Part shown: one piece after another, positions 1 to 64,000 of the stretch | How the letters are laid out: each line of letters begins with the position of its first letter | Numbering within the stretch: the stretch's first letter is position 1 | DNA from: a virus | IMG/VR virus record: IMGVR_UViG_3300043788_000169 | Span: 1-64,000 of that record | Length of the DNA stretch: 64,000 nt | Strand: one strand, 5' to 3' | The notes under the pieces: model-generated | Databases searched by the model: none | What the model was told of the DNA's origin: nothing | The model's input: the letters and a program-made list of their open reading frames with translations, nothing else | Position numbers and translations under genes: made by a program

Positions 1-591
1 GACGAGATCGTCTTTGGCGCGCTGGCGGATTACCGGTCTCTGCACGAGACCCGGCCGCCAGCGCACGCCCTGGTCGTGACCCACGCCCCGCTGTACCCGC
101 CCAGCATGGAGCTGGAGTACGAGTTCTACCCGGCACCCAAGTTTGCTGAGGCCATGGGCGGCCGGGGCAGCTGCTATTACGGACACGTCCACGAGCGGCA
201 CGGGATCTGGTACACCGAGCCCGCCTCTTCCTTCCTGGACGGCGGACCGCAGGTCACCTTCTGCAACCCCGGCGCCCTGTCCCGCGGCAGCCTGCACGAG
301 CACAACCTGACCCGGATGCCGGGGGTCGCGATCTGGGACTCCGCTGACGGCCAGTTCACCGAGATCACCCTGAACGCCAAGCCGCCGGAGCAGGTCTTCC
401 GGCTCCAGGAAAAGCAGCAGGTCACTGACATGACTGGCCGGCTTGAGGAGTTCCTGGTCTCGGTCGGCAGCACCCAGCTGGAAGTGATGAGCGTGGAGTC
501 CGTGGTGGCGCATGTCCGCGGCCTCGGATTGTCAGAGGCCGACACTACCTTGGCCATAGAACTATTGATGGAGGCTGCCAATGTCCGCTGA
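1..591 (+). CDS. SbcD/Mre11-like metallophosphoesterase, 5' truncated by the window
   Basis: Frame open from base 1; motifs THAP, GHVHERHG, NPGALSRGS. Confidence 0.8.
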   Translation, partial: DEIVFGALADYRSLHETRPPAHALVVTHAPLYPPSMELEYEFYPAPKFAEAMGGRGSCYYGHVHERHGIWYTEPASSFLDGGPQVTFCNPGALSRGSLHEHNLTRMPGVAIWDSADGQFTEITLNAKPPEQVFRLQEKQQVTDMTGRLEEFLVSVGSTQLEVMSVESVVAHVRGLGLSEADTTLAIELLMEAANVR

Positions 592-1114
592 CGCCAGGAC
601 CGCGGTGCTGTTCGACCTGGACTCGACGCTGCGCAACTCCCGCCAGCGCCACCACCTGTCACCCAAGGCGGCTGGTGCGAACTGGCATGACTACTCGATG
701 GCGGGGATCAACGACGAGCCTATGCAGGGCCCGATCACCGCGTTGCGGCTGTTCTGGCCGCACCATCAGATCCACATCGTCTCCGGCAGCAACGAGTCTG
801 CCCGGGCGAACACCGCCCAGTGGCTGGACCGGCACGTCGGCCTGAACTGGATTGACGGTATCCACCTGCGCGCCGAGGAGGACTTCAGCGAGAGCGGCCC
901 GTACAAGGTCGCCCACGTCCTCGCGCTGCGCGAGCAGGGGATCGAGACCGTGCTGTTCTTCGAGGACTGGCCTCCCGCGGCACAGTACATCGAGGCTGTG
1001 GGTTTGGTGCCGGCCGTCTGCGTAAACCCCTGCTACCCGTGCAAGACGTGCGGCGTCGACCCGGTGGCGGGTGCGCTGGCCGGGCAGATCGACAGCCGTG
1101 GCGGGGGGCTGTGA
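581..1114 (+). CDS. HAD-family phosphatase (PNKP 3'-phosphatase-like)
   Basis: FDLDSTL (DxDxT), VSGS, FFED motifs. Confidence 0.75.
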   Translation: MSADARTAVLFDLDSTLRNSRQRHHLSPKAAGANWHDYSMAGINDEPMQGPITALRLFWPHHQIHIVSGSNESARANTAQWLDRHVGLNWIDGIHLRAEEDFSESGPYKVAHVLALREQGIETVLFFEDWPPAAQYIEAVGLVPAVCVNPCYPCKTCGVDPVAGALAGQIDSRGGGL

Positions 1115-1953
1115 GCGTCCTCGCTGGCGCAGAGGAGCGTGCACTCAGGGTCAGCTGGAGCCTGATGCGCGTGAACTTCGAGTGCAAGCAGAAGCGCCAC
1201 CTCAAGCAGACCACCAAGAAACCGCCCAACATGGACATCCGGAACTTCTTCCCCGGCACCGTGGTGGACATCTGCATGCGCCGCTGGCTGGAGCTGGACG
1301 ACCCTCCGTCCGGCGGCATGCAGGCCATGCTGGATGAGGTGCTGGAGTTCGCTGAGACCAACGCCCGCGAGACAGGCGATGGGATTGTCCAGTGGCGCGA
1401 CCTGCACGATAAAAAGCGCGTCCGGGCGGACTGCTGGGAGCTGCTTGGCCGGCTGGAGCCGATCCTGCGCCAGTACGCGCTGTCCGTCGACTACTCCCCC
1501 GCGGTGCGGTTCAAAGAGCCGTTCATCCTGCCGTACCTGGACGGGACGCCGCAGCAGATCTGGCTCGTGGGGGAGATGGACCTGTTCACCCGTACCCAGC
1601 CGGTGCCTGACCTGCGAGTCTGGGACCTGAAGAACACCAAGAACGGGCAATACTGGCGAAAGACTGTCGGCCAGCTGCTGTTCTACGACCTCGCGGTGTG
1701 GGCGAAGCACAAGCGGTGGACCGTCGAGTGCGGCCTTATCCAGCCCATGTGCCCCGAGCAGGTGCTGTCGTTCCAGTTCACCGACCAGAACCGGCGTGAG
1801 CTGATGATGCACCTCGCCGCCTTCTGCCGGGACGTCTGGCTGCGTGACACCGCCCCAAAAGCCGGGACTGAGGGCTGCTCGTACTGCGAGATGCGCACTG
1901 CCTGCGTCCGGTATGCGGGCAACCGCGGCCGCGTCGCGTGGCCCGCGGCGTAA
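1111..1953 (+). CDS. Cas4/RecB-like PD-(D/E)xK exonuclease
   Basis: GEMDL..VWDLK, QLLFY, N-terminal Cys plus C-terminal CSYC..C; GTG overlaps upstream stop. Confidence 0.8.
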   Translation: MSVLAGAEERALRVSWSLMRVNFECKQKRHLKQTTKKPPNMDIRNFFPGTVVDICMRRWLELDDPPSGGMQAMLDEVLEFAETNARETGDGIVQWRDLHDKKRVRADCWELLGRLEPILRQYALSVDYSPAVRFKEPFILPYLDGTPQQIWLVGEMDLFTRTQPVPDLRVWDLKNTKNGQYWRKTVGQLLFYDLAVWAKHKRWTVECGLIQPMCPEQVLSFQFTDQNRRELMMHLAAFCRDVWLRDTAPKAGTEGCSYCEMRTACVRYAGNRGRVAWPAA

Positions 1954-1960
1954 TAGGGCC

Positions 1961-2215
1961 ATGGACGAACTCGAACAGCGGCTGGCCGGCGTGCGCGCCC
2001 TGGCCGATCAGGCGCGGCAGAGCCAGGCGCAGGCGGAAGCCGAGCGGCACCAGGCTCAGGGCTCCCTGGCCGCCATAGATCAGACGCTCCGGGACGAGTT
2101 CCCCGAGCTGGCGAGCCAGAGCCCGGAGACGCTGCTGGCCTCGCTCCACCAGCAGGCCGAGGCCGAAGTCAGCAACGTACTGACGGCCCTTGCGGCCGCG
2201 GAGGGAGCGGCATGA
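1961..2215 (+). CDS. small coiled-coil protein
   Basis: ATG at 1961, heptad-like Q/A/E-rich sequence, ATGA overlap with next gene. Confidence 0.65.
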   Translation: MDELEQRLAGVRALADQARQSQAQAEAERHQAQGSLAAIDQTLRDEFPELASQSPETLLASLHQQAEAEVSNVLTALAAAEGAA

Positions 2216-3468
2216 CGGCAATCAGTGAAGTGCTCGGGTCGCCGGAAGACAGCCCATTCGCCGGGGCGACACCCCCGGTCTCAGCCAGCCACCAGGAGTT
2301 CAGCTTCACCTGCCCCCGGTTCCAGCTGTCTCTCCTGGCCACCCGCGCCGGGAACGTGGTGCCCGCCCGTGAAGGGCGCCAGATGGTTCTCAACAACTTC
2401 GCTATCCAGGTCACGGCCGATCCGCCCCGGCTGGAGATCACCGGCACCGATCTGGAGCTGCGCGTTATCGCTGCTACGCCTGCGGTGCAGGTGACCCGCT
2501 CGGCCGACCAGGACACGCTGCCGCTGCTCATGCTGCCGGCCAAGCGCCTGCAGGCGATCCTGTCCGAGGCGCCTGATGGTGACATCACGGTCAGCGTCAA
2601 GGAAGACAAGGCCGTCATCACCGCCGGGTCGGTGAGCTGGGAGCTGCAGGTGCCTTCGGACGGCTCGGACTACCCGCGCCCGCCCGCCCTGGACGAGGTG
2701 GACTGGCACGAGACCGCACGGGTGCCGCTGCTGGCGGCGCTGCGCACGGTCCGGCATGCGGTCAGCAAGTCCGGCACCAAGCCGAACCTCTCGCAGGTCG
2801 ACATCCGCGCCCGCGACACCGACGGTGTGCCTTGCGTGACCGCCGCCGACGGCATGCGGTTCGCGCAGATCCCGCTGCCTGGGTTCCCGGTCGAGATGCG
2901 CATCCCCGCTGCGGGCTCTCCCGCTGCCACCGATGAGCTGATCCGCCTCCTGATAGCTTCCGAGGCGGACACCGTGCGGGTGGGAAAGCACGGGAAAAGC
3001 TTGTTCTTCGGTGTGGATTCGACGGTTTTCCGGGTTTTTCAGCTGCCGCTGGAGTACCCGGACATCTGGAAGCTCCTGCTGGAGCCCACTCTGGCCAACA
3101 CCGACCTGCTCACGGTCAGCCGCGACGAGCTGAAGCGCGCGATCAGCCGGGTGCGGATCAACGCCGACGACGGCACGCACGCCATCGGCTTGCAGCTGTG
3201 CCCCGGCCGGCTGACCGTCTTCACCCGCGACACCCGCGGCAACCAGGCCGAGCAGACGATCGAGGCCACTTGGGAGCACCCCGACCGCTCGCTGCTGGTC
3301 AACCACCAGTTCCTGGCGGAGATGCTGGGGGTGCACCCCAGCTCCGAGTGCATCTTCCGGCTCGGCAAGGACGCCGGCAAAAAGCGCTCGGTGGTGCTGC
3401 TGCGCGACGATGCGAGCGGGATCACCGGCATCATCAACCAGATGTCCGGGTCGCTGGCCGGGGCGTAG
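2212..3468 (+). CDS. dnaN: DNA polymerase III beta sliding clamp
   Basis: ITGTDLELRV, DYP, AADGMRFA, YPD, three-domain length. Confidence 0.88.
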   Translation: MTAISEVLGSPEDSPFAGATPPVSASHQEFSFTCPRFQLSLLATRAGNVVPAREGRQMVLNNFAIQVTADPPRLEITGTDLELRVIAATPAVQVTRSADQDTLPLLMLPAKRLQAILSEAPDGDITVSVKEDKAVITAGSVSWELQVPSDGSDYPRPPALDEVDWHETARVPLLAALRTVRHAVSKSGTKPNLSQVDIRARDTDGVPCVTAADGMRFAQIPLPGFPVEMRIPAAGSPAATDELIRLLIASEADTVRVGKHGKSLFFGVDSTVFRVFQLPLEYPDIWKLLLEPTLANTDLLTVSRDELKRAISRVRINADDGTHAIGLQLCPGRLTVFTRDTRGNQAEQTIEATWEHPDRSLLVNHQFLAEMLGVHPSSECIFRLGKDAGKKRSVVLLRDDASGITGIINQMSGSLAGA

Positions 3469-3475
3469 CAGGGGT

Positions 3476-4114
3476 ATGAGCACCGATCTGTTCCAGCGTG
3501 TGCGCGCCGCCCGCAGTCGCGTCGACATGGAGATTGGCCGCGCCCGTGAGGTGGGCCGCACCGGCCAGCTGGCCGAGACAGCCGTGGCCCGGCTGCTGGA
3601 GGAGATCGAGCGCCACGAGCGCACGGCGAAGCTGTTCACCACCATTGGCGAGACACGTCAGGAGATGGCCCGTCAGCAGATCGAGGGGCTTGTCACCCGC
3701 GGGCTGCAGACCATCTTCGATGAGGATCTGAGCTTCCACCTCGTGCCGTCGGTGCGGGGAAACAACGCCCAGGTCGACTTCGTGATCCGCTCGGGCTCCG
3801 GCGACACCGAGGTGGACACCCCGGTGCTGGAGGCGCGCGGCGGGGGCATGGCCGTGGTCGTGGCTTTCATGCTGCGGCTGGTCGTGCTCCTGCTCACGCC
3901 AGGCACCCGCAAGGTGCTGTTCCTCGATGAGAGCTTCGCCCACGTCTCCCGCGGTTACGAGCCGAGAGTGGCTGAGTTCCTGAGGATGGTGAGCGAGAAT
4001 GCGGGGGTGCAGATAGTTCTGATCACCCACTCCGACGCGTTCTCCGACCTTGCCGACGCCCTCTACCGGCTGGAGCTGGACGGCGGCGTGACCGTGGTGC
4101 GCCAGGAGGGCTAG
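3476..4114 (+). CDS. C-terminal half of an SbcC/Rad50-like ABC ATPase
   Basis: Signature-like RGGG, Walker B LFLDESFAHV, H-loop LITHS; no Walker A. Confidence 0.8.
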   Translation: MSTDLFQRVRAARSRVDMEIGRAREVGRTGQLAETAVARLLEEIERHERTAKLFTTIGETRQEMARQQIEGLVTRGLQTIFDEDLSFHLVPSVRGNNAQVDFVIRSGSGDTEVDTPVLEARGGGMAVVVAFMLRLVVLLLTPGTRKVLFLDESFAHVSRGYEPRVAEFLRMVSENAGVQIVLITHSDAFSDLADALYRLELDGGVTVVRQEG

Positions 4115-4755
4115 TGCGGCCTCTTCTGAGCATCCTCATAGCGACGCTGGGCAGCCGCCAGCGCAAGTTCCTGGACCTGCTCGATGTGCTGCTGCCGCAG
4201 GCTGAGCACTCGGGCCGGCAGATCGAGATCGTCGGCCTCTACAACCACGGCGAGCACCGCCTGGCTGTCGTCCGGCAAAGGCTGCTGGAAAGTGCCAGGG
4301 GCACATACCTGTGCTTCGTGGATGACGACGACATGGTTAGTCCGGACTATGTCGAGGCCGTAGGAAACGCCCTGGTGGGCCATAAGCCTGACTCGGTTGG
4401 GTTCAAGGTGTTCCTGAGTCACCGTGCCCAGGTCTCCACTTGCAGCCGCGTCCGCTTTGGCCAGAAGGTCTACGGCCACACCTGGGACTGGGGCGTCATG
4501 ACCCCGGTCCGGACTGAGATCGCCCAGAAGTGCCGGTTCGACACCTACTTTGGGGGCCGTGTCGGTGAGGACGGCTGGCTCAAGGCCCAGCTGCTGCCCC
4601 TGCTCGGCCCCGAGGAGTTCATAGATAAAGTGCTCTATGAGTACCGGTGGGACGCTGAGGACTCGACGCAGACCCACCTCGCCCGGCAGCCCCGCCTCCC
4701 GCGGCCCTACGTCGGGTCACTGGCGTTCCGGTGGCATGAATGGAGCAGCAGATGA
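4114..4755 (+). CDS. GT2-family glycosyltransferase
   Basis: LSILIAT, YLCFVDDDD, GED motifs. Confidence 0.85.
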   Translation: MRPLLSILIATLGSRQRKFLDLLDVLLPQAEHSGRQIEIVGLYNHGEHRLAVVRQRLLESARGTYLCFVDDDDMVSPDYVEAVGNALVGHKPDSVGFKVFLSHRAQVSTCSRVRFGQKVYGHTWDWGVMTPVRTEIAQKCRFDTYFGGRVGEDGWLKAQLLPLLGPEEFIDKVLYEYRWDAEDSTQTHLARQPRLPRPYVGSLAFRWHEWSSR

Positions 4756-4943
4756 AGAATCGCAGCAAGATTGTCTACTGCACCATGGACAGCTCTCAGT
4801 GGCTGATCCTGACCCCGCCAGCAGGCTTGGTGTCCCCTCCGGTGATAGCCCTGCACCAGCCATTTGCCGGGCCTGTGGAGTTCTACCACGCCTCGGCCTA
4901 CAACATCCCGGTGCCCGACGACGCGAAGGCGGCTGCGGAATGA
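4752..4943 (+). CDS. small hypothetical protein
   Basis: ATGA overlaps at both ends. Confidence 0.5.
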   Translation: MKNRSKIVYCTMDSSQWLILTPPAGLVSPPVIALHQPFAGPVEFYHASAYNIPVPDDAKAAAE

Positions 4944-7891
4944 CCAGTCCTGCGTCCATCCAGAGCTGGCTCGACCAGACCTCCTACAAGATGGACCTGA
5001 GCTGCCAGTACCTCGGGGATGAGCCGAACACCCTGAACCGGGACTGGGACTCCTCCACCTTGAGGTGGCTCATGTGCGCGAGCTGGCCCTACGAGCACGC
5101 GGCCGGCAACCAGTCGATCCCCTACGTCGCCAAGGCGGTCACTGATGCCTCTCCCAGATACCTTTGTGACCGGTTCTACCTGCCTGCAACTCCGCGTGAC
5201 ATGCGTCTGCTGGAGCGTGGAGGTATTCCCTGTTTCGGGATCGAGTCAAAGCACGAGGTACTTGACTTTGATGTGGTCGGAACAAGTATCTCCTACCTTG
5301 TCCTTTTGATGAACTTCGCCAAGATGTTGACCATGAGCGGGATTCCGCTGCGGTGGCGCGAGCGGGAGGACGACCCCGGCGCCTACCCCATGGTCATCAT
5401 CGGCGGCCAGGCGTTCAGCGCCCCTGCCGCGATGGAGCCGATCGCGGACTGCATCTGGCTGGGGGAGGCCGACACCGAGCCCGGCAACGGCGGGATGGCC
5501 GCGGTGTGCCGGAGGATCGAGGAGTTCAAGGCCGCCGGTTCGTGGCGGCAGGACCGGATCGGCTGCTACCGCGAGCTGGCGCTGGAGTTCGGGTACCTGC
5601 ACTTCCCCCGGTTCGTGCAGACGCACTACCGGTACGAGGACCGCGGCCTGCCGCAGCCCTCGAAGGTGGTTGCGGGCTATGAGTCCCTGCTGCCGGGTAT
5701 GACCTTCCCGCGGCGCTCACGCCGGGTCCGCGACATGAACGCCATCTCCCCGCTGACTGCCGCGCCTCTGCTGTACTCCGACCCCGCGCTCGGCGCCGGG
5801 GACATGGAGGTCGCCCGCGGCTGCCCGGCTTGGTGTAGTTTTTGCCGTTTGTCTTGGTTGACCAAGCCGTACCGCCAGCGGGACGTCGCCTTGTCCGTCG
5901 AGCACGCTGCTCAGTGGCACCGCGCCATGGGTGCGGTCGAGCTGAGCCCGTTCGCCCCGGACTTCCCGATGCACACGCAGCGCCAGCTGCTGATCAAGCA
6001 GCTGCTGGAGCAGGTCAACGACGAGGCCGACGCGGTGGCCATGCGCATTGACGACGCCATCGCGGACAAGGGCGTCTACATCCAGCTCCAGGCTCTCGGC
6101 GGGATGGACGCGATCACCCTCGGCCTGGAGGGCAACTCCCAGCGCATGCGCGACCTCGTCGGCAAGGGCACCTCTGACAACGAGGTGGTCGAGGCGGTGC
6201 GGCAGGGGATCCAGGCTGGTTTGCGCAAGTTCAAGCTCTTCATGATCACCAACCTGCCGGGCGAGGAGAAGGGCGATGTCCTGCGGATCGTCCGGCTGGG
6301 CGAGCAGCTGGCCGCGGTCCGCGATGAGCTGGGGCAGCCGAACGTCCAGATCCAGTTCAGCTGGACCCCGCTGCTCATCGAGATGGGCACGCCGTTCCAG
6401 TGGTTCGCCGTGACCCACGCCGATCACACGCTGATCAAGATCGCTGAGTTTTTCCGCGACCTGAAAATCGCCTTCAAGATCGGTACCAAGGCTGAGCCCA
6501 ACAAGGTGGCGTTCTTCCAGCTGTGCCAGCGCGCCTCCGCCGAGGTCGGTGAGGCGATCGTGGATGTCATGGAGGAGATGAACATCGCCTGCTGGGGCGG
6601 TGTGCCCCGCGGCGACCCCGGCAAGCGCAACGGGATGAAGGACCGGCTGGAGGATGCCCTGATCACCCACGGCTTCCTCAACGGCTTCGATGACTGCTTT
6701 GACGAGCGGCGCCTGCCCGACCTGTTCGGCGCCGAGTACATCGACACCGGGGTGCCGCGCCAGCTGCTGTGGAGCACCTACCGCCAGATGGTGGAGTTCC
6801 TGGAGCAGACGGACGCCGACACCTACGACGACCTGCTCGACCCGGCCTACCGCGGCAATGAGTGGGTTGGCCGGTGCGATACTTCCTGCCAGGGGAAATC
6901 TTGCGGAGTGTGCTCACGCAGTGACCTGGAGTTGCGGCGCGACTACATCACCGCCGCGAAGAGCGAGCTGTCCACCGGCCTGTCCGGAGTCCGGCCGCTC
7001 GACCAGTCCTCAGTGGTCATGCGTGTCCGGCTCCGGCTGGTCCGGCGTGAGAAGTACCGCTTCGTCGGCAACGACCACTGGCGGTTCGCGGTCCGGCGCG
7101 CGGCCTATCAGGCTGCTTACGCCATGGCCAACACGCTGCCGGGTGGTTTCTCGATTGCCAAGCGCACCATCCACTTCGCCAGCGATAGGTTCGGCAGCCA
7201 GGGTCTGGCCGGCACCGACTACGTCGAGTTCGGGATCACCCGCGAGCTGGACGACGGCCAGCTGTACGCGTTCGTGGCCGGGATGTCGGCCTACCTGGAC
7301 CGGTGGGTGTCGGTGATCGAGGAGAGCCGGACCCAGCTGCCCCCGGTGGCTGGGGAGCTGCGCAAGGACGCGGATGTCAGCTTCTGCTCTATGACCCTGG
7401 CAGCGAGCCCTGACGTGGCCGCTGCGCGCCTCGCAGCCTGGGGCCGGGCAGAGACTGTGCCCATGATCCTGCGCCATCCTGGGGTCTACTTCGGGCTCGC
7501 CACCGAGGAGGTCGACGCCCGTGAGTTCGTGGACGACATGTGGGTGGCAGCCACCGGCAACAAGCTCGAACTCAAGATGTTCATCCGCGGGGAGCCGGGG
7601 CCTTACCAGCTGATGTCCACGCTCATGGGCAAAAAGAGCTGGATCGAGGCCATGGCTCACCCGGTGTGGCGGCACGACTTCTTCCTGCCCGGCTCGACAG
7701 GGCTGGCTGCGCTCCAGGGCGATAGCCTGCGCCTGGCCTGCATGGAGTGCGGGCTGCCGGTACCGTACGGCGCCGACGGCCAGCCCTGGCTGCGTGCAGC
7801 CCTCAGCGACCCCCTCGACATCTGCCCGCGGTGTCTCGATGAGCGCCACGGCCGGGTGCTCGCTGGCCTGCCCCGCCTCGCGGCCGTATAA
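4940..7891 (+). CDS. Radical SAM protein (TIGR03960-like) fused to a DUF2344-like C-terminal domain
   Basis: YLGDEPN, FGIESKH..DFDVVG, EVARGCPAWCSFC (CxxxCxxC), C-terminal CQGKSCGVC then MRVRLRL..KYRF. Confidence 0.8.
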   Translation: MTSPASIQSWLDQTSYKMDLSCQYLGDEPNTLNRDWDSSTLRWLMCASWPYEHAAGNQSIPYVAKAVTDASPRYLCDRFYLPATPRDMRLLERGGIPCFGIESKHEVLDFDVVGTSISYLVLLMNFAKMLTMSGIPLRWREREDDPGAYPMVIIGGQAFSAPAAMEPIADCIWLGEADTEPGNGGMAAVCRRIEEFKAAGSWRQDRIGCYRELALEFGYLHFPRFVQTHYRYEDRGLPQPSKVVAGYESLLPGMTFPRRSRRVRDMNAISPLTAAPLLYSDPALGAGDMEVARGCPAWCSFCRLSWLTKPYRQRDVALSVEHAAQWHRAMGAVELSPFAPDFPMHTQRQLLIKQLLEQVNDEADAVAMRIDDAIADKGVYIQLQALGGMDAITLGLEGNSQRMRDLVGKGTSDNEVVEAVRQGIQAGLRKFKLFMITNLPGEEKGDVLRIVRLGEQLAAVRDELGQPNVQIQFSWTPLLIEMGTPFQWFAVTHADHTLIKIAEFFRDLKIAFKIGTKAEPNKVAFFQLCQRASAEVGEAIVDVMEEMNIACWGGVPRGDPGKRNGMKDRLEDALITHGFLNGFDDCFDERRLPDLFGAEYIDTGVPRQLLWSTYRQMVEFLEQTDADTYDDLLDPAYRGNEWVGRCDTSCQGKSCGVCSRSDLELRRDYITAAKSELSTGLSGVRPLDQSSVVMRVRLRLVRREKYRFVGNDHWRFAVRRAAYQAAYAMANTLPGGFSIAKRTIHFASDRFGSQGLAGTDYVEFGITRELDDGQLYAFVAGMSAYLDRWVSVIEESRTQLPPVAGELRKDADVSFCSMTLAASPDVAAARLAAWGRAETVPMILRHPGVYFGLATEEVDAREFVDDMWVAATGNKLELKMFIRGEPGPYQLMSTLMGKKSWIEAMAHPVWRHDFFLPGSTGLAALQGDSLRLACMECGLPVPYGADGQPWLRAALSDPLDICPRCLDERHGRVLAGLPRLAAV

Positions 7892-8020
7892 GGCACCAAG
7901 CAGCACTCCCTAACCGAGCTGGGGAGCGCAGCAGGCGCGGAGGGCGCCGGTATCCAAGTAGGGCTACTGGGATCGCACGTCGCCCTCCGCGCCGAATAGC
8001 CCAGGAGTCTGGAGGGCGCG

Positions 8021-8269
8021 GTGATCGAGGCGTGGGTTGACGGGGGAGTCCCCTGTTATGACCCTGAGTGCCCCGGCCACGCCGAGCCCGAGAGTGACGG
8101 CGAGACGCGCTGGTATGAGTGCACAAAGTGCGGTTACCAGTTCGAGTTCCGGGTGGTCCGCCAGGCGGACTCCGGAACCTGCGCCATCGGTGTGAGCGTC
8201 GAGACCCGGCGTGCCGCTCCTGGACCGGTCCTACTGCAGATCGGGAGGCGGCCAGATGACCGACACTGA
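8021..8269 (+). CDS. small zinc-ribbon protein
   Basis: CYDPEC and CTKC pairs; GGAGG RBS. Confidence 0.6.
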   Translation: MIEAWVDGGVPCYDPECPGHAEPESDGETRWYECTKCGYQFEFRVVRQADSGTCAIGVSVETRRAAPGPVLLQIGRRPDDRH

Positions 8270-8843
8270 GACAGCACAGCACCCCCGGCCCATGAGCGCG
8301 ATGGCCGACGAGGTTTTGGCATGGTGCGAGGCCAAGGGGTGGTATGACACCCCGGTCAGCTTCGGTGAGGCCATGGCCCTGCTGCACAGCGAGGTGGCCG
8401 AGGCTACCGAGGCGTGGCGGGTGTGGGGTCTGGCCGATGCTACGCCTCATTTCGGTGAACCGAGTCTGGACCCCAACCCCGGCGCCCCTGCTGTCAGCGC
8501 TATTGCCAAGCCGGAGGGCGTCGGCAGTGAGTTCGGAGACATCCTGATCCGGTGGCTGGACGACTCCCGGCGCTTTGGCGTCGACCCCGACCTCAAGGTC
8601 AACTCGCTGCCCAAGATCTCCAGCTCGTTCCTGGAGAACATGAACGCGCTGCACACGCTGATCTCCCAGGCGTCCCAATCGTTCTACGAGAACGACTTCT
8701 GGTGGAGTCGCAAGCACGCCCGGATCGTCGCGTTCCTGATCCTGCTCTGCGCGCATTACGAAATCGACCTGCACGCGGAGTACGACCGGAAGATGGCTTA
8801 CAACCGCATCCGTGCCTACCGGCACGGTGGCAAGCGCCAGTAA
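8256..8843 (+). CDS. MazG-like NTP pyrophosphohydrolase
   Basis: ALLHSEVAEATE, KPEGVGSEFGDILIR, KMAYNRIRAYRHGGK. Confidence 0.8.
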   Translation: MTDTETAQHPRPMSAMADEVLAWCEAKGWYDTPVSFGEAMALLHSEVAEATEAWRVWGLADATPHFGEPSLDPNPGAPAVSAIAKPEGVGSEFGDILIRWLDDSRRFGVDPDLKVNSLPKISSSFLENMNALHTLISQASQSFYENDFWWSRKHARIVAFLILLCAHYEIDLHAEYDRKMAYNRIRAYRHGGKRQ

Positions 8844-9037
8844 TGCCCTGCGAGATAGTTCTTACAGGCAAGCCCGGAACGGGCGGGTGGGGGCTGTGTG
8901 TGCGGTGCCGGTGCATCGCCGGGCCGGCGCGGACGCGCTTTCACTGTGACCCGCTCGCGATCGTGTCCAGCCTTTCTGAGGCGTGGGCTGTCTGGCATGG
9001 CCACGTTGCGCAAAAGCGTCTGGAGGCAGCAGCATGA
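8843..9037 (+). CDS. small Cys-containing hypothetical protein
   Basis: Overlapping start/stop codons on both sides. Confidence 0.5.
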   Translation: MPCEIVLTGKPGTGGWGLCVRCRCIAGPARTRFHCDPLAIVSSLSEAWAVWHGHVAQKRLEAAA

Positions 9038-10197
9038 TCGGTGACGACCTGGAATCCCTGGCCCTGCGCTACCGCCCGCGGCGGTTCGCTGACGTGGCTG
9101 GCCAGCTTGCTTCGGTGGCGATTCTCTACCAGATGAGCATCCGCAGGAAGATCCCGGCAGCCTCGGTCCTCTACGGCAACCGGGGCTCGGGCAAGACCAC
9201 CACGGCCCGGATCATCGCGGCCGCTCTCAACTGCAAGGCAGGCCCCGGCCAGCCGGACGCCTACCCGTGCCTGGACTGCCCGTCCTGCCGGGCGGTGTGG
9301 AACAACACCAGCCTGGACTACATGGAGATCGACGCCGCGAGCAACGGCTCGGCCGAGAAGGTGCGCACGCTTCGTGAGGAGCTGGCCTACTCCAGCTCGA
9401 CCGGGCAGCGGGTCGTGGTCCTGGACGAGGCGCACTCGATGTCTGTGGTGGCGTTCAATGCCATCCTCAAGCTGCTGGAAGAGCCGCCGCCGGGCGTCTT
9501 GTTCATCCTGTGCACCACTGAGCTGGCCAAGATCCTGCCCACGGTGCGCAGCCGGTGTGTCTCGTTCCGGTTCGCGCGGCTGGGGATCGACGTCATCGCC
9601 GCCCGGCTGGCCTGGATCTGCCAGCAGGAGGGAATCTCAGCCGATCCAGCGCTGCTGGCCGCCATTGCTGAGCAGGCCGACGGCGCCATGCGTGACGCGG
9701 TCATGATGCTGGACCAGCTGCAGAGCGTGGGGATCTGCGATCTCGCCCATTTCCAGGCCATGACCGGGTGGGCTGACTACGCCCCTGGGCTCATCGCCGC
9801 CATGCTGGCCGGGGATGACGCCTCGATGTTCACCCAGCTCGACACGGTGCTCCAGCAGAACGGCGACTACGCCGAGGTGAGCACCAAGCTGGTGAGCTGC
9901 CTGCGCGATCTTCTGGTGCTGCTTGGTGGAGGCCAGATCACCGCCCAGGGAGCTGCCCTGGAGGCACGCACCTCACTGGCCAGCCGGCTGGACGCCCCGC
10001 GTGTTGCTCGCGCCATGCGTGTGATGTGGGAGCTGAAGACCAGGGTGGCTAGAACCGAGCCCAAGGCCATGCTGGAGCTGGCGTGTGCCGTGCTGGCCAG
10101 CGAGCTGCGGCCGCCGCGGGCCGGCGGCTCCATGACTGAAGTGCCGCAGACGCTGACGCTCGCCCAGATGGGGAACGGGCACCGCATTTCTGCTTGA
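9034..10197 (+). CDS. dnaX: DNA polymerase III gamma/tau clamp-loader subunit
   Basis: RYRPRRFADVAGQ, GSGKTTTAR, PCLDCPSC, EIDAASN, LDEAH, LEEPP, SRC. Confidence 0.93.
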   Translation: MIGDDLESLALRYRPRRFADVAGQLASVAILYQMSIRRKIPAASVLYGNRGSGKTTTARIIAAALNCKAGPGQPDAYPCLDCPSCRAVWNNTSLDYMEIDAASNGSAEKVRTLREELAYSSSTGQRVVVLDEAHSMSVVAFNAILKLLEEPPPGVLFILCTTELAKILPTVRSRCVSFRFARLGIDVIAARLAWICQQEGISADPALLAAIAEQADGAMRDAVMMLDQLQSVGICDLAHFQAMTGWADYAPGLIAAMLAGDDASMFTQLDTVLQQNGDYAEVSTKLVSCLRDLLVLLGGGQITAQGAALEARTSLASRLDAPRVARAMRVMWELKTRVARTEPKAMLELACAVLASELRPPRAGGSMTEVPQTLTLAQMGNGHRISA

Positions 10198-10233
10198 GGC
10201 TGCCGCCGGTCCCCGGGTGGCGATAGCTCGTGC

Positions 10234-11190
10234 ATGAGAATCCTGGTGACCGGCGGGGCCGGCTTTATCGGGTCGGCGCTGGTGCGCCGGCTGGCAGCGG
10301 ATGACCATGAAGTCGTCGTGCTGGACGACTGCTCCCGGGGGCAGTTTGAGCGCCTGACCGGAGTGCCCTGCCACCGGATCCCTGGGGATGTCCGGGACGA
10401 GGACGCGGTCCTGGAGGGCATGCAGGGCTGCGATGCTGTGATTCACGCCGCGTATCTGCAAGGCACCCAGACGTTCTACGCCGAGCCCCGTGCGGTGCTC
10501 GATGTCGCGCTGCGCGGGATCCTGAATGTCCTGTCGGCCTGCGAGAAGCGCGGGACGCCTGACCTGCTGCTCATCTCCAGCTCCGAGGCATATCAGGTTG
10601 CGCCCACAGTGCCGACGCCGGAGGAGATCCCGCTCGTCGTCCCCGATGTGCAGAATCCGCGGTACAGCTACGGCGGCGGGAAGATCTCCTCCGAGCTGTG
10701 CGCTCTCGCCTGGCATCACGCCGGAGTGCTCGACCGCGCCATCATCGCCCGGCCGCACAACGTCATCGGGCCGGACATGGGCCGCGAGCACGTGATCCCG
10801 GAGTTCGCCATCCGGATGGGCAAGCTCGTGCGTGAGCACCACCGCGGGGTCATCCCGTTCCCGATCCAGGGCACGGGCGGGGAGACACGCAGCTTCTGCT
10901 ACATAGATGACTGCGTGGAGCAGCTGTACCGGCTGCTCATGCGTGCGCCGGAGGGCCCGAGCGTCTGGCACGTCGGGAACATGGACGAGCGTACGATAGC
11001 CGACGTCGCTTACGCGGTGGCTGCCTGTTACGGCCGGGAGATCAAGGTCGTGCCGGGCAAGCTGCCCAAGGGCTCGCCTCCGCGGCGCCTGCCGGACACC
11101 GCCAAGATCGAGGCTCTCGGGTGCAAGGCCGTGGTCCCGTTTGATGAGGCTGTGCGCCGGACGGTCGCCTGGTACCAGCACAATGGGTGA
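10234..11190 (+). CDS. NAD-dependent sugar epimerase/dehydratase (extended SDR)
   Basis: VTGGAGFIGS, SSSEAY, YGGGK, TRSFCYIDD. Confidence 0.92.
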   Translation: MRILVTGGAGFIGSALVRRLAADDHEVVVLDDCSRGQFERLTGVPCHRIPGDVRDEDAVLEGMQGCDAVIHAAYLQGTQTFYAEPRAVLDVALRGILNVLSACEKRGTPDLLLISSSEAYQVAPTVPTPEEIPLVVPDVQNPRYSYGGGKISSELCALAWHHAGVLDRAIIARPHNVIGPDMGREHVIPEFAIRMGKLVREHHRGVIPFPIQGTGGETRSFCYIDDCVEQLYRLLMRAPEGPSVWHVGNMDERTIADVAYAVAACYGREIKVVPGKLPKGSPPRRLPDTAKIEALGCKAVVPFDEAVRRTVAWYQHNG

Positions 11191-12313
11191 GGTCACCGAG
11201 TGCGGAATCTGCGGCAGCCCGGAGCTGGACCTCCTCCTGGACATGGGGCTGCAGCCGCTGGCCGAGCGCGAGAGCCCGCTGTACCCGCTGGTCTTGCTGA
11301 AGTGCACCAACTGCACGCTGGTGCAGCTCAGTTACATCGTGGATCAGCAGGAGGTGTTCCCTCCCGATCACCCGTACGCCACCGGCAACACCCGGTTCCT
11401 GCGCGAGCACTTCGCGAGGCTGGCGGCCGAGCTGGTGGCCAAGAGGCTGAAGCACGGTGATCTGGCGATCGACATCGGCGCGAACGACGGCACCCTGCTG
11501 GCGGAGATCGGGCTGGCGGCGCCAGGCGTGCGGCTGGCCGCGGTCGAGCCCACTAACCAGGCCCGCAAGTGCCGTCAGCGCGGCATCAGCACCTACCAGA
11601 AATTCTTCACCCCGGAGGTGGCCGGCGAGATTCTGCACGCCCACGGCTGGGCCAAGGTCATCACCGCCAGCAATGTGCTGGCTCACGTCCCGGACCCGCA
11701 CGGGTTCGTGCACGGGGTCACCACGCTGCTGGACCCGGATGGCGGTGTGTTTGTCACCGAGAACCATGATTGGTCCAGCATTATCAATGGTCTGCAGGTC
11801 GACACCATCTACCACGAGCATCTGAGGTATTACTCTGTCGCAGCTCTGTCGCACCTGCTGGCTGTGCACGGCCTTGAGGTGTCCGGTGTCGAGCCGGTGC
11901 CTACGCACGGGGGATCCCTGCGGGTGACCGCCTGCAAGACCAGAGGCTCGCTCAGGAACCGCTCCAGGCAGGCCATGAGTTCGCTGCGCACCCTGGTGGC
12001 CCGGGCGGCCGCGGCGGGCCCGGTCTACGGCATCGGCGCAGCGACCCGCGCGACCCCGCTGATTCACTACGCCGGGATTGCGGACCAGCTCGCCTGTGTC
12101 TGTGAGGTCTCCACCAGTGAGAAGATAGGAACGTGCATGCCGGGCACCGCCATCCCGGTGGTGGATGAGGCCAAGCTGGTGGCTGACCAGCCGCCGCACG
12201 CTCTGCTGTTCTCCTGGCACATCGCGGACAGCCTGGTCCCCAAGCTCCGTGAGATGGGTTACCGTGGCAGGCTGATCGTTCCCCTCCCAGAGCCGAGGAT
12301 CATAGATGGCTAA
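11183..12313 (+). CDS. NDP-hexose C-methyltransferase
   Basis: N-terminal CGIC..CTNC Zn domain, DIGANDGTLL, NVLAH, DTIYHEH, THGGSL. Confidence 0.88.
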   Translation: MGEVTECGICGSPELDLLLDMGLQPLAERESPLYPLVLLKCTNCTLVQLSYIVDQQEVFPPDHPYATGNTRFLREHFARLAAELVAKRLKHGDLAIDIGANDGTLLAEIGLAAPGVRLAAVEPTNQARKCRQRGISTYQKFFTPEVAGEILHAHGWAKVITASNVLAHVPDPHGFVHGVTTLLDPDGGVFVTENHDWSSIINGLQVDTIYHEHLRYYSVAALSHLLAVHGLEVSGVEPVPTHGGSLRVTACKTRGSLRNRSRQAMSSLRTLVARAAAAGPVYGIGAATRATPLIHYAGIADQLACVCEVSTSEKIGTCMPGTAIPVVDEAKLVADQPPHALLFSWHIADSLVPKLREMGYRGRLIVPLPEPRIIDG

Positions 12314-12668
12314 GAGCTTCGAGGATGAGCGCGGCCTGATTCAGGATCTCTTCGAGGGTCCGCTCGACGCTGTGACACGGATCTTCACCGTAGCGGGGGG
12401 TGTGCGCGGGAACCACATTCACCGCGAGACTCACCAGTGGACCTACGTCTGGAGCGGGTCGATGCTCACTGTCCTGGAAGACGACGCCGGGCAGCGCCAC
12501 GAGGACACCCGTTATCCGGGAGACCTGGTTCACGAGCCGCCGGGTATGGCGCACGCCTGGAGGGCTCTGGAGGACACCTGGGTGCTGGTCTTCACCTGCG
12601 GCCCGCGCTCGGGCGAGAACTACGAGAGCGACGTCCAGCGCCTGGCACCGGAGGATCACCTGCTGTGA
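12306..12668 (+). CDS. cupin-fold sugar isomerase/epimerase
   Basis: FEDERG, VRGNHIH, PPGMAHAW. Confidence 0.75.
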   Translation: MAKSFEDERGLIQDLFEGPLDAVTRIFTVAGGVRGNHIHRETHQWTYVWSGSMLTVLEDDAGQRHEDTRYPGDLVHEPPGMAHAWRALEDTWVLVFTCGPRSGENYESDVQRLAPEDHLL

Positions 12669-13501
12669 GCGATTTCAGCGACATGTGCGTCATCGTGATG
12701 GCGTGGCGCCGTCCCTACTACCTGCGCCGGACCCTGATGTCCTGGGCCGCCGTCCCCGAGGTCAAGCAGATCGCCAAGTTCGCCATCGGCCTGGGCGAGC
12801 ATCCCCGCAAGGGGGAAAACCTGGCGGTGGTCGCTGAGGCCGAGGAAGTTATGGGGCGGTCTATCGATATCTGGCCAGACAGCCCCCAGGCGCAGGCGAG
12901 CCCGGCGATGCACCGGCCTATGGGCGAGGCAGCCAACCTTGCGTGGTCGCATCCGGAGATAGGGTGGGTGATCCTCTGCGAGGACGACAGCCCGGTATCC
13001 GACGACATCCTGCGCTACCAGCGCTGGGCCCGGGACACCTTCGAGGATGACCCGCGGGTGCTCCTGGTGTGCTCGCACAACATCCCGTGGGTGGAAAGCG
13101 GCCCTGGGGTGGTCGACGGCTACAGCCTGGCGCCTTCGGACAAGGTTCCCCACCCGCCTGATGAGGCTAATGAGGACCAGAGCGCGGTCCGGCTCAAGCA
13201 GGGGTTTGACTCGCGCAGCTGGGGCACGTGGCGTGACCGGTGGGAGCAGATCCTGGAGCCTACCTGGGACTGGGAGTGCAATTCAGGGGGCGCCAACGAC
13301 TCTGGCATCGACTGGAACATAGCTACCCGGGTGATGCCCCGGGGCGGGTATCTGTCCGCGGTGCCCGATGCTTGCCGGTGTCTCAATATTGGCCGCGACG
13401 AGGGTGTCTACATGATCGCGGCCGACAAGCCGGAAGGCTGGGTCAGCTCACAGTCTTTCCGGGAGCACCGCGGGGATGTCGAGTACAGGATCGTGAGATA
13501 A
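12665..13501 (+). CDS. GT-A fold glycosyltransferase
   Basis: AWRRPYYLRRTL, ILCEDD, WGTWRDRW. Confidence 0.75.
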   Translation: MSDFSDMCVIVMAWRRPYYLRRTLMSWAAVPEVKQIAKFAIGLGEHPRKGENLAVVAEAEEVMGRSIDIWPDSPQAQASPAMHRPMGEAANLAWSHPEIGWVILCEDDSPVSDDILRYQRWARDTFEDDPRVLLVCSHNIPWVESGPGVVDGYSLAPSDKVPHPPDEANEDQSAVRLKQGFDSRSWGTWRDRWEQILEPTWDWECNSGGANDSGIDWNIATRVMPRGGYLSAVPDACRCLNIGRDEGVYMIAADKPEGWVSSQSFREHRGDVEYRIVR

Positions 13502-14140
13502 ATGCAGATCACCTCGTGCGGGAAGCCCCTTACTATCCCGGATATGTACGCCGGGGATTACGAGCAGGAAATCGAGATCCGGGACCGGTGGTGGCGCATA
13601 GAGCCAGGTGACGTCGTCCTCGACATCGGGGCCTCCCTCGGCACCTACACCCTCCCGGCGCTGGCCCGTGGTGCGACGGTCTACGCCGTGGATGTGCTGG
13701 AGCAGAGCCCGCTGATCGCGATGGTGGAGGCTAACGGATTCGCAGACGCTGCCGTCTTCATTAAGGTGGCCATGGGTGACGCCCACGGCTACCCGCCGGA
13801 ACTCACCGCCGCGGTGCATGCGAACCCGGTCATCTACCCCGGCCTTGCCGACACCGCCTGGACCACGGTGGACCGGCTGGCGGAAGAATGTTCCCTCACC
13901 CGCCTGGACTGGATCAAGATCGATACTGAGGGCGCTGAGGTGCCGATCCTGCGGGGTGCTGGCGAGACGCTGGCCCGCTTCCACCCGACGCTGCTGATCG
14001 AGGAGCACTCTCATCTGCCGCACATCCGTGCGATGGACAACGCCAATCAGCTGCGCGGGATCCTCGGCCACCACGGCTACACCCACGAGGTGGCGGTTTA
14101 CAAAGAGCGTGAGCTGTGGTTCTGCACCTGGGCAGGATGA
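13502..14140 (+). CDS. FkbM-family methyltransferase
   Basis: VLDIGASLGTYT, IKIDTEGAE, P.LLIE. Confidence 0.88.
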   Translation: MQITSCGKPLTIPDMYAGDYEQEIEIRDRWWRIEPGDVVLDIGASLGTYTLPALARGATVYAVDVLEQSPLIAMVEANGFADAAVFIKVAMGDAHGYPPELTAAVHANPVIYPGLADTAWTTVDRLAEECSLTRLDWIKIDTEGAEVPILRGAGETLARFHPTLLIEEHSHLPHIRAMDNANQLRGILGHHGYTHEVAVYKERELWFCTWAG

Positions 14141-14141
14141 C

Positions 14142-14927
14142 GTGGCTCTGCGGTGGCACCCATTCATGTTCTATAACGAATTTGAATGGCTGGAATGCCA
14201 GCTCACTGAGACCTATGAGCGGATGCACCGCTACATCCTGATCGAGGCCACGCTGGATCATCAGGGGCATTCCAAGCCGCTGTACTACGATGAGAACAAG
14301 GACCGCTTCGCCCAGTGGTCGGACAAGATTATTCATCTCATCGTCCGGAATCTGCCCACCGCCCAGACGACGGCTAACCACTGGGAGAGAGAGCGGCCGC
14401 AGCGCGACGCGGCCATGGCTGTGCTCGAAGCACAGGCGAAGCCGGAAGACCTGGTCATCAACATGGACGTGGACGAGGTGCCGTCCCCGACTACCATGCT
14501 GTGCGAGACCAGCCAGATCCTTGGGCTGCGCGTTGCCAATCACCTGTTTGCCGTGGACTGGTTTGCTGAGCTGGGCGTCATGGGCACGCTCATCCCGGTG
14601 CACTGCCTGGACTTCTCCGGCCAGCCTTCCGAGATCGCCGGGGCGGTCCGCGGCGGTCTGTCCTGGGTTCGTGAGCACCGCCCGGACTACCCGGTGCTGG
14701 AGCACGCCGGTCACCACTTCTCCTGGGTCGGCGGGGTTGAGGAGTACCGGGTCAAGGACCAGCGCTCGCCGCACACCGAGCACAGTGCTGAGCGCATGGC
14801 CGAGGGCCAGCCTGAGCGTGCTTACTACGAAGGTGGCGGCTCCCAGGTAGCCTGTGAGGCTGATGAGACCTATCCGCGCTACATCCGGGAGCGCCGCTGC
14901 CCGCCGGGCTGGTTCCGCCCTCGCTAG
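14142..14927 (+). CDS. GT17-like N-acetylglucosaminyltransferase
   Basis: FMFYNE, IEA..H.G..KPLYY, DVDEVP, GHHFSW. Confidence 0.8.
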   Translation: MALRWHPFMFYNEFEWLECQLTETYERMHRYILIEATLDHQGHSKPLYYDENKDRFAQWSDKIIHLIVRNLPTAQTTANHWERERPQRDAAMAVLEAQAKPEDLVINMDVDEVPSPTTMLCETSQILGLRVANHLFAVDWFAELGVMGTLIPVHCLDFSGQPSEIAGAVRGGLSWVREHRPDYPVLEHAGHHFSWVGGVEEYRVKDQRSPHTEHSAERMAEGQPERAYYEGGGSQVACEADETYPRYIRERRCPPGWFRPR

Positions 14928-14936
14928 GGAGTCCTC

Positions 14937-15599
14937 TTGCTGATCGCGATGCCGGTAGACAACCGGCCCGGTGATCTCGCTCATTCGCTCGACAGCTGGA
15001 GCCGGGTGCGGCCGCCGGGCGGCGAGCCCCTGGAGTTCATCTTTGCCGTCGAGCCCGACCCCGACATCGTCCCGGAGATCATCCACCGCTATGCCAGGAC
15101 GTTCAACTGGAAGGTGGACATCTTCCAGAACGAGAACCGGCTGGGCCCAGACCTCAACCCCGCCCACGCACTGGAGCTAGCGTTCCGGCGCTCGCCCAAA
15201 GTGGTGTTCGCTGGCGACAGTGTGGTCGTGTCCACCGATGTTGCCGAGTACCTGAGCTGGGGGCTGGACTGGTTTGAGCACGATGCCCAGTGCCTGGCGG
15301 TCTGCACCTTCGAGGAGCACGGCACTTCCCTCAACACCCAGCTCGCGCGCACCGACTTCGCGTTCACCCCAGCCTGCTTCGGGATGTGGGGCAGCCGGTG
15401 GGACCGGATGCGGCACTGGGACTTCAAGGCAACTCCGGACTTCCGGTGGACTGACTACGTCCAGCAGCGCCATCTCCTGCCCACCGGCCGGTATGTGATC
15501 AAGCCCTGGCAGTCCCGCTCGCAGCCGATCCGCGGCCCGCGGTCCTCCAGCTTCGAGCAGGACGTTGAGCCTCAGCCGGCCTACAGCCTGACTGCATAA
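14937..15599 (+). CDS. GT-A-like protein with degenerate DxD, paralogous to 12665..13501
   Basis: NRP..L..SL, VFAGDSVVVSTD, FGMWGSRWD. Confidence 0.6.
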   Translation: MLIAMPVDNRPGDLAHSLDSWSRVRPPGGEPLEFIFAVEPDPDIVPEIIHRYARTFNWKVDIFQNENRLGPDLNPAHALELAFRRSPKVVFAGDSVVVSTDVAEYLSWGLDWFEHDAQCLAVCTFEEHGTSLNTQLARTDFAFTPACFGMWGSRWDRMRHWDFKATPDFRWTDYVQQRHLLPTGRYVIKPWQSRSQPIRGPRSSSFEQDVEPQPAYSLTA

Positions 15600-15628
15600 G
15601 CGCAGCTCTGCGCCGTATCAGCGTCGTG

Positions 15629-15721
15629 GCCCCCGTAGCCCAACTGGCGAGGCGCACCAGTTAAACGGTTTGCGACGCGAATGCGACGCGTTTGCGGGTT
15701 CGAGTCCCGCCGGGGGCACCA
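15629..15721 (+). tRNA. tRNA-Leu(TAA), atypical anticodon arm, long variable arm, encoded CCA
   Basis: GCCCCCG/CGGGGGC acceptor, TTCGAGT T-loop, loop GTTAAAC. Confidence 0.7.
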
Positions 15722-15754
15722 GATGAAGTTCTGCAAGATGGCCCGGAAAAATAG

Positions 15755-15783
15755 TTGACACGGGTCTACCGGCATCGTATGGT
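15755..15783 (+). promoter_or_regulatory. sigma70/HrdB-like promoter upstream of the tRNA array
   Basis: TTGACA-N17-TATGGT. Confidence 0.75.
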
Positions 15784-15789
15784 AGGTAC

Positions 15790-15888
15790 ATGATGAAGTA
15801 CAGGTACTCAGAGCAGCGAGTGCAGGATGGCAATCATGCCATCCCGTGCCCCGCCATGCTGGGGACCAGCGAGGTGGCTTCTGGGTAG
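15790..15888 (+). CDS. putative leaderless 32-aa leader peptide
   Basis: ATG 6 nt after the -10 box; MMKYRYSEQRVQ...SG*. Confidence 0.4.
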   Translation: MMKYRYSEQRVQDGNHAIPCPAMLGTSEVASG

Positions 15889-15908
15889 ACCGCAAGGAAC
15901 TCCGGAAA

Positions 15909-15950
15909 GCCGCTCGCAGGGACAGAAGCCCTCGCGGGCGGTTTGCGTTT
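15909..15950 (+). terminator. terminator/attenuator-like hairpin before the tRNA array
   Basis: GCCGCTCGC-AGGG..CCCT-CGCGGGCGGT followed by a T-rich tract. Confidence 0.5.
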
Positions 15951-15961
15951 CAACTGAACAT

Positions 15962-16034
15962 AGGGACGTAGTTCAGCGGCCAGAACGGCAGCCTCCAAAA
16001 CTGCGCGTCGGGGGTTCGACTCCTCCCGTCCCTG
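15962..16034 (+). tRNA. tRNA-Trp(CCA)
   Basis: cloverleaf, loop CTCCAAA. Confidence 0.9.
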
Positions 16035-16213
16035 CGGAGCACCACCCTGAAGGCTGGGGTGAACGTGCCAGCAGATTGATAACTCAACAGCGTGAGCATC
16101 GCCCAGGGCGCCATCCCTGGGCACAAGACTCCCCGAGCCGGGTGCACGGCAGCTCGTGGCAACGCCGCGGTTGCCGTGCCGGGCGGAAACGTCGGCCCGG
16201 CCGGGGAGCACAT

Positions 16214-16285
16214 GGGGATGAGAAGCTGAGGTAGCGACCGCGCCCTGCAAGCGTTGGTGACTCGGTTCGATTCCGAGCATCTCCA
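16214..16285 (+). tRNA. tRNA-Ala(TGC), C33
   Basis: G3.U70 and A73; loop CCTGCAA; weak D arm. Confidence 0.7.
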
Positions 16286-16370
16286 CGGCGTTTTTGGCAG
16301 CTGCCCACGTCCTGGCGCATCAGGTAACCCCTGCTCTGTCCCCAGATCAGGCTAAAAACAACTGCCACCA

Positions 16371-16444
16371 CGGGATATGGCTCAGTTTGGCAGAGCGCGC
16401 GGTCCGGGGCCGCGAGGGCGCTGGTTCAAATCCAGCTATCCCGA
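16371..16444 (+). tRNA. tRNA-Pro(CGG), C33
   Basis: stem CGCGG/CCGCG, loop TCCGGGG. Confidence 0.88.
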
Positions 16445-16585
16445 CATGGTCCGGTGAGTAGGGATGACAACCGAGGGGCCGGGCAGCAACGTGGGATCAA
16501 CATGTGAGTCGACCTTTGCCCACCCGCAAGCGGGAACCTGCGGAGTTAGTCACCGCAGCAGCCTGGGAAGCGGTCGGTCGGACAA

Positions 16586-16657
16586 CGGGATGTCGCGTAA
16601 GGGTTAGCGCGCCTGCTTTGGGAGCAGGCAGTCAAGGTTCGAGTCCTTGTATCCCGA
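16586..16657 (+). tRNA. tRNA-Pro(TGG)
   Basis: loop TTTGGGA. Confidence 0.9.
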
Positions 16658-16659
16658 CC

Positions 16660-16792
16660 GGGGGAGATGCGGGTTCGAGTCCCGTCCTGTCCGTGAAAAC
16701 TCTCCGCGGCGGCCGATCTGCAGGCGGCTGGCCGGCCAGGGCCCTGGTCAGGAGAGGGACAGGTAGTCCAACTGGCAGGACGCCTCCTCTAG
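16660..16792 (+). ncRNA. circularly permuted tRNA-like gene (3' half 16660-16693, 5' half 16757-16792)
   Basis: CCTGTCC pairs with GGACAGG; T arm precedes D arm; GGGGG pairs with CCTCC. Confidence 0.7.
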
Positions 16793-16915
16793 TTCTGGTG
16801 CGGCTTACCACGGCTCGGCTGGGGTTCGGGAGAAGAACGTCCGGGAGGTCGAGCACAATACGCGGGCTCAGTCCCGCGCAAACGGCGGCCGGAAGCTGTG
16901 GGAGCACCAGCACAT

Positions 16916-16988
16916 GGGTCTGTAGCTCAGATGGGAGAGCAGCCGTCCGAAAAGCGGCAGGTCGAGGATTCGATCGCCTCCGGGCCCA
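16916..16988 (+). tRNA. tRNA-Phe(GAA), C33
   Basis: loop CCGAAAA. Confidence 0.88.
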
Positions 16989-17157
16989 CGATGGCATGAC
17001 GGTCAGGCCGTAGTCAGCCGGTAGGCCGACGAGCACGAGTCGACATGCTCTGTAAAGCTCCGCTGTGGCCACAGCGGAGTCTCATGTCAGCCCGGCCACT
17101 GTGCTGGGCGCGCTAGTTGCGGGTACCTCCTGCGTCAGTGGAGCGAACCTCCAATCT

Positions 17158-17229
17158 GGGGACGTGACCGAACGGCACAGGTGCCAGGCTTCCACCCTGG
17201 TCACGCGGGTTCGACTCCCGCCGTCCTCT
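17158..17229 (+). tRNA. tRNA-Gly(TCC)
   Basis: loop CTTCCAC, U73. Confidence 0.88.
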
Positions 17230-17334
17230 CGGTGACGAGCAGGGTGCCATTCCCTGTGATCGCGCAAGTGGCTGGCAGGCCGCGGCCGGGCAGGCTCTGG
17301 GAGACTGCCATCTTGCAGAGGTGCCCGGTTTTAT

Positions 17335-17407
17335 GCGCTGCGAGCATGTCTGGCTATGCACCGGACTCTTAATCCGGGGAACACGGGTTCGATCCCCTGG
17401 CGGCGCA
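17335..17407 (+). tRNA. tRNA-Lys(CTT)
   Basis: loop CTCTTAA. Confidence 0.88.
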
Positions 17408-17408
17408 C

Positions 17409-17484
17409 GGGCGAGTACGTCCAACAGGCAGAGCGGCCGGCCTCAAAATCCGCGCGGTTGCGGGTTCGATTCCCGCCTCGCCTA
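17409..17484 (+). tRNA. tRNA-Leu(CAA), short variable arm
   Basis: loop CTCAAAA. Confidence 0.8.
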
Positions 17485-17489
17485 CACGA

Positions 17490-17563
17490 TGGAGCATGGT
17501 GGTAATTCGGTATCCCACTGGGCCCTGAACCCAGGGATCCAGGTTCGAGTCCTGGTGCTCCAG
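17490..17563 (+). tRNA. tRNA-Gln(CTG), C33
   Basis: U1-A72, loop CCCTGAA. Confidence 0.88.
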
Positions 17564-17662
17564 CTAGTCCCGGCCCGGCTTTCCCTGAATCGACAGGCGA
17601 CCCCGAAGCGCGACGGCGCATAAGGGGACGGGCGCGACGGTGCAGCCCGGCCGGGACTTCAC

Positions 17663-17737
17663 GCCTCCGTAGCTCAATGGTGGAGCAGTGCCCCCGTAAG
17701 GCACAGGCCGCAGGGTCGGTACCTGCCGGAGGCTCCA
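17663..17737 (+). tRNA. tRNA-Thr(CGT), C33, aberrant T-loop GTCGGTA
   Basis: loop CCCGTAA, encoded CCA. Confidence 0.8.
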
Positions 17738-17738
17738 T

Positions 17739-17824
17739 GTGCTCGTGGCGGAACAGGTATACGCGCTAGCCCGAGATGCTAGTGCTCCGCAAGGGGCGTG
17801 CGGGTTCGACTCCCGCCGAGCGCA
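17739..17824 (+). tRNA. tRNA-Leu(GAG), C33
   Basis: loop CCGAGAT, long variable arm. Confidence 0.88.
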
Positions 17825-17924
17825 CGGGGAGAGAGATCCGGACATAGCGTCGCCGGCAGCCTCTCAGGGCATCCTGGGAAGGCGGGTAGTTCAAGAGCTT
17901 AGAAGAATACTCTCCCAGCTTTCT

Positions 17925-17992
17925 GCCGTCAGGCCAGCGCCGGCCATGCTCTTGTAAAGCACTGGCCTCCGGATCGGCACCGGACGACGGCT
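17925..17992 (+). tRNA. tRNA-Thr(TGT), degenerate D arm and T-loop
   Basis: GCCGTC/GACGGC acceptor, loop CTTGTAA. Confidence 0.6.
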
Positions 17993-17997
17993 CTCAA

Positions 17998-18068
17998 TGG
18001 AGGATCAGATAATGGCAGTCGGCCGGGTTTTGGCCCCGGCAGTCGTGGTTCGAGTCCACGTCCTCCAG
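17998..18068 (+). tRNA. tRNA-Gln(TTG)
   Basis: loop TTTTGGC. Confidence 0.88.
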
Positions 18069-18072
18069 CTAT

Positions 18073-18144
18073 GCCTGCCTAGTGGTAACGGCAGCACGCG
18101 TCCTTGGTAAGGACGTAGACGGAGTTCAATTCTCCGGGCAGGCT
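18073..18144 (+). tRNA. tRNA-Thr(GGT)
   Basis: loop TTGGTAA. Confidence 0.88.
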
Positions 18145-18180
18145 CTCGATCCCCGCACTCTTGGGTGGTGCGGGGCTCAT

Positions 18181-18253
18181 GCGGATGTAGCTCAGTGGTC
18201 AGAGCGTCACCTTGCCAAGGTGAGGGCCGCGGGTTCGATCCCCGCTATCCGCT
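18181..18253 (+). tRNA. tRNA-Gly(GCC)
   Basis: loop TTGCCAA. Confidence 0.92.
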
Positions 18254-18347
18254 CGGCTCTGGGGAGTGCGAGGACAAGAGCGAGGCGGCGGCCTCATCTC
18301 TTAGGGAGCACACGAAGCGCGGCCGGAGGGGACCGCCTTCATCTGAT

Positions 18348-18431
18348 GTCCCGGTGGCGTAATAGGCAGCCGCGCACGGCTCAGACCCGTGTGTCCGGAA
18401 GGACGTGAGGGTTCGACCCCCTCCTGGGACA
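18348..18431 (+). tRNA. tRNA-Leu(CAG)
   Basis: loop CTCAGAC, long variable arm. Confidence 0.9.
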
Positions 18432-18473
18432 CGATAAAAGGCACCGCCCCGCTGCTACGAGACGGTGCCTGCT

Positions 18474-18544
18474 GGTCCCCTGGCCGAGTGGCTAGGCGCT
18501 GGCCTGCAAAGCCAGATAGATCGGTTCGAGTCCGATGGGGGCCT
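18474..18544 (+). tRNA. tRNA-Cys(GCA)
   Basis: loop CTGCAAA, U73. Confidence 0.9.
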
Positions 18545-18764
18545 CTACCCGTGGAACATGGTGTTGGGGTTGGCCTGCGTGGTCGTCTGCTGGGCTCCGT
18601 TGCCTGGCGGGACCGCATTCGCTGAGGCTCCGGCCGCGCTCAGGAGAGCGCCGAGCGCAATGCCTGCGGCGAGGAGGGCTGCTAGAAGTCGAGAGCGCAT
18701 GATCTTTCACCTTTCTGCCAGTAGTTGCCAGGGTACGCCTAGGCGATTGTTCTGCAACAGGCAT

Positions 18765-18849
18765 GGAGCGGTGGCCGAGCGGCCTATGGCGGTGTCCTGC
18801 TAAGGCACTCACCGGAAACGGTGCGCGGGTTCAAATCCCGCTCGCTCCT
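18765..18849 (+). tRNA. tRNA-Ser(GCT)
   Basis: loop CTGCTAA, long variable arm. Confidence 0.9.
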
Positions 18850-18852
18850 CTT

Positions 18853-18946
18853 GGAGGGATAAGCCGAGTTGGTCTACCGGCTGCCGTCCCGAAAACGGTT
18901 AGGGGTGATGAGCCCCGTGTGGGTTCGAGTCCCACTCCCTCCTCCA
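18853..18946 (+). tRNA. tRNA-Ser(CGA), C33
   Basis: loop CCCGAAA, long variable arm, encoded CCA. Confidence 0.88.
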
Positions 18947-18947
18947 A

Positions 18948-19020
18948 CCGCCTCGACTCAGCCGGTGACGAGGCTCGTCTGATAAGCGAGTACCGCGTGG
19001 TTCAACTCCACGGGGGCGGA
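18948..19020 (+). tRNA. tRNA-Ile(GAT)
   Basis: loop CTGATAA. Confidence 0.85.
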
Positions 19021-19021
19021 C

Positions 19022-19095
19022 TGGCCGGTAGCTAAAAGGTGACGGCGCCTGTCCTATAAACAGGAGATGTGCGGGTTCGACCCCCGCCCGGCCTA
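19022..19095 (+). tRNA. tRNA-Ile(TAT), C33
   Basis: stem CCTGT/ACAGG, loop CCTATAA. Confidence 0.82.
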
Positions 19096-19099
19096 CTAG

Positions 19100-19172
19100 G
19101 CTCCCCGCGCCCGACTGGACGGGCACCGGACTTTTAATCCGGACTGACTGGGTTCGATTCCTTGGGGGAGCA
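19100..19172 (+). tRNA. tRNA-Lys(TTT)
   Basis: loop CTTTTAA. Confidence 0.85.
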
Positions 19173-19244
19173 CTGGGTGGCTGGCGGGCGCCAGCGCTGG
19201 CGGAGTGACGTCCCCGCCTCCCATGAACGCGAGGCCGCCTTAAA

Positions 19245-19316
19245 GCGTCGCTGGTGTAAAGGAAGCGCGCTCGCCTTCTAAGCGAGATGGTCCCGGTTCG
19301 AGTCCGGGGTGACGCA
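19245..19316 (+). tRNA. tRNA-Arg(TCT)
   Basis: loop CTTCTAA. Confidence 0.88.
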
Positions 19317-19326
19317 CGGTTTACAT

Positions 19327-19397
19327 GGCCCTATCGTCTAACGGCAGGATCGCTGGTTCTCAGCCAGTAGGCCGGGGTTCAACTCCCCGTAGGGCTA
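19327..19397 (+). tRNA. tRNA-Glu(CTC)
   Basis: loop TTCTCAG. Confidence 0.88.
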
Positions 19398-19401
19398 CTT
19401 T

Positions 19402-19479
19402 GCCGCTGTTACTCTGATGGCAAGGGGTAGCCGGGTTTTCACCCCGGACACGACGCGGGTTCGATTCCCGTCAGCGGCT
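19402..19479 (+). tRNA. tRNA-Glu(TTC)
   Basis: loop TTTTCAC. Confidence 0.82.
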
Positions 19480-19480
19480 C

Positions 19481-19554
19481 TGCGGACAGCAGCACCGGCC
19501 GTGCTGAACGGTCTCATAAGCCGAGATAGCTGGGTTCGACTCCCAGGTCCGCAA
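19481..19554 (+). tRNA. tRNA-Met(CAT), initiator-like
   Basis: loop CTCATAA. Confidence 0.8.
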
Positions 19555-19558
19555 CTGA

Positions 19559-19629
19559 TCCGGTGTCATTCAATGGCAGGATGCGTGACTGTTAATCACG
19601 TCATATTGGTTCGACCCCAATCACCGGAG
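19559..19629 (+). tRNA. tRNA-Asn(GTT)
   Basis: loop CTGTTAA. Confidence 0.9.
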
Positions 19630-19674
19630 CCCGCGGAACGTCCTTGGCCCCGCGTTAAAAACTAAGGGCAGCAT

Positions 19675-19748
19675 GGTGGCGTAGCACAACTGGCTAGTGC
19701 ACCACCCCGTCAAGGTGGATTGTGCGGGTTCAAGTCCCGTCGTCATCG
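19675..19748 (+). tRNA. tRNA-Asp(GTC), C33
   Basis: stem CCACC/GGTGG, loop CCGTCAA. Confidence 0.88.
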
Positions 19749-19749
19749 C

Positions 19750-19780
19750 GAGAGCGGAGGTTCAAATCCTCCCTCCCAGC
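19750..19780 (+). pseudogene. orphan tRNA 3' half (T arm plus acceptor strand)
   Basis: GGAGG TTCAAAT CCTCC CTCCCAG with no adjacent 5' half. Confidence 0.55.
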
Positions 19781-19785
19781 TTCAT

Positions 19786-19859
19786 GGGTGCTTAGCTCAG
19801 CGGTAGAGCGGCAGCACGACAAGCTGTGTCACGCGGAGGTTCGATCCCTCCAGCGCCCA
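19786..19859 (+). tRNA. tRNA-Val(GAC), C33
   Basis: loop ACGACAA. Confidence 0.86.
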
Positions 19860-19944
19860 CGGGAAGGTCCGGCTGGCAGATGGCTAGGCTGCCGAGTGTG
19901 CGCGCACTACCCGTTCGATTCGGGAACGGGCTCTCCCGGTACAC

Positions 19945-20016
19945 GCGTCCATCGTTCAACGGATAGGGCACCAGGCTACGGACCTGGGAATGGGGGTTCG
20001 AGTCCCTCTGGGCGCA
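19945..20016 (+). tRNA. tRNA-Arg(ACG)
   Basis: loop CTACGGA. Confidence 0.9.
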
Positions 20017-20061
20017 CGGCGCGGACACCGGCATCCTGCGGGATGTCAGGACCGCGCGCAC

Positions 20062-20133
20062 GGGCTGTTAGCTCAGCGGCAGAGCTGCGCCTCCACACGG
20101 CGTGCAGCGGAGGTTCGAGTCCTCCACGGCCCA
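20062..20133 (+). tRNA. tRNA-Val(CAC), C33
   Basis: loop TCCACAC. Confidence 0.88.
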
Positions 20134-20134
20134 C

Positions 20135-20213
20135 GGTGAATGAATCCAAAGAGGAGGCGGGGCCTGGCCGTGAACCAGGTATTTAGCGGGTTCGACGCCC
20201 GTCATTCACCCCA
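20135..20213 (+). tRNA. tRNA-His(GTG), C33
   Basis: G-1/C73, loop CCGTGAA, encoded CCA. Confidence 0.85.
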
Positions 20214-20294
20214 GCCAGCTTGGCCGAGTGGGCGAAGGCACCTGCCTGTAAAGCAGGCTCGAAAGACGCGGTGGTTCAAATCCATCAGCTGGCA
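20214..20294 (+). tRNA. tRNA-Tyr(GTA)
   Basis: loop CTGTAAA. Confidence 0.9.
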
Positions 20295-20299
20295 CGCAA

Positions 20300-20368
20300 G
20301 TCCCCGGCAGCGGATCTGCCGCGGAGGTTCCGAACCTTGGCTGCCCAGTCCGACTCTGGGCGGGGACA
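20300..20368 (+). tRNA. tRNA-Arg(CCG), degenerate
   Basis: loop TTCCGAA, T-loop TCCGACT. Confidence 0.65.
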
Positions 20369-20369
20369 C

Positions 20370-20444
20370 TGGCCTGAAGCTCAATGGACGAGCTGCTGCC
20401 CCCTAAGCAGATGGTTGCGGGTTCGAGTCCCGTCAGGCCGGCCA
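20370..20444 (+). tRNA. tRNA-Arg(CCT), C33
   Basis: loop CCCCTAA, encoded CCA. Confidence 0.85.
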
Positions 20445-20574
20445 CATCGATGCTCACGCTGCGAGTTATCCTGGTATCCGGTTCGGCGTTTCTTGGTCGC
20501 CGTCCTATCCGGCCCGGCCCCGTCCAAGCGCTCCCGCGGAGATAGCTGTTGTGGCGGGGCCCGGTCGTAAATGC

Positions 20575-20608
20575 TCCCCGCCGTCCCTGAGACTGGCGGG
20601 GATTATTT
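20575..20608 (+). terminator. intrinsic terminator closing the tRNA array
   Basis: TCCCCGCC..GGCGGGGA followed by TTATTT. Confidence 0.7.
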
Positions 20609-20627
20609 ATGCGCCGATGAGCCGGCC

Positions 20628-21122
20628 ATGGACCTGTCCGGTGCCACCCTGGCTGAGCTGAACGCCGAGCTGATCACGCGCACCGCTCCCGTTGAGTCAC
20701 TCGACCGGCTGTTTGCGCTGCCTGAGTGGGTGACCGACCCGGATCTGTGCAACTCCTACGAGGTGCTGGTCGCCAGGCTCCGGAGAGAGACCGACCACCT
20801 GCCCCTGAACACGCTCCAGCAGATGAGGATCGAGCGGATTGTCTTCAACTATATTGTGCTGAAGTTCAGGGAAGCTCACGCGGGCAGCGACCACCAGTTC
20901 ATGGACCACCTCAAGGACTGGAACACCTACTGGGCCTCCATCACCAGGGAGTTCGACGCGGTGCTGCGCGCCTGGCAGCCCAAAGAGCAGGACGCGATCA
21001 TGCACATGGTCAAGCTGGCCGTCGAAGAGGTGATCGCGACAATCGAGGACACCGGGGTGCGCAATGACCTCGTGCGGAGGTTCCCCGACACCTTCAAGCG
21101 CATGGGCCTGATCAGCGCCTGA
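20628..21122 (+). CDS. hypothetical protein, possible terminase small subunit
   Basis: ATG 9 nt after CCGAT; helical; first gene of late region (function is inference from position). Confidence 0.6.
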   Translation: MDLSGATLAELNAELITRTAPVESLDRLFALPEWVTDPDLCNSYEVLVARLRRETDHLPLNTLQQMRIERIVFNYIVLKFREAHAGSDHQFMDHLKDWNTYWASITREFDAVLRAWQPKEQDAIMHMVKLAVEEVIATIEDTGVRNDLVRRFPDTFKRMGLISA

Positions 21123-21135
21123 CGAAGTATCGTGC

Positions 21136-21714
21136 GTGGCTGGCTACCTGGACAAGCTCCTGGAACTCGCCGCGGTGCGGGTGCCGGAGTACCAGCGCCG
21201 GAGCGCGAAGGGCGGCGCGGTAAGCGTCTCCAGCTATACCCGCATGGGCCGCGACGCGATGCAGTCCCACCTGACCTCCTCGCACGGGATGGACGCCCGC
21301 GGGCTGGGCAAGGACTTCAGCCACCCGACCAGCCTCGCCGCCTGGCACGGCGCCGACCACGTCGCCCGCGGGGACGGGCTGGACCACCAGCACCCCGAGG
21401 GCATCGCCCAGCACGCCGACCACGCCGTGGCCCACGAGAGCGAGCACGGCCACGGGCTAGGCGCTGTGGCCGGCCACATGGCGGTCTGGGAGGGCCCGGC
21501 TATCGCTCACCGCGAGGTGCGGCGGACGATCGACCGCCAGACCCGGCGTCGGCTCTACCGTCTGGACAAGCACCGCGGTGGCTCGAAGAGGCGCCCAGGA
21601 AGCGGCTTCGCGTCCGGTGTGGCCTCAGGAGCGTCGGGCTCGTCCTCTGGTGGGGGTGGCAGCTCCGGCGGCTCAGGAGGCTCCTCAGGCTCGTCTGGGG
21701 GCAATAACAACTAG
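21136..21714 (+). CDS. His-rich protein with Gly/Ser tail
   Basis: ORF composition; N-terminal LLELAA. Confidence 0.6.
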   Translation: MAGYLDKLLELAAVRVPEYQRRSAKGGAVSVSSYTRMGRDAMQSHLTSSHGMDARGLGKDFSHPTSLAAWHGADHVARGDGLDHQHPEGIAQHADHAVAHESEHGHGLGAVAGHMAVWEGPAIAHREVRRTIDRQTRRRLYRLDKHRGGSKRRPGSGFASGVASGASGSSSGGGGSSGGSGGSSGSSGGNNN

Positions 21715-21728
21715 CCGATTCGTCCCCC

Positions 21729-21908
21729 ATGAACATAGTGATGAAGACGACGCTAGCTAACGCCCTGCGCACGGAGCAGAGGCGCCATCTCAACAGCGCA
21801 GCTGCCGAGGAGCAGAGTGATGAGGAGGGCCTAGCCAGGGTGCATCGGGAAGTCGCGCTCTCGTTCGGCACGCTGGCCTCGGCGCTCGATCACGAGCCTG
21901 CTAAGTAG
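21729..21908 (+). CDS. 59-aa hypothetical protein
   Basis: ATG 9 nt after CCGAT; open to TAG. Confidence 0.45.
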   Translation: MNIVMKTTLANALRTEQRRHLNSAAAEEQSDEEGLARVHREVALSFGTLASALDHEPAK

Positions 21909-21946
21909 GCTCGTCTGGGAGCAGTAGTTGATGCGTATCATCAGGT

Positions 21947-22732
21947 ATGAGTCTGATTGATGAGGCCATTGAGCTAGCTACCACCGAGATTCACCGTGTT
22001 ATCGCTGTGGCGCGGCGTCGTGCTTCCGAGCACCCGGAGGAAGATCCAAATAAGATCGCTGCCTCCGCGCTACGAGGGGTATCTCAGAAGGTCTTGCGCG
22101 GGTTTGCCCTGGCCTACGTCGCAGACTCGGTTGGAGTCCAGCGCCGTGCCGAGGCTCGCGCTGCTGAGGATCGCGCTTTTCGGGAGCAGCAGCGAGATCA
22201 GCACGATCGGGAGCGTCGTGCTCAGGGAGAACTCCCCACCTACGACGAGGTACGGCAGGCCGAGCGGCTCATGCGCAGTTCAAAGCGCATAGATGACCCA
22301 GTTCTGGCACATCTGGCGGCGATTCGTGAGGAGCAGCTACGTGTGTACCATGCTCGGCGTGACGAGACCCGCCAGCTGCGGGAGCGTGAGGCTGCCTACA
22401 ATCTGGAGAAGTACGGTACGGCGACCCCCACCTATGGAGATAGATCTGCTTACTCCAGTAGGAAGCTGGAAGAATCTATTGCTGAGTGGGAAAACGAAAT
22501 TCGTCTAAAGGTGACGGCTGAGCTGCTAGCCACGCCCTTCCGCCCTGGCGATGGTACTGAGGTTACGTGGGGAAGCGCGACGATTCAGCAGCATCAGATG
22601 TACTGCAACAGGCTTCGGCGTCAAGGGATGGGGACCTTGGAGACTGCCGCTCGTCATGCGGCGGCTATCCGTGAGATAGAGAAGTCGGGGGTGTCTTGCT
22701 TGAATGAGCTTCCTCTGGATACTTCGGTGTAG
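21947..22732 (+). CDS. hypothetical protein, lower-GC codon usage
   Basis: 261-aa ORF; TATCAT -10-like box just upstream. Confidence 0.7.
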   Translation: MSLIDEAIELATTEIHRVIAVARRRASEHPEEDPNKIAASALRGVSQKVLRGFALAYVADSVGVQRRAEARAAEDRAFREQQRDQHDRERRAQGELPTYDEVRQAERLMRSSKRIDDPVLAHLAAIREEQLRVYHARRDETRQLREREAAYNLEKYGTATPTYGDRSAYSSRKLEESIAEWENEIRLKVTAELLATPFRPGDGTEVTWGSATIQQHQMYCNRLRRQGMGTLETAARHAAAIREIEKSGVSCLNELPLDTSV

Positions 22733-22755
22733 TCAGCTGCGTCGATGATCTCTGC

Positions 22756-23763
22756 GTGTACCTGGAGCGCGTGCTGGCGGCAACGGCTGAAACGCCGACA
22801 GCCTCAACCGTTCCAAAACCACTACATCCCGGTGGCCCTGGTCTCTGGCGTCATAAGCACTGGATGGCCCCGCCCTACGTGGAGCACGTAGCGCAAGCGC
22901 TTATGCGTCGGGGAAAGTCGGAGTCCGAGGCTTACCACATGGCTGTTGGTTTGATGCACTCATGGAGTGCAGGTCACGACGGCCACGGCCACCACGTGCA
23001 CGCCGACGTCAAGGCAGCGGCGGCCGCGAACCTCGCCAAGTGGGAGGAGCTGCGTGGCCGGGCCCACGCCAGCCATCTCGCAAAGAAGGCAAAGGGCCAC
23101 TCGCGGGACAAGCGCCACCACGACCTCGCGGCCAGCGCTGCGTGGGACGAGATCGGTGAGCTGATGGTGGAGTTCGCCCGGACCGCCCCGCTCGACATCG
23201 TGGAGCTGGCCTCGGGCCCGACCTATTTCTACGACGCTTCGATGCTCAAGGGAGGATCGGAGGCCAGCGCGCCGGGCGCCAAGCGGATCACCAGCAACCA
23301 GCTGCGCCAGAACCCGAGCCAGACAGTTGCCGCCAACCCCCCGCTGCCGCCCGGCGTCACGCTGCCTACCCCGGCCGAGCTGAACCAGCTCGCCGCGAAC
23401 ATCTCCTCGGCCGGCCTGCCCGAGAGCGACCTCATCCGCGGCGCCCGCGACCACGCCCGGGCAGCAGCCATGAAGATGCAGGCTAACCAGCCGGTCGACG
23501 CGCTGCACATGCTGCGCGCGTGCCAGGCGGGGATCGTCTCAGCCCACCGGGAGTACAACGGCAGCCTCATCCCGGTGGCCAACGTGTTCAGCGCGCGGCT
23601 GGCGCCTGCTGAAGCCGCCTCGGCGCGAGCCGAGATGTTCGAGGGACTGAAGACCCGCGACACCTTCCGCCAGCTGGCTACGCAGTGTGCGCAGTTCATT
23701 GACCGGATCCGCCGTCACATCTTCCATGGTTTGTATAACCACATGGCCGAGGCAAGGTTCTAG
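22756..23763 (+). CDS. hypothetical, candidate internal head protein
   Basis: 335-aa ORF, TCGAT-N9-GTG. Confidence 0.7.
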   Translation: MYLERVLAATAETPTASTVPKPLHPGGPGLWRHKHWMAPPYVEHVAQALMRRGKSESEAYHMAVGLMHSWSAGHDGHGHHVHADVKAAAAANLAKWEELRGRAHASHLAKKAKGHSRDKRHHDLAASAAWDEIGELMVEFARTAPLDIVELASGPTYFYDASMLKGGSEASAPGAKRITSNQLRQNPSQTVAANPPLPPGVTLPTPAELNQLAANISSAGLPESDLIRGARDHARAAAMKMQANQPVDALHMLRACQAGIVSAHREYNGSLIPVANVFSARLAPAEAASARAEMFEGLKTRDTFRQLATQCAQFIDRIRRHIFHGLYNHMAEARF

Positions 23764-24380
23764 TGGACAAGGTCACCCGCCTGCTCGCGCTGGCGGCACA
23801 GGACATCAGCCCGTCGAGCACGATGATCTACCTGCAGGCCCCGCCAGCGCTGTTTCCTGGTGAGGTGATCGACAAGCCCGGCCACCTCACCGTGGTGTAT
23901 CTGGGCAAGGTCGGGCAGGCCGAGTTCACCACTGCCTGCGAGCGGGCGAAGTCCGCGGCCGGCGCGGTGCCGCCGATCCATGCCACGATTGGCGGCCTCG
24001 GCTCGTTCGAGCCGACGGAGAACTCCGACGGCAAGAAGGTCTACTACTGCCCGGTCTACGGCGACGGCATCCACTGGCTGCGAGCGCTGCTGGCCGACCT
24101 CGCCGCGCCGAACGCGCTGCCGTTCGTCCCGCACATCACCCTGGCCTACGCGGACGAGGGTGAGGACCCGCCGTCCCCGGTCACCAGTGGCCGGCTGTGC
24201 TTCACTCAGCTGTACGTTTCCCGCGGGGCGCAGATCTGCGCCTATCCGCTGAAAGGCGGCCACGAGCCGCACGGTTCCGGTCAGCACATGCGGGACCGGC
24301 GGCCGGGCGAGGCTCCGCTGAGCCGGATCGACGCTGTGATGGAGCTGGCTGACAAGGTGGCGCCGGGATGGCGCCCCTAG
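23763..24380 (+). CDS. 2H phosphoesterase (2'-5' RNA ligase/Acb1-like fold)
   Basis: two HxT motifs: HLTVVYLG and PHITLAY. Confidence 0.85.
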   Translation: MDKVTRLLALAAQDISPSSTMIYLQAPPALFPGEVIDKPGHLTVVYLGKVGQAEFTTACERAKSAAGAVPPIHATIGGLGSFEPTENSDGKKVYYCPVYGDGIHWLRALLADLAAPNALPFVPHITLAYADEGEDPPSPVTSGRLCFTQLYVSRGAQICAYPLKGGHEPHGSGQHMRDRRPGEAPLSRIDAVMELADKVAPGWRP

Positions 24381-24486
24381 GCTGAGGTGGCGTGCAGCCG
24401 GTCCTCTTGCGGTCTTGCCCGGCGTCTGGCAGCAAAGCCGGACCGCGTCAGCTGCCAGGCACGTCACCTCGCAGTACGATGGTCGT

Positions 24487-24666
24487 ATGACTGTTCCCGA
24501 AGCTCGCAGGCACATTGGTCACCGGGTGCGCTACCAGATCGGCGCCTGGGTGCAGTTCGGTCATATCACCTGGGCTGGCCAGGGGCAGGTGCTGGCCCTG
24601 TTCGACGGCGCGTGCCATCCGCGGTCTGTCTGCCCTGGGGCGCTCAAGCTGGCGCCCAGTCTGTAG
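24487..24666 (+). CDS. small hypothetical protein
   Basis: TACGAT-N6-ATG, leaderless-type. Confidence 0.5.
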   Translation: MTVPEARRHIGHRVRYQIGAWVQFGHITWAGQGQVLALFDGACHPRSVCPGALKLAPSL

Positions 24667-24687
24667 CGGGCGCCGATGTAGCAGGGC

Positions 24688-25509
24688 ATGACCACTGCCC
24701 TGGACAAGGTGCTCGCCGCGACCGCGGAGCTGACCTCCCCGGCGCCGCGCAGCGATGAGGAAGAGGCCGTCCGCACCACGGTGCTGGTCGAGGCCGCAGG
24801 CTCTGCGGTGGCCGAGGCGTGCCACCTGCTCGGCGGGGTGTCCCTGGACGCCTGCCCGCCGGAGGTGGTCCAGGCGGCTGCCACCCTGCTCGGGGCGAGC
24901 GTTGCCTTCGAGGGCCTGGAGCTGGCCGCGGACGACGACTGGGTCGAGGCCACCGCGCTCGACGTCACCGCGCTGGCGCTGGCCGGGGCAGCCGCCTCCG
25001 CGAAGCCGTACGGCGACGTCCCGTATGCCGACCCCGGCTACCAGGACGACGGGAAGAAGCGCTACCCGCTGGACAAGGATCACATCCATGCGGCCATCGC
25101 TTACTTCAGCAAGTCCACGAACCGTGAGCCGTACACCTCCGGTCAGGTCAAGGCGATCTGGGGCCGGATCAAGGCAGCAGCGTCCAAGCTCGGTGTGCAG
25201 ATGAAGGGCGGCACCGTCGCGGCCTCCATGGACATGGCCGGCCTGCTGGAGCTGGCCGCCAAGGGCCAGCAGTTCCCCGAGCGCGTCATCAAGAACCACC
25301 CGCGGTTCCACGGCGGGCACGAGCACGACCACATGCACCTGAACGACAACCGGCACGGGCCGTCGGTGGCCGGGTTCGCGGCGGGGAACAACTCGATCAC
25401 CGCCTACAACCACCCGCCCATGACCGGGATGCATGCCCACGCTCACGTGCACGCCAACGACGCCACCCATGGCCCCATGCGGGCGCACGATGACGACGAC
25501 TGGGGCTGA
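24688..25509 (+). CDS. head-associated protein with DUF6582-like domain and His-rich tail
   Basis: KPYGDVPYADPGYQDDGKKRYPLD..H..AA..YF. Confidence 0.7.
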   Translation: MTTALDKVLAATAELTSPAPRSDEEEAVRTTVLVEAAGSAVAEACHLLGGVSLDACPPEVVQAAATLLGASVAFEGLELAADDDWVEATALDVTALALAGAAASAKPYGDVPYADPGYQDDGKKRYPLDKDHIHAAIAYFSKSTNREPYTSGQVKAIWGRIKAAASKLGVQMKGGTVAASMDMAGLLELAAKGQQFPERVIKNHPRFHGGHEHDHMHLNDNRHGPSVAGFAAGNNSITAYNHPPMTGMHAHAHVHANDATHGPMRAHDDDDWG

Positions 25510-25524
25510 GCTGTAATAGGGGGT

Positions 25525-25860
25525 ATGAGCCCCGATGAGGTCCCCCAGGAACTGATAGACATCCTGGATCAGCGTGCGGGCAAGCAGCATTCCCGTACGG
25601 GACCGGTGGTGTCCTGCCTGGCGGAGATCCTGACCAAATACGACGAGATCAAGGCGCTCCCGTTCGTCCGCGACGAGGCAGCCGAGGCCCGGCGCCTCGC
25701 CATCATGGCGGTGAGCGAGCTGTACCCGTCGTTCTGCGTCGCTCACCGACGTCGTGTGCTGTGGATGCCCGCTCCTACGTGGTGGTATCACCGCAGCTTC
25801 CTGAACGGTGCCCCGGAAACCTGTAACCCAATGTGGAATGCTCATTCTCCGAGGGTCTAG
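25525..25860 (+). CDS. hypothetical protein
   Basis: ORF fills intergenic space. Confidence 0.55.
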   Translation: MSPDEVPQELIDILDQRAGKQHSRTGPVVSCLAEILTKYDEIKALPFVRDEAAEARRLAIMAVSELYPSFCVAHRRRVLWMPAPTWWYHRSFLNGAPETCNPMWNAHSPRV

Positions 25861-25942
25861 CCGATAGACCAGCTGCGCTCGGGTTGGCTCTAAAGGCCCC
25901 TCGCAGGCGCTCCCTGACACAACGTCCCGTGGAGTGTGTGTG

Positions 25943-26185
25943 ATGAGTGCTGTGCAGGCCAGGTTCTACGTTGCCGGGTATGAGCGGACCTCCTGGGATC
26001 CCAGCGTGACTATCGTGAAGATGCAAGCCGTGTCACGTGGTGAGCACAACAAGAACTGGGCAGCCGCCACACCCAGCGGGCAGATCCAGATGACCATCCG
26101 CAACGAGTCGGCGGCCGGCTGGTTTGTGGACCGGCTCGGCAAGGAAGTCTCGGTCACCTTCCGGCAGGCGGAGGACGACGAGTAG
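25943..26185 (+). CDS. small phage hypothetical protein
   Basis: VQARFYV..WAAATPSGQIQM; GGAG RBS. Confidence 0.65.
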   Translation: MSAVQARFYVAGYERTSWDPSVTIVKMQAVSRGEHNKNWAAATPSGQIQMTIRNESAAGWFVDRLGKEVSVTFRQAEDDE

Positions 26186-26205
26186 GGGCGCCCGATCACT
26201 TCTGC

Positions 26206-28212
26206 GTGACAGCCTGGGATCTGTCCGGCGCTGTCGAGCGCCGGGTAACGGCAGCCGCCGCCTCTCTCGATGACTTCGAGCACGAGCTGCCGGTCCCGCT
26301 TGATGTCTTCGTGCAGGACACCCGCTACCTGGGCAACCCGCCGCTGAGCCCGGAGCAGTACGAGGCGGTCCGGCACGCTGAGCGCATCTACATGGCCGAG
26401 ACCTACCCGATCCTGGCCTCGGTGGATGACCCGGCCATCGCCTCCTACTGGGCGCAGCCCTGCCGGATGGTCAACTTCCTGGACCTGGAGTGGGGCAAGG
26501 GCTCGGGCAAAGACCACTCCAGCCGGATCATGAACCTGAGAGTGGTCTACCTGCTGCTGTGCCTGAAGAGCCCGCAGCAGTATTTCCAGATGCCCGAGCA
26601 GGACACCATCCACACCCTCAACGTCGCGACCTCCTCGGCCCAGGCCGGCCGCGCGTTCTTCGCTCCCATGCGCCGGGCGGTGTCCCGGCCCGGCAACTGG
26701 TTCGCCCACGTCTCCGAGGCGGTGGAGGCCGGCGGCGGGGCCCGGCGGGAGACCCGTGCGCTGCTCAACCTCATCCGCTTTGATAAGAACATCGAGGCGA
26801 TCTCCGGCCACTCCGACGCCGACAGCCAGGAGGGCCTGAACTTGCTCTTCGGGGTGGCGGACGAGGTCGATGGCTTCAAGAGCCAGGCCGAGCTGGAGAA
26901 GGAACGTGGTGCCAGGGCCCGGGAGAGCGCCAGCTCGGCCGAGGCCATCCTGAACATGCTGCGCACGTCGGCGGCCACCCGGTTCCCGCACACCTACAAG
27001 AACGTCCGGATCAGCTACCCGCGCTATCTCGGGTCCACGATCCAGAAGCTGGTCGAGAGGGCCAAGCTCGACAACCAGGTCCGCGGTGCACGCTCGCGCT
27101 ACTACGTCTCCGGGCCCAAGTGCACCTGGGAGGTCAACCCGCGCATCACCCGCGAGTCGCTGCAGCCGGACTACGACGACGACGCGGCGCTGGCCCGGGC
27201 CAAGTACGAGTGCCGCCCCGGCCGGGCGGTCAACCCCTACTTCGGCAATGAGATGGCAATCCGGGCCGCCTGCTTCCAGGTGGCCAAGGACCCGGTCACG
27301 GTCGTGGATTACGTGCGCGATGCCGGGGCGTGGGCCCCGTTCTACGACTACGCGGATTACTTCCTGCCGATCCGCGGCGCCCGGTATGCGATGCACGCTG
27401 ACCTGTCCGTCCGGGGCGACCGCGCGGGCGTGGCCATGAGCCACATTGTCCGGTGGGACGAGCGCCAGGCGATCGGCCGCGGTCCCATGGGTGAGAACGT
27501 CTACCTGACGGAGAAGCGCCCGATCGTCAAGACCGACTTCGTGATCAGCTACGAGGCCGACGCTGGCCGCGAGCCGCCGCTGGAGATCCAGCTGCGGTGG
27601 TTCCGCCAGCTGGTGCTCGACCTGCGCACCCGCGGGTTCAACATCGTCCAGGCGTCCGCCGACGGCTACCAGAGCACCGACACCGCCCAGATCCTGCAGG
27701 CCCACGGCATCGAGTTCGTGATCCGCTCGACCGACCGCACCGAGGAGCACTGGTCGTCCCTGCGCGACGTGGCTTACGAGGGCCGGTGGTCCATGCCGCT
27801 GCGCGAGCTGGCCATCACCGAGCTGCTGGGCCTGTCCCGGCTGCCGAACGGCAAGATCGACCACCTGGGCGACGGCAGCAAGGATGAGGCCGACGCCATC
27901 GCCTGCTCGATCTCCGGCGCACTGGAGGTGCTGGGCGAGGAGGACCCGGACGGCCTGCAGGCGTGGCCTGCCGGGGTGATGGAGAACTGGGGCGGAACGC
28001 CACTGTTCAACCTGCCTATTGGCTTTGTGCCACCTAGCGTTTTCCGGCCGGATGAGGTCATGCCCCAGCTGGTGGCGGTCGACGGCCGCGGGATGCCTAT
28101 GTGGCTGCCTGATGCCACCGAGCCCGGATCGGACCAGTGCCCGTGCCGCGGGCAGGACGGCGTGGCCCGGTGCATGGAGTGCCGGATGGCCGTGACGCCC
28201 CGTCAGCAGTAG
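26206..28212 (+). CDS. terminase large subunit
   Basis: Walker A GKGSGKD, Walker B VADEVD, ISYPR, nuclease HADLS..DGYQS..KIDH..KDEADA. Confidence 0.9.
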   Translation: MTAWDLSGAVERRVTAAAASLDDFEHELPVPLDVFVQDTRYLGNPPLSPEQYEAVRHAERIYMAETYPILASVDDPAIASYWAQPCRMVNFLDLEWGKGSGKDHSSRIMNLRVVYLLLCLKSPQQYFQMPEQDTIHTLNVATSSAQAGRAFFAPMRRAVSRPGNWFAHVSEAVEAGGGARRETRALLNLIRFDKNIEAISGHSDADSQEGLNLLFGVADEVDGFKSQAELEKERGARARESASSAEAILNMLRTSAATRFPHTYKNVRISYPRYLGSTIQKLVERAKLDNQVRGARSRYYVSGPKCTWEVNPRITRESLQPDYDDDAALARAKYECRPGRAVNPYFGNEMAIRAACFQVAKDPVTVVDYVRDAGAWAPFYDYADYFLPIRGARYAMHADLSVRGDRAGVAMSHIVRWDERQAIGRGPMGENVYLTEKRPIVKTDFVISYEADAGREPPLEIQLRWFRQLVLDLRTRGFNIVQASADGYQSTDTAQILQAHGIEFVIRSTDRTEEHWSSLRDVAYEGRWSMPLRELAITELLGLSRLPNGKIDHLGDGSKDEADAIACSISGALEVLGEEDPDGLQAWPAGVMENWGGTPLFNLPIGFVPPSVFRPDEVMPQLVAVDGRGMPMWLPDATEPGSDQCPCRGQDGVARCMECRMAVTPRQQ

Positions 28213-28219
28213 GAGAGGT

Positions 28220-29164
28220 ATGAGCGTCCTGGCGGTGGTGTCGTATGGCGGCGGGAAGCAGAGCACCGCGCTGCTGGTGCTGGCCGCCCAGAACAAGATG
28301 CCGATCCGGACGTTCCTGTTCGCCAACGTCGGGGATGACAGCGAGGATCCGCACACTCTGGCCTACGTGCATCACGTCGCCAAGCCCTACGCCGGCTTCC
28401 ATGGCATTGAGTTGCATGAGCTGGACCGGATCAAGCGCGGCGGGATTCACCAGACGCTGTACGGCCAGCTCACCAACCCCGACTCCCGCTCGATCCCCAT
28501 CCCGATCCGGATGGCGGACACGGGCGCCCCTGGCACGCGCAACTGCACGGAGACCTACAAGATCAAGGTCATCGGCAAGTGGCTGGAGGCACACGGCGCG
28601 AGCCCGGAGAACCCCGCGGTGGTGGCCGTCGGCATCTCGGTGGATGAGCTGCACCGGGTCAATACCCGCAAGGCCCGGCCGCACGAGCGGCTGGCCTACC
28701 CGCTGCTGGGGATGCTCGACGGCCGGTTTGATGCTAAAGCCTTCGAGCAGATCGACGTCCCGATGAGCCGGGTGGGCTGTGACGAGCTGGTCCGGGCCGA
28801 GCCGCTGCCTCCTCAGCTCGTTCCTGAGCTGTACGAGCACTTCACCGAGTTCGCCCCGGAGACACAGGCCGACCTGCTGGCGTCCAGGTTCACCCTGCTG
28901 CCCCGGCCGGGCAAGAGTGCCTGCTACTTCTGTCCGTTCAAAAAGCCCAGTGAGTGGGCGCTCCAGCGCAGGCAGTCCCCCGAGCTGTTCCAGCAGGCCG
29001 CAGAGCTGGAGGAGCTGCTGAATCAGCGCCGGGAGATGCTGGGCCGCGACCGCGCGTACCTCACCCGCTTCGGCAAGCCCCTGGCCGAGGCGATCCCCGA
29101 GGTAGTCGAGAACGCCGACGACCTGGACGACGCGCATTGTGACAACGGCTTCTGCATGACATAG
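28220..29164 (+). CDS. PAPS-reductase-like PP-loop protein
   Basis: SYGGGKQS, FANVG, R.CT..YKI, KSACYFCPF, C-terminal CDNGFC. Confidence 0.82.
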   Translation: MSVLAVVSYGGGKQSTALLVLAAQNKMPIRTFLFANVGDDSEDPHTLAYVHHVAKPYAGFHGIELHELDRIKRGGIHQTLYGQLTNPDSRSIPIPIRMADTGAPGTRNCTETYKIKVIGKWLEAHGASPENPAVVAVGISVDELHRVNTRKARPHERLAYPLLGMLDGRFDAKAFEQIDVPMSRVGCDELVRAEPLPPQLVPELYEHFTEFAPETQADLLASRFTLLPRPGKSACYFCPFKKPSEWALQRRQSPELFQQAAELEELLNQRREMLGRDRAYLTRFGKPLAEAIPEVVENADDLDDAHCDNGFCMT

Positions 29165-29180
29165 CGCCGATGATCTCCTC

Positions 29181-30812
29181 GTGCCGGAAGAGCCCGTCTT
29201 TGCCGACTACGTGGAGCTGGCCGGCCCGTCAGTGCCGGGCGCCGGCCTCGGTGTCATGCCGCCCGGCGGCATGGGCGTCACCACGCAGGGCTTCGGCCAG
29301 GAAGGCTACGTCCTCTCAGACGACGACGTAGGCCCGCAGCCTCCCCCGCAGGAAGCTGACCTCTCGTTCGCCACGGGTGTCCCGTACTTCCTGCCGTTCG
29401 CCACGCCCTACCGCGACAGCTGGGAAGTCTTCCGCGAGGACCCGGTCACCATCAGCCAGCTGGTGTCCATGCGCAGGCAGGATGGCCAGGCGCGGGCGCT
29501 GTACCGGCTGCTGACCATGCCGCTGCTCGCCGCGCTGAAGAACTGCGATGTGGTGCCGGTCGACGGCCAGCTCGGCGGCCAGGAAGAGGCCCAGTTCTGC
29601 AAGGATCTGCTCACGCTGCCTGCTTCCAGCGGGGGCATGACCCACAGCTTCGGCCGGTTCATCCGCCAGATGCTGCTCGCGCTTTTCAACGGCTTCAGCG
29701 CCTGGGAGATGGTCTACTGGGTGCCCACCACCGGGCCGCAGAAGGGCAAGATCACCCTCCGGAAGATCGACTGGCGCCCGGCGGAGACGCTGACCTTCCT
29801 GCTCGACGGCCAGGGCGAGTTCAACGGCTTCCGGCAGCGCACGTTCTTCCAGGGCCGCACGATCGACGTCAAGATCCCCAAGAACGTCGCGGTTTACTAC
29901 GCGCACGAGGAGGCAGAGCGCCCGTTTTATGGTGTTTCGATGTTCGAGAGCGCCTTCTACCACTACGACAAGAAGGTAAAGCTCTACTACATCGCCCACC
30001 TCGCGGCGCAGCGCTCCGCCGTCGGCATGCGTGTCGGCACGATGCCCCCGAACCCGGCCGCCCAGGACAAGAACAACTTCGTCCGCGGGCTGGCCGACCT
30101 GGGGCTGGCGCAGTACATGGTGGTGCCGAGCGCTGACTGGATCGTGCAGAGCCTCAAGGAAGATTCGAGCTTCGACTTCCTCGGCCTGATCAACCACCAC
30201 AACAGCGAGATGAGCAAGTCGATCCTCGCGCAGTGGTTCGACCAGCAGCAGGGCGGCGGCCAGGGCGACAGCTCGCTGGTCGACTTCGGCAAGCAGTCCG
30301 ACGTCACCTTCATGATGATGCTGGACGGCATCCTGGAGGAGATGGCTGAGGTCATCACCCAGCACATCTTCCCGCGGTTCGTGGACTGGAACTTCGGCTC
30401 CGGCAAGTACCCGCAGTTCAAGTGGGGGCCGCTGACCGGCGAGCAGAAGGCTGCGATCCAGGACACGTTCGACAAGCTCGCGCTGGCCGGCCAGAACGCC
30501 AACTGCACTCCCCAGTTCATGATGGAGCTGGAGAAGAAGATGGCTATGGAGTTCGGGTTCGACATCGACTACGACACGATCGAGAAAGAGCAGGAGGCCC
30601 AGCACCAGCTCCAGCTCAAGATGGATCAGGCCCAGGCCAAGGCCCAGATCCAGGCGCTGCAGAACCCGGAGCAGCAGGCCGCGGGCGGGAGCGCCGGAAC
30701 TACGGCCGGCGCCAGTGCGGGCGGCTCCTCGAATGGCGGCAGCCAGGGCGGGGCGATGAGTACGCCAGGCAACCTGCTGCCCTCGGGCTTCCAGGCGAAG
30801 TCTGCTGCTTAG
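29181..30812 (+). CDS. portal protein (DUF935/Mu gp29-like)
   Basis: ALFNGFSAWEMVY, PFYGVSMFESAFY, INHHNSEMSKSIL; position after terminase. Confidence 0.85.
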   Translation: MPEEPVFADYVELAGPSVPGAGLGVMPPGGMGVTTQGFGQEGYVLSDDDVGPQPPPQEADLSFATGVPYFLPFATPYRDSWEVFREDPVTISQLVSMRRQDGQARALYRLLTMPLLAALKNCDVVPVDGQLGGQEEAQFCKDLLTLPASSGGMTHSFGRFIRQMLLALFNGFSAWEMVYWVPTTGPQKGKITLRKIDWRPAETLTFLLDGQGEFNGFRQRTFFQGRTIDVKIPKNVAVYYAHEEAERPFYGVSMFESAFYHYDKKVKLYYIAHLAAQRSAVGMRVGTMPPNPAAQDKNNFVRGLADLGLAQYMVVPSADWIVQSLKEDSSFDFLGLINHHNSEMSKSILAQWFDQQQGGGQGDSSLVDFGKQSDVTFMMMLDGILEEMAEVITQHIFPRFVDWNFGSGKYPQFKWGPLTGEQKAAIQDTFDKLALAGQNANCTPQFMMELEKKMAMEFGFDIDYDTIEKEQEAQHQLQLKMDQAQAKAQIQALQNPEQQAAGGSAGTTAGASAGGSSNGGSQGGAMSTPGNLLPSGFQAKSAA

Positions 30813-30820
30813 GAGGTGCC

Positions 30821-30997
30821 GTGTACGCTCCGCGCGTGGTCGGTGAAGATGGAAAGATGCTGGGCTGTGAGAAGGAAGCTGAGTGTCCGTGGCCTGCTAC
30901 GGGGATCGAGGTCACCGAGGACGGAGAGACCCGCTTCTGCGAGCTGCATGCCCCTCACGGGGTCCGTGTGCGAGTCCTGGAATCCGGCGATGGCTGA
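30821..30997 (+). CDS. small Cys-containing protein
   Basis: AGGAGG RBS, GTG start. Confidence 0.5.
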   Translation: MYAPRVVGEDGKMLGCEKEAECPWPATGIEVTEDGETRFCELHAPHGVRVRVLESGDG

Positions 30998-31340
30998 CGA
31001 CCCGGTGCGTGATGCTCAGGACGCCCTCGTCGGGCTCGCCCGGGAGCTGGTGGACGAGCTGGCCGGAGCCCGGCTGCTGGAGATCGCGCTAGCGCGCAAG
31101 CCTGAGCCCGCTGACAGTGCCCATGACGTCGGCGCCACGATCTCCGGCCGCAAGGTCGTGGCTGTGCTGTCTCACCCGCAGAGCCAGACGCTGATCTACG
31201 ACCTCGGCGGAGGCCACTTCGCTGAGGAAATGGGCGGTAAGGTGGGCGGCGTCCTGCACAGCGATCAGTTCCGCCACGACCACATGCTGGCCAAGGGCTG
31301 GCGGGTGCGGGTCTCGGCCGGAAAGCCTGCGGCGTCCTGA
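30990..31340 (+). CDS. hypothetical protein
   Basis: ATG overlapping upstream gene. Confidence 0.6.
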   Translation: MADDPVRDAQDALVGLARELVDELAGARLLEIALARKPEPADSAHDVGATISGRKVVAVLSHPQSQTLIYDLGGGHFAEEMGGKVGGVLHSDQFRHDHMLAKGWRVRVSAGKPAAS

Positions 31341-31376
31341 TCCACAGGCTGTGGATATCCCTGTGGACGGTGAAAC

Positions 31377-32345
31377 GTGCCTCCTGACCACGATGCTGTG
31401 CAGACCGCGGCCGACCGGCTGTCGCTGCATCTCTCCACGGTTGTGGCGGCGGCGTTCACGGGCTATATGCGTCATCTGGACGACGCTGTGCGCAGCAGCC
31501 CGCGCGCTGCCCCGCAAATCTTCGACCGCCCCGACCTGCAGGACTATCTGATGTCAGCGCTGCGCACCGCCCACACCCACGCGGACACCCTGATCCGCCA
31601 GGCGTGGAGTCACGGCGGCGGATCCACGGGCCCGTACCTGGACAAGGCCCTGTCGGACGCTGCCGGGGCGCTGAACGAGCTGCGCGGCCAGATCTCCGGG
31701 ATCGTCCGGGAGGAGCTGGCTTCGCCCAGGCCGGACGTGGCCGGGCGGCTGCAGGCGGCAGTGTCGGATGCCGTGGTCAGGACGTCCACCCGGATGCGGA
31801 TGAGCCTGGAGTCGGCCGCTGGGGCCAGCCACACCGAGGCGGTGATCGCTGAGGGCCGCCAGCTGCAGCAGCAGGGCCAGCACGTCATGAAGGTGTGGCG
31901 CTCGCGGCTGTCGCGCCGCACCTGCCGGTGGTGCCGGGAGCTGGACGGCGTCATGATCCCGCTCGATGACGACTTCCCGCACGGCGACCCCGTCGCGCTG
32001 GAGCAGAGCCGTACCCGCCGCGTGGCCACGCCTGCCGGAGTGCGCCGGTACCGCCGCAGCATGGGCCAGCCGATCATCCTCACCCACCCGCCGCGGGTGT
32101 GGCTTGGCCGGCTGCCGGGCCCTAAGCGCCATCCGCGGTGCGAGTGCTGGCTGGAGCTGCACATCCTCACCGAGGCCGGGCCGCCGCCGGCCCCGCTGCG
32201 CAGTGAGGAGCCGGCTGAGCGGATGTATGCGCGGGCCTCTGACATCGCGGCCCTGCCCGAGCCCCAGTACATGAGCCTCATGGCGTTCCTGCGTGCGGCC
32301 ACGCACGAGCTGGGGCAGGTACTGCGGAGGCTGAAGGGCCTGTGA
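31377..32345 (+). CDS. MuF/SPP1 gp7-like head morphogenesis protein
   Basis: KVW..TCRWCRELDG..HPRCEC. Confidence 0.8.
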   Translation: MPPDHDAVQTAADRLSLHLSTVVAAAFTGYMRHLDDAVRSSPRAAPQIFDRPDLQDYLMSALRTAHTHADTLIRQAWSHGGGSTGPYLDKALSDAAGALNELRGQISGIVREELASPRPDVAGRLQAAVSDAVVRTSTRMRMSLESAAGASHTEAVIAEGRQLQQQGQHVMKVWRSRLSRRTCRWCRELDGVMIPLDDDFPHGDPVALEQSRTRRVATPAGVRRYRRSMGQPIILTHPPRVWLGRLPGPKRHPRCECWLELHILTEAGPPPAPLRSEEPAERMYARASDIAALPEPQYMSLMAFLRAATHELGQVLRRLKGL

Positions 32346-32563
32346 TGACGCTGCGCTACCGGGCCCATACCCGGCTGCCGTACGCCATGGCGCTGAGGGA
32401 TCTGGCTGAGTACGCCCACACTCACCCGGACCCGGACTTCACGTTCGGGCCCATGACGTTGGAGCGCATGGAGAGCGAAGGCTTGGTCATTTCCGGGCCC
32501 GGTCTGGAGGGTGTCAAGGCCCTCCTGAGCAGCGTTTCTGGTCTGGTCGAGTCGGATTCTTAG
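32342..32563 (+). CDS. small hypothetical protein
   Basis: GTGA overlap. Confidence 0.5.
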   Translation: MMTLRYRAHTRLPYAMALRDLAEYAHTHPDPDFTFGPMTLERMESEGLVISGPGLEGVKALLSSVSGLVESDS

Positions 32564-32593
32564 TTGACACGTGTCTACCGCACGTGCTAGGTT
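32564..32593 (+). promoter_or_regulatory. sigma70-like promoter for a leaderless mRNA
   Basis: TTGACA-N18-TAGGTT-N6-ATG. Confidence 0.7.
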
Positions 32594-32599
32594 TCTCCT

Positions 32600-33697
32600 A
32601 TGACCACGATGCAGAGGCTTCGGCCTAGTCAGGTGCTGGGTGTCCAGGCAGAGCTGCGTGAGCGCTTCACCAAGCCGAGCCCGTATCTGAAGCACTGGCT
32701 ACAGGAGATGGCTCGGTCTATGGACGCGTCCAGCGCGTTCCGGCGGCAGCTGATGTTTTACCCCTATGAGCCTCACCTGGATGAGGCTCATGCTGGGCTG
32801 TTCGCTCAGTCTCTTGGCCGTGGCCTGTTCTCTGCGGAGACCTACCAGATCACCGACCACATGGTGGGGATTCTGGAGGATCTGTACTGGAACACCGTTA
32901 AAAAAGGCGGGGCTGAGGCCGTGGAGGAGGAGCTGCTGCCCAGCAAGGCAGGCTTCATCTGGTATGACCGCCCCGTTGAGCTGCGCGAGCGCACTGGTGG
33001 TGTGGTGAGTATCCGGGCGGTCAGCTGGAATCCACAGGTTTTCTACTACGCCCAGACCGACGGGTTCGGCCGTGCCTCCATTCCGGTGGTCCGGGATGGC
33101 GTCCGGCTGAGTTTCTGGCAGCTTCGCGGAGATCCTACGGACTGGTCCGAGGTCATGGATTCGGAGGCTTCCCGCCAGGGAGATCTGCTGCTCCAGCACA
33201 CCGTGGCCTTGTCGTTCGGTGAGCGTTATCCGGTGCAGGCGATCACCGACTCCGCTGGTGATTCGATCAAGGGCAACTCGGTGCTGCACTGGGCCATCGT
33301 CACCTGGATGCTGCTGGACACTGAGATCGCCGCGGAGCAGCGTCAGCGTCCGGAGCAGCACAGCCGCCGGGCTAGGCAGGTAGCCCGCTCGCTCAAGCAC
33401 AATGAGGTCCGGGTCATCACACTGCGCCGGTCCAGCAAGCCCCAGGACGCCGATCACGTGGTGCAGCACCGCGACGTCGACTGGACGTGCTGCTGGGTGG
33501 TGGACGGCTTCTGGCGCCACATCGAGTCTTATGATGAAGACCTGTTCAAGAAAGGCCATCAGGCCAGGACCGACAAGGGCACTTCGCCGCGGTGCACGGT
33601 TTGCGGTGCGAAGATCACCCGGGTGAAATCCCACATCCGCGGCCCGGACTGGAAGCCGTTGCGTAACCCGGACCGGCTGTACCTGCTCAAGCGGTAA
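32600..33697 (+). CDS. hypothetical protein with its own promoter, inserted in head genes
   Basis: 365-aa ORF; C-terminal WVVDGFWR..HIRGP. Confidence 0.75.
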   Translation: MTTMQRLRPSQVLGVQAELRERFTKPSPYLKHWLQEMARSMDASSAFRRQLMFYPYEPHLDEAHAGLFAQSLGRGLFSAETYQITDHMVGILEDLYWNTVKKGGAEAVEEELLPSKAGFIWYDRPVELRERTGGVVSIRAVSWNPQVFYYAQTDGFGRASIPVVRDGVRLSFWQLRGDPTDWSEVMDSEASRQGDLLLQHTVALSFGERYPVQAITDSAGDSIKGNSVLHWAIVTWMLLDTEIAAEQRQRPEQHSRRARQVARSLKHNEVRVITLRRSSKPQDADHVVQHRDVDWTCCWVVDGFWRHIESYDEDLFKKGHQARTDKGTSPRCTVCGAKITRVKSHIRGPDWKPLRNPDRLYLLKR

Positions 33698-33848
33698 GCC
33701 GGTGCTAGTCTGATAGCTGGTCCCCTGGCTCAGAACCCCAGAGACCGGCACCGAATGCACAGGCAGAGGCCCCAAGTACGCGCCACATAGCCCATCGGCC
33801 GGGCGGCGACCGAAAACGGGGCCTTTGCTGTTTCCCGATGATCTGCGC

Positions 33849-35090
33849 ATGGACCAGGTCATCATCCCGTGCCCGGCCGGAGGCGAATACTCCGAGATCG
33901 AGCTGGCGCGCGACCGCCAGGCCAAAGGCACCGTCTTCCGCAAGCACCTGCTGAACCTCGGCACACTGCACCACCCGAAGACCGGCGAGCCCCTGCAGCT
34001 GGATGACGCGTGGTATGGCCAGCTCAAGGCCAACTTCGACAACCAGGTCTGCGACATCGTCCAGGTCCCGCTTGCCGACGGCCAGAACCACCACACCGAG
34101 GACCCCCGGTCCAACGTGGGCGAGGTCATCGGGATCGAGCGCGAGGGCAACAAGATCTACAGCCTGGTCGACGTGCGCGATCCCAAGGCCGTCGAGGGCC
34201 TGCGCAGCGGCACGTTGCTCGGCGCGAGCGCCTTCCTGCACATGGACTACAAGGACACGCGCACGAACAAGAACGTCGGCCCGACGCTGCTGCACCACTG
34301 CATCACCAACCGCCCGTACGTCACCGGCCTGGAGGACTACCAGGAGGTCGTGGCTGCCACCGCCCCCGGCGGCAGTGAGGTGGTCGTGCTGGCCTCGGCG
34401 CCCGATGTCAATTCTGACCCCCCAGCCGATAAGGCACACGACGCAGCGACCCAGGAGGAGCTGTCCATGACCAAGGAAGAGATGCTGGCCGCTCTCAAGG
34501 CCGAGCACGGCATCGACGTTGAGGCTCTCCAGGTCCAGGCGTCCCAGCCCGCTCCCCCGGCAGCACCGCTCGATGAGGGCAAGCTCGTCGCTGCGTTCAC
34601 CGCGGCGCTGCAGCAGGCAGCTCCGACGCTGAGCCTGAGCAACACGCAGACCGAGGACGGCGCGCTTCAGCTGTCCGACGTCGTCGGGGCCGTGGCCGAG
34701 CTGGCTGGCCAGCACCGCGCATTCGGGGACCGGATCGTCGGCCTGGAGCGCGAGCGCGCCGAGCAGGAGATCGACATCTACATCTCCGAGGGTCGCGTGC
34801 TGCCCAAGCAGCGTGAGGCGTACGTGACCATGGCGCTGACCAACCGCGACCAGCTGGAGGTCATGCTCCCGGACAAGGCGATCGTGGCGCTCAACGCCCA
34901 GAAGGGCACTGGCGGCCGGCCGCAGGGCGAGCAGAAGCAGCAGCTGGACATCGACCAGGAGATCCTGCGGCTGACCGCCGAGAACGCCCAGATCTTCGAC
35001 CCGGAGGCTGCGCGCGACCCGCGCGCCCGTGTGATCGCCGCGAACGCGGCTGCCCAGGCAGCCCAGCTCGCGCTGACCAGCGGCAGCTGA
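33849..35090 (+). CDS. capsid maturation protease/scaffold (Mu I-like)
   Basis: GEVIG, ASA, VGPTLLH..ITNRPY..GL; coiled C-terminus; CCGAT-N9-ATG. Confidence 0.8.
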   Translation: MDQVIIPCPAGGEYSEIELARDRQAKGTVFRKHLLNLGTLHHPKTGEPLQLDDAWYGQLKANFDNQVCDIVQVPLADGQNHHTEDPRSNVGEVIGIEREGNKIYSLVDVRDPKAVEGLRSGTLLGASAFLHMDYKDTRTNKNVGPTLLHHCITNRPYVTGLEDYQEVVAATAPGGSEVVVLASAPDVNSDPPADKAHDAATQEELSMTKEEMLAALKAEHGIDVEALQVQASQPAPPAAPLDEGKLVAAFTAALQQAAPTLSLSNTQTEDGALQLSDVVGAVAELAGQHRAFGDRIVGLERERAEQEIDIYISEGRVLPKQREAYVTMALTNRDQLEVMLPDKAIVALNAQKGTGGRPQGEQKQQLDIDQEILRLTAENAQIFDPEAARDPRARVIAANAAAQAAQLALTSGS

Positions 35091-35143
35091 GCCCGCTCCG
35101 ACCGACCCGCCCGGCCAACTACGTCTGAGGGAGAGAACTCCAG

Positions 35144-35671
35144 GTGGCCACATACGACAGCTTTGAGTTCGACTACATCCCGGCGTACACGAAGCCGACG
35201 CACGAGTACGGCCAGGAGCTGGGCACCGCCCCGTACGCCAGCCAGTTCATGGCTCCGGTCGTCCGGGAGCTGCTCAAGTCCTACGCGGCCTTCACCCAGA
35301 AGGGCGTCACGCTCGCGGGCGGCAACGGCATTCTGCCGACCGGCTGTGTGCTGGCGATGCAGACCGCGAACCAGCTGTACTACCCGTACAACGCGACGGC
35401 CAGCGACGGTACGCAGAACGCCCTGGGCGTGCTGCGCGATGCCCGCGACACGGGCGGCACCAGCGACCCGACCGGCCAGACCGCGACGGCGTGCCTCGGC
35501 AACCTGGTCTACCGCGGCATCCTGGACCTGACGCTGGTCTCCGGCACCGACACGACCTCGCTGGTCTCCGGCGGCACCGGCACGGGTGGCGGCATTGGCT
35601 CGGGTACCACGGGCGTGGTCACTCAGCTCAAGGCCCGCACCGACACGGTCAACGGGCTGTTCATCTTCTAG
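35144..35671 (+). CDS. head decoration protein
   Basis: GVTLAGG..LPTGCVL..YN.TASDG..ALGVL; between protease and capsid. Confidence 0.78.
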   Translation: MATYDSFEFDYIPAYTKPTHEYGQELGTAPYASQFMAPVVRELLKSYAAFTQKGVTLAGGNGILPTGCVLAMQTANQLYYPYNATASDGTQNALGVLRDARDTGGTSDPTGQTATACLGNLVYRGILDLTLVSGTDTTSLVSGGTGTGGGIGSGTTGVVTQLKARTDTVNGLFIF

Positions 35672-35735
35672 CTGTGAGCTAGGGTGGGGTTGCTGGCTTC
35701 AAAGTCGCAGAAGTCCAGGGATCGCACAGGCAGAG

Positions 35736-35771
35736 CGGGCGCTCCTCCACGCCGGGGGAGGCGCCCGTTTT
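35736..35771 (+). terminator. intrinsic terminator
   Basis: CGGGCG..CGCCCG followed by TTTT. Confidence 0.6.
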
Positions 35772-35794
35772 GTCGTCAGATGTGTAATAGCGGT

Positions 35795-36040
35795 ATGTCC
35801 GAGCTTAATTTCGCTGACCTCACATGGCAGCCCAGGTGGAACCAGGCGGCCGGCGTCGCGGCCCTGTCCCAGATCGGCGCCGACGTCATGGCTACCAACT
35901 TCATGGGTGTGCTGCGGTTCCGGCTGGACCAAGATGCGGATGTCGCGGCGATCGTCAACTGTGCCCGGAGGTTTGCTGATCTGGTGGAGGAGACCAAGCG
36001 CGAGTATGACGCGGCGGTCCTTCCCCGACCTCCGGGGTAG
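35795..36040 (+). CDS. small hypothetical protein
   Basis: GTAATA-N5-ATG. Confidence 0.5.
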   Translation: MSELNFADLTWQPRWNQAAGVAALSQIGADVMATNFMGVLRFRLDQDADVAAIVNCARRFADLVEETKREYDAAVLPRPPG

Positions 36041-36109
36041 CTGACTGCAAGTCCGGGTTCATCAGCCGATAGAGCACAGCAGTACCGCTCCGCGTGACAT
36101 CCCAGGGAG

Positions 36110-37375
36110 ATGGCTGTGCCAAACATTTCGCTGCTTGAGCCGATGGTCCTGCGCGGCGTCGTGGAGAAGTTCACCGTGCCGGAGTCGCTGGTCATGCTCA
36201 ACCGGCTCGACCAGACGCCATGGCCGTGGCCATACGCGACCTGGGATGTGATTAAGGGCTCGCGCATGATGGCCGCGCCCAACGTGCCGAACGCGGAAGC
36301 GCACATCGTGTCTCGCCTCGGCCGGTCGCAGGAGACCGCGAGCTTCGTGTACCTGCGCGAGAAGAAGATCTTCGAGCCGACCACGCTGCACTGGCTGCGC
36401 GTGCCTGGCGAGCTGGCCCGGGTCAACGCCGAGCAGAGCGTGCTGCGCGAGGTCAACGACCTCAACCAGCGCTTCGACAACTTCGCGGAGTGGCTCATCT
36501 GGCAGGCGATGGGTGGCTCGATCGTCTTCCAGAGCGGCCAGGGCTTCGCTGGCACCTCCGGCCCGACGGGCCCAAGCGGGATCTCCAGCGGTGCGGGCGA
36601 CGTCCAGGCGACGGTCGACTTCAAGTTCCCGTCCAGCCACTTCGTCCAGCCCGCGGTCCCGTGGCTGGCCAACAGTGCGCTGACGTGGGGCACGACTGGC
36701 GTGGGTGCCAACACCACGCTGAACCAGGCCAACACCAACCTGCAGGCCGGCGGCGGCTCGATCTCCTACGCGACCCCGATGGAGATCGTGGAGGACATCC
36801 GGAGCTGGAAGCGGATCGTCCAGATCCACGGCCGCGTCCCGGCCACGGAGGTCTTCGCCACCTCGGTCACCCTCGCTGCGATGTTCGAGGCGTGGGTCCA
36901 GGCTGGCCAGGGCTCCACCGTCAACATCCCGGCCACGATGCTCAGCGACCGGATGAAGGACGAATATTACTCGTCCGGCACGCTCTCGGGCTTCATGGGC
37001 CTGACCTGGAACACCGTCGAGGAAGTCTTCGAGAACACCTCGGGCGTCCTGACGTTCTTCGTCCCCGACGGCATGCTCTACATGGGCAACTACAGCGACC
37101 AGCGGCCGCTGGAGCTGCTGATCGGCCCGACCGCGGACGACGAGGCGCCTGACGGCTTCACCGGCAAGTACGCCAAGACGTGGAAGGAAAAGGACCCGTC
37201 GGCGCGGCAGTACCTGCTGGAGTGGAACCTCCTGCCGATCGTGACCCGGCCCGAGCAGATGCTCGTGGTCGACGGCATCATCGCCAACAACACGACCACG
37301 GCTACCTACGCCGGCGGTTCGGGCGGCAGCCTCCAGACCTACCCGTACTACTTCAACCAGAACCCGACCGATTGA
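36110..37375 (+). CDS. major capsid protein (lambda gpE-like)
   Basis: EWLIWQAMGG, VDFKFPSSH, P..DI..W, GKYAKTW.EKDPS..LP; GGGAG RBS. Confidence 0.88.
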   Translation: MAVPNISLLEPMVLRGVVEKFTVPESLVMLNRLDQTPWPWPYATWDVIKGSRMMAAPNVPNAEAHIVSRLGRSQETASFVYLREKKIFEPTTLHWLRVPGELARVNAEQSVLREVNDLNQRFDNFAEWLIWQAMGGSIVFQSGQGFAGTSGPTGPSGISSGAGDVQATVDFKFPSSHFVQPAVPWLANSALTWGTTGVGANTTLNQANTNLQAGGGSISYATPMEIVEDIRSWKRIVQIHGRVPATEVFATSVTLAAMFEAWVQAGQGSTVNIPATMLSDRMKDEYYSSGTLSGFMGLTWNTVEEVFENTSGVLTFFVPDGMLYMGNYSDQRPLELLIGPTADDEAPDGFTGKYAKTWKEKDPSARQYLLEWNLLPIVTRPEQMLVVDGIIANNTTTATYAGGSGGSLQTYPYYFNQNPTD

Positions 37376-37401
37376 TCCAGCATCCGCTGAGCTGCTGGAC
37401 A

Positions 37402-37437
37402 AAGGACCCCGGTGTGCAGGGAGGCGCCGGGGTCCTT
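37402..37437 (+). terminator. hairpin after capsid gene
   Basis: AAGGACCCCGG..CCGGGGTCCTT. Confidence 0.6.
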
Positions 37438-37453
37438 GCGCTGAGGAGGACCC

Positions 37454-37705
37454 GTGCAGGCAGGCCACACCGACCGGCTGCTGGCGCAGCTCCAGAGCAT
37501 CGAAGGTCGCCAGCTGATGGTAGGAACCATGCCTGCGAGCGGCCTGGTGGTGCCGCCTGGCGGGGACATCAGCGTCTCCCCGGACGGCATGATCCTCACC
37601 GATGCCGTCGGCGTGCCGCAGTATTACGTTCACTCCAGCGGGATCGTGGTGGGGTACGCCCGTGCCAGGACGGACGGGAACGGGGACGACGACAGCCCGT
37701 CCTGA
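37454..37705 (+). CDS. small hypothetical protein
   Basis: GAGGAGG RBS. Confidence 0.55.
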   Translation: MQAGHTDRLLAQLQSIEGRQLMVGTMPASGLVVPPGGDISVSPDGMILTDAVGVPQYYVHSSGIVVGYARARTDGNGDDDSPS

Positions 37706-37718
37706 CGATGCTCTCCGC

Positions 37719-38426
37719 ATGAGCGGTGTGAGTAAGCGCGGTCAGCTGGCTGATCCGGTAGGCATGGCCCCCGAACTTCCAACGGAAGAGCCTGTTTCGT
37801 TGGAAGTTGCTCCCGAACTACCAACTCAGCTTGCATGTGGCTACGGTCACCCGGTTGCTGAGGGTGCGAAGTTCTGCCCCGAGTGTGGGCAGCCGCTCGT
37901 GGCGCCTCCCCCGGCCCGGGAAGAGGCTCCGGCCGCGCTGAACGCGCCCGTGGACCCCCGGCCCAAGCCAGAGGCTGAGCTGACCGACGAGGAGCGCGCG
38001 GAGCGCCAGCGGCAGCACCTGCTGGCCATGGAGGCCGGCCGGCGCGATCCCGGCGTCCAGTTCGCCAGCCCGCCGCCCAACCGCGAGACGGTGCTCATTC
38101 ACATGGTGGAGGACGGCCTGACCGCGTTCGGGGTCGTCTGGTTCCGCGGCCAGGAGCTGGAGATCGAGGTCAACGGGCCACGGTGGAGCGAGGCCCGCAA
38201 GTGGATCCTGCTGGACGACGCGCAGCAGATGCTGCGGTGGAAGAAGATCATGTTCCGCCGCGGGCCGTGGCCCGGCCTCCGCTCCTACCGCGGTGCTCAG
38301 TTCATGCCGCTGCGGGCCATGTCCGGTGAGGGGGCTCTCGCGCCGATCACTCCCGATGCGCTCATGCAGGCGGATGCGGCCGAGGCCCGGCGCGGCCGCG
38401 GGATACCCGTGCTGCCGAGGGCCTGA
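37719..38426 (+). CDS. hypothetical protein with zinc ribbon
   Basis: CGYGH..AKFCPECG; ACGAT-N9-ATG. Confidence 0.7.
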   Translation: MSGVSKRGQLADPVGMAPELPTEEPVSLEVAPELPTQLACGYGHPVAEGAKFCPECGQPLVAPPPAREEAPAALNAPVDPRPKPEAELTDEERAERQRQHLLAMEAGRRDPGVQFASPPPNRETVLIHMVEDGLTAFGVVWFRGQELEIEVNGPRWSEARKWILLDDAQQMLRWKKIMFRRGPWPGLRSYRGAQFMPLRAMSGEGALAPITPDALMQADAAEARRGRGIPVLPRA

Positions 38427-38444
38427 GCAGGTAATCTTTTACCC

Positions 38445-38645
38445 GTGACCGACGTCGATGTTGATGCCACCGAGGCTAACGCCCGGCAGGTCCGCGGCCG
38501 GTCGGTGGCGTGCCCGCCGCGGGAGGCCGCTCATCCCGGATGCGGGGCGCCGGCCGGAGAGCCGTGCCGGACCAGAGCCGGAGTGATCACCGCGACCCAT
38601 CAGGCGCGCTGGGCTGCGTACTACCAGGAGCACCCCGACCGCTGA
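38445..38645 (+). CDS. phage zinc-finger protein
   Basis: VACP..CGAPAGEPC..H..R. Confidence 0.65.
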   Translation: MTDVDVDATEANARQVRGRSVACPPREAAHPGCGAPAGEPCRTRAGVITATHQARWAAYYQEHPDR

Positions 38646-38661
38646 GCCCGATAGTCTGGGT

Positions 38662-39288
38662 GTGTACGAGGTCCCGACGCTTGATGAGCTGTCCCAGTTT
38701 TCCGGGCGTCCGTCGTCGTCTTATACCAGCTTCGCCACCAATGCCCTGATACAGTCCACCATCATCTGGACTGCGCTGACCCAGATCACCGACTCCTCGC
38801 TGCTGTGCAGCACCGATGACCAGAACCTGGCCCAGTGGGGGATCTGCGCGTACGCCGACTACCTCTACCTGCGCCAGCCCTACCAGCAGGTGATCGCGAA
38901 CCCGCTGCAGAACGAGTCGATCGGGTCGTACTCTTACAGCAAGCCCATGGCCGAGATGGCTCGCAACGCCCAGGCCATGGAGGTCCAGAGCGAGACCACG
39001 GGCGTCTACCTGTTCGACCTGAGTGTGCGCCTGCTCGCCGTCCGCACCCGCGCCGGCGGGGTCTTCCACGGCGGGGTCACGCTGTTCGAGCGCACCAGCA
39101 CCGGGCACCCGGAAGGCTGGAGCGAGGGCGAGGGGCAGATGGCTGTGCGGTTCGACGGCGCCGGGATGTTCGTGGACCGCTACAACGGCCGGTGGGTGGT
39201 CCGCGGTCCGGACGAGTTCAACCTGGTCGACTGGAACATGATCGACATCAACGCCGAGATATTTCCCGCTGATCCAGGCATCGGCTAG
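38662..39288 (+). CDS. head-tail adaptor
   Basis: ESIGSYSYSK motif; position. Confidence 0.75.
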   Translation: MYEVPTLDELSQFSGRPSSSYTSFATNALIQSTIIWTALTQITDSSLLCSTDDQNLAQWGICAYADYLYLRQPYQQVIANPLQNESIGSYSYSKPMAEMARNAQAMEVQSETTGVYLFDLSVRLLAVRTRAGGVFHGGVTLFERTSTGHPEGWSEGEGQMAVRFDGAGMFVDRYNGRWVVRGPDEFNLVDWNMIDINAEIFPADPGIG

Positions 39289-39297
39289 CCTGCGCGC

Positions 39298-39573
39298 ATG
39301 TTGCCTGGCCCGCCGTCCTTGGCCAGCACGGCTACCGAGGGTGCTAACTGGCCGTTGCCTCGCCGCCCGGAGCCGGTGCTCCCCAAGGACGGCCCTACGG
39401 CAGACCGGCACCTCGGCCTGTGGTGCGGTTGCCCGCTGCTGGAGTGCTGTCACAACGAGGATCAGTTCGAGCACCGCGGTCGCCACATCGACCTCGGCAG
39501 TCCCCGGTCGGGCTACCTGCTGCCCTGGACTGATGACGAGTACGCAGAAGACCAGCGTGCTGGTCTCGTCTAG
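39298..39573 (+). CDS. hypothetical protein
   Basis: ORF between neck genes. Confidence 0.4.
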   Translation: MLPGPPSLASTATEGANWPLPRRPEPVLPKDGPTADRHLGLWCGCPLLECCHNEDQFEHRGRHIDLGSPRSGYLLPWTDDEYAEDQRAGLV

Positions 39574-39588
39574 CCCGATAACCACCGT

Positions 39589-40095
39589 GTGAGCATCACG
39601 CCTCCCGAGCCGTACATCCCGTTCGCTCCCCTGCAGGGGTCCATGCGGGCCCTGTACCACTCGATGGTGCAGGTTACGAGGCTGCAGGCCACCATCACCC
39701 CCGACGGCGCCGCGAACATGTCCTGGAGCCCGGTGGGGGTGGTGTTCGACATGTTCCTGAACACCCCCAGCTACATGATGTGCCGCCTGGACCTGCAGTT
39801 CGTCCGCCGCGGTGTCGACCAGCCGCCCGCGCTCGTCGCCGGCAAGGCGCCGGACCGCGTCGGGGTGATCTACTACGACCCGGTCACCGACCCGCTGACC
39901 GGCGTGCCGCTGATCCTGGCCGGCGACCGGCTGGTGTGCGTATCCGGCCCGGTGATGGGCACCTTCGAGCTGCGGGTCGTGCCCGACGTCGCCCAGGATC
40001 TGATCGGTGCTCACCACGTCGAGACCCAGATCGTGGAGGTCAGCCAGGCGCTGCAGCCTGGTTCGATCCAGCCGTTCCCCGGCAGTGGCCCGTGA
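39589..40095 (+). CDS. head closure/stopper protein
   Basis: CRLD..AGDRL..HHVETQ; position. Confidence 0.7.
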   Translation: MSITPPEPYIPFAPLQGSMRALYHSMVQVTRLQATITPDGAANMSWSPVGVVFDMFLNTPSYMMCRLDLQFVRRGVDQPPALVAGKAPDRVGVIYYDPVTDPLTGVPLILAGDRLVCVSGPVMGTFELRVVPDVAQDLIGAHHVETQIVEVSQALQPGSIQPFPGSGP

Positions 40096-40469
40096 GCTTC
40101 CGCCTGACGGTCGACGCCTCCCGTGCCCTTGCCGAGCTGGACCGCCTCGCCCGCGGGCCGGATCCCGGCACCTTCGAGGTTCCGCTGGCCGCCGCCACCG
40201 CGGCGACCGCCTCGCGCGTGCACAAGCTCACCGGCAGGCTGGCGGAGAGTGGTCACCCCAGCAGCGAGATGAGCGAGGGCCGGTGGGAGGGCACGCTGGC
40301 CTACGCCCGCTACCCTGGCATCTTCGAGCTGGCCCGCGGCAACCGGCCGACCAAGAACCACCCCGAGGGCAAGCACTTCTTCTTCGATCCCGGCGGCGAG
40401 AACTACCTGCAGGGCGTTCGGCGCGCACTGGTGGCCTACGTCACCGACGGAGACGAGACCGATCTCTAG
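40092..40469 (+). CDS. tail completion protein (HK97 gp10-like)
   Basis: VHKLTGRL.ESG; position. Confidence 0.6.
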   Translation: MSFRLTVDASRALAELDRLARGPDPGTFEVPLAAATAATASRVHKLTGRLAESGHPSSEMSEGRWEGTLAYARYPGIFELARGNRPTKNHPEGKHFFFDPGGENYLQGVRRALVAYVTDGDETDL

Positions 40470-40488
40470 CGCGCCGATTAACTCGGGC

Positions 40489-41115
40489 ATGGGACTGCTG
40501 CAGGAGGTCGTGAGCGTCCGCACCACCCTGCGAGTCGATCGCTGGGATGCGGAGCAGGTGGCCTCGGCGCGGCGCCGGCTGGAGGCCCCGCCCGGTTTTG
40601 AGCCCGATCACCGGCACTTCCGGCTGCTGAATATCAGGCCCTACTCGACCACGGTTGATGAGGACTGCAACCTGGTCACCCAGCAGGGGTGGGTCGCGCT
40701 GCTCGGCGGTATCGCGGGCACGACCATGACCACCAAGTTCTCCGCCTCTCAGGCCCGGATCGGCGCGGGCACCGTGAACACCGCGGCGGCCTATGCCGAC
40801 ACCAAGCTGGGCGGGGACGGAAGCTCCTCTACCGCCTGGTACAAGCTGGTTTCCGGCTCTCCGACGATCTCCACCGGCTCCAGCCCGCCCACTCTGGTCT
40901 TCGTCGCGGCGTTCGGCACCAGCGTGGCCAACTTCGCCTGGGCGGAGTTCGGCACCGACAACGGATCCTCGGACAGCAACACGGTGACCGTTAGCAATCC
41001 CTGCTTCCTCAACCACGGGATCAGCAACCAGGGCACGAAGGCCAGCGGCCAGATCTGGACGGTCACCGAGACGATCACCTTCGGGTACCCGACCGGCGCC
41101 GGCACGGTGTCCTGA
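40489..41115 (+). CDS. virion structural/minor tail protein
   Basis: NLVT..G, IGAG, ANFAWAEFG, KASGQIW. Confidence 0.7.
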   Translation: MGLLQEVVSVRTTLRVDRWDAEQVASARRRLEAPPGFEPDHRHFRLLNIRPYSTTVDEDCNLVTQQGWVALLGGIAGTTMTTKFSASQARIGAGTVNTAAAYADTKLGGDGSSSTAWYKLVSGSPTISTGSSPPTLVFVAAFGTSVANFAWAEFGTDNGSSDSNTVTVSNPCFLNHGISNQGTKASGQIWTVTETITFGYPTGAGTVS

Positions 41116-41130
41116 CCTGGGCGGCGCCTT

Positions 41131-42750
41131 ATGGCGTTCGGTGTTCCCTACAGTCTTGGCTCGGCGAACAGCGGCGCTGGCGCTGACACCCTCCAGCTCA
41201 CTGTCACTGCCAGCTCTGCTCAGGGCGACGCCATCGTCGTCACCGCGTCGATCAACACCAACTCGGCGGCCGCGTCGCCGTCAGCCTGCGCGGATAGCCA
41301 GGGCAACGTCTACACACGGGTCACCTTCACCGGCACGTCTGCGGAGTATCAGACTTCGCAATTCGTCTCGACGGAGAACAGTTCGGGTGGCCCGACCAGC
41401 CCGCTGGTCAGCGGCGTCGACACGATTACTGTCACATACACCACTTCTACGACAGCCACCGGGCACAACCTGGCTGCGATAGGGTGCTCTGGCTGTGCAG
41501 TCGGCCCTACATCCGCCACGGTTGACCAGACCGCCATCAACGGCAACACCACGACCGGCACGGTCACCACTGCGACCCTGGCCGCTCTCCAGCAGACCGC
41601 TGAGCTGATTGTCGCTTCGGTCAGCGCTCACGACACTGCGCCTCCGATGGTCTGGAACACCCCGCTCAGCAATGTCGTGGGCCCCGTCGTCAACGCCGCG
41701 AATCAGCAGACCTGGGTCGCCGCGGGAGTGTCGACCACCTCGGCGTCCACAACCTATGGCGGCACGGTCAGTGCCTCGGGCAAGTGGGATTGCGCCGTCG
41801 TCTCGATCCTGCCGCTGGGGGCCCAGTCCATCTCCGAGGCCGACGTCGCCGGGGCTGTGGACAGTCTCTCGGTCTCGGTGTCCGTGCCCCTGGCTGATGC
41901 AGGCGCCGCAGTAGATGATCAGCCGGGTGAGTTCACTCTTTCCGCTACCGTGGCGCTGGCCGACACCGCGGCGGGCACCGACAGCTTCTCGGCAGCCGTG
42001 GCCGCCTCGCTGGCCGACGTCGCTGGGGCTGACGACTTTGTGGCTCCTGCGGCTGCGCTGAGCCTCGCGGACGTGGCCGCAGGGGAGGACGCCCTCTCCC
42101 CGGCTGCCACAGTAGCCCTGGCTGACGTAGCCGGGGCAGATGATTCTGTGACTCCGGCCGTCGCCCTGAGCCTGGCCGACACTGCGGGTGCAGTGGACGG
42201 TATGTCGCTGGCTGCCGCTATCGCGGTGGCTGACGTGGCGGGCGGAACTGATGCCCTCCTGCTGGCGATTGGGATAGCCGAGACCGCGGGTGCGGTGGAC
42301 AGCATCTCCGTGACCATCTCCGAGGCGGGCTCCCCGCTGCCGTGGTTCACCGCGGCGCTCATGGTGAGCCGCTGGCGGGCGTCGATTGAAGGGCAGAGGT
42401 GGTCAGCTGCGCTGCTGCCGGGAAGATGGGTGAGTGCGTTGGCTACCCGGGTCTACAACGTCACATCGACGGAGCAGATCCCCGCCCGCGTGACGGGGCC
42501 GGCCGATCCCACGGGGCTGGAAGTGCAGATGGCCTTCCTGACGTCGCCCCCGCCTGCGCAGCCCACCGTCGATCAGTGGCTGGCCGCGGAGTGGGGAACC
42601 GATACCGGACCGCCCTGGACAGCCTTGTGCCTGATCGGCCCGGCCGGCCTTATGACCCTGGTCTCCGGCGTGAATTACTACGTCTGGGTGCAGGTCACGG
42701 CCAGCCCGGAGGTGCCCGTCGAGTATGCGGGGATGCTGGAGGCCCAGTAG
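41131..42750 (+). CDS. Ser/Thr/Ala-rich fibre-like structural protein with 18-aa repeats
   Basis: beta-rich N-terminus; LADxAxxxD repeats. Confidence 0.72.
   Translation: MAFGVPYSLGSANSGAGADTLQLTVTASSAQGDAIVVTASINTNSAAASPSACADSQGNVYTRVTFTGTSAEYQTSQFVSTENSSGGPTSPLVSGVDTITVTYTTSTTATGHNLAAIGCSGCAVGPTSATVDQTAINGNTTTGTVTTATLAALQQTAELIVASVSAHDTAPPMVWNTPLSNVVGPVVNAANQQTWVAAGVSTTSASTTYGGTVSASGKWDCAVVSILPLGAQSISEADVAGAVDSLSVSVSVPLADAGAAVDDQPGEFTLSATVALADTAAGTDSFSAAVAASLADVAGADDFVAPAAALSLADVAAGEDALSPAATVALADVAGADDSVTPAVALSLADTAGAVDGMSLAAAIAVADVAGGTDALLLAIGIAETAGAVDSISVTISEAGSPLPWFTAALMVSRWRASIEGQRWSAALLPGRWVSALATRVYNVTSTEQIPARVTGPADPTGLEVQMAFLTSPPPAQPTVDQWLAAEWGTDTGPPWTALCLIGPAGLMTLVSGVNYYVWVQVTASPEVPVEYAGMLEAQ
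41830..42320 (+). repeat. degenerate 54-bp (18-aa) tandem repeat
   Basis: LADTAAGTDSFSAAVAAS / LADVAGADDFVAPAAALS / LADVAAGEDALSPAATVA etc. Confidence 0.75.
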
Positions 42751-43272
42751 ATGGACAATGTCGCCTCCGGCGCGGTGCAGTACCTGTCCGGGATTCAGGA
42801 CGTCACCGCCCTGCTCGGCTCGTTCGGGATCTCTGACCCGGCCCCCGCCAATATCGGGATGCCCTACATCTTCCAGGAGAACCAGCTCGTCGTGCTCCAG
42901 GGCACCTCTGCGGCCGGCCTGGTGTGCTCGGTGTCCGGGCAGTGGAACAATGCCATTCCTTACGGCACACAGCGGTTCAGCCGCCTGAGCGTGGAGTTCT
43001 ACGTCGACCCGCAGCGCGATTCCGGCCTGAACGTGACCGAGACCCCGGGCCTCACGATCAAGAGAGGCGAGCAGCTGTTCGCCGTGGTGAACAGCTACCT
43101 GCACCGCCGCAACCCCGATACCCAGGTCTGGGGTGATCTGGTCACAGTCAGCTGTGTGCTCCTGGCGGAGGGCGAGTTCGTCAAGATGCCGACCGGGGAC
43201 GGCGACTGGCTGCAGTACAAGCAGAGCCTTTACGGAGTCGGGTTCACCGGCTGGACCGACGTCGCAATCTAG
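42751..43272 (+). CDS. probable tail terminator
   Basis: size, position, VTALLG..RLSVEFY. Confidence 0.6.
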   Translation: MDNVASGAVQYLSGIQDVTALLGSFGISDPAPANIGMPYIFQENQLVVLQGTSAAGLVCSVSGQWNNAIPYGTQRFSRLSVEFYVDPQRDSGLNVTETPGLTIKRGEQLFAVVNSYLHRRNPDTQVWGDLVTVSCVLLAEGEFVKMPTGDGDWLQYKQSLYGVGFTGWTDVAI

Positions 43273-43281
43273 GAGAGCCCC

Positions 43282-43755
43282 ATGCCACTGTTCATTCCCC
43301 GCCGTCGCAAGCTGGGCCCTGTCAAGGAAATGATGAACTCCACTGTCCTGTGGCAGATGGGTGTGGCGGCCGCCACGATCAGCGCCAACGGGAACTCCGG
43401 CGAGATCAACGTCGCCTCGTGGGAGAACTTCATCCTGATGGCCACGGTGGGCATCCCGACCGGGTCGAGCCCGACCCTGCAGGTGCACGTGGACGGATAC
43501 GATGCCAACGGCAACGTCTACTCCGACCTGTGCAGCGCCTCGCAGCCGGTGCTGGGCTTCAGCGGGGGCGGGGCGCAGAGCCTGCAGTCAACCCTGGGGC
43601 TCAGCGCCCAGTTCGTCGTCTCGTCTTCCGCGGGCACCCCGGGCGCTTTCAACCAGCTGTTCTGCGCCCCGGAGTACATCGCGGTGCGGTGGGTCATCGG
43701 CGGCACCGGCAGCCCGACGTTCCCCGGCACCTACATGAGCTTGTTCGGCCGCTGA
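43282..43755 (+). CDS. probable beta-sandwich structural protein
   Basis: GSSPTLQV..YIAVRWVIGGT.SPTF; AGGAG RBS. Confidence 0.65.
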   Translation: MPLFIPRRRKLGPVKEMMNSTVLWQMGVAAATISANGNSGEINVASWENFILMATVGIPTGSSPTLQVHVDGYDANGNVYSDLCSASQPVLGFSGGGAQSLQSTLGLSAQFVVSSSAGTPGAFNQLFCAPEYIAVRWVIGGTGSPTFPGTYMSLFGR

Positions 43756-43839
43756 CCGATGGTGTGCACCTGCCAGGGTTTCTGAGCGTCATTCCAGTTA
43801 TGTAGCAGTTGTTTGGCGGTGTGGAGGGCGGGGTTTCCG

Positions 43840-45099
43840 GTGAAAGTGCTAGTTAAGTCCCCGTACTCGCCCCTCGTCGGCTATGGCCAGGACGGCTTCG
43901 GGATCATCCGGGCGCTGGATCACTGGGGCTGCGATGTCTACCCGCAGCCCACCTGGGTGGACGTCCCGATCCCCAAGGATCTGCTGCACCTGTTCAACAA
44001 GCACCTGGAGCCCCCGTTCGACCTCACGATCAACCACTGGTCGCCTGGCGAGCTGGGGATCCGGCCGGAGGCGCGCGAGCTGACCCGGTGTGCCATCGCC
44101 TGGACCATGTGGGAGTTCGAGAACTGCCCGCTGCCTGCCCCGGTGGCCATGACCGACAAGAAGAGCGGGGAGCCGTACACCACCACCGCCAAGAGCGGGC
44201 TGGTGCCGCTGTGCCGGAACCGTGGCTCGCTGCGCAAGCGGCTGGAGCTGTTCGACCTCGTGCTCGGCTACACCGAGACCACGCTGCACGCGCTCGATCA
44301 CTACATCCCCAGGGCCCGCGGCAAAGAGAAGGTGCCGGTGCCGACGGCGATCCTGCAGGGCGGGTTCGAGGCCGGGGACTGGAAGTTCAACCACGAGCGC
44401 GACTGGTTCGCCGATGAGTTCACCTACATCATGCACGGGGCGCTGAACCGCAGGAAGTGCGCCTGGACGGCGATCCAGGCGTTCAACGACCTCAAGCACG
44501 AGCACCCGGAGTTCGCCAAGGCCCGTCTCGCTCTTCATTCGATGACCCCAGGACTGTTCCCTGAGCTAAACGAAGTGTTCAAGGACAAGAACCTGCACGT
44601 CTACATCGAAGCCTGGGATCACGAGACGGTGCAGGCGTTCTACAACGCCGCGCACGTGCTGCTGGCCCCGAGCCGCGGGGAAGGCAAGAACCTGCCCGCC
44701 CTGGAGTTCTCCACGACCGGCGGAGTGGCGGCGGTCACGGCCTTCGGTGGCCACCTGAACTGGATGGGCGATGCCTACGCCTACCCGCTGAGCTACGAAC
44801 TCACCCCGTCCTTCGATGACCGGCCGGACGCAGCTTACGATGCCAAGGTGCCCGTGGAGGAGCTGAAGCGGGTCATGTGGCACACCTTCACCCACCGGGA
44901 CGAGGCCAGGCAGAAGGGCGAGCTGGCGTCCAAGGTGATCCCGTCTATGTGCGACTGGTCGGTGGTGGTGGAGAACCTGTTCCGCACGATCCGCGACAAC
45001 GTCCCGTTCAACGGCTCGCTGATCTACGACATGGCCATGCGGTGCCGGGTCGACCCGCTGGAGCGTGTTTCACGTGGAACGCAGGATCCGCGGGCATGA
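43840..45099 (+). CDS. GT4-like (GT-B) glycosyltransferase
   Basis: GYGQDG, TMWE, RK, PSRGEGKNLPALE. Confidence 0.85.
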   Translation: MKVLVKSPYSPLVGYGQDGFGIIRALDHWGCDVYPQPTWVDVPIPKDLLHLFNKHLEPPFDLTINHWSPGELGIRPEARELTRCAIAWTMWEFENCPLPAPVAMTDKKSGEPYTTTAKSGLVPLCRNRGSLRKRLELFDLVLGYTETTLHALDHYIPRARGKEKVPVPTAILQGGFEAGDWKFNHERDWFADEFTYIMHGALNRRKCAWTAIQAFNDLKHEHPEFAKARLALHSMTPGLFPELNEVFKDKNLHVYIEAWDHETVQAFYNAAHVLLAPSRGEGKNLPALEFSTTGGVAAVTAFGGHLNWMGDAYAYPLSYELTPSFDDRPDAAYDAKVPVEELKRVMWHTFTHRDEARQKGELASKVIPSMCDWSVVVENLFRTIRDNVPFNGSLIYDMAMRCRVDPLERVSRGTQDPRA

Positions 45100-45353
45100 C
45101 CGTCATGGCGATTGATCAGAGTGTGGCTGCCCCGGAGGAAGTCGAGCTGCGCTGCCCGGAGACCGCTGGCAAGCTGCTGGCCAAGATCCGGCGCCAGGGC
45201 GAGCAGCCGAGCTACGTGCACCCGGACAACCTGATCGAGCTGAGCTGCGACTCGTGCAAGCTCTCCCGGCGCCGGGCCGGGCTGCCGGTGGTCCGGGTGC
45301 TGCACCGCTACGACATTCTCGGCACTCTCGTGGCGACTCTGGTAGTCGAGTAA
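45096..45353 (+). CDS. small Zn-binding (Com-like) protein
   Basis: ELRCP..KLLAK..IELSCDSC. Confidence 0.6.
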   Translation: MTVMAIDQSVAAPEEVELRCPETAGKLLAKIRRQGEQPSYVHPDNLIELSCDSCKLSRRRAGLPVVRVLHRYDILGTLVATLVVE

Positions 45354-45428
45354 CCATTCGATGGCATAGCCTCCTGCCTGGGCGTACTAGATGGCCTGTG
45401 CATCTGTCGCCTAGCGGAGGGATCATCT

Positions 45429-45848
45429 ATGGCACTGAGAATCGTCGCAGCAGAGCAGGACCCGGACGAGGCAAGGCAGGAATGGCTGTATTCCACCGAC
45501 CCTGCCATCCTCGGCTGCCGCGGGCAGGGGCATGCCTTCCCTAAGATCAAGACCGGGAAGCTGGACCCTAAGCGCAACTGGCTGGAGCACAGCCAGCACG
45601 ACGGCCAGTGGCAGCTGGTCCAGCTCTGCCGGGATGGCTGCGGTACGGAGCGGTGCGTCACCACCAACCCTGGGGGCACCGACATTGACCTGCCCGCGCG
45701 ATTCCGGTATCGCCGGACCAAGCCCGGCTACAGCCCGCCCGCGGGCGTTCGGGTGACCCGGCGCGAGTGTTTCTCCGAGGTCATGCGCCGTCGCAGGGAG
45801 GACAAGGGCCCGGCCGAGGCACCTCCCGTGAAGTTCCGCTCAGGCTGA
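45429..45848 (+). CDS. hypothetical protein
   Basis: GGAGG RBS; CR..GH..CRDGC. Confidence 0.65.
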   Translation: MALRIVAAEQDPDEARQEWLYSTDPAILGCRGQGHAFPKIKTGKLDPKRNWLEHSQHDGQWQLVQLCRDGCGTERCVTTNPGGTDIDLPARFRYRRTKPGYSPPAGVRVTRRECFSEVMRRRREDKGPAEAPPVKFRSG

Positions 45849-45874
45849 ACACCTAGAAGAAAGCGAGTAATTAG

Positions 45875-46252
45875 ATGGCAGAGAACGGCCCCGCCGAGCT
45901 GCGTATCCGGTTCCCGAGCCAGGCGAAGCTGCTCAACTTCATCCGGCTGCTGCGCGAGGAGCACCCGACTCAGGTCCAGCCGTTCGGCGCTGACGTCAAC
46001 GCGGTGCCCTACATCCAGAGTGCGGACGACACCGAGATCGCCCCCGGGGATGACGTGATCCTGGTGCCGGGGCACCGGGAGGAGCTGGCGGGGCAGTTCC
46101 TGCTGCCAAAGCCGGGCGAGGAGGAGCCTCCTCCGCCACCGCGGCGCCCGCGCGGGGTGCCGGACCAGCCGTTCGCCACGCACGGAGGCCCCGGCGGGGG
46201 GCGTCCTGACGACGGCCGTACGCGGGGGCTGAACGAGCCAGCGCCGTATTAA
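45875..46252 (+). CDS. hypothetical protein
   Basis: 125-aa ORF. Confidence 0.55.
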   Translation: MAENGPAELRIRFPSQAKLLNFIRLLREEHPTQVQPFGADVNAVPYIQSADDTEIAPGDDVILVPGHREELAGQFLLPKPGEEEPPPPPRRPRGVPDQPFATHGGPGGGRPDDGRTRGLNEPAPY

Positions 46253-46291
46253 ATAAACGATGGCATATTCTCACCCTGGAGGCGAGAGCTT

Positions 46292-47095
46292 ATGGTGATG
46301 ACCAAGCAGGAGAGCGGGGTCAAGAGAGCCCGCAGGGCCACCGGGACGGTCGACGGCAAGCTGGTGACGACGGAGTACACGATCACCGCGGAGCCGCCGC
46401 TGGTGCCGGAGAAGGTCGAGCTGGGCTGGACCGAGCGCGTCAGCAGCGGCTCGGTGTCGACGTGGAAGTCCCACCCGGCCAAGGGCAAGGCGGACGAGCA
46501 CGCCAACCACACGCTCGCGGTGCACGCGCTGATCGAGGCGTACCGGGCAACGGGCGCGGCAGTCGCCGCGGTGGAGCCCCCTGCGGAGAAGCCGGCCAAG
46601 GCTCCCAGGGCCTCCAAGCCGGCCAAGACTAAGGGCAGCCGGGCCAAGGCCCAGCCCGTCAAGGACAAGCCGGAGGAGCCGGCCGCCGAGACGAAGCCTG
46701 AGCCTAAAGCCAAGAGCCGCCGCCGGGCGGCTAAGCCCGTCACGGTGGCCACGGACCCTACCCCCGGCGGCCAGACGGAAGCGACGGCTTCTGGAGAGAC
46801 CGCCCCCTCAGCCGCCACCGCTGACGAGCCGCCCCGGCTGCCGGAGCCCGAGCTGATTCCCGTCGGGCCCGAGCACGCTGCTGCGCTCGATGACGGGTCG
46901 TCTCCGGAGATCCAGGACGCCGGGCAGGAGCTGGAGGATGCCGTCCTGGCCGACCCGGAGACAGCCGCTGCCGTGGCCGACCCGGAGGGCTGGGGCGACG
47001 GTTACCCCGAAGGCAAGCACCGCGCTCCTGCAGCTGCCAACCCGTTCGAGCCCGACCCGGACAGCCCGTTCTCCAACACGGGATTCGTCCGCTGA
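46292..47095 (+). CDS. low-complexity protein (Lys/Ala/Pro-rich middle, acidic tail)
   Basis: composition; GGAGG RBS. Confidence 0.65.
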   Translation: MVMTKQESGVKRARRATGTVDGKLVTTEYTITAEPPLVPEKVELGWTERVSSGSVSTWKSHPAKGKADEHANHTLAVHALIEAYRATGAAVAAVEPPAEKPAKAPRASKPAKTKGSRAKAQPVKDKPEEPAAETKPEPKAKSRRRAAKPVTVATDPTPGGQTEATASGETAPSAATADEPPRLPEPELIPVGPEHAAALDDGSSPEIQDAGQELEDAVLADPETAAAVADPEGWGDGYPEGKHRAPAAANPFEPDPDSPFSNTGFVR

Positions 47096-47113
47096 CCTGA
47101 GCCTCGACCAGAC

Positions 47114-47149
47114 AAGCCCGGCTCCTGCTCCCGCGGGGCCGGGCTTTCT
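47114..47149 (+). terminator. intrinsic terminator
   Basis: AAGCCCGG..CCGGGCTTTCT. Confidence 0.7.
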
Positions 47150-47160
47150 GTCGCTTTGGG

Positions 47161-47190
47161 TTGACACGTGTCTACCACTGGGCTTACCGT
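47161..47190 (+). promoter_or_regulatory. sigma70-like promoter of the accessory operon
   Basis: TTGACA-N18-TACCGT directly after a terminator. Confidence 0.7.
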
Positions 47191-47393
47191 TGAGGCGTTC
47201 ATCAAATAAAGGAATCGGAAGGAACGCCATATGGACTGTAAGCAGACCGGGGACCATGGATCTGGTGTCCCGGTGGGTGTTCGGGAATCGCCGGAAGAGC
47301 CGCGTTTCGCGATCTGCCTGGGGTGCGGGAGGATCTTGATTGCTTTCCCCGGAACCGGGCAGGCCGGAGTGCTAGTGGGAGCAGGGGCAGGTA

Positions 47394-47771
47394 ATGGATG
47401 ACTTCGAGCGCCGGGCGCAGGCCCTGGACACGCTGGCCAGTTACGGGTACATCCCGGTGGGCCCGCAGTCCCGGAACCTGACGCTCGGCCAGCTGGAAGC
47501 CATGGCCTCGGCCGTCCTGAACCGGTCCCTCGCCTCGCCGCGCCCGGCTGTCAGCTTTGCCATCCGGGCCGGGGTGGTGGTCAGCGTGATCAGCTGGGTG
47601 GTGACGGTAGCAGCCCTGGTGCTGACCGTGGGATACAGCCAGCGGACGGCCGCGTTCGCCTGGGAAGCCGTGCAGTGCGGGCGCATCCACCCGTACGGCT
47701 CCCCTGCCCAGTACCAGTGCTGGGAGAAGCAGATCAAGCAGGGTGTGCCACGATTCTGGGAGGTGCCGTGA
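47394..47771 (+). CDS. membrane protein
   Basis: one hydrophobic segment. Confidence 0.6.
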   Translation: MDDFERRAQALDTLASYGYIPVGPQSRNLTLGQLEAMASAVLNRSLASPRPAVSFAIRAGVVVSVISWVVTVAALVLTVGYSQRTAAFAWEAVQCGRIHPYGSPAQYQCWEKQIKQGVPRFWEVP

Positions 47772-47918
47772 GCGCCGACGTCAGCGAAGAGCCGCAGTTC
47801 TGCAGCGACCCGGAGTGCAAGGGCCATGCCCCGGCTCAGCACCCGCAGGAGAAAGTGATCACCTGGAGGTCGGAGCCGCCGCCGGACTTCCTGGAGCGCA
47901 ACGCCGGGGTGACCTACC

Positions 47919-48422
47919 GTGATCACTGAGTTCCAGGGCCAGTACCGGTTCCTCTCGAACTTCTGGGAGCAGCCGGTCTTCTACCAGCACCCGTACATGC
48001 AGGGCGCGATCTGGTGGCCGACCGCCGAGCACGCCTTCCAGGCGTCCAAGACCCAGCTGCCGACGCAGGTCCAGTGGGTCCTGGACGCGGACAGCCCTGG
48101 CCAGGCTAAGCGCCTCGGCCGGAAGCTGACCCTGCGAGACGACTGGGAGCAGGTGAAAAAGCGCGTGATGTTCAGCGTGCTCACCGCCAAGTTCGTCCCT
48201 CCTGGGTACATGCAGGATGACACCCTCGCCCGCCAGCTCGTGGCTACGGCTCCGCATGTGCTGGTGGAGGGCAATACCTGGGAGGACCGCTACTGGGGTG
48301 CGTGCACCGCTGCGTGGCCGCCGGATCGCCTCCCTAAGTGGACCCCTGATATTGGCCGCGAGCTGTGGGGGCACAACTACCTCGGGCGCCTGCTCATGGC
48401 CGTCCGCGACATCCTGGAGTAA
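47919..48422 (+). CDS. NADAR (YbiA-like) ADP-ribosyl hydrolase family protein
   Basis: FLSNFW, TAEHAFQASK, AKRLGR, LVEGNTWEDRYWG, GHNYLGRLLM. Confidence 0.9.
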   Translation: MITEFQGQYRFLSNFWEQPVFYQHPYMQGAIWWPTAEHAFQASKTQLPTQVQWVLDADSPGQAKRLGRKLTLRDDWEQVKKRVMFSVLTAKFVPPGYMQDDTLARQLVATAPHVLVEGNTWEDRYWGACTAAWPPDRLPKWTPDIGRELWGHNYLGRLLMAVRDILE

Positions 48423-48429
48423 GGACGGA

Positions 48430-51287
48430 ATGATGGCCGATAGTGGAAAGCCCTCTGCTGAGGCGTATAACGCTTCGTCTGTGGCGGGGGAGAATACACA
48501 CGAAGGCGCACTGCGTGGCACGTGCCCAGACGATGGCCGGTGTCACCACTCCTGCCTCACCCAGGGCCCGTGCTTCCGGGAGCTGGACTCCGGCTTCTCG
48601 GACACCGGCTGGGACCACGGTGACCCCGGCCCGGAGTACATCCTGGAGGAGATCGTGGCTCCGCCGCTCACCCGCCCGGCGAGGCTGCCTCTGGACGTCG
48701 TGGCTGTGCCGCCCGGCTGGGGCCCTGACCACTTCGGCGGCACGCCGTGAGCGTCTGCCGGTCCGGGAGGTGGGCGCAGTGCCCGGGTTGCGGCCAGGCT
48801 CGTGCGGTCAACCAGAGCGGTCGGCTGCGGGTGCACCAGTCTGAGCCTGGCCGCTCTGGCGCCCGCCCGCCGTGCCCCGGCTCGGGCGCTGTGCCTGAGG
48901 TGCCCGGCCCGGTGACCGCGGCTGAGGCGGCACAGCTGCGCACGGCTCTGGAGCTGGCCCTGAACTGGCTGGGGCCCCGTGATCTGATGGCCCTGGCGCC
49001 CCGGCTCGCAGAAGTCTGCCTGGTCGCGCAGAGCGCCCTGGAGCTGCAGGAGGCCGCTCGTGGCTAGCGTGCCGGACCGCTGGGATGTGCTGAAAGAGGC
49101 CATCCGCTCGGATCTTATTAAGATGCATAATGCGGGGCAGGGCCCGGATAGCCCTGAGGCTGCAGCTCTGCAGTTGGTGCTGGCCAAGATGGAGGCGCTG
49201 GAGCCGGGCGGCGCGTGGTATGCGGACCCCCGGCCGCAGCCGCCCACGTTCGGCTTCTCCTCTGACGGCGCCCAGGATCCGCTGGAGCTGGTGATCCGGG
49301 CGGACGGCAACCGGCTGACCATCTGGGATCTGCTGCCGGATACCGATCCGCCGGCGTACCGCGCCCGCGGCACGTATGAGTGGGTGGAGGTGCAAGATGG
49401 CAGACAAGGCAGCTAAGGCAGTTATGTGGGCCGGCCGCTGGTTCTGGTGGCTGGTTCTGGCGGCGCTTGCGGTCTGCCTGGCGGAGACGCTGGCCGTCAG
49501 CTATCGCGGCCAGCTCCAGGGCGCCTATCTGGGTTTCGCGCTCGGCGCCTCGGCTGCCGCGCTGACGGCCACCTGGGGGTCCTGCCGCCGCGCCCGGCGC
49601 CGCAGCGGCCGGTGGGTGGTGAAGGTCTATGACCCGGCGGGTACCTGCGTGGCGGTGCACGAGAGCCAGCGCGCGGCCTCGGAGGCTCAGGCGCTGGCTG
49701 CGGCCCTGGAGGCGGACCGTGACGGCTGAGCGTGAGGCTCCCGGCTTCGCTGACCTGGCCGCAGCCTGCCTGCCTCCGAGGTGGGCGGCGGCGCTGTCGC
49801 TGCACCGCGAGCTGGGCCGGCTGGTGGCGCCCGGGGGGCCGCGGCCCCGGCTGGTGAACGCGGACGGCGATTCGCTGCACATGCTGGAGCCGTCCGCGTT
49901 CACCGAGCTGCTGGCGCAGATGCGCGAACGTGACGAGGGCTGGGGAGATGAGAGCTGCCAGCTGCCTCCGCCCCCGCCGGCTTCGGACTGGCCGGACGGC
50001 CATAAGCTGCCGCTGCCCTCGGAGCTGAGCGCGGCTGAGACCGACGCCGCGGTCTCTTCCCTGCCGCGCTCGGGTGTGGAGATCCTGCCCGGGTACCTGA
50101 GCTTCGGCACCGGCCGCGCGCTCATGGTGCTGAAGGCCGGTGCCTCGGCTGAGTATCTGGCCCGCGGCTGGCTCGGCCGGATCTGGTGGGACGGCGCGAA
50201 TGGCCGCTACGGCGTGGTGGTGCGCTTCGCGGGCAGCCCCGTTGATGTGATGTATGCCCCGTCGCTCAGTGAACTGATAGATACCGTCTGCGGCACCTAC
50301 GGCTGGGATTGAACGATGAGCGCGCTGGCTGGCGTGGAGCTGGGCTTGCAGATCGGCGCCGTGGTGGTGCTGCTGGCCATCTTCGCGGTGCTGCTCCTGA
50401 TCCTGGGGGAGCAGCGGGGGAACGGGATTAAACGATGAGGAAGACCGTGAAGGTGCTGCTGGATGCTCCCACGTTCACCGAGCTGGCCCTGGCTACGGCC
50501 GGGGCTGCGGTGATGGCCGGGGTGTCCGGGTACGCGTTCGCCGCGGGCTCGCCCGGCGTGGGGTGGGTGGCTGCGGTCTTCTCCGGCGCCGCCGCTTCGC
50601 CCTGGCTGGTGCGGGCGGCTTCCGAGGCGCGGTTCTGGCGTCACCGCCGGGGCGTAATAGCGGCAGCAGAGGAGATGACGGCCCATGGAAAGCACTGAGT
50701 TTCAGGACATGTGGAAGCGTGTGGATGAGCGCACGCCGAAGGCCGCCGGCGTGCACGAGCTGGCGGTGGTCCTGGCTAAGCGGGACAAGCTGGTGGCGCA
50801 CCGGGAGGGCCTGGCGCGGTGGCGGTGGATTCGCCGGCGTGCGCTGGCCGACTCGGTCGCCGTGGAGACCGGCCGGGTGCTGTTCTGGGCGCCGCAGGCA
50901 GTGGCGGCCGCGCACGAGGCTGTGGCGACCGCTGACGCGGCGCGGAGGTGGGGGCGCACCGAGCTGCGCCACCCCCGCCAGCACGTCAGGGAGGCCGCTG
51001 CGGCGCTGCTGGAGGCCATCGGGCAGCCGGTGGCCGAGCCCGGACCCGGGCAGCTCCTGAGCGATCTGGTGGCCGTCATGGGCGCCCCGGACGAGGTGAG
51101 CGCCTGGGACGATCTGGCCCGCAGGCTGAAGACGCGCCGGCCGGAGCGCTACCCGGTGCTGACCGGCACCCAGCTGCGTCAGCAGGCTCTGGTGAGTGGG
51201 GTGCGGGAGCTGGCGCTGTCCGGACCGGTGCGCCAGCGGGGCACCAGCTACGAGGCCGTGGTGGCGGCGCAGGAGGCGGCCCGGTGA
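48430..51287 (+). other. run of small overlapping accessory ORFs (48430-48750, 48747-49067, 49060-49416, 49397-49729, 49719-50312, 50435-50698, 50685-51287)
   Basis: consecutive start/stop overlaps with GGAGG RBSs; no recognisable domains. Confidence 0.6.
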
Positions 51288-51790
51288 CCGCGGCACTGCA
51301 GGAGCTGCGCGAGAACCTGGAGCGCACTGACCTGATGCTGGCCGAGCTGCAGGGCATGCCGCGCTCCCACTTCCGCAGCCGGTTCAGTCTCCAGCGCAGG
51401 ATCGACCAGGCGCAGGAGGAGGCGCAGGTGCTGTCCATCCGGGTGGCTGACGAGCAGCGCCGCCTGATAGACGAGCTGTCGGCCGTGCCCGCCCCGGCTC
51501 GCCGTGCCCGCTCCGGCCACGAGCTGGCCCGGATGCAGATCTCCCGGCACGGGATGGACCGCTACCCCGACGTTCCGGCCCAGCTGCTCAAGCTCATGGC
51601 TGAGCTGGGTGAGCTGGCCGAGGAGATCGCCAACCACCACCGGCCCCTGGAGGGCGTGGCGGACCGGATCCGCCGCGAGTACGCCGACGTCGGCCTGTCC
51701 TACTACGAGCTGGGCAGCAAGCTGCGCCTGAACGCGATCGAGTGCATGACCGAGGTCGTGGACGGGGACGAGCGGGACTTCCGTGGCTAG
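51284..51790 (+). CDS. MazG-like protein (second copy)
   Basis: LLKLMAELGELAEEI..EYADV. Confidence 0.7.
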   Translation: MTAALQELRENLERTDLMLAELQGMPRSHFRSRFSLQRRIDQAQEEAQVLSIRVADEQRRLIDELSAVPAPARRARSGHELARMQISRHGMDRYPDVPAQLLKLMAELGELAEEIANHHRPLEGVADRIRREYADVGLSYYELGSKLRLNAIECMTEVVDGDERDFRG

Positions 51791-53681
51791 GCTGGTCTTC
51801 CGCCTGCTGACGCCAGAAGAGCAGGCGGAAAGGGAGCAGCGTTGCGGCGCCCGGCCGTCGCCGCACTCACTGGCCAGATGCGAGGAGAAGCCGGAGCACT
51901 GGCAAGGGCCGGGCGAGATAAATATTCACGCGGGCCGTACTCCCGGCGGGTACTGGAAGTTCTGGGACGTAGCAGATGCTGAGCGCAGCGCGCCGGACGT
52001 CCGCCGTCCCGATAATGTGCCCCGGCCCCCGCGGCGTAACAAGTAGTGGAGGCGATGCATATGGACATGATCAAGAGGGCCGAGCTGGTCTCGCTGGCCC
52101 GGTGCTGGAAGCAGCTTTCTGAGCGCACCGATCTCCCGGATGCGGCCCGGAACTCCTACCGCGACTGCGGGGAGGTGCTGGCCCAGCTGCTCGGCAGCCC
52201 AGCTGCCGCGGCAGGGCCCAGCCGCCGGCTGACCATAACCGTCTACGGCTTCGAGAGCCCTGCGATGGAGGAGGTGGCCCGCGCCACCGCCCGGGGGGTG
52301 TTCCCCGGGCTGGACGTGGCTGTCGTCAGCCTGCGCCTCTGGGAGCCGCACACTTTCGAGCAGCAGGCCCACGCCGCCGCGCTGACCGCCCCGGTCTTCG
52401 ACGGCGATGTGCAGATCTCGGCCGGCCGCACCGGCCCGGTCTACATGGCCGAGGTGACGCTGGCGGCCACCGAGCCGGATCCGGGCATCTCCCCGGAGTT
52501 CGCCGGCCGCCAGCGTGAGCCGCTGGCCGCCACCGAGGCGGCCAGCGGGGGCAGCTCGGTATGAGGGACAGCATCTTCCTGGTGTGTGATCAGGGCGGGA
52601 TCCGGCGGATGACCAAGTCCGCGCCGTCGCTGAAGCCCGGGGAAATCCCAGTCAAGCTGGACGTCACCGTCGACCGGGACGCGTTCATCACCCCGGTGAT
52701 CGAGCAGAAGATCCACATCACCGACTGGCGGCCGAGCCGCACCGCGCTGACCGCGGCGGTGAAGGAAGGCACGATTACACGAGCCGACGCTGACGTCATC
52801 GTCGCTGACCTGCTGTCCGGGATGATCGACGCGCTGGAGCGCGCGGGCTACACCGTCACCGCGCCGTCCGGCGGCGACGGTGCTGAGGGAGGCGCATTCG
52901 GCTATGGCGGGCCCAACGAATCCGGGGCTTCCCCGGGCTGGCCGCGGTAACCCGCTCGCAGAGGAGCTGAAGCCGTGCCGCCGCCGGCGCTGCCGTCACC
53001 CGCGGATCGGGCACGAGCACAACAACCCCAAGACGAGGTACTGCTCGGAGCCGGGCTGCGCGTGCCTGGCCTTCTGCCGGTGGTGGCTGCCGTGGAGGTG
53101 AGGATGCAGTGAGCGCGCACGATGAAGCAGCCTGGCGGCTGGCCGAGGTGCTCGGCGTCGAGCCGGAGCAGGTGTTTGTCCTGCACGATGAGGTGGATGA
53201 GATCCTGAGTAGCCCGGCCACCGACGGCGGCCCCGGCACGATGCGCGACCAGCTGCACCGCGTCGTCGGGAAGACCATGGGTAAGGCGACCAAGGGCCGG
53301 ACCCGTGGGTCCGGCCGCCGCGACTACTCCTGGCCGCCGCAGGACCCGCAGCGCCCGGTCTGCCAAGCGAACAGGCCGCACTGGGGACGGCCTGTCCCTG
53401 AGCCGTGCGGCTGCTCGCTGGTGAAGCGCTACCGTCTTGGGTGCAAGAACGAGCACGTGTCCGAGGAGTGGCTGTGCACCTGCTGCGCAAACGCCTCGGA
53501 GAAGAAATGCTGTCATCCGGTGACCGCCCCGGAGACGGAAGCTCCGGGTACCTGCGGGGAGGTGCTCACCGCCGTGCCCGCGGAAGACCTTGGCCCTTCG
53601 GCCGGGGACGTGCAGCGCACGCGCGGCCGCGCCGCTGGCCCTGGCGACGACGAGAACTGGTTCCGGGGGCTGGGGGAGTGA
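51783..53681 (+). other. small accessory ORFs (51783-52046, 52046-52564, 52561-52950, 53109-53681)
   Basis: overlapping starts/stops; Cys-rich last ORF. Confidence 0.55.
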
Positions 53682-53965
53682 AGCTGCTGCTGCTGTCCGA
53701 CAAGGCCGGGGACAACCGCAAGATTCTCACCATGACCACCATCATCGGGCGCAGTTCGCTCGCCGGGTTCCGGGTGAATGACCAGTATGCTTCCCCTAAC
53801 CACGCAATCATCGCTCCCCACGAGGACGGCTGGGCGGTCGCTGATCTGGGATCCACGAACGGAACCCGGGTCAACGGCCTGACTGTCCATGGCGCCTGCC
53901 AGCTGGCCAAGGGGGATCAGATAAGAGTTGGGCACACCATCCTCATTGCGGTCCCGGTCAGCTGA
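53678..53965 (+). CDS. stand-alone FHA-domain protein
   Basis: IGRS, ASPNHA, DLGSTNGTRVNG, L.KGDQIRVG. Confidence 0.88.
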   Translation: MKLLLLSDKAGDNRKILTMTTIIGRSSLAGFRVNDQYASPNHAIIAPHEDGWAVADLGSTNGTRVNGLTVHGACQLAKGDQIRVGHTILIAVPVS

Positions 53966-53981
53966 CGCCGATGGCCGGTGT

Positions 53982-54653
53982 GTGGTACCTCAGATAGTTC
54001 TCCCCAAGCCCGGGGACTTCGCGTGCGTCCCGGTCCGGGGCTTCGGTGGCTTCTGCATAGGTATCGGGCAGCTTGCGGCTGGCTACTGGCGCCATCCCGC
54101 GCTCGCCCGCTACCGGCACAGCTTCGTCTACCTCGGTGAGATCAGCGCCTCCACGGCTGAGGTCAGCGCGCTGGAGGAGCACGGCTGGTGCGGCCCGGGC
54201 GTCTACTGCGAGGAAGCGATGCCAGGCGGCGCCCGGCTGCGGCGGCTCGGCGCGAGTGCTGGCGACGCGTGGGCCATGTACGGCACCAGTGCCTTGTGGA
54301 GCACCACGATTCTTCCGCTGAGCGGCTGGCAGCGCTCCGAGGTGGTCAAGGCCGCCCTCGGCAAGCTCGGCACTCCGTACTCGTTTCTGGACTATCTGTC
54401 GCTGATCGCCTACCACCTGCACATCCGCACGCGGGGTTTGCTCCAGTTCATCCAGGATTCCGGACACCAGATTTGCAGCCAGGACACTGATTGGGTGTGG
54501 CAGCGCGCGGGGAAGCGTATATTTCACGATGAGAGGTGGGACGGTGACGTTATGCCGGCCGACCTCGCGTACGAGCTGGTCAGCTGGTGTAAGCGGCGGG
54601 CCGGTGACGTGCTAAGGGGAGGGGATGCCCGTGAAGATCAGGCCCATGCGTAA
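53982..54653 (+). CDS. permuted papain-like (YaeF/YiiX-type NlpC/P60) enzyme
   Basis: PGD, HSFVY, EAMPGG, GTPYS, ICSQ, PADL. Confidence 0.75.
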   Translation: MVPQIVLPKPGDFACVPVRGFGGFCIGIGQLAAGYWRHPALARYRHSFVYLGEISASTAEVSALEEHGWCGPGVYCEEAMPGGARLRRLGASAGDAWAMYGTSALWSTTILPLSGWQRSEVVKAALGKLGTPYSFLDYLSLIAYHLHIRTRGLLQFIQDSGHQICSQDTDWVWQRAGKRIFHDERWDGDVMPADLAYELVSWCKRRAGDVLRGGDAREDQAHA

Positions 54654-55160
54654 AGGACGCCACCGCCGGCGGGGGATTCTGGCGAGGGCTGCAGGAGTTA
54701 TGGCCGCCGCCGTAATGGTGCGGCTGGCCGCGGTTCGCTGAGCGAGCCCCGGCTTCTGTGCGCTCAGGCAGGCCGGTGCCGTTGCGGTTGCCATGCCTGC
54801 AGGTACGGGGGGCACAACTGCCTGGAGCCGCTCGGCGGCAAGTGCCACGTGCGCTGCCCGCCCATCTACCTGCTGACCTGCAGGGTGTGCGAGCCGCTGC
54901 TGCCGATGCCGTTCTCCTCTCAGCAGGAGCGCGGGCGCTGGGCGTCCGAGCACACCGCGGGTACCGGGCACGACCGCTGGCTGGTGGAGGATCCGCCCTT
55001 CGAGACGAAGGGTAATTCTGAGGTTTCGGAGCGGTAACGGTCCGGAAACGTGCACAATCCAGCTTGGCGGCCAGGAAACAGCAGGCCCGCGCGGCCGCCC
55101 GGCAGCGGCCTGGCCCATGACCCTGGCGAGGTGCCCGGCGGGCACGTCTTCAGGAGGACC

Positions 55161-55934
55161 ATGAGCGGGCACCGCACCACCCGCAGTCAGCCACGTCACG
55201 CTGCCCCGCAGCGCAGCCATCCTGTCATCGTCACCGCCGTCGGCACCGTCGCCGTGCTCGGCGCAGGCACCGCGGCGCTTGCCGCCCCGGCGCCCTACAC
55301 CGCCCCTCCGGCGGGCGATACCCTGCCGGCCGCGCCTGCCGTCCAGGCCGTCCCGCAGAAGCCAGCCGTCCAGGCCGAGGGCCCGGTCTTCTACCGGATC
55401 CAGGAAGGCGACACGCTCTCCTCGATTGCAGCCACCCACGGGCTCGGCTCGAACTGGGAGGGCCTGTGGGCCGCGAACCGCTCCGGGATCGATAACCCGG
55501 ACCTCATCCAGCCCGGCTGGGTGATCAAGATCGAGACAGCTCCCGTCACCCCGGCCCTGCAGCTGGTGATCGACCGCGTCCTGAGCCCGCCCGCGCCTCA
55601 GCCTGCACCTGTGACCGTGGCCGCCTCCGGCAGCAGTGGGTCTGCACCGGCCCAGCCGGCGGGTGTCCAGTTCTCCGGCACGCTGACCGTGGCCGGGTTC
55701 GGCGGTTTCGAGGGCTGCGTGATAGACCACGAGTCCAGCGGGAACCCCGATGCCCAGAACCCGGACTCGACCGCGAGCGGGCTGTTCGGCTTCCTGGACA
55801 CCACCTGGACCGCGGTCACCGGCCTGCCGGGCCCGGCCCGGGACTACTCCGTCGCGACGCAGGAGCAAGCCTTCAGCAAGGAATACGCGATGGACGGCAC
55901 CGCTCCGTGGCGGCCTTATGATGGGTGCTTATGA
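55161..55934 (+). CDS. secreted LysM plus Rpf-like transglycosylase
   Basis: signal peptide; YRIQEGDTLSSIA..IDNPDLIQPG; CVIDHESSGN..ASGLFGFLDTTW. Confidence 0.88.
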   Translation: MSGHRTTRSQPRHAAPQRSHPVIVTAVGTVAVLGAGTAALAAPAPYTAPPAGDTLPAAPAVQAVPQKPAVQAEGPVFYRIQEGDTLSSIAATHGLGSNWEGLWAANRSGIDNPDLIQPGWVIKIETAPVTPALQLVIDRVLSPPAPQPAPVTVAASGSSGSAPAQPAGVQFSGTLTVAGFGGFEGCVIDHESSGNPDAQNPDSTASGLFGFLDTTWTAVTGLPGPARDYSVATQEQAFSKEYAMDGTAPWRPYDGCL

Positions 55935-55953
55935 AGGTTGCTAGACTGGAGGC

Positions 55954-56496
55954 ATGAGAACTCCTCCGCCTTCAGTTGGTGATCGATTCGGACGTTGGAC
56001 CGTGGCCGGGGAATCCTTCATGAAAGACCCCGGCCACCGCGTTGTTCCCTGCCGGTGTGACTGCGGTACTGAGCAGAGCATCCTGGTTTTTGCTTTGCGT
56101 AGTGGGCAGTCTGAGAGCTGTGGTTGTCTCAAGAGGGAGCAGGTGGCTAGCTTGGTCACCCGGACCCGATGGAAGAACTCCCACGGCCTGAGCAAGCATC
56201 CGCTCTATCGGACATGGCGTGGGATGATGCGTCGCTGCTACGACCAGAGCGACTCGCATTATCCGCGCTGGGGCGGCAGAGGCATCCGGGTTTGTGATCG
56301 GTGGCAGGACGTCCGACTGTTCATTGAGGACATCGAGCGCGAGCTGGGTGACCGCCCTGCGGGGTTGTCACTCGACCGGTGGCCAGACAATGATGGAGAC
56401 TACAGGCCGGGAAATGTGCGCTGGGCGGACCCGCTGGGCCAGTGGCAGAACTCCCGTCTCCATAACGACGAGCTGACTGGACGTTTCACGCTGTAG
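55954..56496 (+). CDS. HNH-type homing endonuclease
   Basis: CRCDCG, SCGC, YRTWRGMMRRC, GGRGIRVC, SLDR..NDGDY.PGNVRWA. Confidence 0.85.
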   Translation: MRTPPPSVGDRFGRWTVAGESFMKDPGHRVVPCRCDCGTEQSILVFALRSGQSESCGCLKREQVASLVTRTRWKNSHGLSKHPLYRTWRGMMRRCYDQSDSHYPRWGGRGIRVCDRWQDVRLFIEDIERELGDRPAGLSLDRWPDNDGDYRPGNVRWADPLGQWQNSRLHNDELTGRFTL

Positions 56497-56505
56497 TGGT
56501 GGTGT

Positions 56506-56685
56506 ATGAGCGCCGTTTACTGCCCGCCAGACTGCACGTGCCACCGCCACGACGACCACACGTGCCGGCCCGGCTGTAACTGCGGCCGCCACCTGATCGG
56601 CCCGCGCCAGGCGCAGCGCAAGTCGGCCGAGGCGGCTAAGCGCCAGCGCGATGCACACGGGAGATTTGCCCGTGACGGCTGTTAA
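56506..56685 (+). CDS. 59-aa Cys/His-rich peptide
   Basis: MSAVYCPPDCTCHRHDDHTCRPGCNCGRH..RDAHGRF. Confidence 0.55.
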   Translation: MSAVYCPPDCTCHRHDDHTCRPGCNCGRHLIGPRQAQRKSAEAAKRQRDAHGRFARDGC

Positions 56686-56827
56686 TCACGGTATGGTCAC
56701 CGTCCCGTGTTAGTGCTGGGCGATGTGGAATACTGCGAGCCGCCTGTAAACCGGTGGTATGCCCTGCGCGTCTCAAGGGTGCCGGTTTGGCCGGGGGTCC
56801 AAAAGACAAGAGCTGGAGGTTTGGTGC

Positions 56828-57718
56828 ATGCGTAGGAAGATCTTTGGTCCGCGGCGCGTGATCGTCGTGGCCGCGCTGGCTACGGCCGGCGCGCTGGTCG
56901 CCATGGGAGCGGGCGCCAACACCGTCCCCAACGCCCGGGCCACCAATGCGAACGTCAACCCGGTCGCCGGGTACCTCGCCGTCGGCAATGACGTCAACGT
57001 GAACTTCGACCACGTCGAGGCGTACCTCGGTGCGCAGGACAACATCGGTGACCTGCAGCAGACCAACGCCAACGGCTTCGGCATCGGCCTGTGCAACAGC
57101 AACGTGGGCGGCTCTACCGGCCCGGCGGTGCAGATGGGTCTCGTGCACCTTCCCGACGGGAACTATCAGGTCGAGTACGGGTATGGCACGATCGCCCCGG
57201 CGAACGGTGCTCAGACCGACGGTGATAACTGCGAGGACGGCGCGCTGGGCAACTTCAATGCGCCAGCCTCGGCCACGGTCGACTCGCTCGGCCCGGAGTT
57301 CACCTTCGGGAACGTCGAGGAAGTGGAGATTCAGTACCTGCACGGTCGCGCGGACTTCTCCTACCGCCAGATCACCTCGGACAACCCCGGCCCGTGGTTC
57401 TCGACGGGCTGGATCTCGGTCGGCTTCAACTGCCAGTTCAACGAGGCTGAGATCGGCTCGGATGCCGACACCACCGGCCTCGTCGGGCCGCCTTCCCGCA
57501 CGCTGGCCCCGTTCGCTCACGCTTCGGTGACGTCGTTCACCTTCGCTCAGCACCACAGTGCTGACCAGGGATGGTTCGATGCAGCACCGAACGGTGAGTG
57601 GACCGCTCTGCAGGTGAACAGCTACCCGAACGGCAACAGCAGCGACTCGGCTGACCTGTCCGGCGAGGGCCTGCACAACGGCAACGGTGCCGTCTGGGAG
57701 GGTGTGCCGGTCGGATGA
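56828..57718 (+). CDS. secreted beta-rich protein, possibly peptidase G1/A4-like fold
   Basis: signal peptide, AGYLA, GIGL, VQMG; GGAGG RBS. Confidence 0.6.
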   Translation: MRRKIFGPRRVIVVAALATAGALVAMGAGANTVPNARATNANVNPVAGYLAVGNDVNVNFDHVEAYLGAQDNIGDLQQTNANGFGIGLCNSNVGGSTGPAVQMGLVHLPDGNYQVEYGYGTIAPANGAQTDGDNCEDGALGNFNAPASATVDSLGPEFTFGNVEEVEIQYLHGRADFSYRQITSDNPGPWFSTGWISVGFNCQFNEAEIGSDADTTGLVGPPSRTLAPFAHASVTSFTFAQHHSADQGWFDAAPNGEWTALQVNSYPNGNSSDSADLSGEGLHNGNGAVWEGVPVG

Positions 57719-57871
57719 CCCGCGATCAGTGGCTGGCGTTCTTGTTCATCGTGGCCATGGCGGTTGCCGCCGGGGCTGAAGTGATGACAGCGGGCCTGCC
57801 GTAGCGGCAACGGAGCCGATGACAGGGCGGAGGGCAACCCCCTCCGCCCTTCGTCATGTATGGAGGCTTCG

Positions 57872-58705
57872 GTGGCCAACCCGAACCATGTCCCGGGCAA
57901 GACGGGGCTGCTCCCGCGGGACACCGACAAGGCCATGCTGGTGGTGGAGCACTACGTCGCGGCCGGCGGCCTGACCGCGGTGACTCCGGCCATCGACGTC
58001 GACCGCGCGACCAAGGTCAGCGACTGGCCCATGTACTGCAACGGGCCCGATCCCGAGAACGAGACCGCCTGCCCCGGATCGCCTGATGGCTGCGGTGACT
58101 GCTTCTGGGCAGCGTGCGGGCACGAGATCACCGCGTTCACTGCCTACGCGGGCGCTGCCCCGGTTGTGGTCCCCGCCACTTCGGTGATCCGCGGCTACAG
58201 CTCGACCGGCTACAGCCCGCAGACCGGGGCGAACGACAACGGCACCGAGCCGACGCAGGGCCTGGCGTTCATGCGCTCGACCGGGCTGCTCGACTCGGCC
58301 GGCCACGCGCACAAGTACGAGGCGTACGCGGCCTTCGGTGATCCTACCGACGAGGAGCTGCTGGCTCAGGTGCTGAACACCTTCGGCACCGTGCTGCTCG
58401 CCGTCGAGCTGGACCAGGCCCAGGAGGACCAGTTCGGCAACGGCCAGCCGTGGACTTACGTGGCGGGCAGCCAGGATCTCGGCGGGCACATGATCTGCCT
58501 GCAGCGCCGGGCGCCCGCAAGCCAGCTGGACATCTACAAGCCCGTGACCTGGGGCGCGCTGTGGGAAGCGAACCGCGCCTTCATCCACAACCAGGTCATC
58601 GACGCGTACGCCGTCGTGTCCGCGGACTGGATCGCCGCGAACGGCACGACCATTGAGGGTCTCGACCTGCAGCAGCTGCTCGCTGACATGCCCGAGGTGG
58701 GCTGA
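57872..58705 (+). CDS. papain-like cysteine peptidase, candidate endolysin
   Basis: GDCFWAA..H, GGHMI, VTWG; followed by membrane proteins. Confidence 0.65.
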   Translation: MANPNHVPGKTGLLPRDTDKAMLVVEHYVAAGGLTAVTPAIDVDRATKVSDWPMYCNGPDPENETACPGSPDGCGDCFWAACGHEITAFTAYAGAAPVVVPATSVIRGYSSTGYSPQTGANDNGTEPTQGLAFMRSTGLLDSAGHAHKYEAYAAFGDPTDEELLAQVLNTFGTVLLAVELDQAQEDQFGNGQPWTYVAGSQDLGGHMICLQRRAPASQLDIYKPVTWGALWEANRAFIHNQVIDAYAVVSADWIAANGTTIEGLDLQQLLADMPEVG

Positions 58706-58710
58706 GCCCG

Positions 58711-59094
58711 GTGCACAGCGGAGAGCGCTCGTTCCGGCTGCTGCCGGAGCCCGGCTCGCCTGGCCGGGCACTGGCCCTGACGATTATCTGCGTGCTGGCC
58801 GCAGTTTTGCTGCTGGGCGGCTACTTCACGTGGAGTACAGGCAGCACCAACGCGCAGCTGGTGGCGACTAACCAGCGGCTGGCCGCTACCAACGTGAAGC
58901 TGCGGGAGGAGCAGGCAGCAGCTCAGAAAGGCGGGCTGCTGATCGAGAAGGCGATCTGCCTGGATATGGGAACGATGGCCGCTATCCCGCCGCCTGCGGG
59001 AGCGGGGGCCTCGAACCCGAGCCGGGCATACGAGCGGGCAGAGCACCGTGCGTGGCAAGGGCTGTTCGACGGCCTCAGGTGCGGGAAGACGTGA
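58711..59094 (+). CDS. membrane protein of lysis cassette
   Basis: N-terminal TM plus coiled coil. Confidence 0.6.
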   Translation: MHSGERSFRLLPEPGSPGRALALTIICVLAAVLLLGGYFTWSTGSTNAQLVATNQRLAATNVKLREEQAAAQKGGLLIEKAICLDMGTMAAIPPPAGAGASNPSRAYERAEHRAWQGLFDGLRCGKT

Positions 59095-59109
59095 CAGGGG
59101 AATGTTCAG

Positions 59110-59502
59110 ATGTCCGGGTCTAGCCTGGTCCCGCTCTATTACCTTTCGGGTATAGGTGTGGCTGTAGGCGGAGGCGTGGCCGGCGTGCGCAGTTACCTCG
59201 GACGGCAGCGCGAGAAGTGGCTGCAGGAGGGCGCCAAAGAGGCGGACCTCGCCAAGGTGCTGGAGGCTAACAGCCGGGTCGGGGCCGGCAACACCGAGGC
59301 CATCGACCGCATGTCGGTCGAGCTGCGGCGGGTGGGTGAGGATCTGCGCGCCTTCACCTCCGAGGCGTCACGCCGGCTGGACGCCGTGGACCGGCGCTTC
59401 GATACGGCAGACCAGCGCACCCAGGCGATTGAGGATGCGCTGTGGGGCCAGCGCGGGCGCCTGCCGGACCGAGGTATCCCCGGCCAGCCCGACCACATGT
59501 AG
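59110..59502 (+). CDS. holin-like membrane protein
   Basis: N-terminal TM plus coiled coil. Confidence 0.6.
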   Translation: MSGSSLVPLYYLSGIGVAVGGGVAGVRSYLGRQREKWLQEGAKEADLAKVLEANSRVGAGNTEAIDRMSVELRRVGEDLRAFTSEASRRLDAVDRRFDTADQRTQAIEDALWGQRGRLPDRGIPGQPDHM

Positions 59503-59510
59503 GAGGGGCT

Positions 59511-59747
59511 GTGGGGTTCTTGAGCAAGCATGCGGGCTTCATCACCATCATCTTTGTGATCGTGGCGGGCCTGCTGACGGTCGGCTTCTGCTACTGGATT
59601 GTGGCCAGCACCAAGGAATCGGTCTGCCGGCCGGTGCTCCGGCTGGTGGAGAAGCCGGAGCCGGTGGGTCTGACGCCTTCGCAGGCCGCGTCGTTCGAGT
59701 ACAACCACAGGACTTACGCGCAGCTGTACGTCGACCTTGGGTGCTAG
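59511..59747 (+). CDS. small membrane protein
   Basis: AGGAGG RBS, TM segment. Confidence 0.6.
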   Translation: MGFLSKHAGFITIIFVIVAGLLTVGFCYWIVASTKESVCRPVLRLVEKPEPVGLTPSQAASFEYNHRTYAQLYVDLGC

Positions 59748-59784
59748 CCGGTCCCCACGATAGCGTGCAGTATGGAGAACTGAG

Positions 59785-59964
59785 ATGCCTAAGATGGAAG
59801 ATTGGATGGAAGAGGGACGTGTTTACACGGATCTCGATCCCCTTGCCGTAGCTTATGCTGTGCGCCGACAGCGACTGTGGTATCGGCGTGTGTGGAAGAT
59901 TGCTAGGGCTGTCTTCCCCTATGCGGTGAGTGTCGCGGCGCTTATCGTTTCGGTGGTCAGGTGA
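59785..59964 (+). CDS. 59-aa protein with C-terminal TM segment
   Basis: GGAG RBS; MPKMEDW..SVAALIVSVVR. Confidence 0.45.
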   Translation: MPKMEDWMEEGRVYTDLDPLAVAYAVRRQRLWYRRVWKIARAVFPYAVSVAALIVSVVR

Positions 59965-59995
59965 GTCAGTAGTACGGGATCTCCGTATTACTGAC

Positions 59996-60589
59996 ATGAA
60001 ACGACTTGAGGTAGAAGGACAGCGCTTCGGCCGCTTGGTGGTTGTCTCCGAGGGCCCGAAGCAGAACGTCACTGAGAAGCGCCCAGAGGGTCTGCGCAGT
60101 GTCGTCTGTCAATGCGATTGCGGGAACCTGACCACGGTGCTCCTCATGAATCTGGTGGCCGGGAAGGTCACCTCCTGCGGCTGCGTCCGGAAAGAGCAGC
60201 TGGCCGCTCGTAACACAGCTACCAAAACGACGCACGGTGGGCGTCGGCACGAGCTGTACGCCACGTGGACAGGGATGCGGGCTCGCTGCCTCAATCCAGA
60301 TAACCCGGGGTACCGGAACTACGGCGGCCGGGGGATCGGGATAAGTCCGCGGTGGGTGAACGACTTCGCCACTTTCGTGGCTGACATCGAGGCAGAGATC
60401 GGCCCGCGGCCCGCCGGGAAGAGCCTCGACCGCAAGGACAATGATGGGAACTACGAGCAGGGGAACGTTCAGTGGGCTACGCCCCGGGAGCAAATGATCA
60501 ACCGGCGGTCGGTACATGTGCTGACGACCCGCATCCGGGATCTGGAGGCGGAGGTAGCGCGGCTCCACGCTTTGCTCGGTGAGTCCTAG
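59996..60589 (+). CDS. HNH-type homing endonuclease (second copy)
   Basis: GQRFGRL, CQCDCG, SCGC, YGGRGI, SLDRKDNDGNY..GNVQWAT. Confidence 0.87.
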   Translation: MKRLEVEGQRFGRLVVVSEGPKQNVTEKRPEGLRSVVCQCDCGNLTTVLLMNLVAGKVTSCGCVRKEQLAARNTATKTTHGGRRHELYATWTGMRARCLNPDNPGYRNYGGRGIGISPRWVNDFATFVADIEAEIGPRPAGKSLDRKDNDGNYEQGNVQWATPREQMINRRSVHVLTTRIRDLEAEVARLHALLGES

Positions 60590-60659
60590 CCGATAAGGAC
60601 AGCGACCAGGTTTCCTGCCCGGCCGCTGCGCGTGGCTGACTCGCTGGAGGTGATGTACT

Positions 60660-61341
60660 GTGGCAACACAGTACTTTTGAGGGTTTCAGCCTTTCCCACG
60701 CAGCTATCCTCGACGGAATCAACGGCGCCGAGGGGCAGACCATCTACGGTGTGCGCAACGGCACGCTGAGCACGGACAACGGGAACTTCGAGAACACCGG
60801 CGATAACGTCGTGCTCTCCGAATGGTTCTGGATCAACTTCGCGAACCTGACCATTGAGTCCGGATTCATCCCGTTCCCGACAATCGCGGACATCACTGGC
60901 CTGAGCACGGTGACCAACGGCGTCACGGTCACCTCCGGCGTCGACTCCTCGGGCACGGCCCCGAACGACTACTACGCGATCCCGCTGTGGACGCTGAACT
61001 CGATGAACACCGTGACCAAGCCGGTGGGCCTGCGAGTGCCGTCCAAGGACAACGCGGGCAACATCCGCACGCTGGACTTCGTGCTCTACCGGGTGCAGTT
61101 CCAGCCGTTCAACTTCACGGGTCCTTCGTACAAGAACGGCCTGACCACGTCGATCGCCGGCCGCGCGCTGTTCTCGACCTATAACGAGGTCGGGCTGGCC
61201 CTGCCGGTGGCCTACGGTGGCCCCGGCTTCGAGCCGGGCACCACGACTCAGGCGGGCATGAGCATCGGCCGCCTGATCTCCAGCCCGGGATCGCTGTCCG
61301 GCACGTTCACGACCGAGCCGTTCCAGAACCCGGCAATCTAG
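60660..61341 (+). CDS. major tail (tube) protein, needs a +1 frameshift near 60675-60680
   Basis: GGAGGTGA-N6-GTG MATQYF*; +1 frame continues EGFSLSHAAILDG..YGVR..; precedes chaperone and tape measure. Confidence 0.75.
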
Positions 61342-61344
61342 CCC

Positions 61345-61710
61345 ATGGCGTACTGGACTCCGCCGTTCCGGGACAGCAGGCATGCGCCCATGGCCGGGAC
61401 GGCGGGGTTCTGCTACGCAGACAACCAGCTGTGTGGCGGGGAGGACACTGCCGGGCAGGCGATCATCTGCCTATGCTGCCGGGCAGCGGCTGCGTCTTCC
61501 CCCGCAGTTCCGTCACCCGCTGGCTCCCCGGATGTCCCCATCGGGGAGCCAGCTCAGCCGGACCCGGCGCAGCCTGTGCTCACCGACCAGCCGCAGACCG
61601 CGGGCGAGCAGTCTGTGCAGCAGGCAGGCCAGGAGGGCATGGCCGAGCCCGGCTCTGGCGCCCTCGCTGACCCTGCGTGGCCGAACCGGCCGCCAGAGGT
61701 CCCGGTCTAG
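61345..61710 (+). CDS. hypothetical protein, Cys-rich N-terminus, Pro/Gln-rich tail
   Basis: 121-aa ORF. Confidence 0.5.
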   Translation: MAYWTPPFRDSRHAPMAGTAGFCYADNQLCGGEDTAGQAIICLCCRAAAASSPAVPSPAGSPDVPIGEPAQPDPAQPVLTDQPQTAGEQSVQQAGQEGMAEPGSGALADPAWPNRPPEVPV

Positions 61711-61757
61711 CCGATAGCCCCTCCCGTACGCCATCACGCGAGTCCCTGGGAGGGCCC

Positions 61758-62309
61758 ATGGCTGATTCTGATCTTGACCGGATCGACCCCGAGGGCGCCA
61801 TCATCGCCCTGCAGGATGGAACTGAGGTCCGTGTCGTCCGGCTCCGCACCCGGCAGTTCTTCCGGTTCCTGCGCATCCTCACCCACGGGGGCGGTGAGGC
61901 TCTGGTCCGGGCGATCGACTTTAACGCCCCGGCTGAGGAGTTCGCGCAGCGCCTGGCCATGGCCGTGCTGTTCTCGATCCCCGACGCCGAGAACGAGGCC
62001 ATCCTGTTCGTCCAGTCGATGTGCCGGCCCCCGGACGTCGCGGCCCCCGAGGTGCAGCGGCTGAGCGAGGACAAGGTCAAGGCCGACGACGCCAAGTACG
62101 GCGCTCTCGGTGTCAAGCTGGCCAACCCGGAGCTGGAGGACACGGTCACGATCATCGAGACGGTGATCAAGCAGGAGGCCGAGGACATCCAGGCACTGGG
62201 AAAGCGCCTCGCCGGCCTGCTGAAACTGGCGGACAGGACCGGCCAGCTGAAGCCAGGGACTCCGACCGAGCCGCCGACGCCAGCGGAGATGGCAGCAGCG
62301 GCCTCGTAG
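61758..62309 (+). CDS. tail assembly chaperone (gpG-like)
   Basis: RLRTRQFFRFLRILTHG; slippery GGGAAAG at 62198. Confidence 0.82.
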   Translation: MADSDLDRIDPEGAIIALQDGTEVRVVRLRTRQFFRFLRILTHGGGEALVRAIDFNAPAEEFAQRLAMAVLFSIPDAENEAILFVQSMCRPPDVAAPEVQRLSEDKVKADDAKYGALGVKLANPELEDTVTIIETVIKQEAEDIQALGKRLAGLLKLADRTGQLKPGTPTEPPTPAEMAAAAS

Positions 62310-62884
62310 GCGCATACGCCGTCATCTTCGACCGGATCAGCGCCGAGTACGGATGGCCCGATGAGCGGATCCTCGACCTCACTCTCGGCCGCCTCCGTCA
62401 GGTCAGCGAGGCCATCGGCCGCCGTCTCCAGATGGAGGAGGAGGTCCGGCTCAAGGCCCTGGAGTGGCAGACCAAGACCCTGTGCCACTTCATCGCGGCC
62501 ACGGTGCAGTTCGACCTGGATAAGACCGGCGGCCGTAATCCGCTGTCTGACCTTGCCGCTGAGATCTCGATCCGGCCCCCTGCGAAGTCCCCGGAAGACG
62601 ATGAACTGGACAGGATGCGTGGCGAGCCTGACGGCTGGGTCACGCACGAGGAAGGGATGCGGCGGATGCGCAAGGCAGCAGGCGGCTCGGCCGCTCCCTC
62701 CCGCGCGACCGACACGCTGACCGTGGACGCCGACGGCAACGTGACCGGCTCCGCGCTCACCTCTGAGCTGGCGCCGGAGGAGCAGGCAGCGGCCGACGCC
62801 AACGCGCCCGGCAGTTTCGAGGCGTTCATGCTGGCCTTCGGCGGCGGCGGGACACCCCCGCCGCGGGGGCCCATCCCCTCCTAG
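62198..62884 (+). CDS. -1 frameshift extension of tail chaperone (gpGT-like)
   Basis: -1 frame open to 62884; FDRISAEYGWPDERILDL. Confidence 0.8.
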   Translation, partial: GKAPRRPAETGGQDRPAEARDSDRAADASGDGSSGLVGAYAVIFDRISAEYGWPDERILDLTLGRLRQVSEAIGRRLQMEEEVRLKALEWQTKTLCHFIAATVQFDLDKTGGRNPLSDLAAEISIRPPAKSPEDDELDRMRGEPDGWVTHEEGMRRMRKAAGGSAAPSRATDTLTVDADGNVTGSALTSELAPEEQAAADANAPGSFEAFMLAFGGGGTPPPRGPIPS

Positions 62885-62922
62885 CGGAGGACATGCAGGT
62901 GCGGTAGAGCGGGAGGTGAGAC

Positions 62923-64000
62923 GTGGCTGACGACTACGACGTCATCTACCGCGCGCTTGCTGACTTCTCCCAGCTGACCACCGCGGCCGCCAAGGCCCGC
63001 GAAGACCTCAAGAGCATGCAGGAGGCTGCTCGCGAGGAGTCCGCCGAGGAGACCCGCGGGGCAGCCGAGTCCGCTGCTGCGCACGACCGGGACACCGCGG
63101 CGATCAAGCGTCAGCGGGACGCGCTGGTCGAGCTGGCCGCCACGTCCAAGGCCGCGAACAAAGAGACCACGTTCGGCGGCCGGGACTCGATGCAGGCGCA
63201 TCTGTCCGACCTGGACGCGGAGCGCCAGAAGGAAGACCTGCTCAACCGCACCCGCTGGGGCGGGATGTCCAACCCGCAGAGCTGGGAGGCGTGGCAGCAG
63301 CAGGTCTGGCAGCACCAGATCATCCGGAACAAGGAAGCCCGGCAGGGTTACGCCACCCCGGACCAGTACCTGAGCTACCTGGACCAGGAGCGCTCGCGGA
63401 TCCAGGCCCAGACCGACGCTATGAAGAGCCGGTCCGGGGCCATCGCGTCCGAGGCCCAGGCCCTGCAGGCCCACAACGACGCGCTGAGGGGCGCGCACGA
63501 GTCCGCGGGCACCCTCGGTACCACCGGGACGCAGAACATCCAGGGCTGGACCTCAGCGCTCGCCGGGGTGCCCACCGACCTCACCACCCGGGTGCGCTTC
63601 GATGATGCCGAGGCCATGCGAGAGGGTGAGCGCTACCGCGCCTCGCTCGCGGGGGCGCCCGGCCAGATCATCACCACCGCCCGGCTCGATCTCGGCACTT
63701 ACCTCTCGGACATCGCCCGGCTCAAGCGCATGGCTGCGCTGGCCGGGCAGCCCGAGGGACCGCTGCCGTCGCTGTCCAGCTACACGCTGTCCGGCCCTGC
63801 GACGGCCGCCGGGCCGGGGATGCTCACGCCGGAGGCCATGCGCCGAATCCAGGCCGGGATCGAGGGCTACCAGGCCCCGCGCAACCAGTTCACCCCGCTG
63901 GAGCAGTACGAGCTGCGCAAGGCGGTCTCGACCTACCAGCCAGCGGGCACCTATCTCCCCGGCTACACGCCGTCGGCTCCGCCCGGCTTCCCTGCCGAGG
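62923..64000 (+). CDS. tape measure protein, N-terminal part (runs off window)
   Basis: GGAGGTGA RBS; VIYRALADFSQL; helical Ala-rich; follows chaperone. Confidence 0.8.
   Translation, partial: MADDYDVIYRALADFSQLTTAAAKAREDLKSMQEAAREESAEETRGAAESAAAHDRDTAAIKRQRDALVELAATSKAANKETTFGGRDSMQAHLSDLDAERQKEDLLNRTRWGGMSNPQSWEAWQQQVWQHQIIRNKEARQGYATPDQYLSYLDQERSRIQAQTDAMKSRSGAIASEAQALQAHNDALRGAHESAGTLGTTGTQNIQGWTSALAGVPTDLTTRVRFDDAEAMREGERYRASLAGAPGQIITTARLDLGTYLSDIARLKRMAALAGQPEGPLPSLSSYTLSGPATAAGPGMLTPEAMRRIQAGIEGYQAPRNQFTPLEQYELRKAVSTYQPAGTYLPGYTPSAPPGFPAE

What the first reader, a model, noticed from the sequence alone, without database searches (positions are those of the whole stretch)
16214..20444. 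Thirteen of 36 tRNAs replace the near-invariant U33 with C
Seen: anticodon loops CC-TGC-AA (Ala), TC-CGG-GG (Pro), CC-GAA-AA (Phe), CC-CTG-AA (Gln), CC-CGT-AA (Thr), CC-GAG-AT (Leu), CC-CGA-AA (Ser), CC-TAT-AA (Ile), CC-GTC-AA (Asp), AC-GAC-AA (Val), TC-CAC-AC (Val), CC-GTG-AA (His), CC-CCT-AA (Arg), mostly in otherwise well-formed cloverleaves; this includes the only Ala, Phe, Asp, His and Val tRNAs in the array. Known: U33 forms the anticodon U-turn and is almost universal in bacterial tRNAs; anticodon nucleases read the loop sequence; C-to-U tRNA editing exists at other positions (C8 in Methanopyrus). Inference: the same change at one position across unrelated tRNAs is not random decay. It suggests either systematic escape from host anticodon nucleases or an undescribed C33-to-U editing/modification step. 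No deaminase motif was seen in this window.
Basis: partly seen in the sequence, partly recalled or inferred. Interest (0 to 1): 0.88.

Follow-up and report, generated by a model that had tools for sequence, protein, structure and literature searches.

The report
Phage tRNA set rich in C33
About a third of the intact transfer RNA genes of this uncultured GC-rich soil phage carry C where almost all tRNAs have the U-turn uridine; the swap is real and lineage-specific, but whether it is tolerated drift or an escape from host enzymes is still open.

Summary
Observation confirmed. The window is part of a 132.5-kb, 67% GC phage genome from soil metagenomes. Its tRNA array (15629-20444, + strand) holds 31 ARAGORN tRNAs, and 11 of them have C33. 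Infernal aligns C to the U33 column independently.

Four related arrays share the trait: 30 C33 of 120 tRNAs, with no purine at 33. Eight other phages give 10 of 206. The other invariant T positions do not drift to C. C33 tRNAs have intact stems, show compensatory changes between orthologues, and read major codons. They are therefore not pseudogenes.

No deaminase gene was found. Independent DNA assemblies show C at these sites. No RNA data cover them.

Why C33 is so frequent is unresolved:
- Tolerated pyrimidine swap under GC pressure: about 0.45.
- Escape from a host factor that acts on the anticodon loop: about 0.35.

This scan has already reported C33-rich phage and mobile tRNA arrays on other DNA: 87 notes, one of them on a relative. 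My literature searches found no paper describing it.

The parts
15629..20444 (+). tRNA gene array of the phage. It holds 31 ARAGORN tRNAs, plus Lys-CTT (17335-17408), Ala-like, Thr-TGT-like and His-like genes, all on the + strand.
16214..16286 (+). Ala-TGC tRNA-like gene with loop CC TGC AA (C33 at 16245). It keeps G3:T70 and has a weak D arm. It is called only at the relaxed ARAGORN threshold.
16371..16445 (+). tRNA-Pro(CGG), loop TC CGG GG, C33 at 16404
   Evidence: Rfam 58.1 bits
16916..16989 (+). tRNA-Phe(GAA), loop CC GAA AA (no U in the loop), C33 at 16948. It is the only Phe tRNA of the array.
17490..17564 (+). tRNA-Gln(CTG), loop CC CTG AA, C33 at 17524. C33 is shared with L002 and L003.
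17663..17737 (+). tRNA-Thr(CGT), loop CC CGT AA, C33 at 17694
17739..17825 (+). tRNA-Leu(GAG), loop CC GAG AT, C33 at 17772. C33 is shared with L002 and L003.
18853..18946 (+). tRNA-Ser(CGA), loop CC CGA AA (no U in the loop), C33 at 18889. C33 is present in all 3 orthologues found.
19022..19096 (+). tRNA-Ile(TAT), loop CC TAT AA, C33 at 19054
19675..19749 (+). tRNA-Asp(GTC), loop CC GTC AA, C33 at 19708. It is the only Asp tRNA of the array.
19786..19860 (+). tRNA-Val(GAC), loop AC GAC AA (no U in the loop), C33 at 19817
20062..20134 (+). tRNA-Val(CAC), loop TC CAC AC, C33 at 20093. Mycobacterium phage Tonenili tRNA-Val(CAC) has the same 7-base loop.
20135..20210 (+). His-GTG tRNA-like gene, loop CC GTG AA (C33 at 20169). 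It has a G-1:C73 pair and folds as a cloverleaf, but neither ARAGORN nor Rfam calls it.
20370..20444 (+). tRNA-Arg(CCT), loop CC CCT AA, C33 at 20401
23763..24380 (+). LigT-like 2H phosphoesterase gene, 3.3 kb downstream of the array and conserved in the close relative G001. It is a possible RNA-end healing or cyclic-nucleotide phosphodiesterase. This is context only; no link to C33 is shown.

Best explanation
The C33s are encoded in the genome of an uncultured GC-rich tailed phage. They sit in intact tRNA genes that selection maintains. These tRNAs are most likely used as they are, without editing.

U33-to-C is a pyrimidine swap that the ribosome tolerates. In this phage lineage the preference for U over C at position 33 is weak. 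The tRNAs are auxiliary ones that work beside the host's own set. GC-biased mutation therefore drives many of them to C. Position 33 has become a variable 'Y' position that flips between close relatives, while purines stay excluded.

Shown: the C33s are real; they are specific to this position and this lineage; the genes are intact; no deaminase gene is present.

Inferred: that the tRNAs are expressed and decode, and that tolerance plus mutation pressure, not positive selection, sets the frequency.
For: Reality and specificity:
- 11 of 31 tRNAs in the window carry C33, and Infernal agrees.
- DNA contigs of two runs show no other letter at these sites.
- In the lineage, 30 of 120 tRNAs have C33 and none has A or G. 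Eight other phages have 10 C33 and 1 A33 in 206.

Intact genes:
- C33 tRNAs pair at 98.6% of 17 stem positions (n=30), against 97.8% for U33 tRNAs (n=90).
- Orthologue pairs that both have C33 show 48 double changes that keep pairing and 0 that break it.
- Rfam scores of the C33 tRNAs lie in the same range as those of the U33 tRNAs.
- They are the Watson-Crick readers of major codons: GAC 80% of Asp, TTC 94%, CAG 98%, CCG 58%, GTC and GTG 46% each.

Behaviour as a variable position:
- Between orthologues, position 33 changes as often as positions 32 and 38. For window versus L002 the counts are 3, 2 and 3 of 27; for window versus L006 they are 7, 5 and 8 of 17.
- Positions 53-56, 58 and 61 change 0 to 1 times.

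GC trend:
- C33 is 1 of 84 in three phages of 46-55% GC, 5 of 78 in three of 63-67% GC, and 30 of 120 here.
- At the free position 59, C/(C+T) is 22/47 in the lineage against 3/38 in the high-GC controls.

Tolerance in experiments:
- Yeast tRNA-Leu(GAG) is naturally C33, and changing it to U33 makes little difference (bioRxiv 10.64898/2026.02.20.707122, passages).
- U33C stem-loops remain as good substrates as wild type for colicin E5 and gamma-toxin. That suggests a near-normal loop.

No deaminase was found.
Against: - GC content does not rank the high-GC phages. The window has 37% C33 and L002 33%. The relatives L003, L006 and L007 have equal or higher GC but only 12-18%. Myrna, CcrRogue and Tonenili have similar GC and 4-8%.
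- C33 is not spread at random over tRNA species. In the eight control phages, 5 of 8 Val-GAC/CAC tRNAs have C33, against 5 of 198 others (p = 4.5e-6).
- In the lineage C33 avoids U34 tRNAs (2 of 25 against 28 of 95, p = 0.036).
- It also avoids loops with two or more other U (3 of 37 against 27 of 83, p = 0.005).
- U8 shows no T-to-C excess (3 C of 120).
- These patterns suggest a specific factor, either selection or tRNA-specific tolerance.
- Expression, charging and decoding were not observed. The RNA contigs that I laid do not cover any C33 site.
Confidence: 0.45

Rival explanations
1. Adaptive escape. C33 is kept because it hides these tRNAs from a host factor that reads or cuts the anticodon loop at or next to U33. 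Candidates are a uridine-specific HEPN- or Cas13-type RNase or a VapC-type toxin. The phage's own decoders would then survive when host tRNAs are destroyed.
For: - The enrichment is specific to this lineage and this position, and GC does not rank it.
- The same isoacceptors recur with C33 in unrelated phages. Val-GAC/CAC has it in Myrna, Tonenili, CcrRogue and RcXuper, Gln-CTG in Pumpernickel, and Ile-GAT in CcrRogue and RcXuper.
- C33 concentrates in loops with few other U, and 9 lineage loops have no U at all.
- A preprint reports Cas13b6 cuts flanking U33 of E. coli tRNA-Val(GAC) (passages).
- tRNA-Ser(CGA) is a VapC target in mycobacteria (passages).
- The general hypothesis is in print (PMC10264068; abstract and Results read).
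- A LigT-like 2H phosphoesterase lies near the array.
Against: - No nuclease or host is identified.
- In the two published tests that I found, U33C did not protect against colicin E5 or gamma-toxin.
- C33 flips between close relatives at about the rate of free loop positions, as a neutral site would.
- Most C33 loops (21 of 30) still contain U.
- No RNA ligase or RtcB repair gene was found.
- The GC trend across phages is not expected for an escape mutation.
Confidence: 0.35
2. C33 tunes decoding. It might restrict wobble or change speed on the phage's preferred G/C-ending codons, and is selected for translation itself.
For: C33 occurs mostly in C34 and G34 tRNAs that read major codons.
Against: The yeast data show almost no effect of C33 against U33 on decoding. 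No pattern by amino acid or codon box was seen. Nothing here measures decoding.
Confidence: 0.08
3. C33 is converted to U or to a modified base after transcription, by editing or modification.
For: There is only the general precedent of C-to-U tRNA editing at other positions (recalled, not from a call). The host enzyme repertoire is unknown.
Against: - No dCMP/cytidine-deaminase or MafB19-type deaminase domain is found in G000 or in the complete relative G001.
- No deaminase zinc motif occurs in the six frames.
- C33 flips to T and back at the DNA level among relatives. That would be pointless if editing restored U.
- Natural C33 tRNAs work unedited.
Confidence: 0.04
4. The C33 genes are decaying pseudogenes, or the C is an assembly or sequencing artefact.
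For: The array does contain degenerate members: the Ala-like and His-like genes, T-arm remnants at about 16660-16693 and 19750-19785, and an odd 8-base-loop tRNA.
Against: - Stems are intact, with 48 compensatory double changes against 0 breaks.
- T-loop invariants are kept.
- Rfam scores match those of the U33 tRNAs.
- The same C33 is seen in separately assembled relatives and in contigs of two DNA runs.
Confidence: 0.03

Closest known systems
Large tRNA arrays of actinobacteriophages (cluster C mycobacteriophages such as Tonenili, and Myrna)
   Same: Dozens of co-oriented tRNA genes in a >130-kb GC-rich phage. Their Val-GAC and Val-CAC tRNAs also carry C33. Tonenili Val-CAC has the same loop, TC CAC AC, as the window's.
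   Different: Those phages have C33 in only 1 of 28 and 2 of 26 tRNAs, against 11 of 30 here. The phage itself is not related to them. The nearest isolate by portal protein is Microbacterium phage Magritte, at 51% identity.
Nuclease-insensitive phage tRNAs (hypothesis of van den Berg et al. 2023, PMC10264068; T5 tRNAs against retron and PARIS effectors, PMC11555353 seen as search listing only)
   Same: Phage-encoded tRNAs whose anticodon loops depart from the canonical sequence.
   Different: The words U33, C33 and position 33 do not occur in the main text of that paper; its supplementary tables were not available to me. No host, host tRNA or nuclease is known here, so resistance is untested.
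Natural C33 elongator tRNA: S. cerevisiae tRNA-Leu(GAG)
   Same: C33 in a working elongator tRNA, and the same anticodon (GAG) as one of the conserved C33 tRNAs here. The C33U change has a minor effect.
   Different: It is a single eukaryotic gene, not a third of a tRNA set, and the ribosome is not bacterial.
Long tRNA arrays of bacteria and plasmids (trn operon of Anabaena PCC 7120, mycobacterial tRNA array units; PMC8421152, PMC5966550, PMC4758250)
   Same: Dense accessory tRNA gene arrays with non-canonical members.
   Different: Those arrays are cellular or on plasmids. By the term counts in the search listing, none of those papers contains U33, C33 or 'position 33'.

Membership tests
Canonical bacterial-type tRNA (Rfam RF00005) | Cloverleaf scoring above the Rfam gathering score (29 bits) | tested here: met
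   10 of the 11 C33 tRNAs score 32.7-58.1 bits to RF00005. Ser-CGA is best matched by the related tRNA-Sec model at 39.3 bits, below that model's cut-off of 47. The Ala-like and His-like genes give no hit at E<=1.
Canonical bacterial-type tRNA (Rfam RF00005) | Invariant T-loop (G53 T54 T55 C56 A58 C61) and GG in the D loop | tested here: met
   Window, 30 tRNAs: G53 29, T54 29, T55 30, C56 30, A58 29, C61 29, GG 30. ARAGORN detection favours these features.
Canonical bacterial-type tRNA (Rfam RF00005) | U at position 33 (U-turn) | tested here: not met
   C in 11 of 30 seven-base loops in the window.
Nuclease-insensitive phage tRNAs | Encoded by a phage | tested here: met
   Terminase, portal, protease, clamp and clamp-loader genes are on the same 132.5-kb contig.
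Nuclease-insensitive phage tRNAs | Loop differs from the host's cognate tRNA at a nuclease recognition or cleavage site | not testable with these tools
   The host is unknown. No relative was found in 185,579 species genomes by terminase.
Nuclease-insensitive phage tRNAs | Resistance to cleavage shown | not testable with these tools
   This needs an enzyme assay. Published U33C tests with colicin E5 and gamma-toxin show no protection.
tRNA pseudogenes | Broken stems, or loss of invariant positions in general | tested here: not met
   98.6% of stem positions pair. There are 48 compensatory double changes and 0 double breaks among C33 orthologue pairs.
C-to-U edited tRNAs | A cytidine deaminase that acts on tRNA | tested here: not met
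   PF00383 and PF14437 are absent from G000 and G001, and no zinc motif is present. A host enzyme cannot be excluded.
C-to-U edited tRNAs | RNA reads show U where the DNA has C | tested here: inconclusive
   Among the pieces listed, the RNA contigs that match without a difference cover only 18482-18827, and 17002-17154 with one difference. None of these covers a C33 site.

The most novel reading that the evidence does not exclude
C33 is a cheap, general escape mutation. It would remove the uridine that a host anticodon-loop RNase needs (a uridine-specific HEPN- or Cas13-like or toxin-type enzyme) while leaving decoding intact. This phage lineage would have applied it across most of its tRNA set, leaving several loops with no U at all. 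C33 would then be a readable genomic signature of tRNA-targeting immunity in the unknown host.
Probability: 0.3. Interest if true: 0.8.

Novelty: new variant of a known kind. Interest (0 to 1): 0.5.

Why it matters
U33 is one of the most conserved nucleotides in biology, and textbooks treat it as required for the anticodon U-turn. Here a phage supplies its only Phe, Asp and Val tRNAs, and the readers of its commonest Gln and Pro codons, with C33.

If these tRNAs work, bacterial ribosomes accept C33 elongator tRNAs broadly. Position 33 would then be held in cells by something other than decoding alone.

If the swap proves to protect against a host nuclease, it would be a simple marker for tRNA-targeting defence and a design rule for nuclease-resistant tRNAs. 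If it is drift, it measures how weak selection on auxiliary phage tRNAs is.

The same pattern has turned up repeatedly in this scan, so it is a general feature of phage and mobile tRNA arrays. My literature searches did not find it described.

Tried and rejected
Searches and look-ups that gave nothing useful:
- Megablast of the array against 50,697 phage records found no match.
- Microbacterium phage Magritte is the nearest isolate. The part I read, 90-133 kb, has no tRNA, so it was of no use for comparison.
- 24 of the 26 metagenome loci related by terminase had no tRNA in the fetched stretch. Three of them lie on contigs of 125-140 kb that are not held for whole-record search.
- A second IMG/VR scan with the terminase alignment returned only the same two loci.
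- No relative was found in the species-genome collection, so no host could be named.

RNA evidence:
- Two metatranscriptome runs were laid. Among the pieces listed, their contigs that match without a difference cover 18482-18827, and one covers 17002-17154 with one difference. These are spacers plus the Cys and Ser-GCT genes. They say nothing about position 33 or about expression of the C33 tRNAs, and DNA carry-over cannot be excluded.

Ideas tested and dropped:
- RNA repair genes: RtcB (searched in G000 only), RNA_ligase and a CCA-adding enzyme were not found.
- U-free loops as the rule: only 9 of 30 C33 loops lack U entirely.
- t6A-dependent (ANN-reading) tRNAs avoiding C33: by my count from the table there is no clear difference (8 of 36 against 22 of 84). 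This is a hand count, not a script.
- GC content as the sole cause: rejected.
- Hypervariability of the array compared with the rest of the genome: the array is 80-97% identical to L002 and the flanking genes about 90-95%, so it is not special.

Supplementary files of PMC10264068, which list the loop mutations, were not available and might mention position 33.

Full report
**What the DNA is.** The window is the first 64 kb of a single 132,501-bp contig of 66.8% GC, estimated by CheckV to be 83% complete. It encodes a terminase large subunit (26206-28212), a portal protein (29181-30812), a head protease, a sliding clamp and a clamp loader. It is therefore a tailed phage. The nearest isolate by portal protein is Microbacterium phage Magritte, at 51% identity. 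Near-identical DNA occurs in soil metagenome runs. The host is unknown, and no relative was found in 185,579 species genomes.

**The observation.** ARAGORN finds 31 tRNA genes at 15629-20444, all on the + strand, and none elsewhere in the genome.
- Reading positions 32-38 from ARAGORN's anticodon positions gives C33 in 11 of them: Pro-CGG, Phe-GAA, Gln-CTG, Thr-CGT, Leu-GAG, Ser-CGA, Ile-TAT, Asp-GTC, Val-GAC, Val-CAC and Arg-CCT.
- Infernal independently places C in the U33 column for Asp, Val-CAC and Val-GAC, and U for the neighbouring Arg-ACG.
- The His loop lies in a sequence that neither program calls. That sequence folds as a cloverleaf and has the G-1:C73 pair typical of bacterial tRNA-His (the identity rule is recalled).
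- Rfam adds a Lys-CTT gene with U33.
- So the figure is 11 of 31 firm, or 13 of about 35 if the weak genes are counted.
- Contigs of two DNA runs cover most C33 sites with no differing letter, and no C33 coordinate is in the list of differences. One run may be the source sample.

**Is it more than chance, and is it specific?**
- Four related arrays were found upstream of related terminases.
  - L002: terminase 666 of 668 residues identical, DNA about 90% identical.
  - L003: 79% (best segment).
  - L006 and L007: 58% (best segment).
- They carry C33 in 10 of 30, 3 of 24, 4 of 22 and 2 of 14 tRNAs.
- Over the lineage, position 33 is C in 30 and T in 90 of the 120 seven-base loops, and never A or G.
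- Eight other phages with tRNA arrays (Myrna, Pumpernickel, WhereRU, CcrRogue, Tonenili, NiceHouse, Stella and RcXuper) give 10 C33 and 1 A33 in 206 tRNAs. Fisher p = 2e-7 for the lineage and 3e-6 for the window.
- The other invariant T positions do not drift to C in the lineage: U8 is C in 3 of 120, T54 in 1 and T55 in 0. ARAGORN selects for a good T loop, so the T-loop figures are partly built in.

**Are the C33 genes alive?**
- C33 tRNAs pair at 98.6% of the 17 acceptor, anticodon and T stem positions (n=30). U33 tRNAs pair at 97.8% (n=90).
- Among orthologue pairs that both have C33 there are 48 double substitutions that keep pairing, 0 that break it, 12 single changes that keep it and 1 that breaks it.
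- Their Rfam scores (32.7-58.1 bits) overlap those of the U33 tRNAs (33.7-70.6 bits).
- They are the Watson-Crick readers of major phage codons: GAC is 80% of Asp, TTC 94% of Phe, CAG 98% of Gln, CCG 58% of Pro, and GTC and GTG 46% each of Val. Together these codons make up 279 per mille of the codons in 66 confident ORFs.
- They are therefore not decaying genes. Expression was not observed.

**Editing.** No dCMP/cytidine-deaminase or MafB19-type deaminase domain is present in this genome or in the complete relative G001. No deaminase zinc motif occurs in any frame. Orthologues flip between C and T at the DNA level, which makes a restoring edit unlikely. Yeast tRNA-Leu(GAG) is naturally C33 and works about as well as a U33 version. 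A host enzyme cannot be excluded, and no RNA read covers position 33.

**Why so many C33? Evidence for tolerated drift.**
- Between orthologues, position 33 changes as often as the free loop positions 32 and 38. For window versus L002 the counts are 3, 2 and 3 of 27; for window versus L006 they are 7, 5 and 8 of 17. Positions 53-56, 58 and 61 change 0 to 1 times.
- C33 rises with GC across phages: 1 of 84, 5 of 78 and 30 of 120.
- At the free position 59, the lineage has far more C than the other GC-rich phages (22/47 against 3/38 as C/(C+T)).
- U33C leaves stem-loops fully cleavable by colicin E5 and gamma-toxin, so the loop is probably close to normal. These two tests also give no support to the idea that C33 protects against nucleases.

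**Why so many C33? Evidence for a specific factor.**
- GC does not rank the GC-rich phages (37, 33, 12, 18, 14, 4, 8 and 8%).
- C33 recurs in the same tRNA species in unrelated phages. In the controls, 5 of 8 Val-GAC/CAC tRNAs have it, against 5 of 198 others (p = 4.5e-6). Ile-GAT has it in two alphaproteobacterial phages.
- In the lineage C33 avoids U34 tRNAs (p = 0.036) and loops with two or more other U (p = 0.005).
- A preprint reports Cas13b6 cuts flanking U33 of tRNA-Val(GAC), which gives one concrete kind of enzyme that C33 might defeat.
- A LigT-like 2H phosphoesterase lies 3.3 kb downstream of the array. No RNA ligase or RtcB was found.
- These biases could equally mean that GC-rich, U-poor loops simply tolerate C33 better.

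**Verdict.** 'Not random decay' is right, editing is unsupported, and nuclease escape is possible but untested. I put tolerated swap under GC pressure at about 0.45, adaptive escape at about 0.35, decoding tuning at 0.08, editing at 0.04, and pseudogenes or artefact at 0.03.

**Literature and earlier notes.**
- The escape hypothesis for phage tRNAs is published (PMC10264068; abstract and Results read).
- Four searches combining C33 or U33 with phage, anticodon nuclease, tRNA array and related terms found no paper that describes C33-rich phage tRNA sets.
- This scan has noted the same thing 87 times in at least 84 other genomes. One note concerns a relative of this phage, and its follow-up also judged GC pressure and escape to be equally good explanations. 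Those are unchecked AI notes. I re-tested the claims I use.

Noticed in passing
window 15755-15960: A promoter-like site (TTGACA, 17 bases, TATGGT, at 15755-15783) is followed by a 32-codon mini-ORF (15791-15889). By eye, a GC-rich hairpin with a T-rich tail then follows, just before the Trp tRNA. The terminator scan did not list that hairpin.
   Followed up: partly
window 18546-18700 (- strand), hairpin 18439-18470: A 51-codon ORF on the opposite strand sits inside the tRNA array. By eye its N-terminus looks like a signal peptide. It is followed on its own strand by a 14-pair terminator-like hairpin. RNA contigs of two metatranscriptome studies match 18482-18827 and 18487-18708 exactly.
   Followed up: partly
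window 15629-15721: A 93-base tRNA-like gene with an 8-base anticodon loop (TT AAAC GG), a weak anticodon stem, a long variable arm and an encoded CCA (Rfam 35.8 bits). It could be a four-base decoder or a non-decoding tRNA-like RNA.
   Followed up: no
window 16660-16693, 19750-19785, 19853-19936: T-arm-like remnants and sub-threshold tRNA-like stretches lie between array members, which suggests gain and loss of tRNA genes. Another first-reader note reads 16660-16792 as a circularly permuted tRNA.
   Followed up: no
window 4637-14927: Just upstream of the array lies a gene block: a 1084-aa radical SAM protein, an NAD-dependent sugar epimerase, a sugar-type C-methyltransferase, an FkbM-type methyltransferase and a family-17 glycosyltransferase. 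It looks like a sugar-modification module, possibly for DNA or virion glycosylation.
   Followed up: no
L039 (Rhodobacter phage RcXuper) and L033 (Caulobacter phage CcrRogue): Annotated tRNAs of cultured phages also carry C33. In RcXuper these are Val-GAC, Ile-GAT, Thr-GGT and Pro-GGG; in CcrRogue, Ile-GAT and Val-CAC. Both Ile-GAT loops read CC GAT AA.
   Followed up: partly
L031 25867-25940 (Microbacterium phage Pumpernickel): ARAGORN finds a tRNA-Gln(CTG) with C33 that is absent from the record's annotated tRNA list for that stretch.
   Followed up: no
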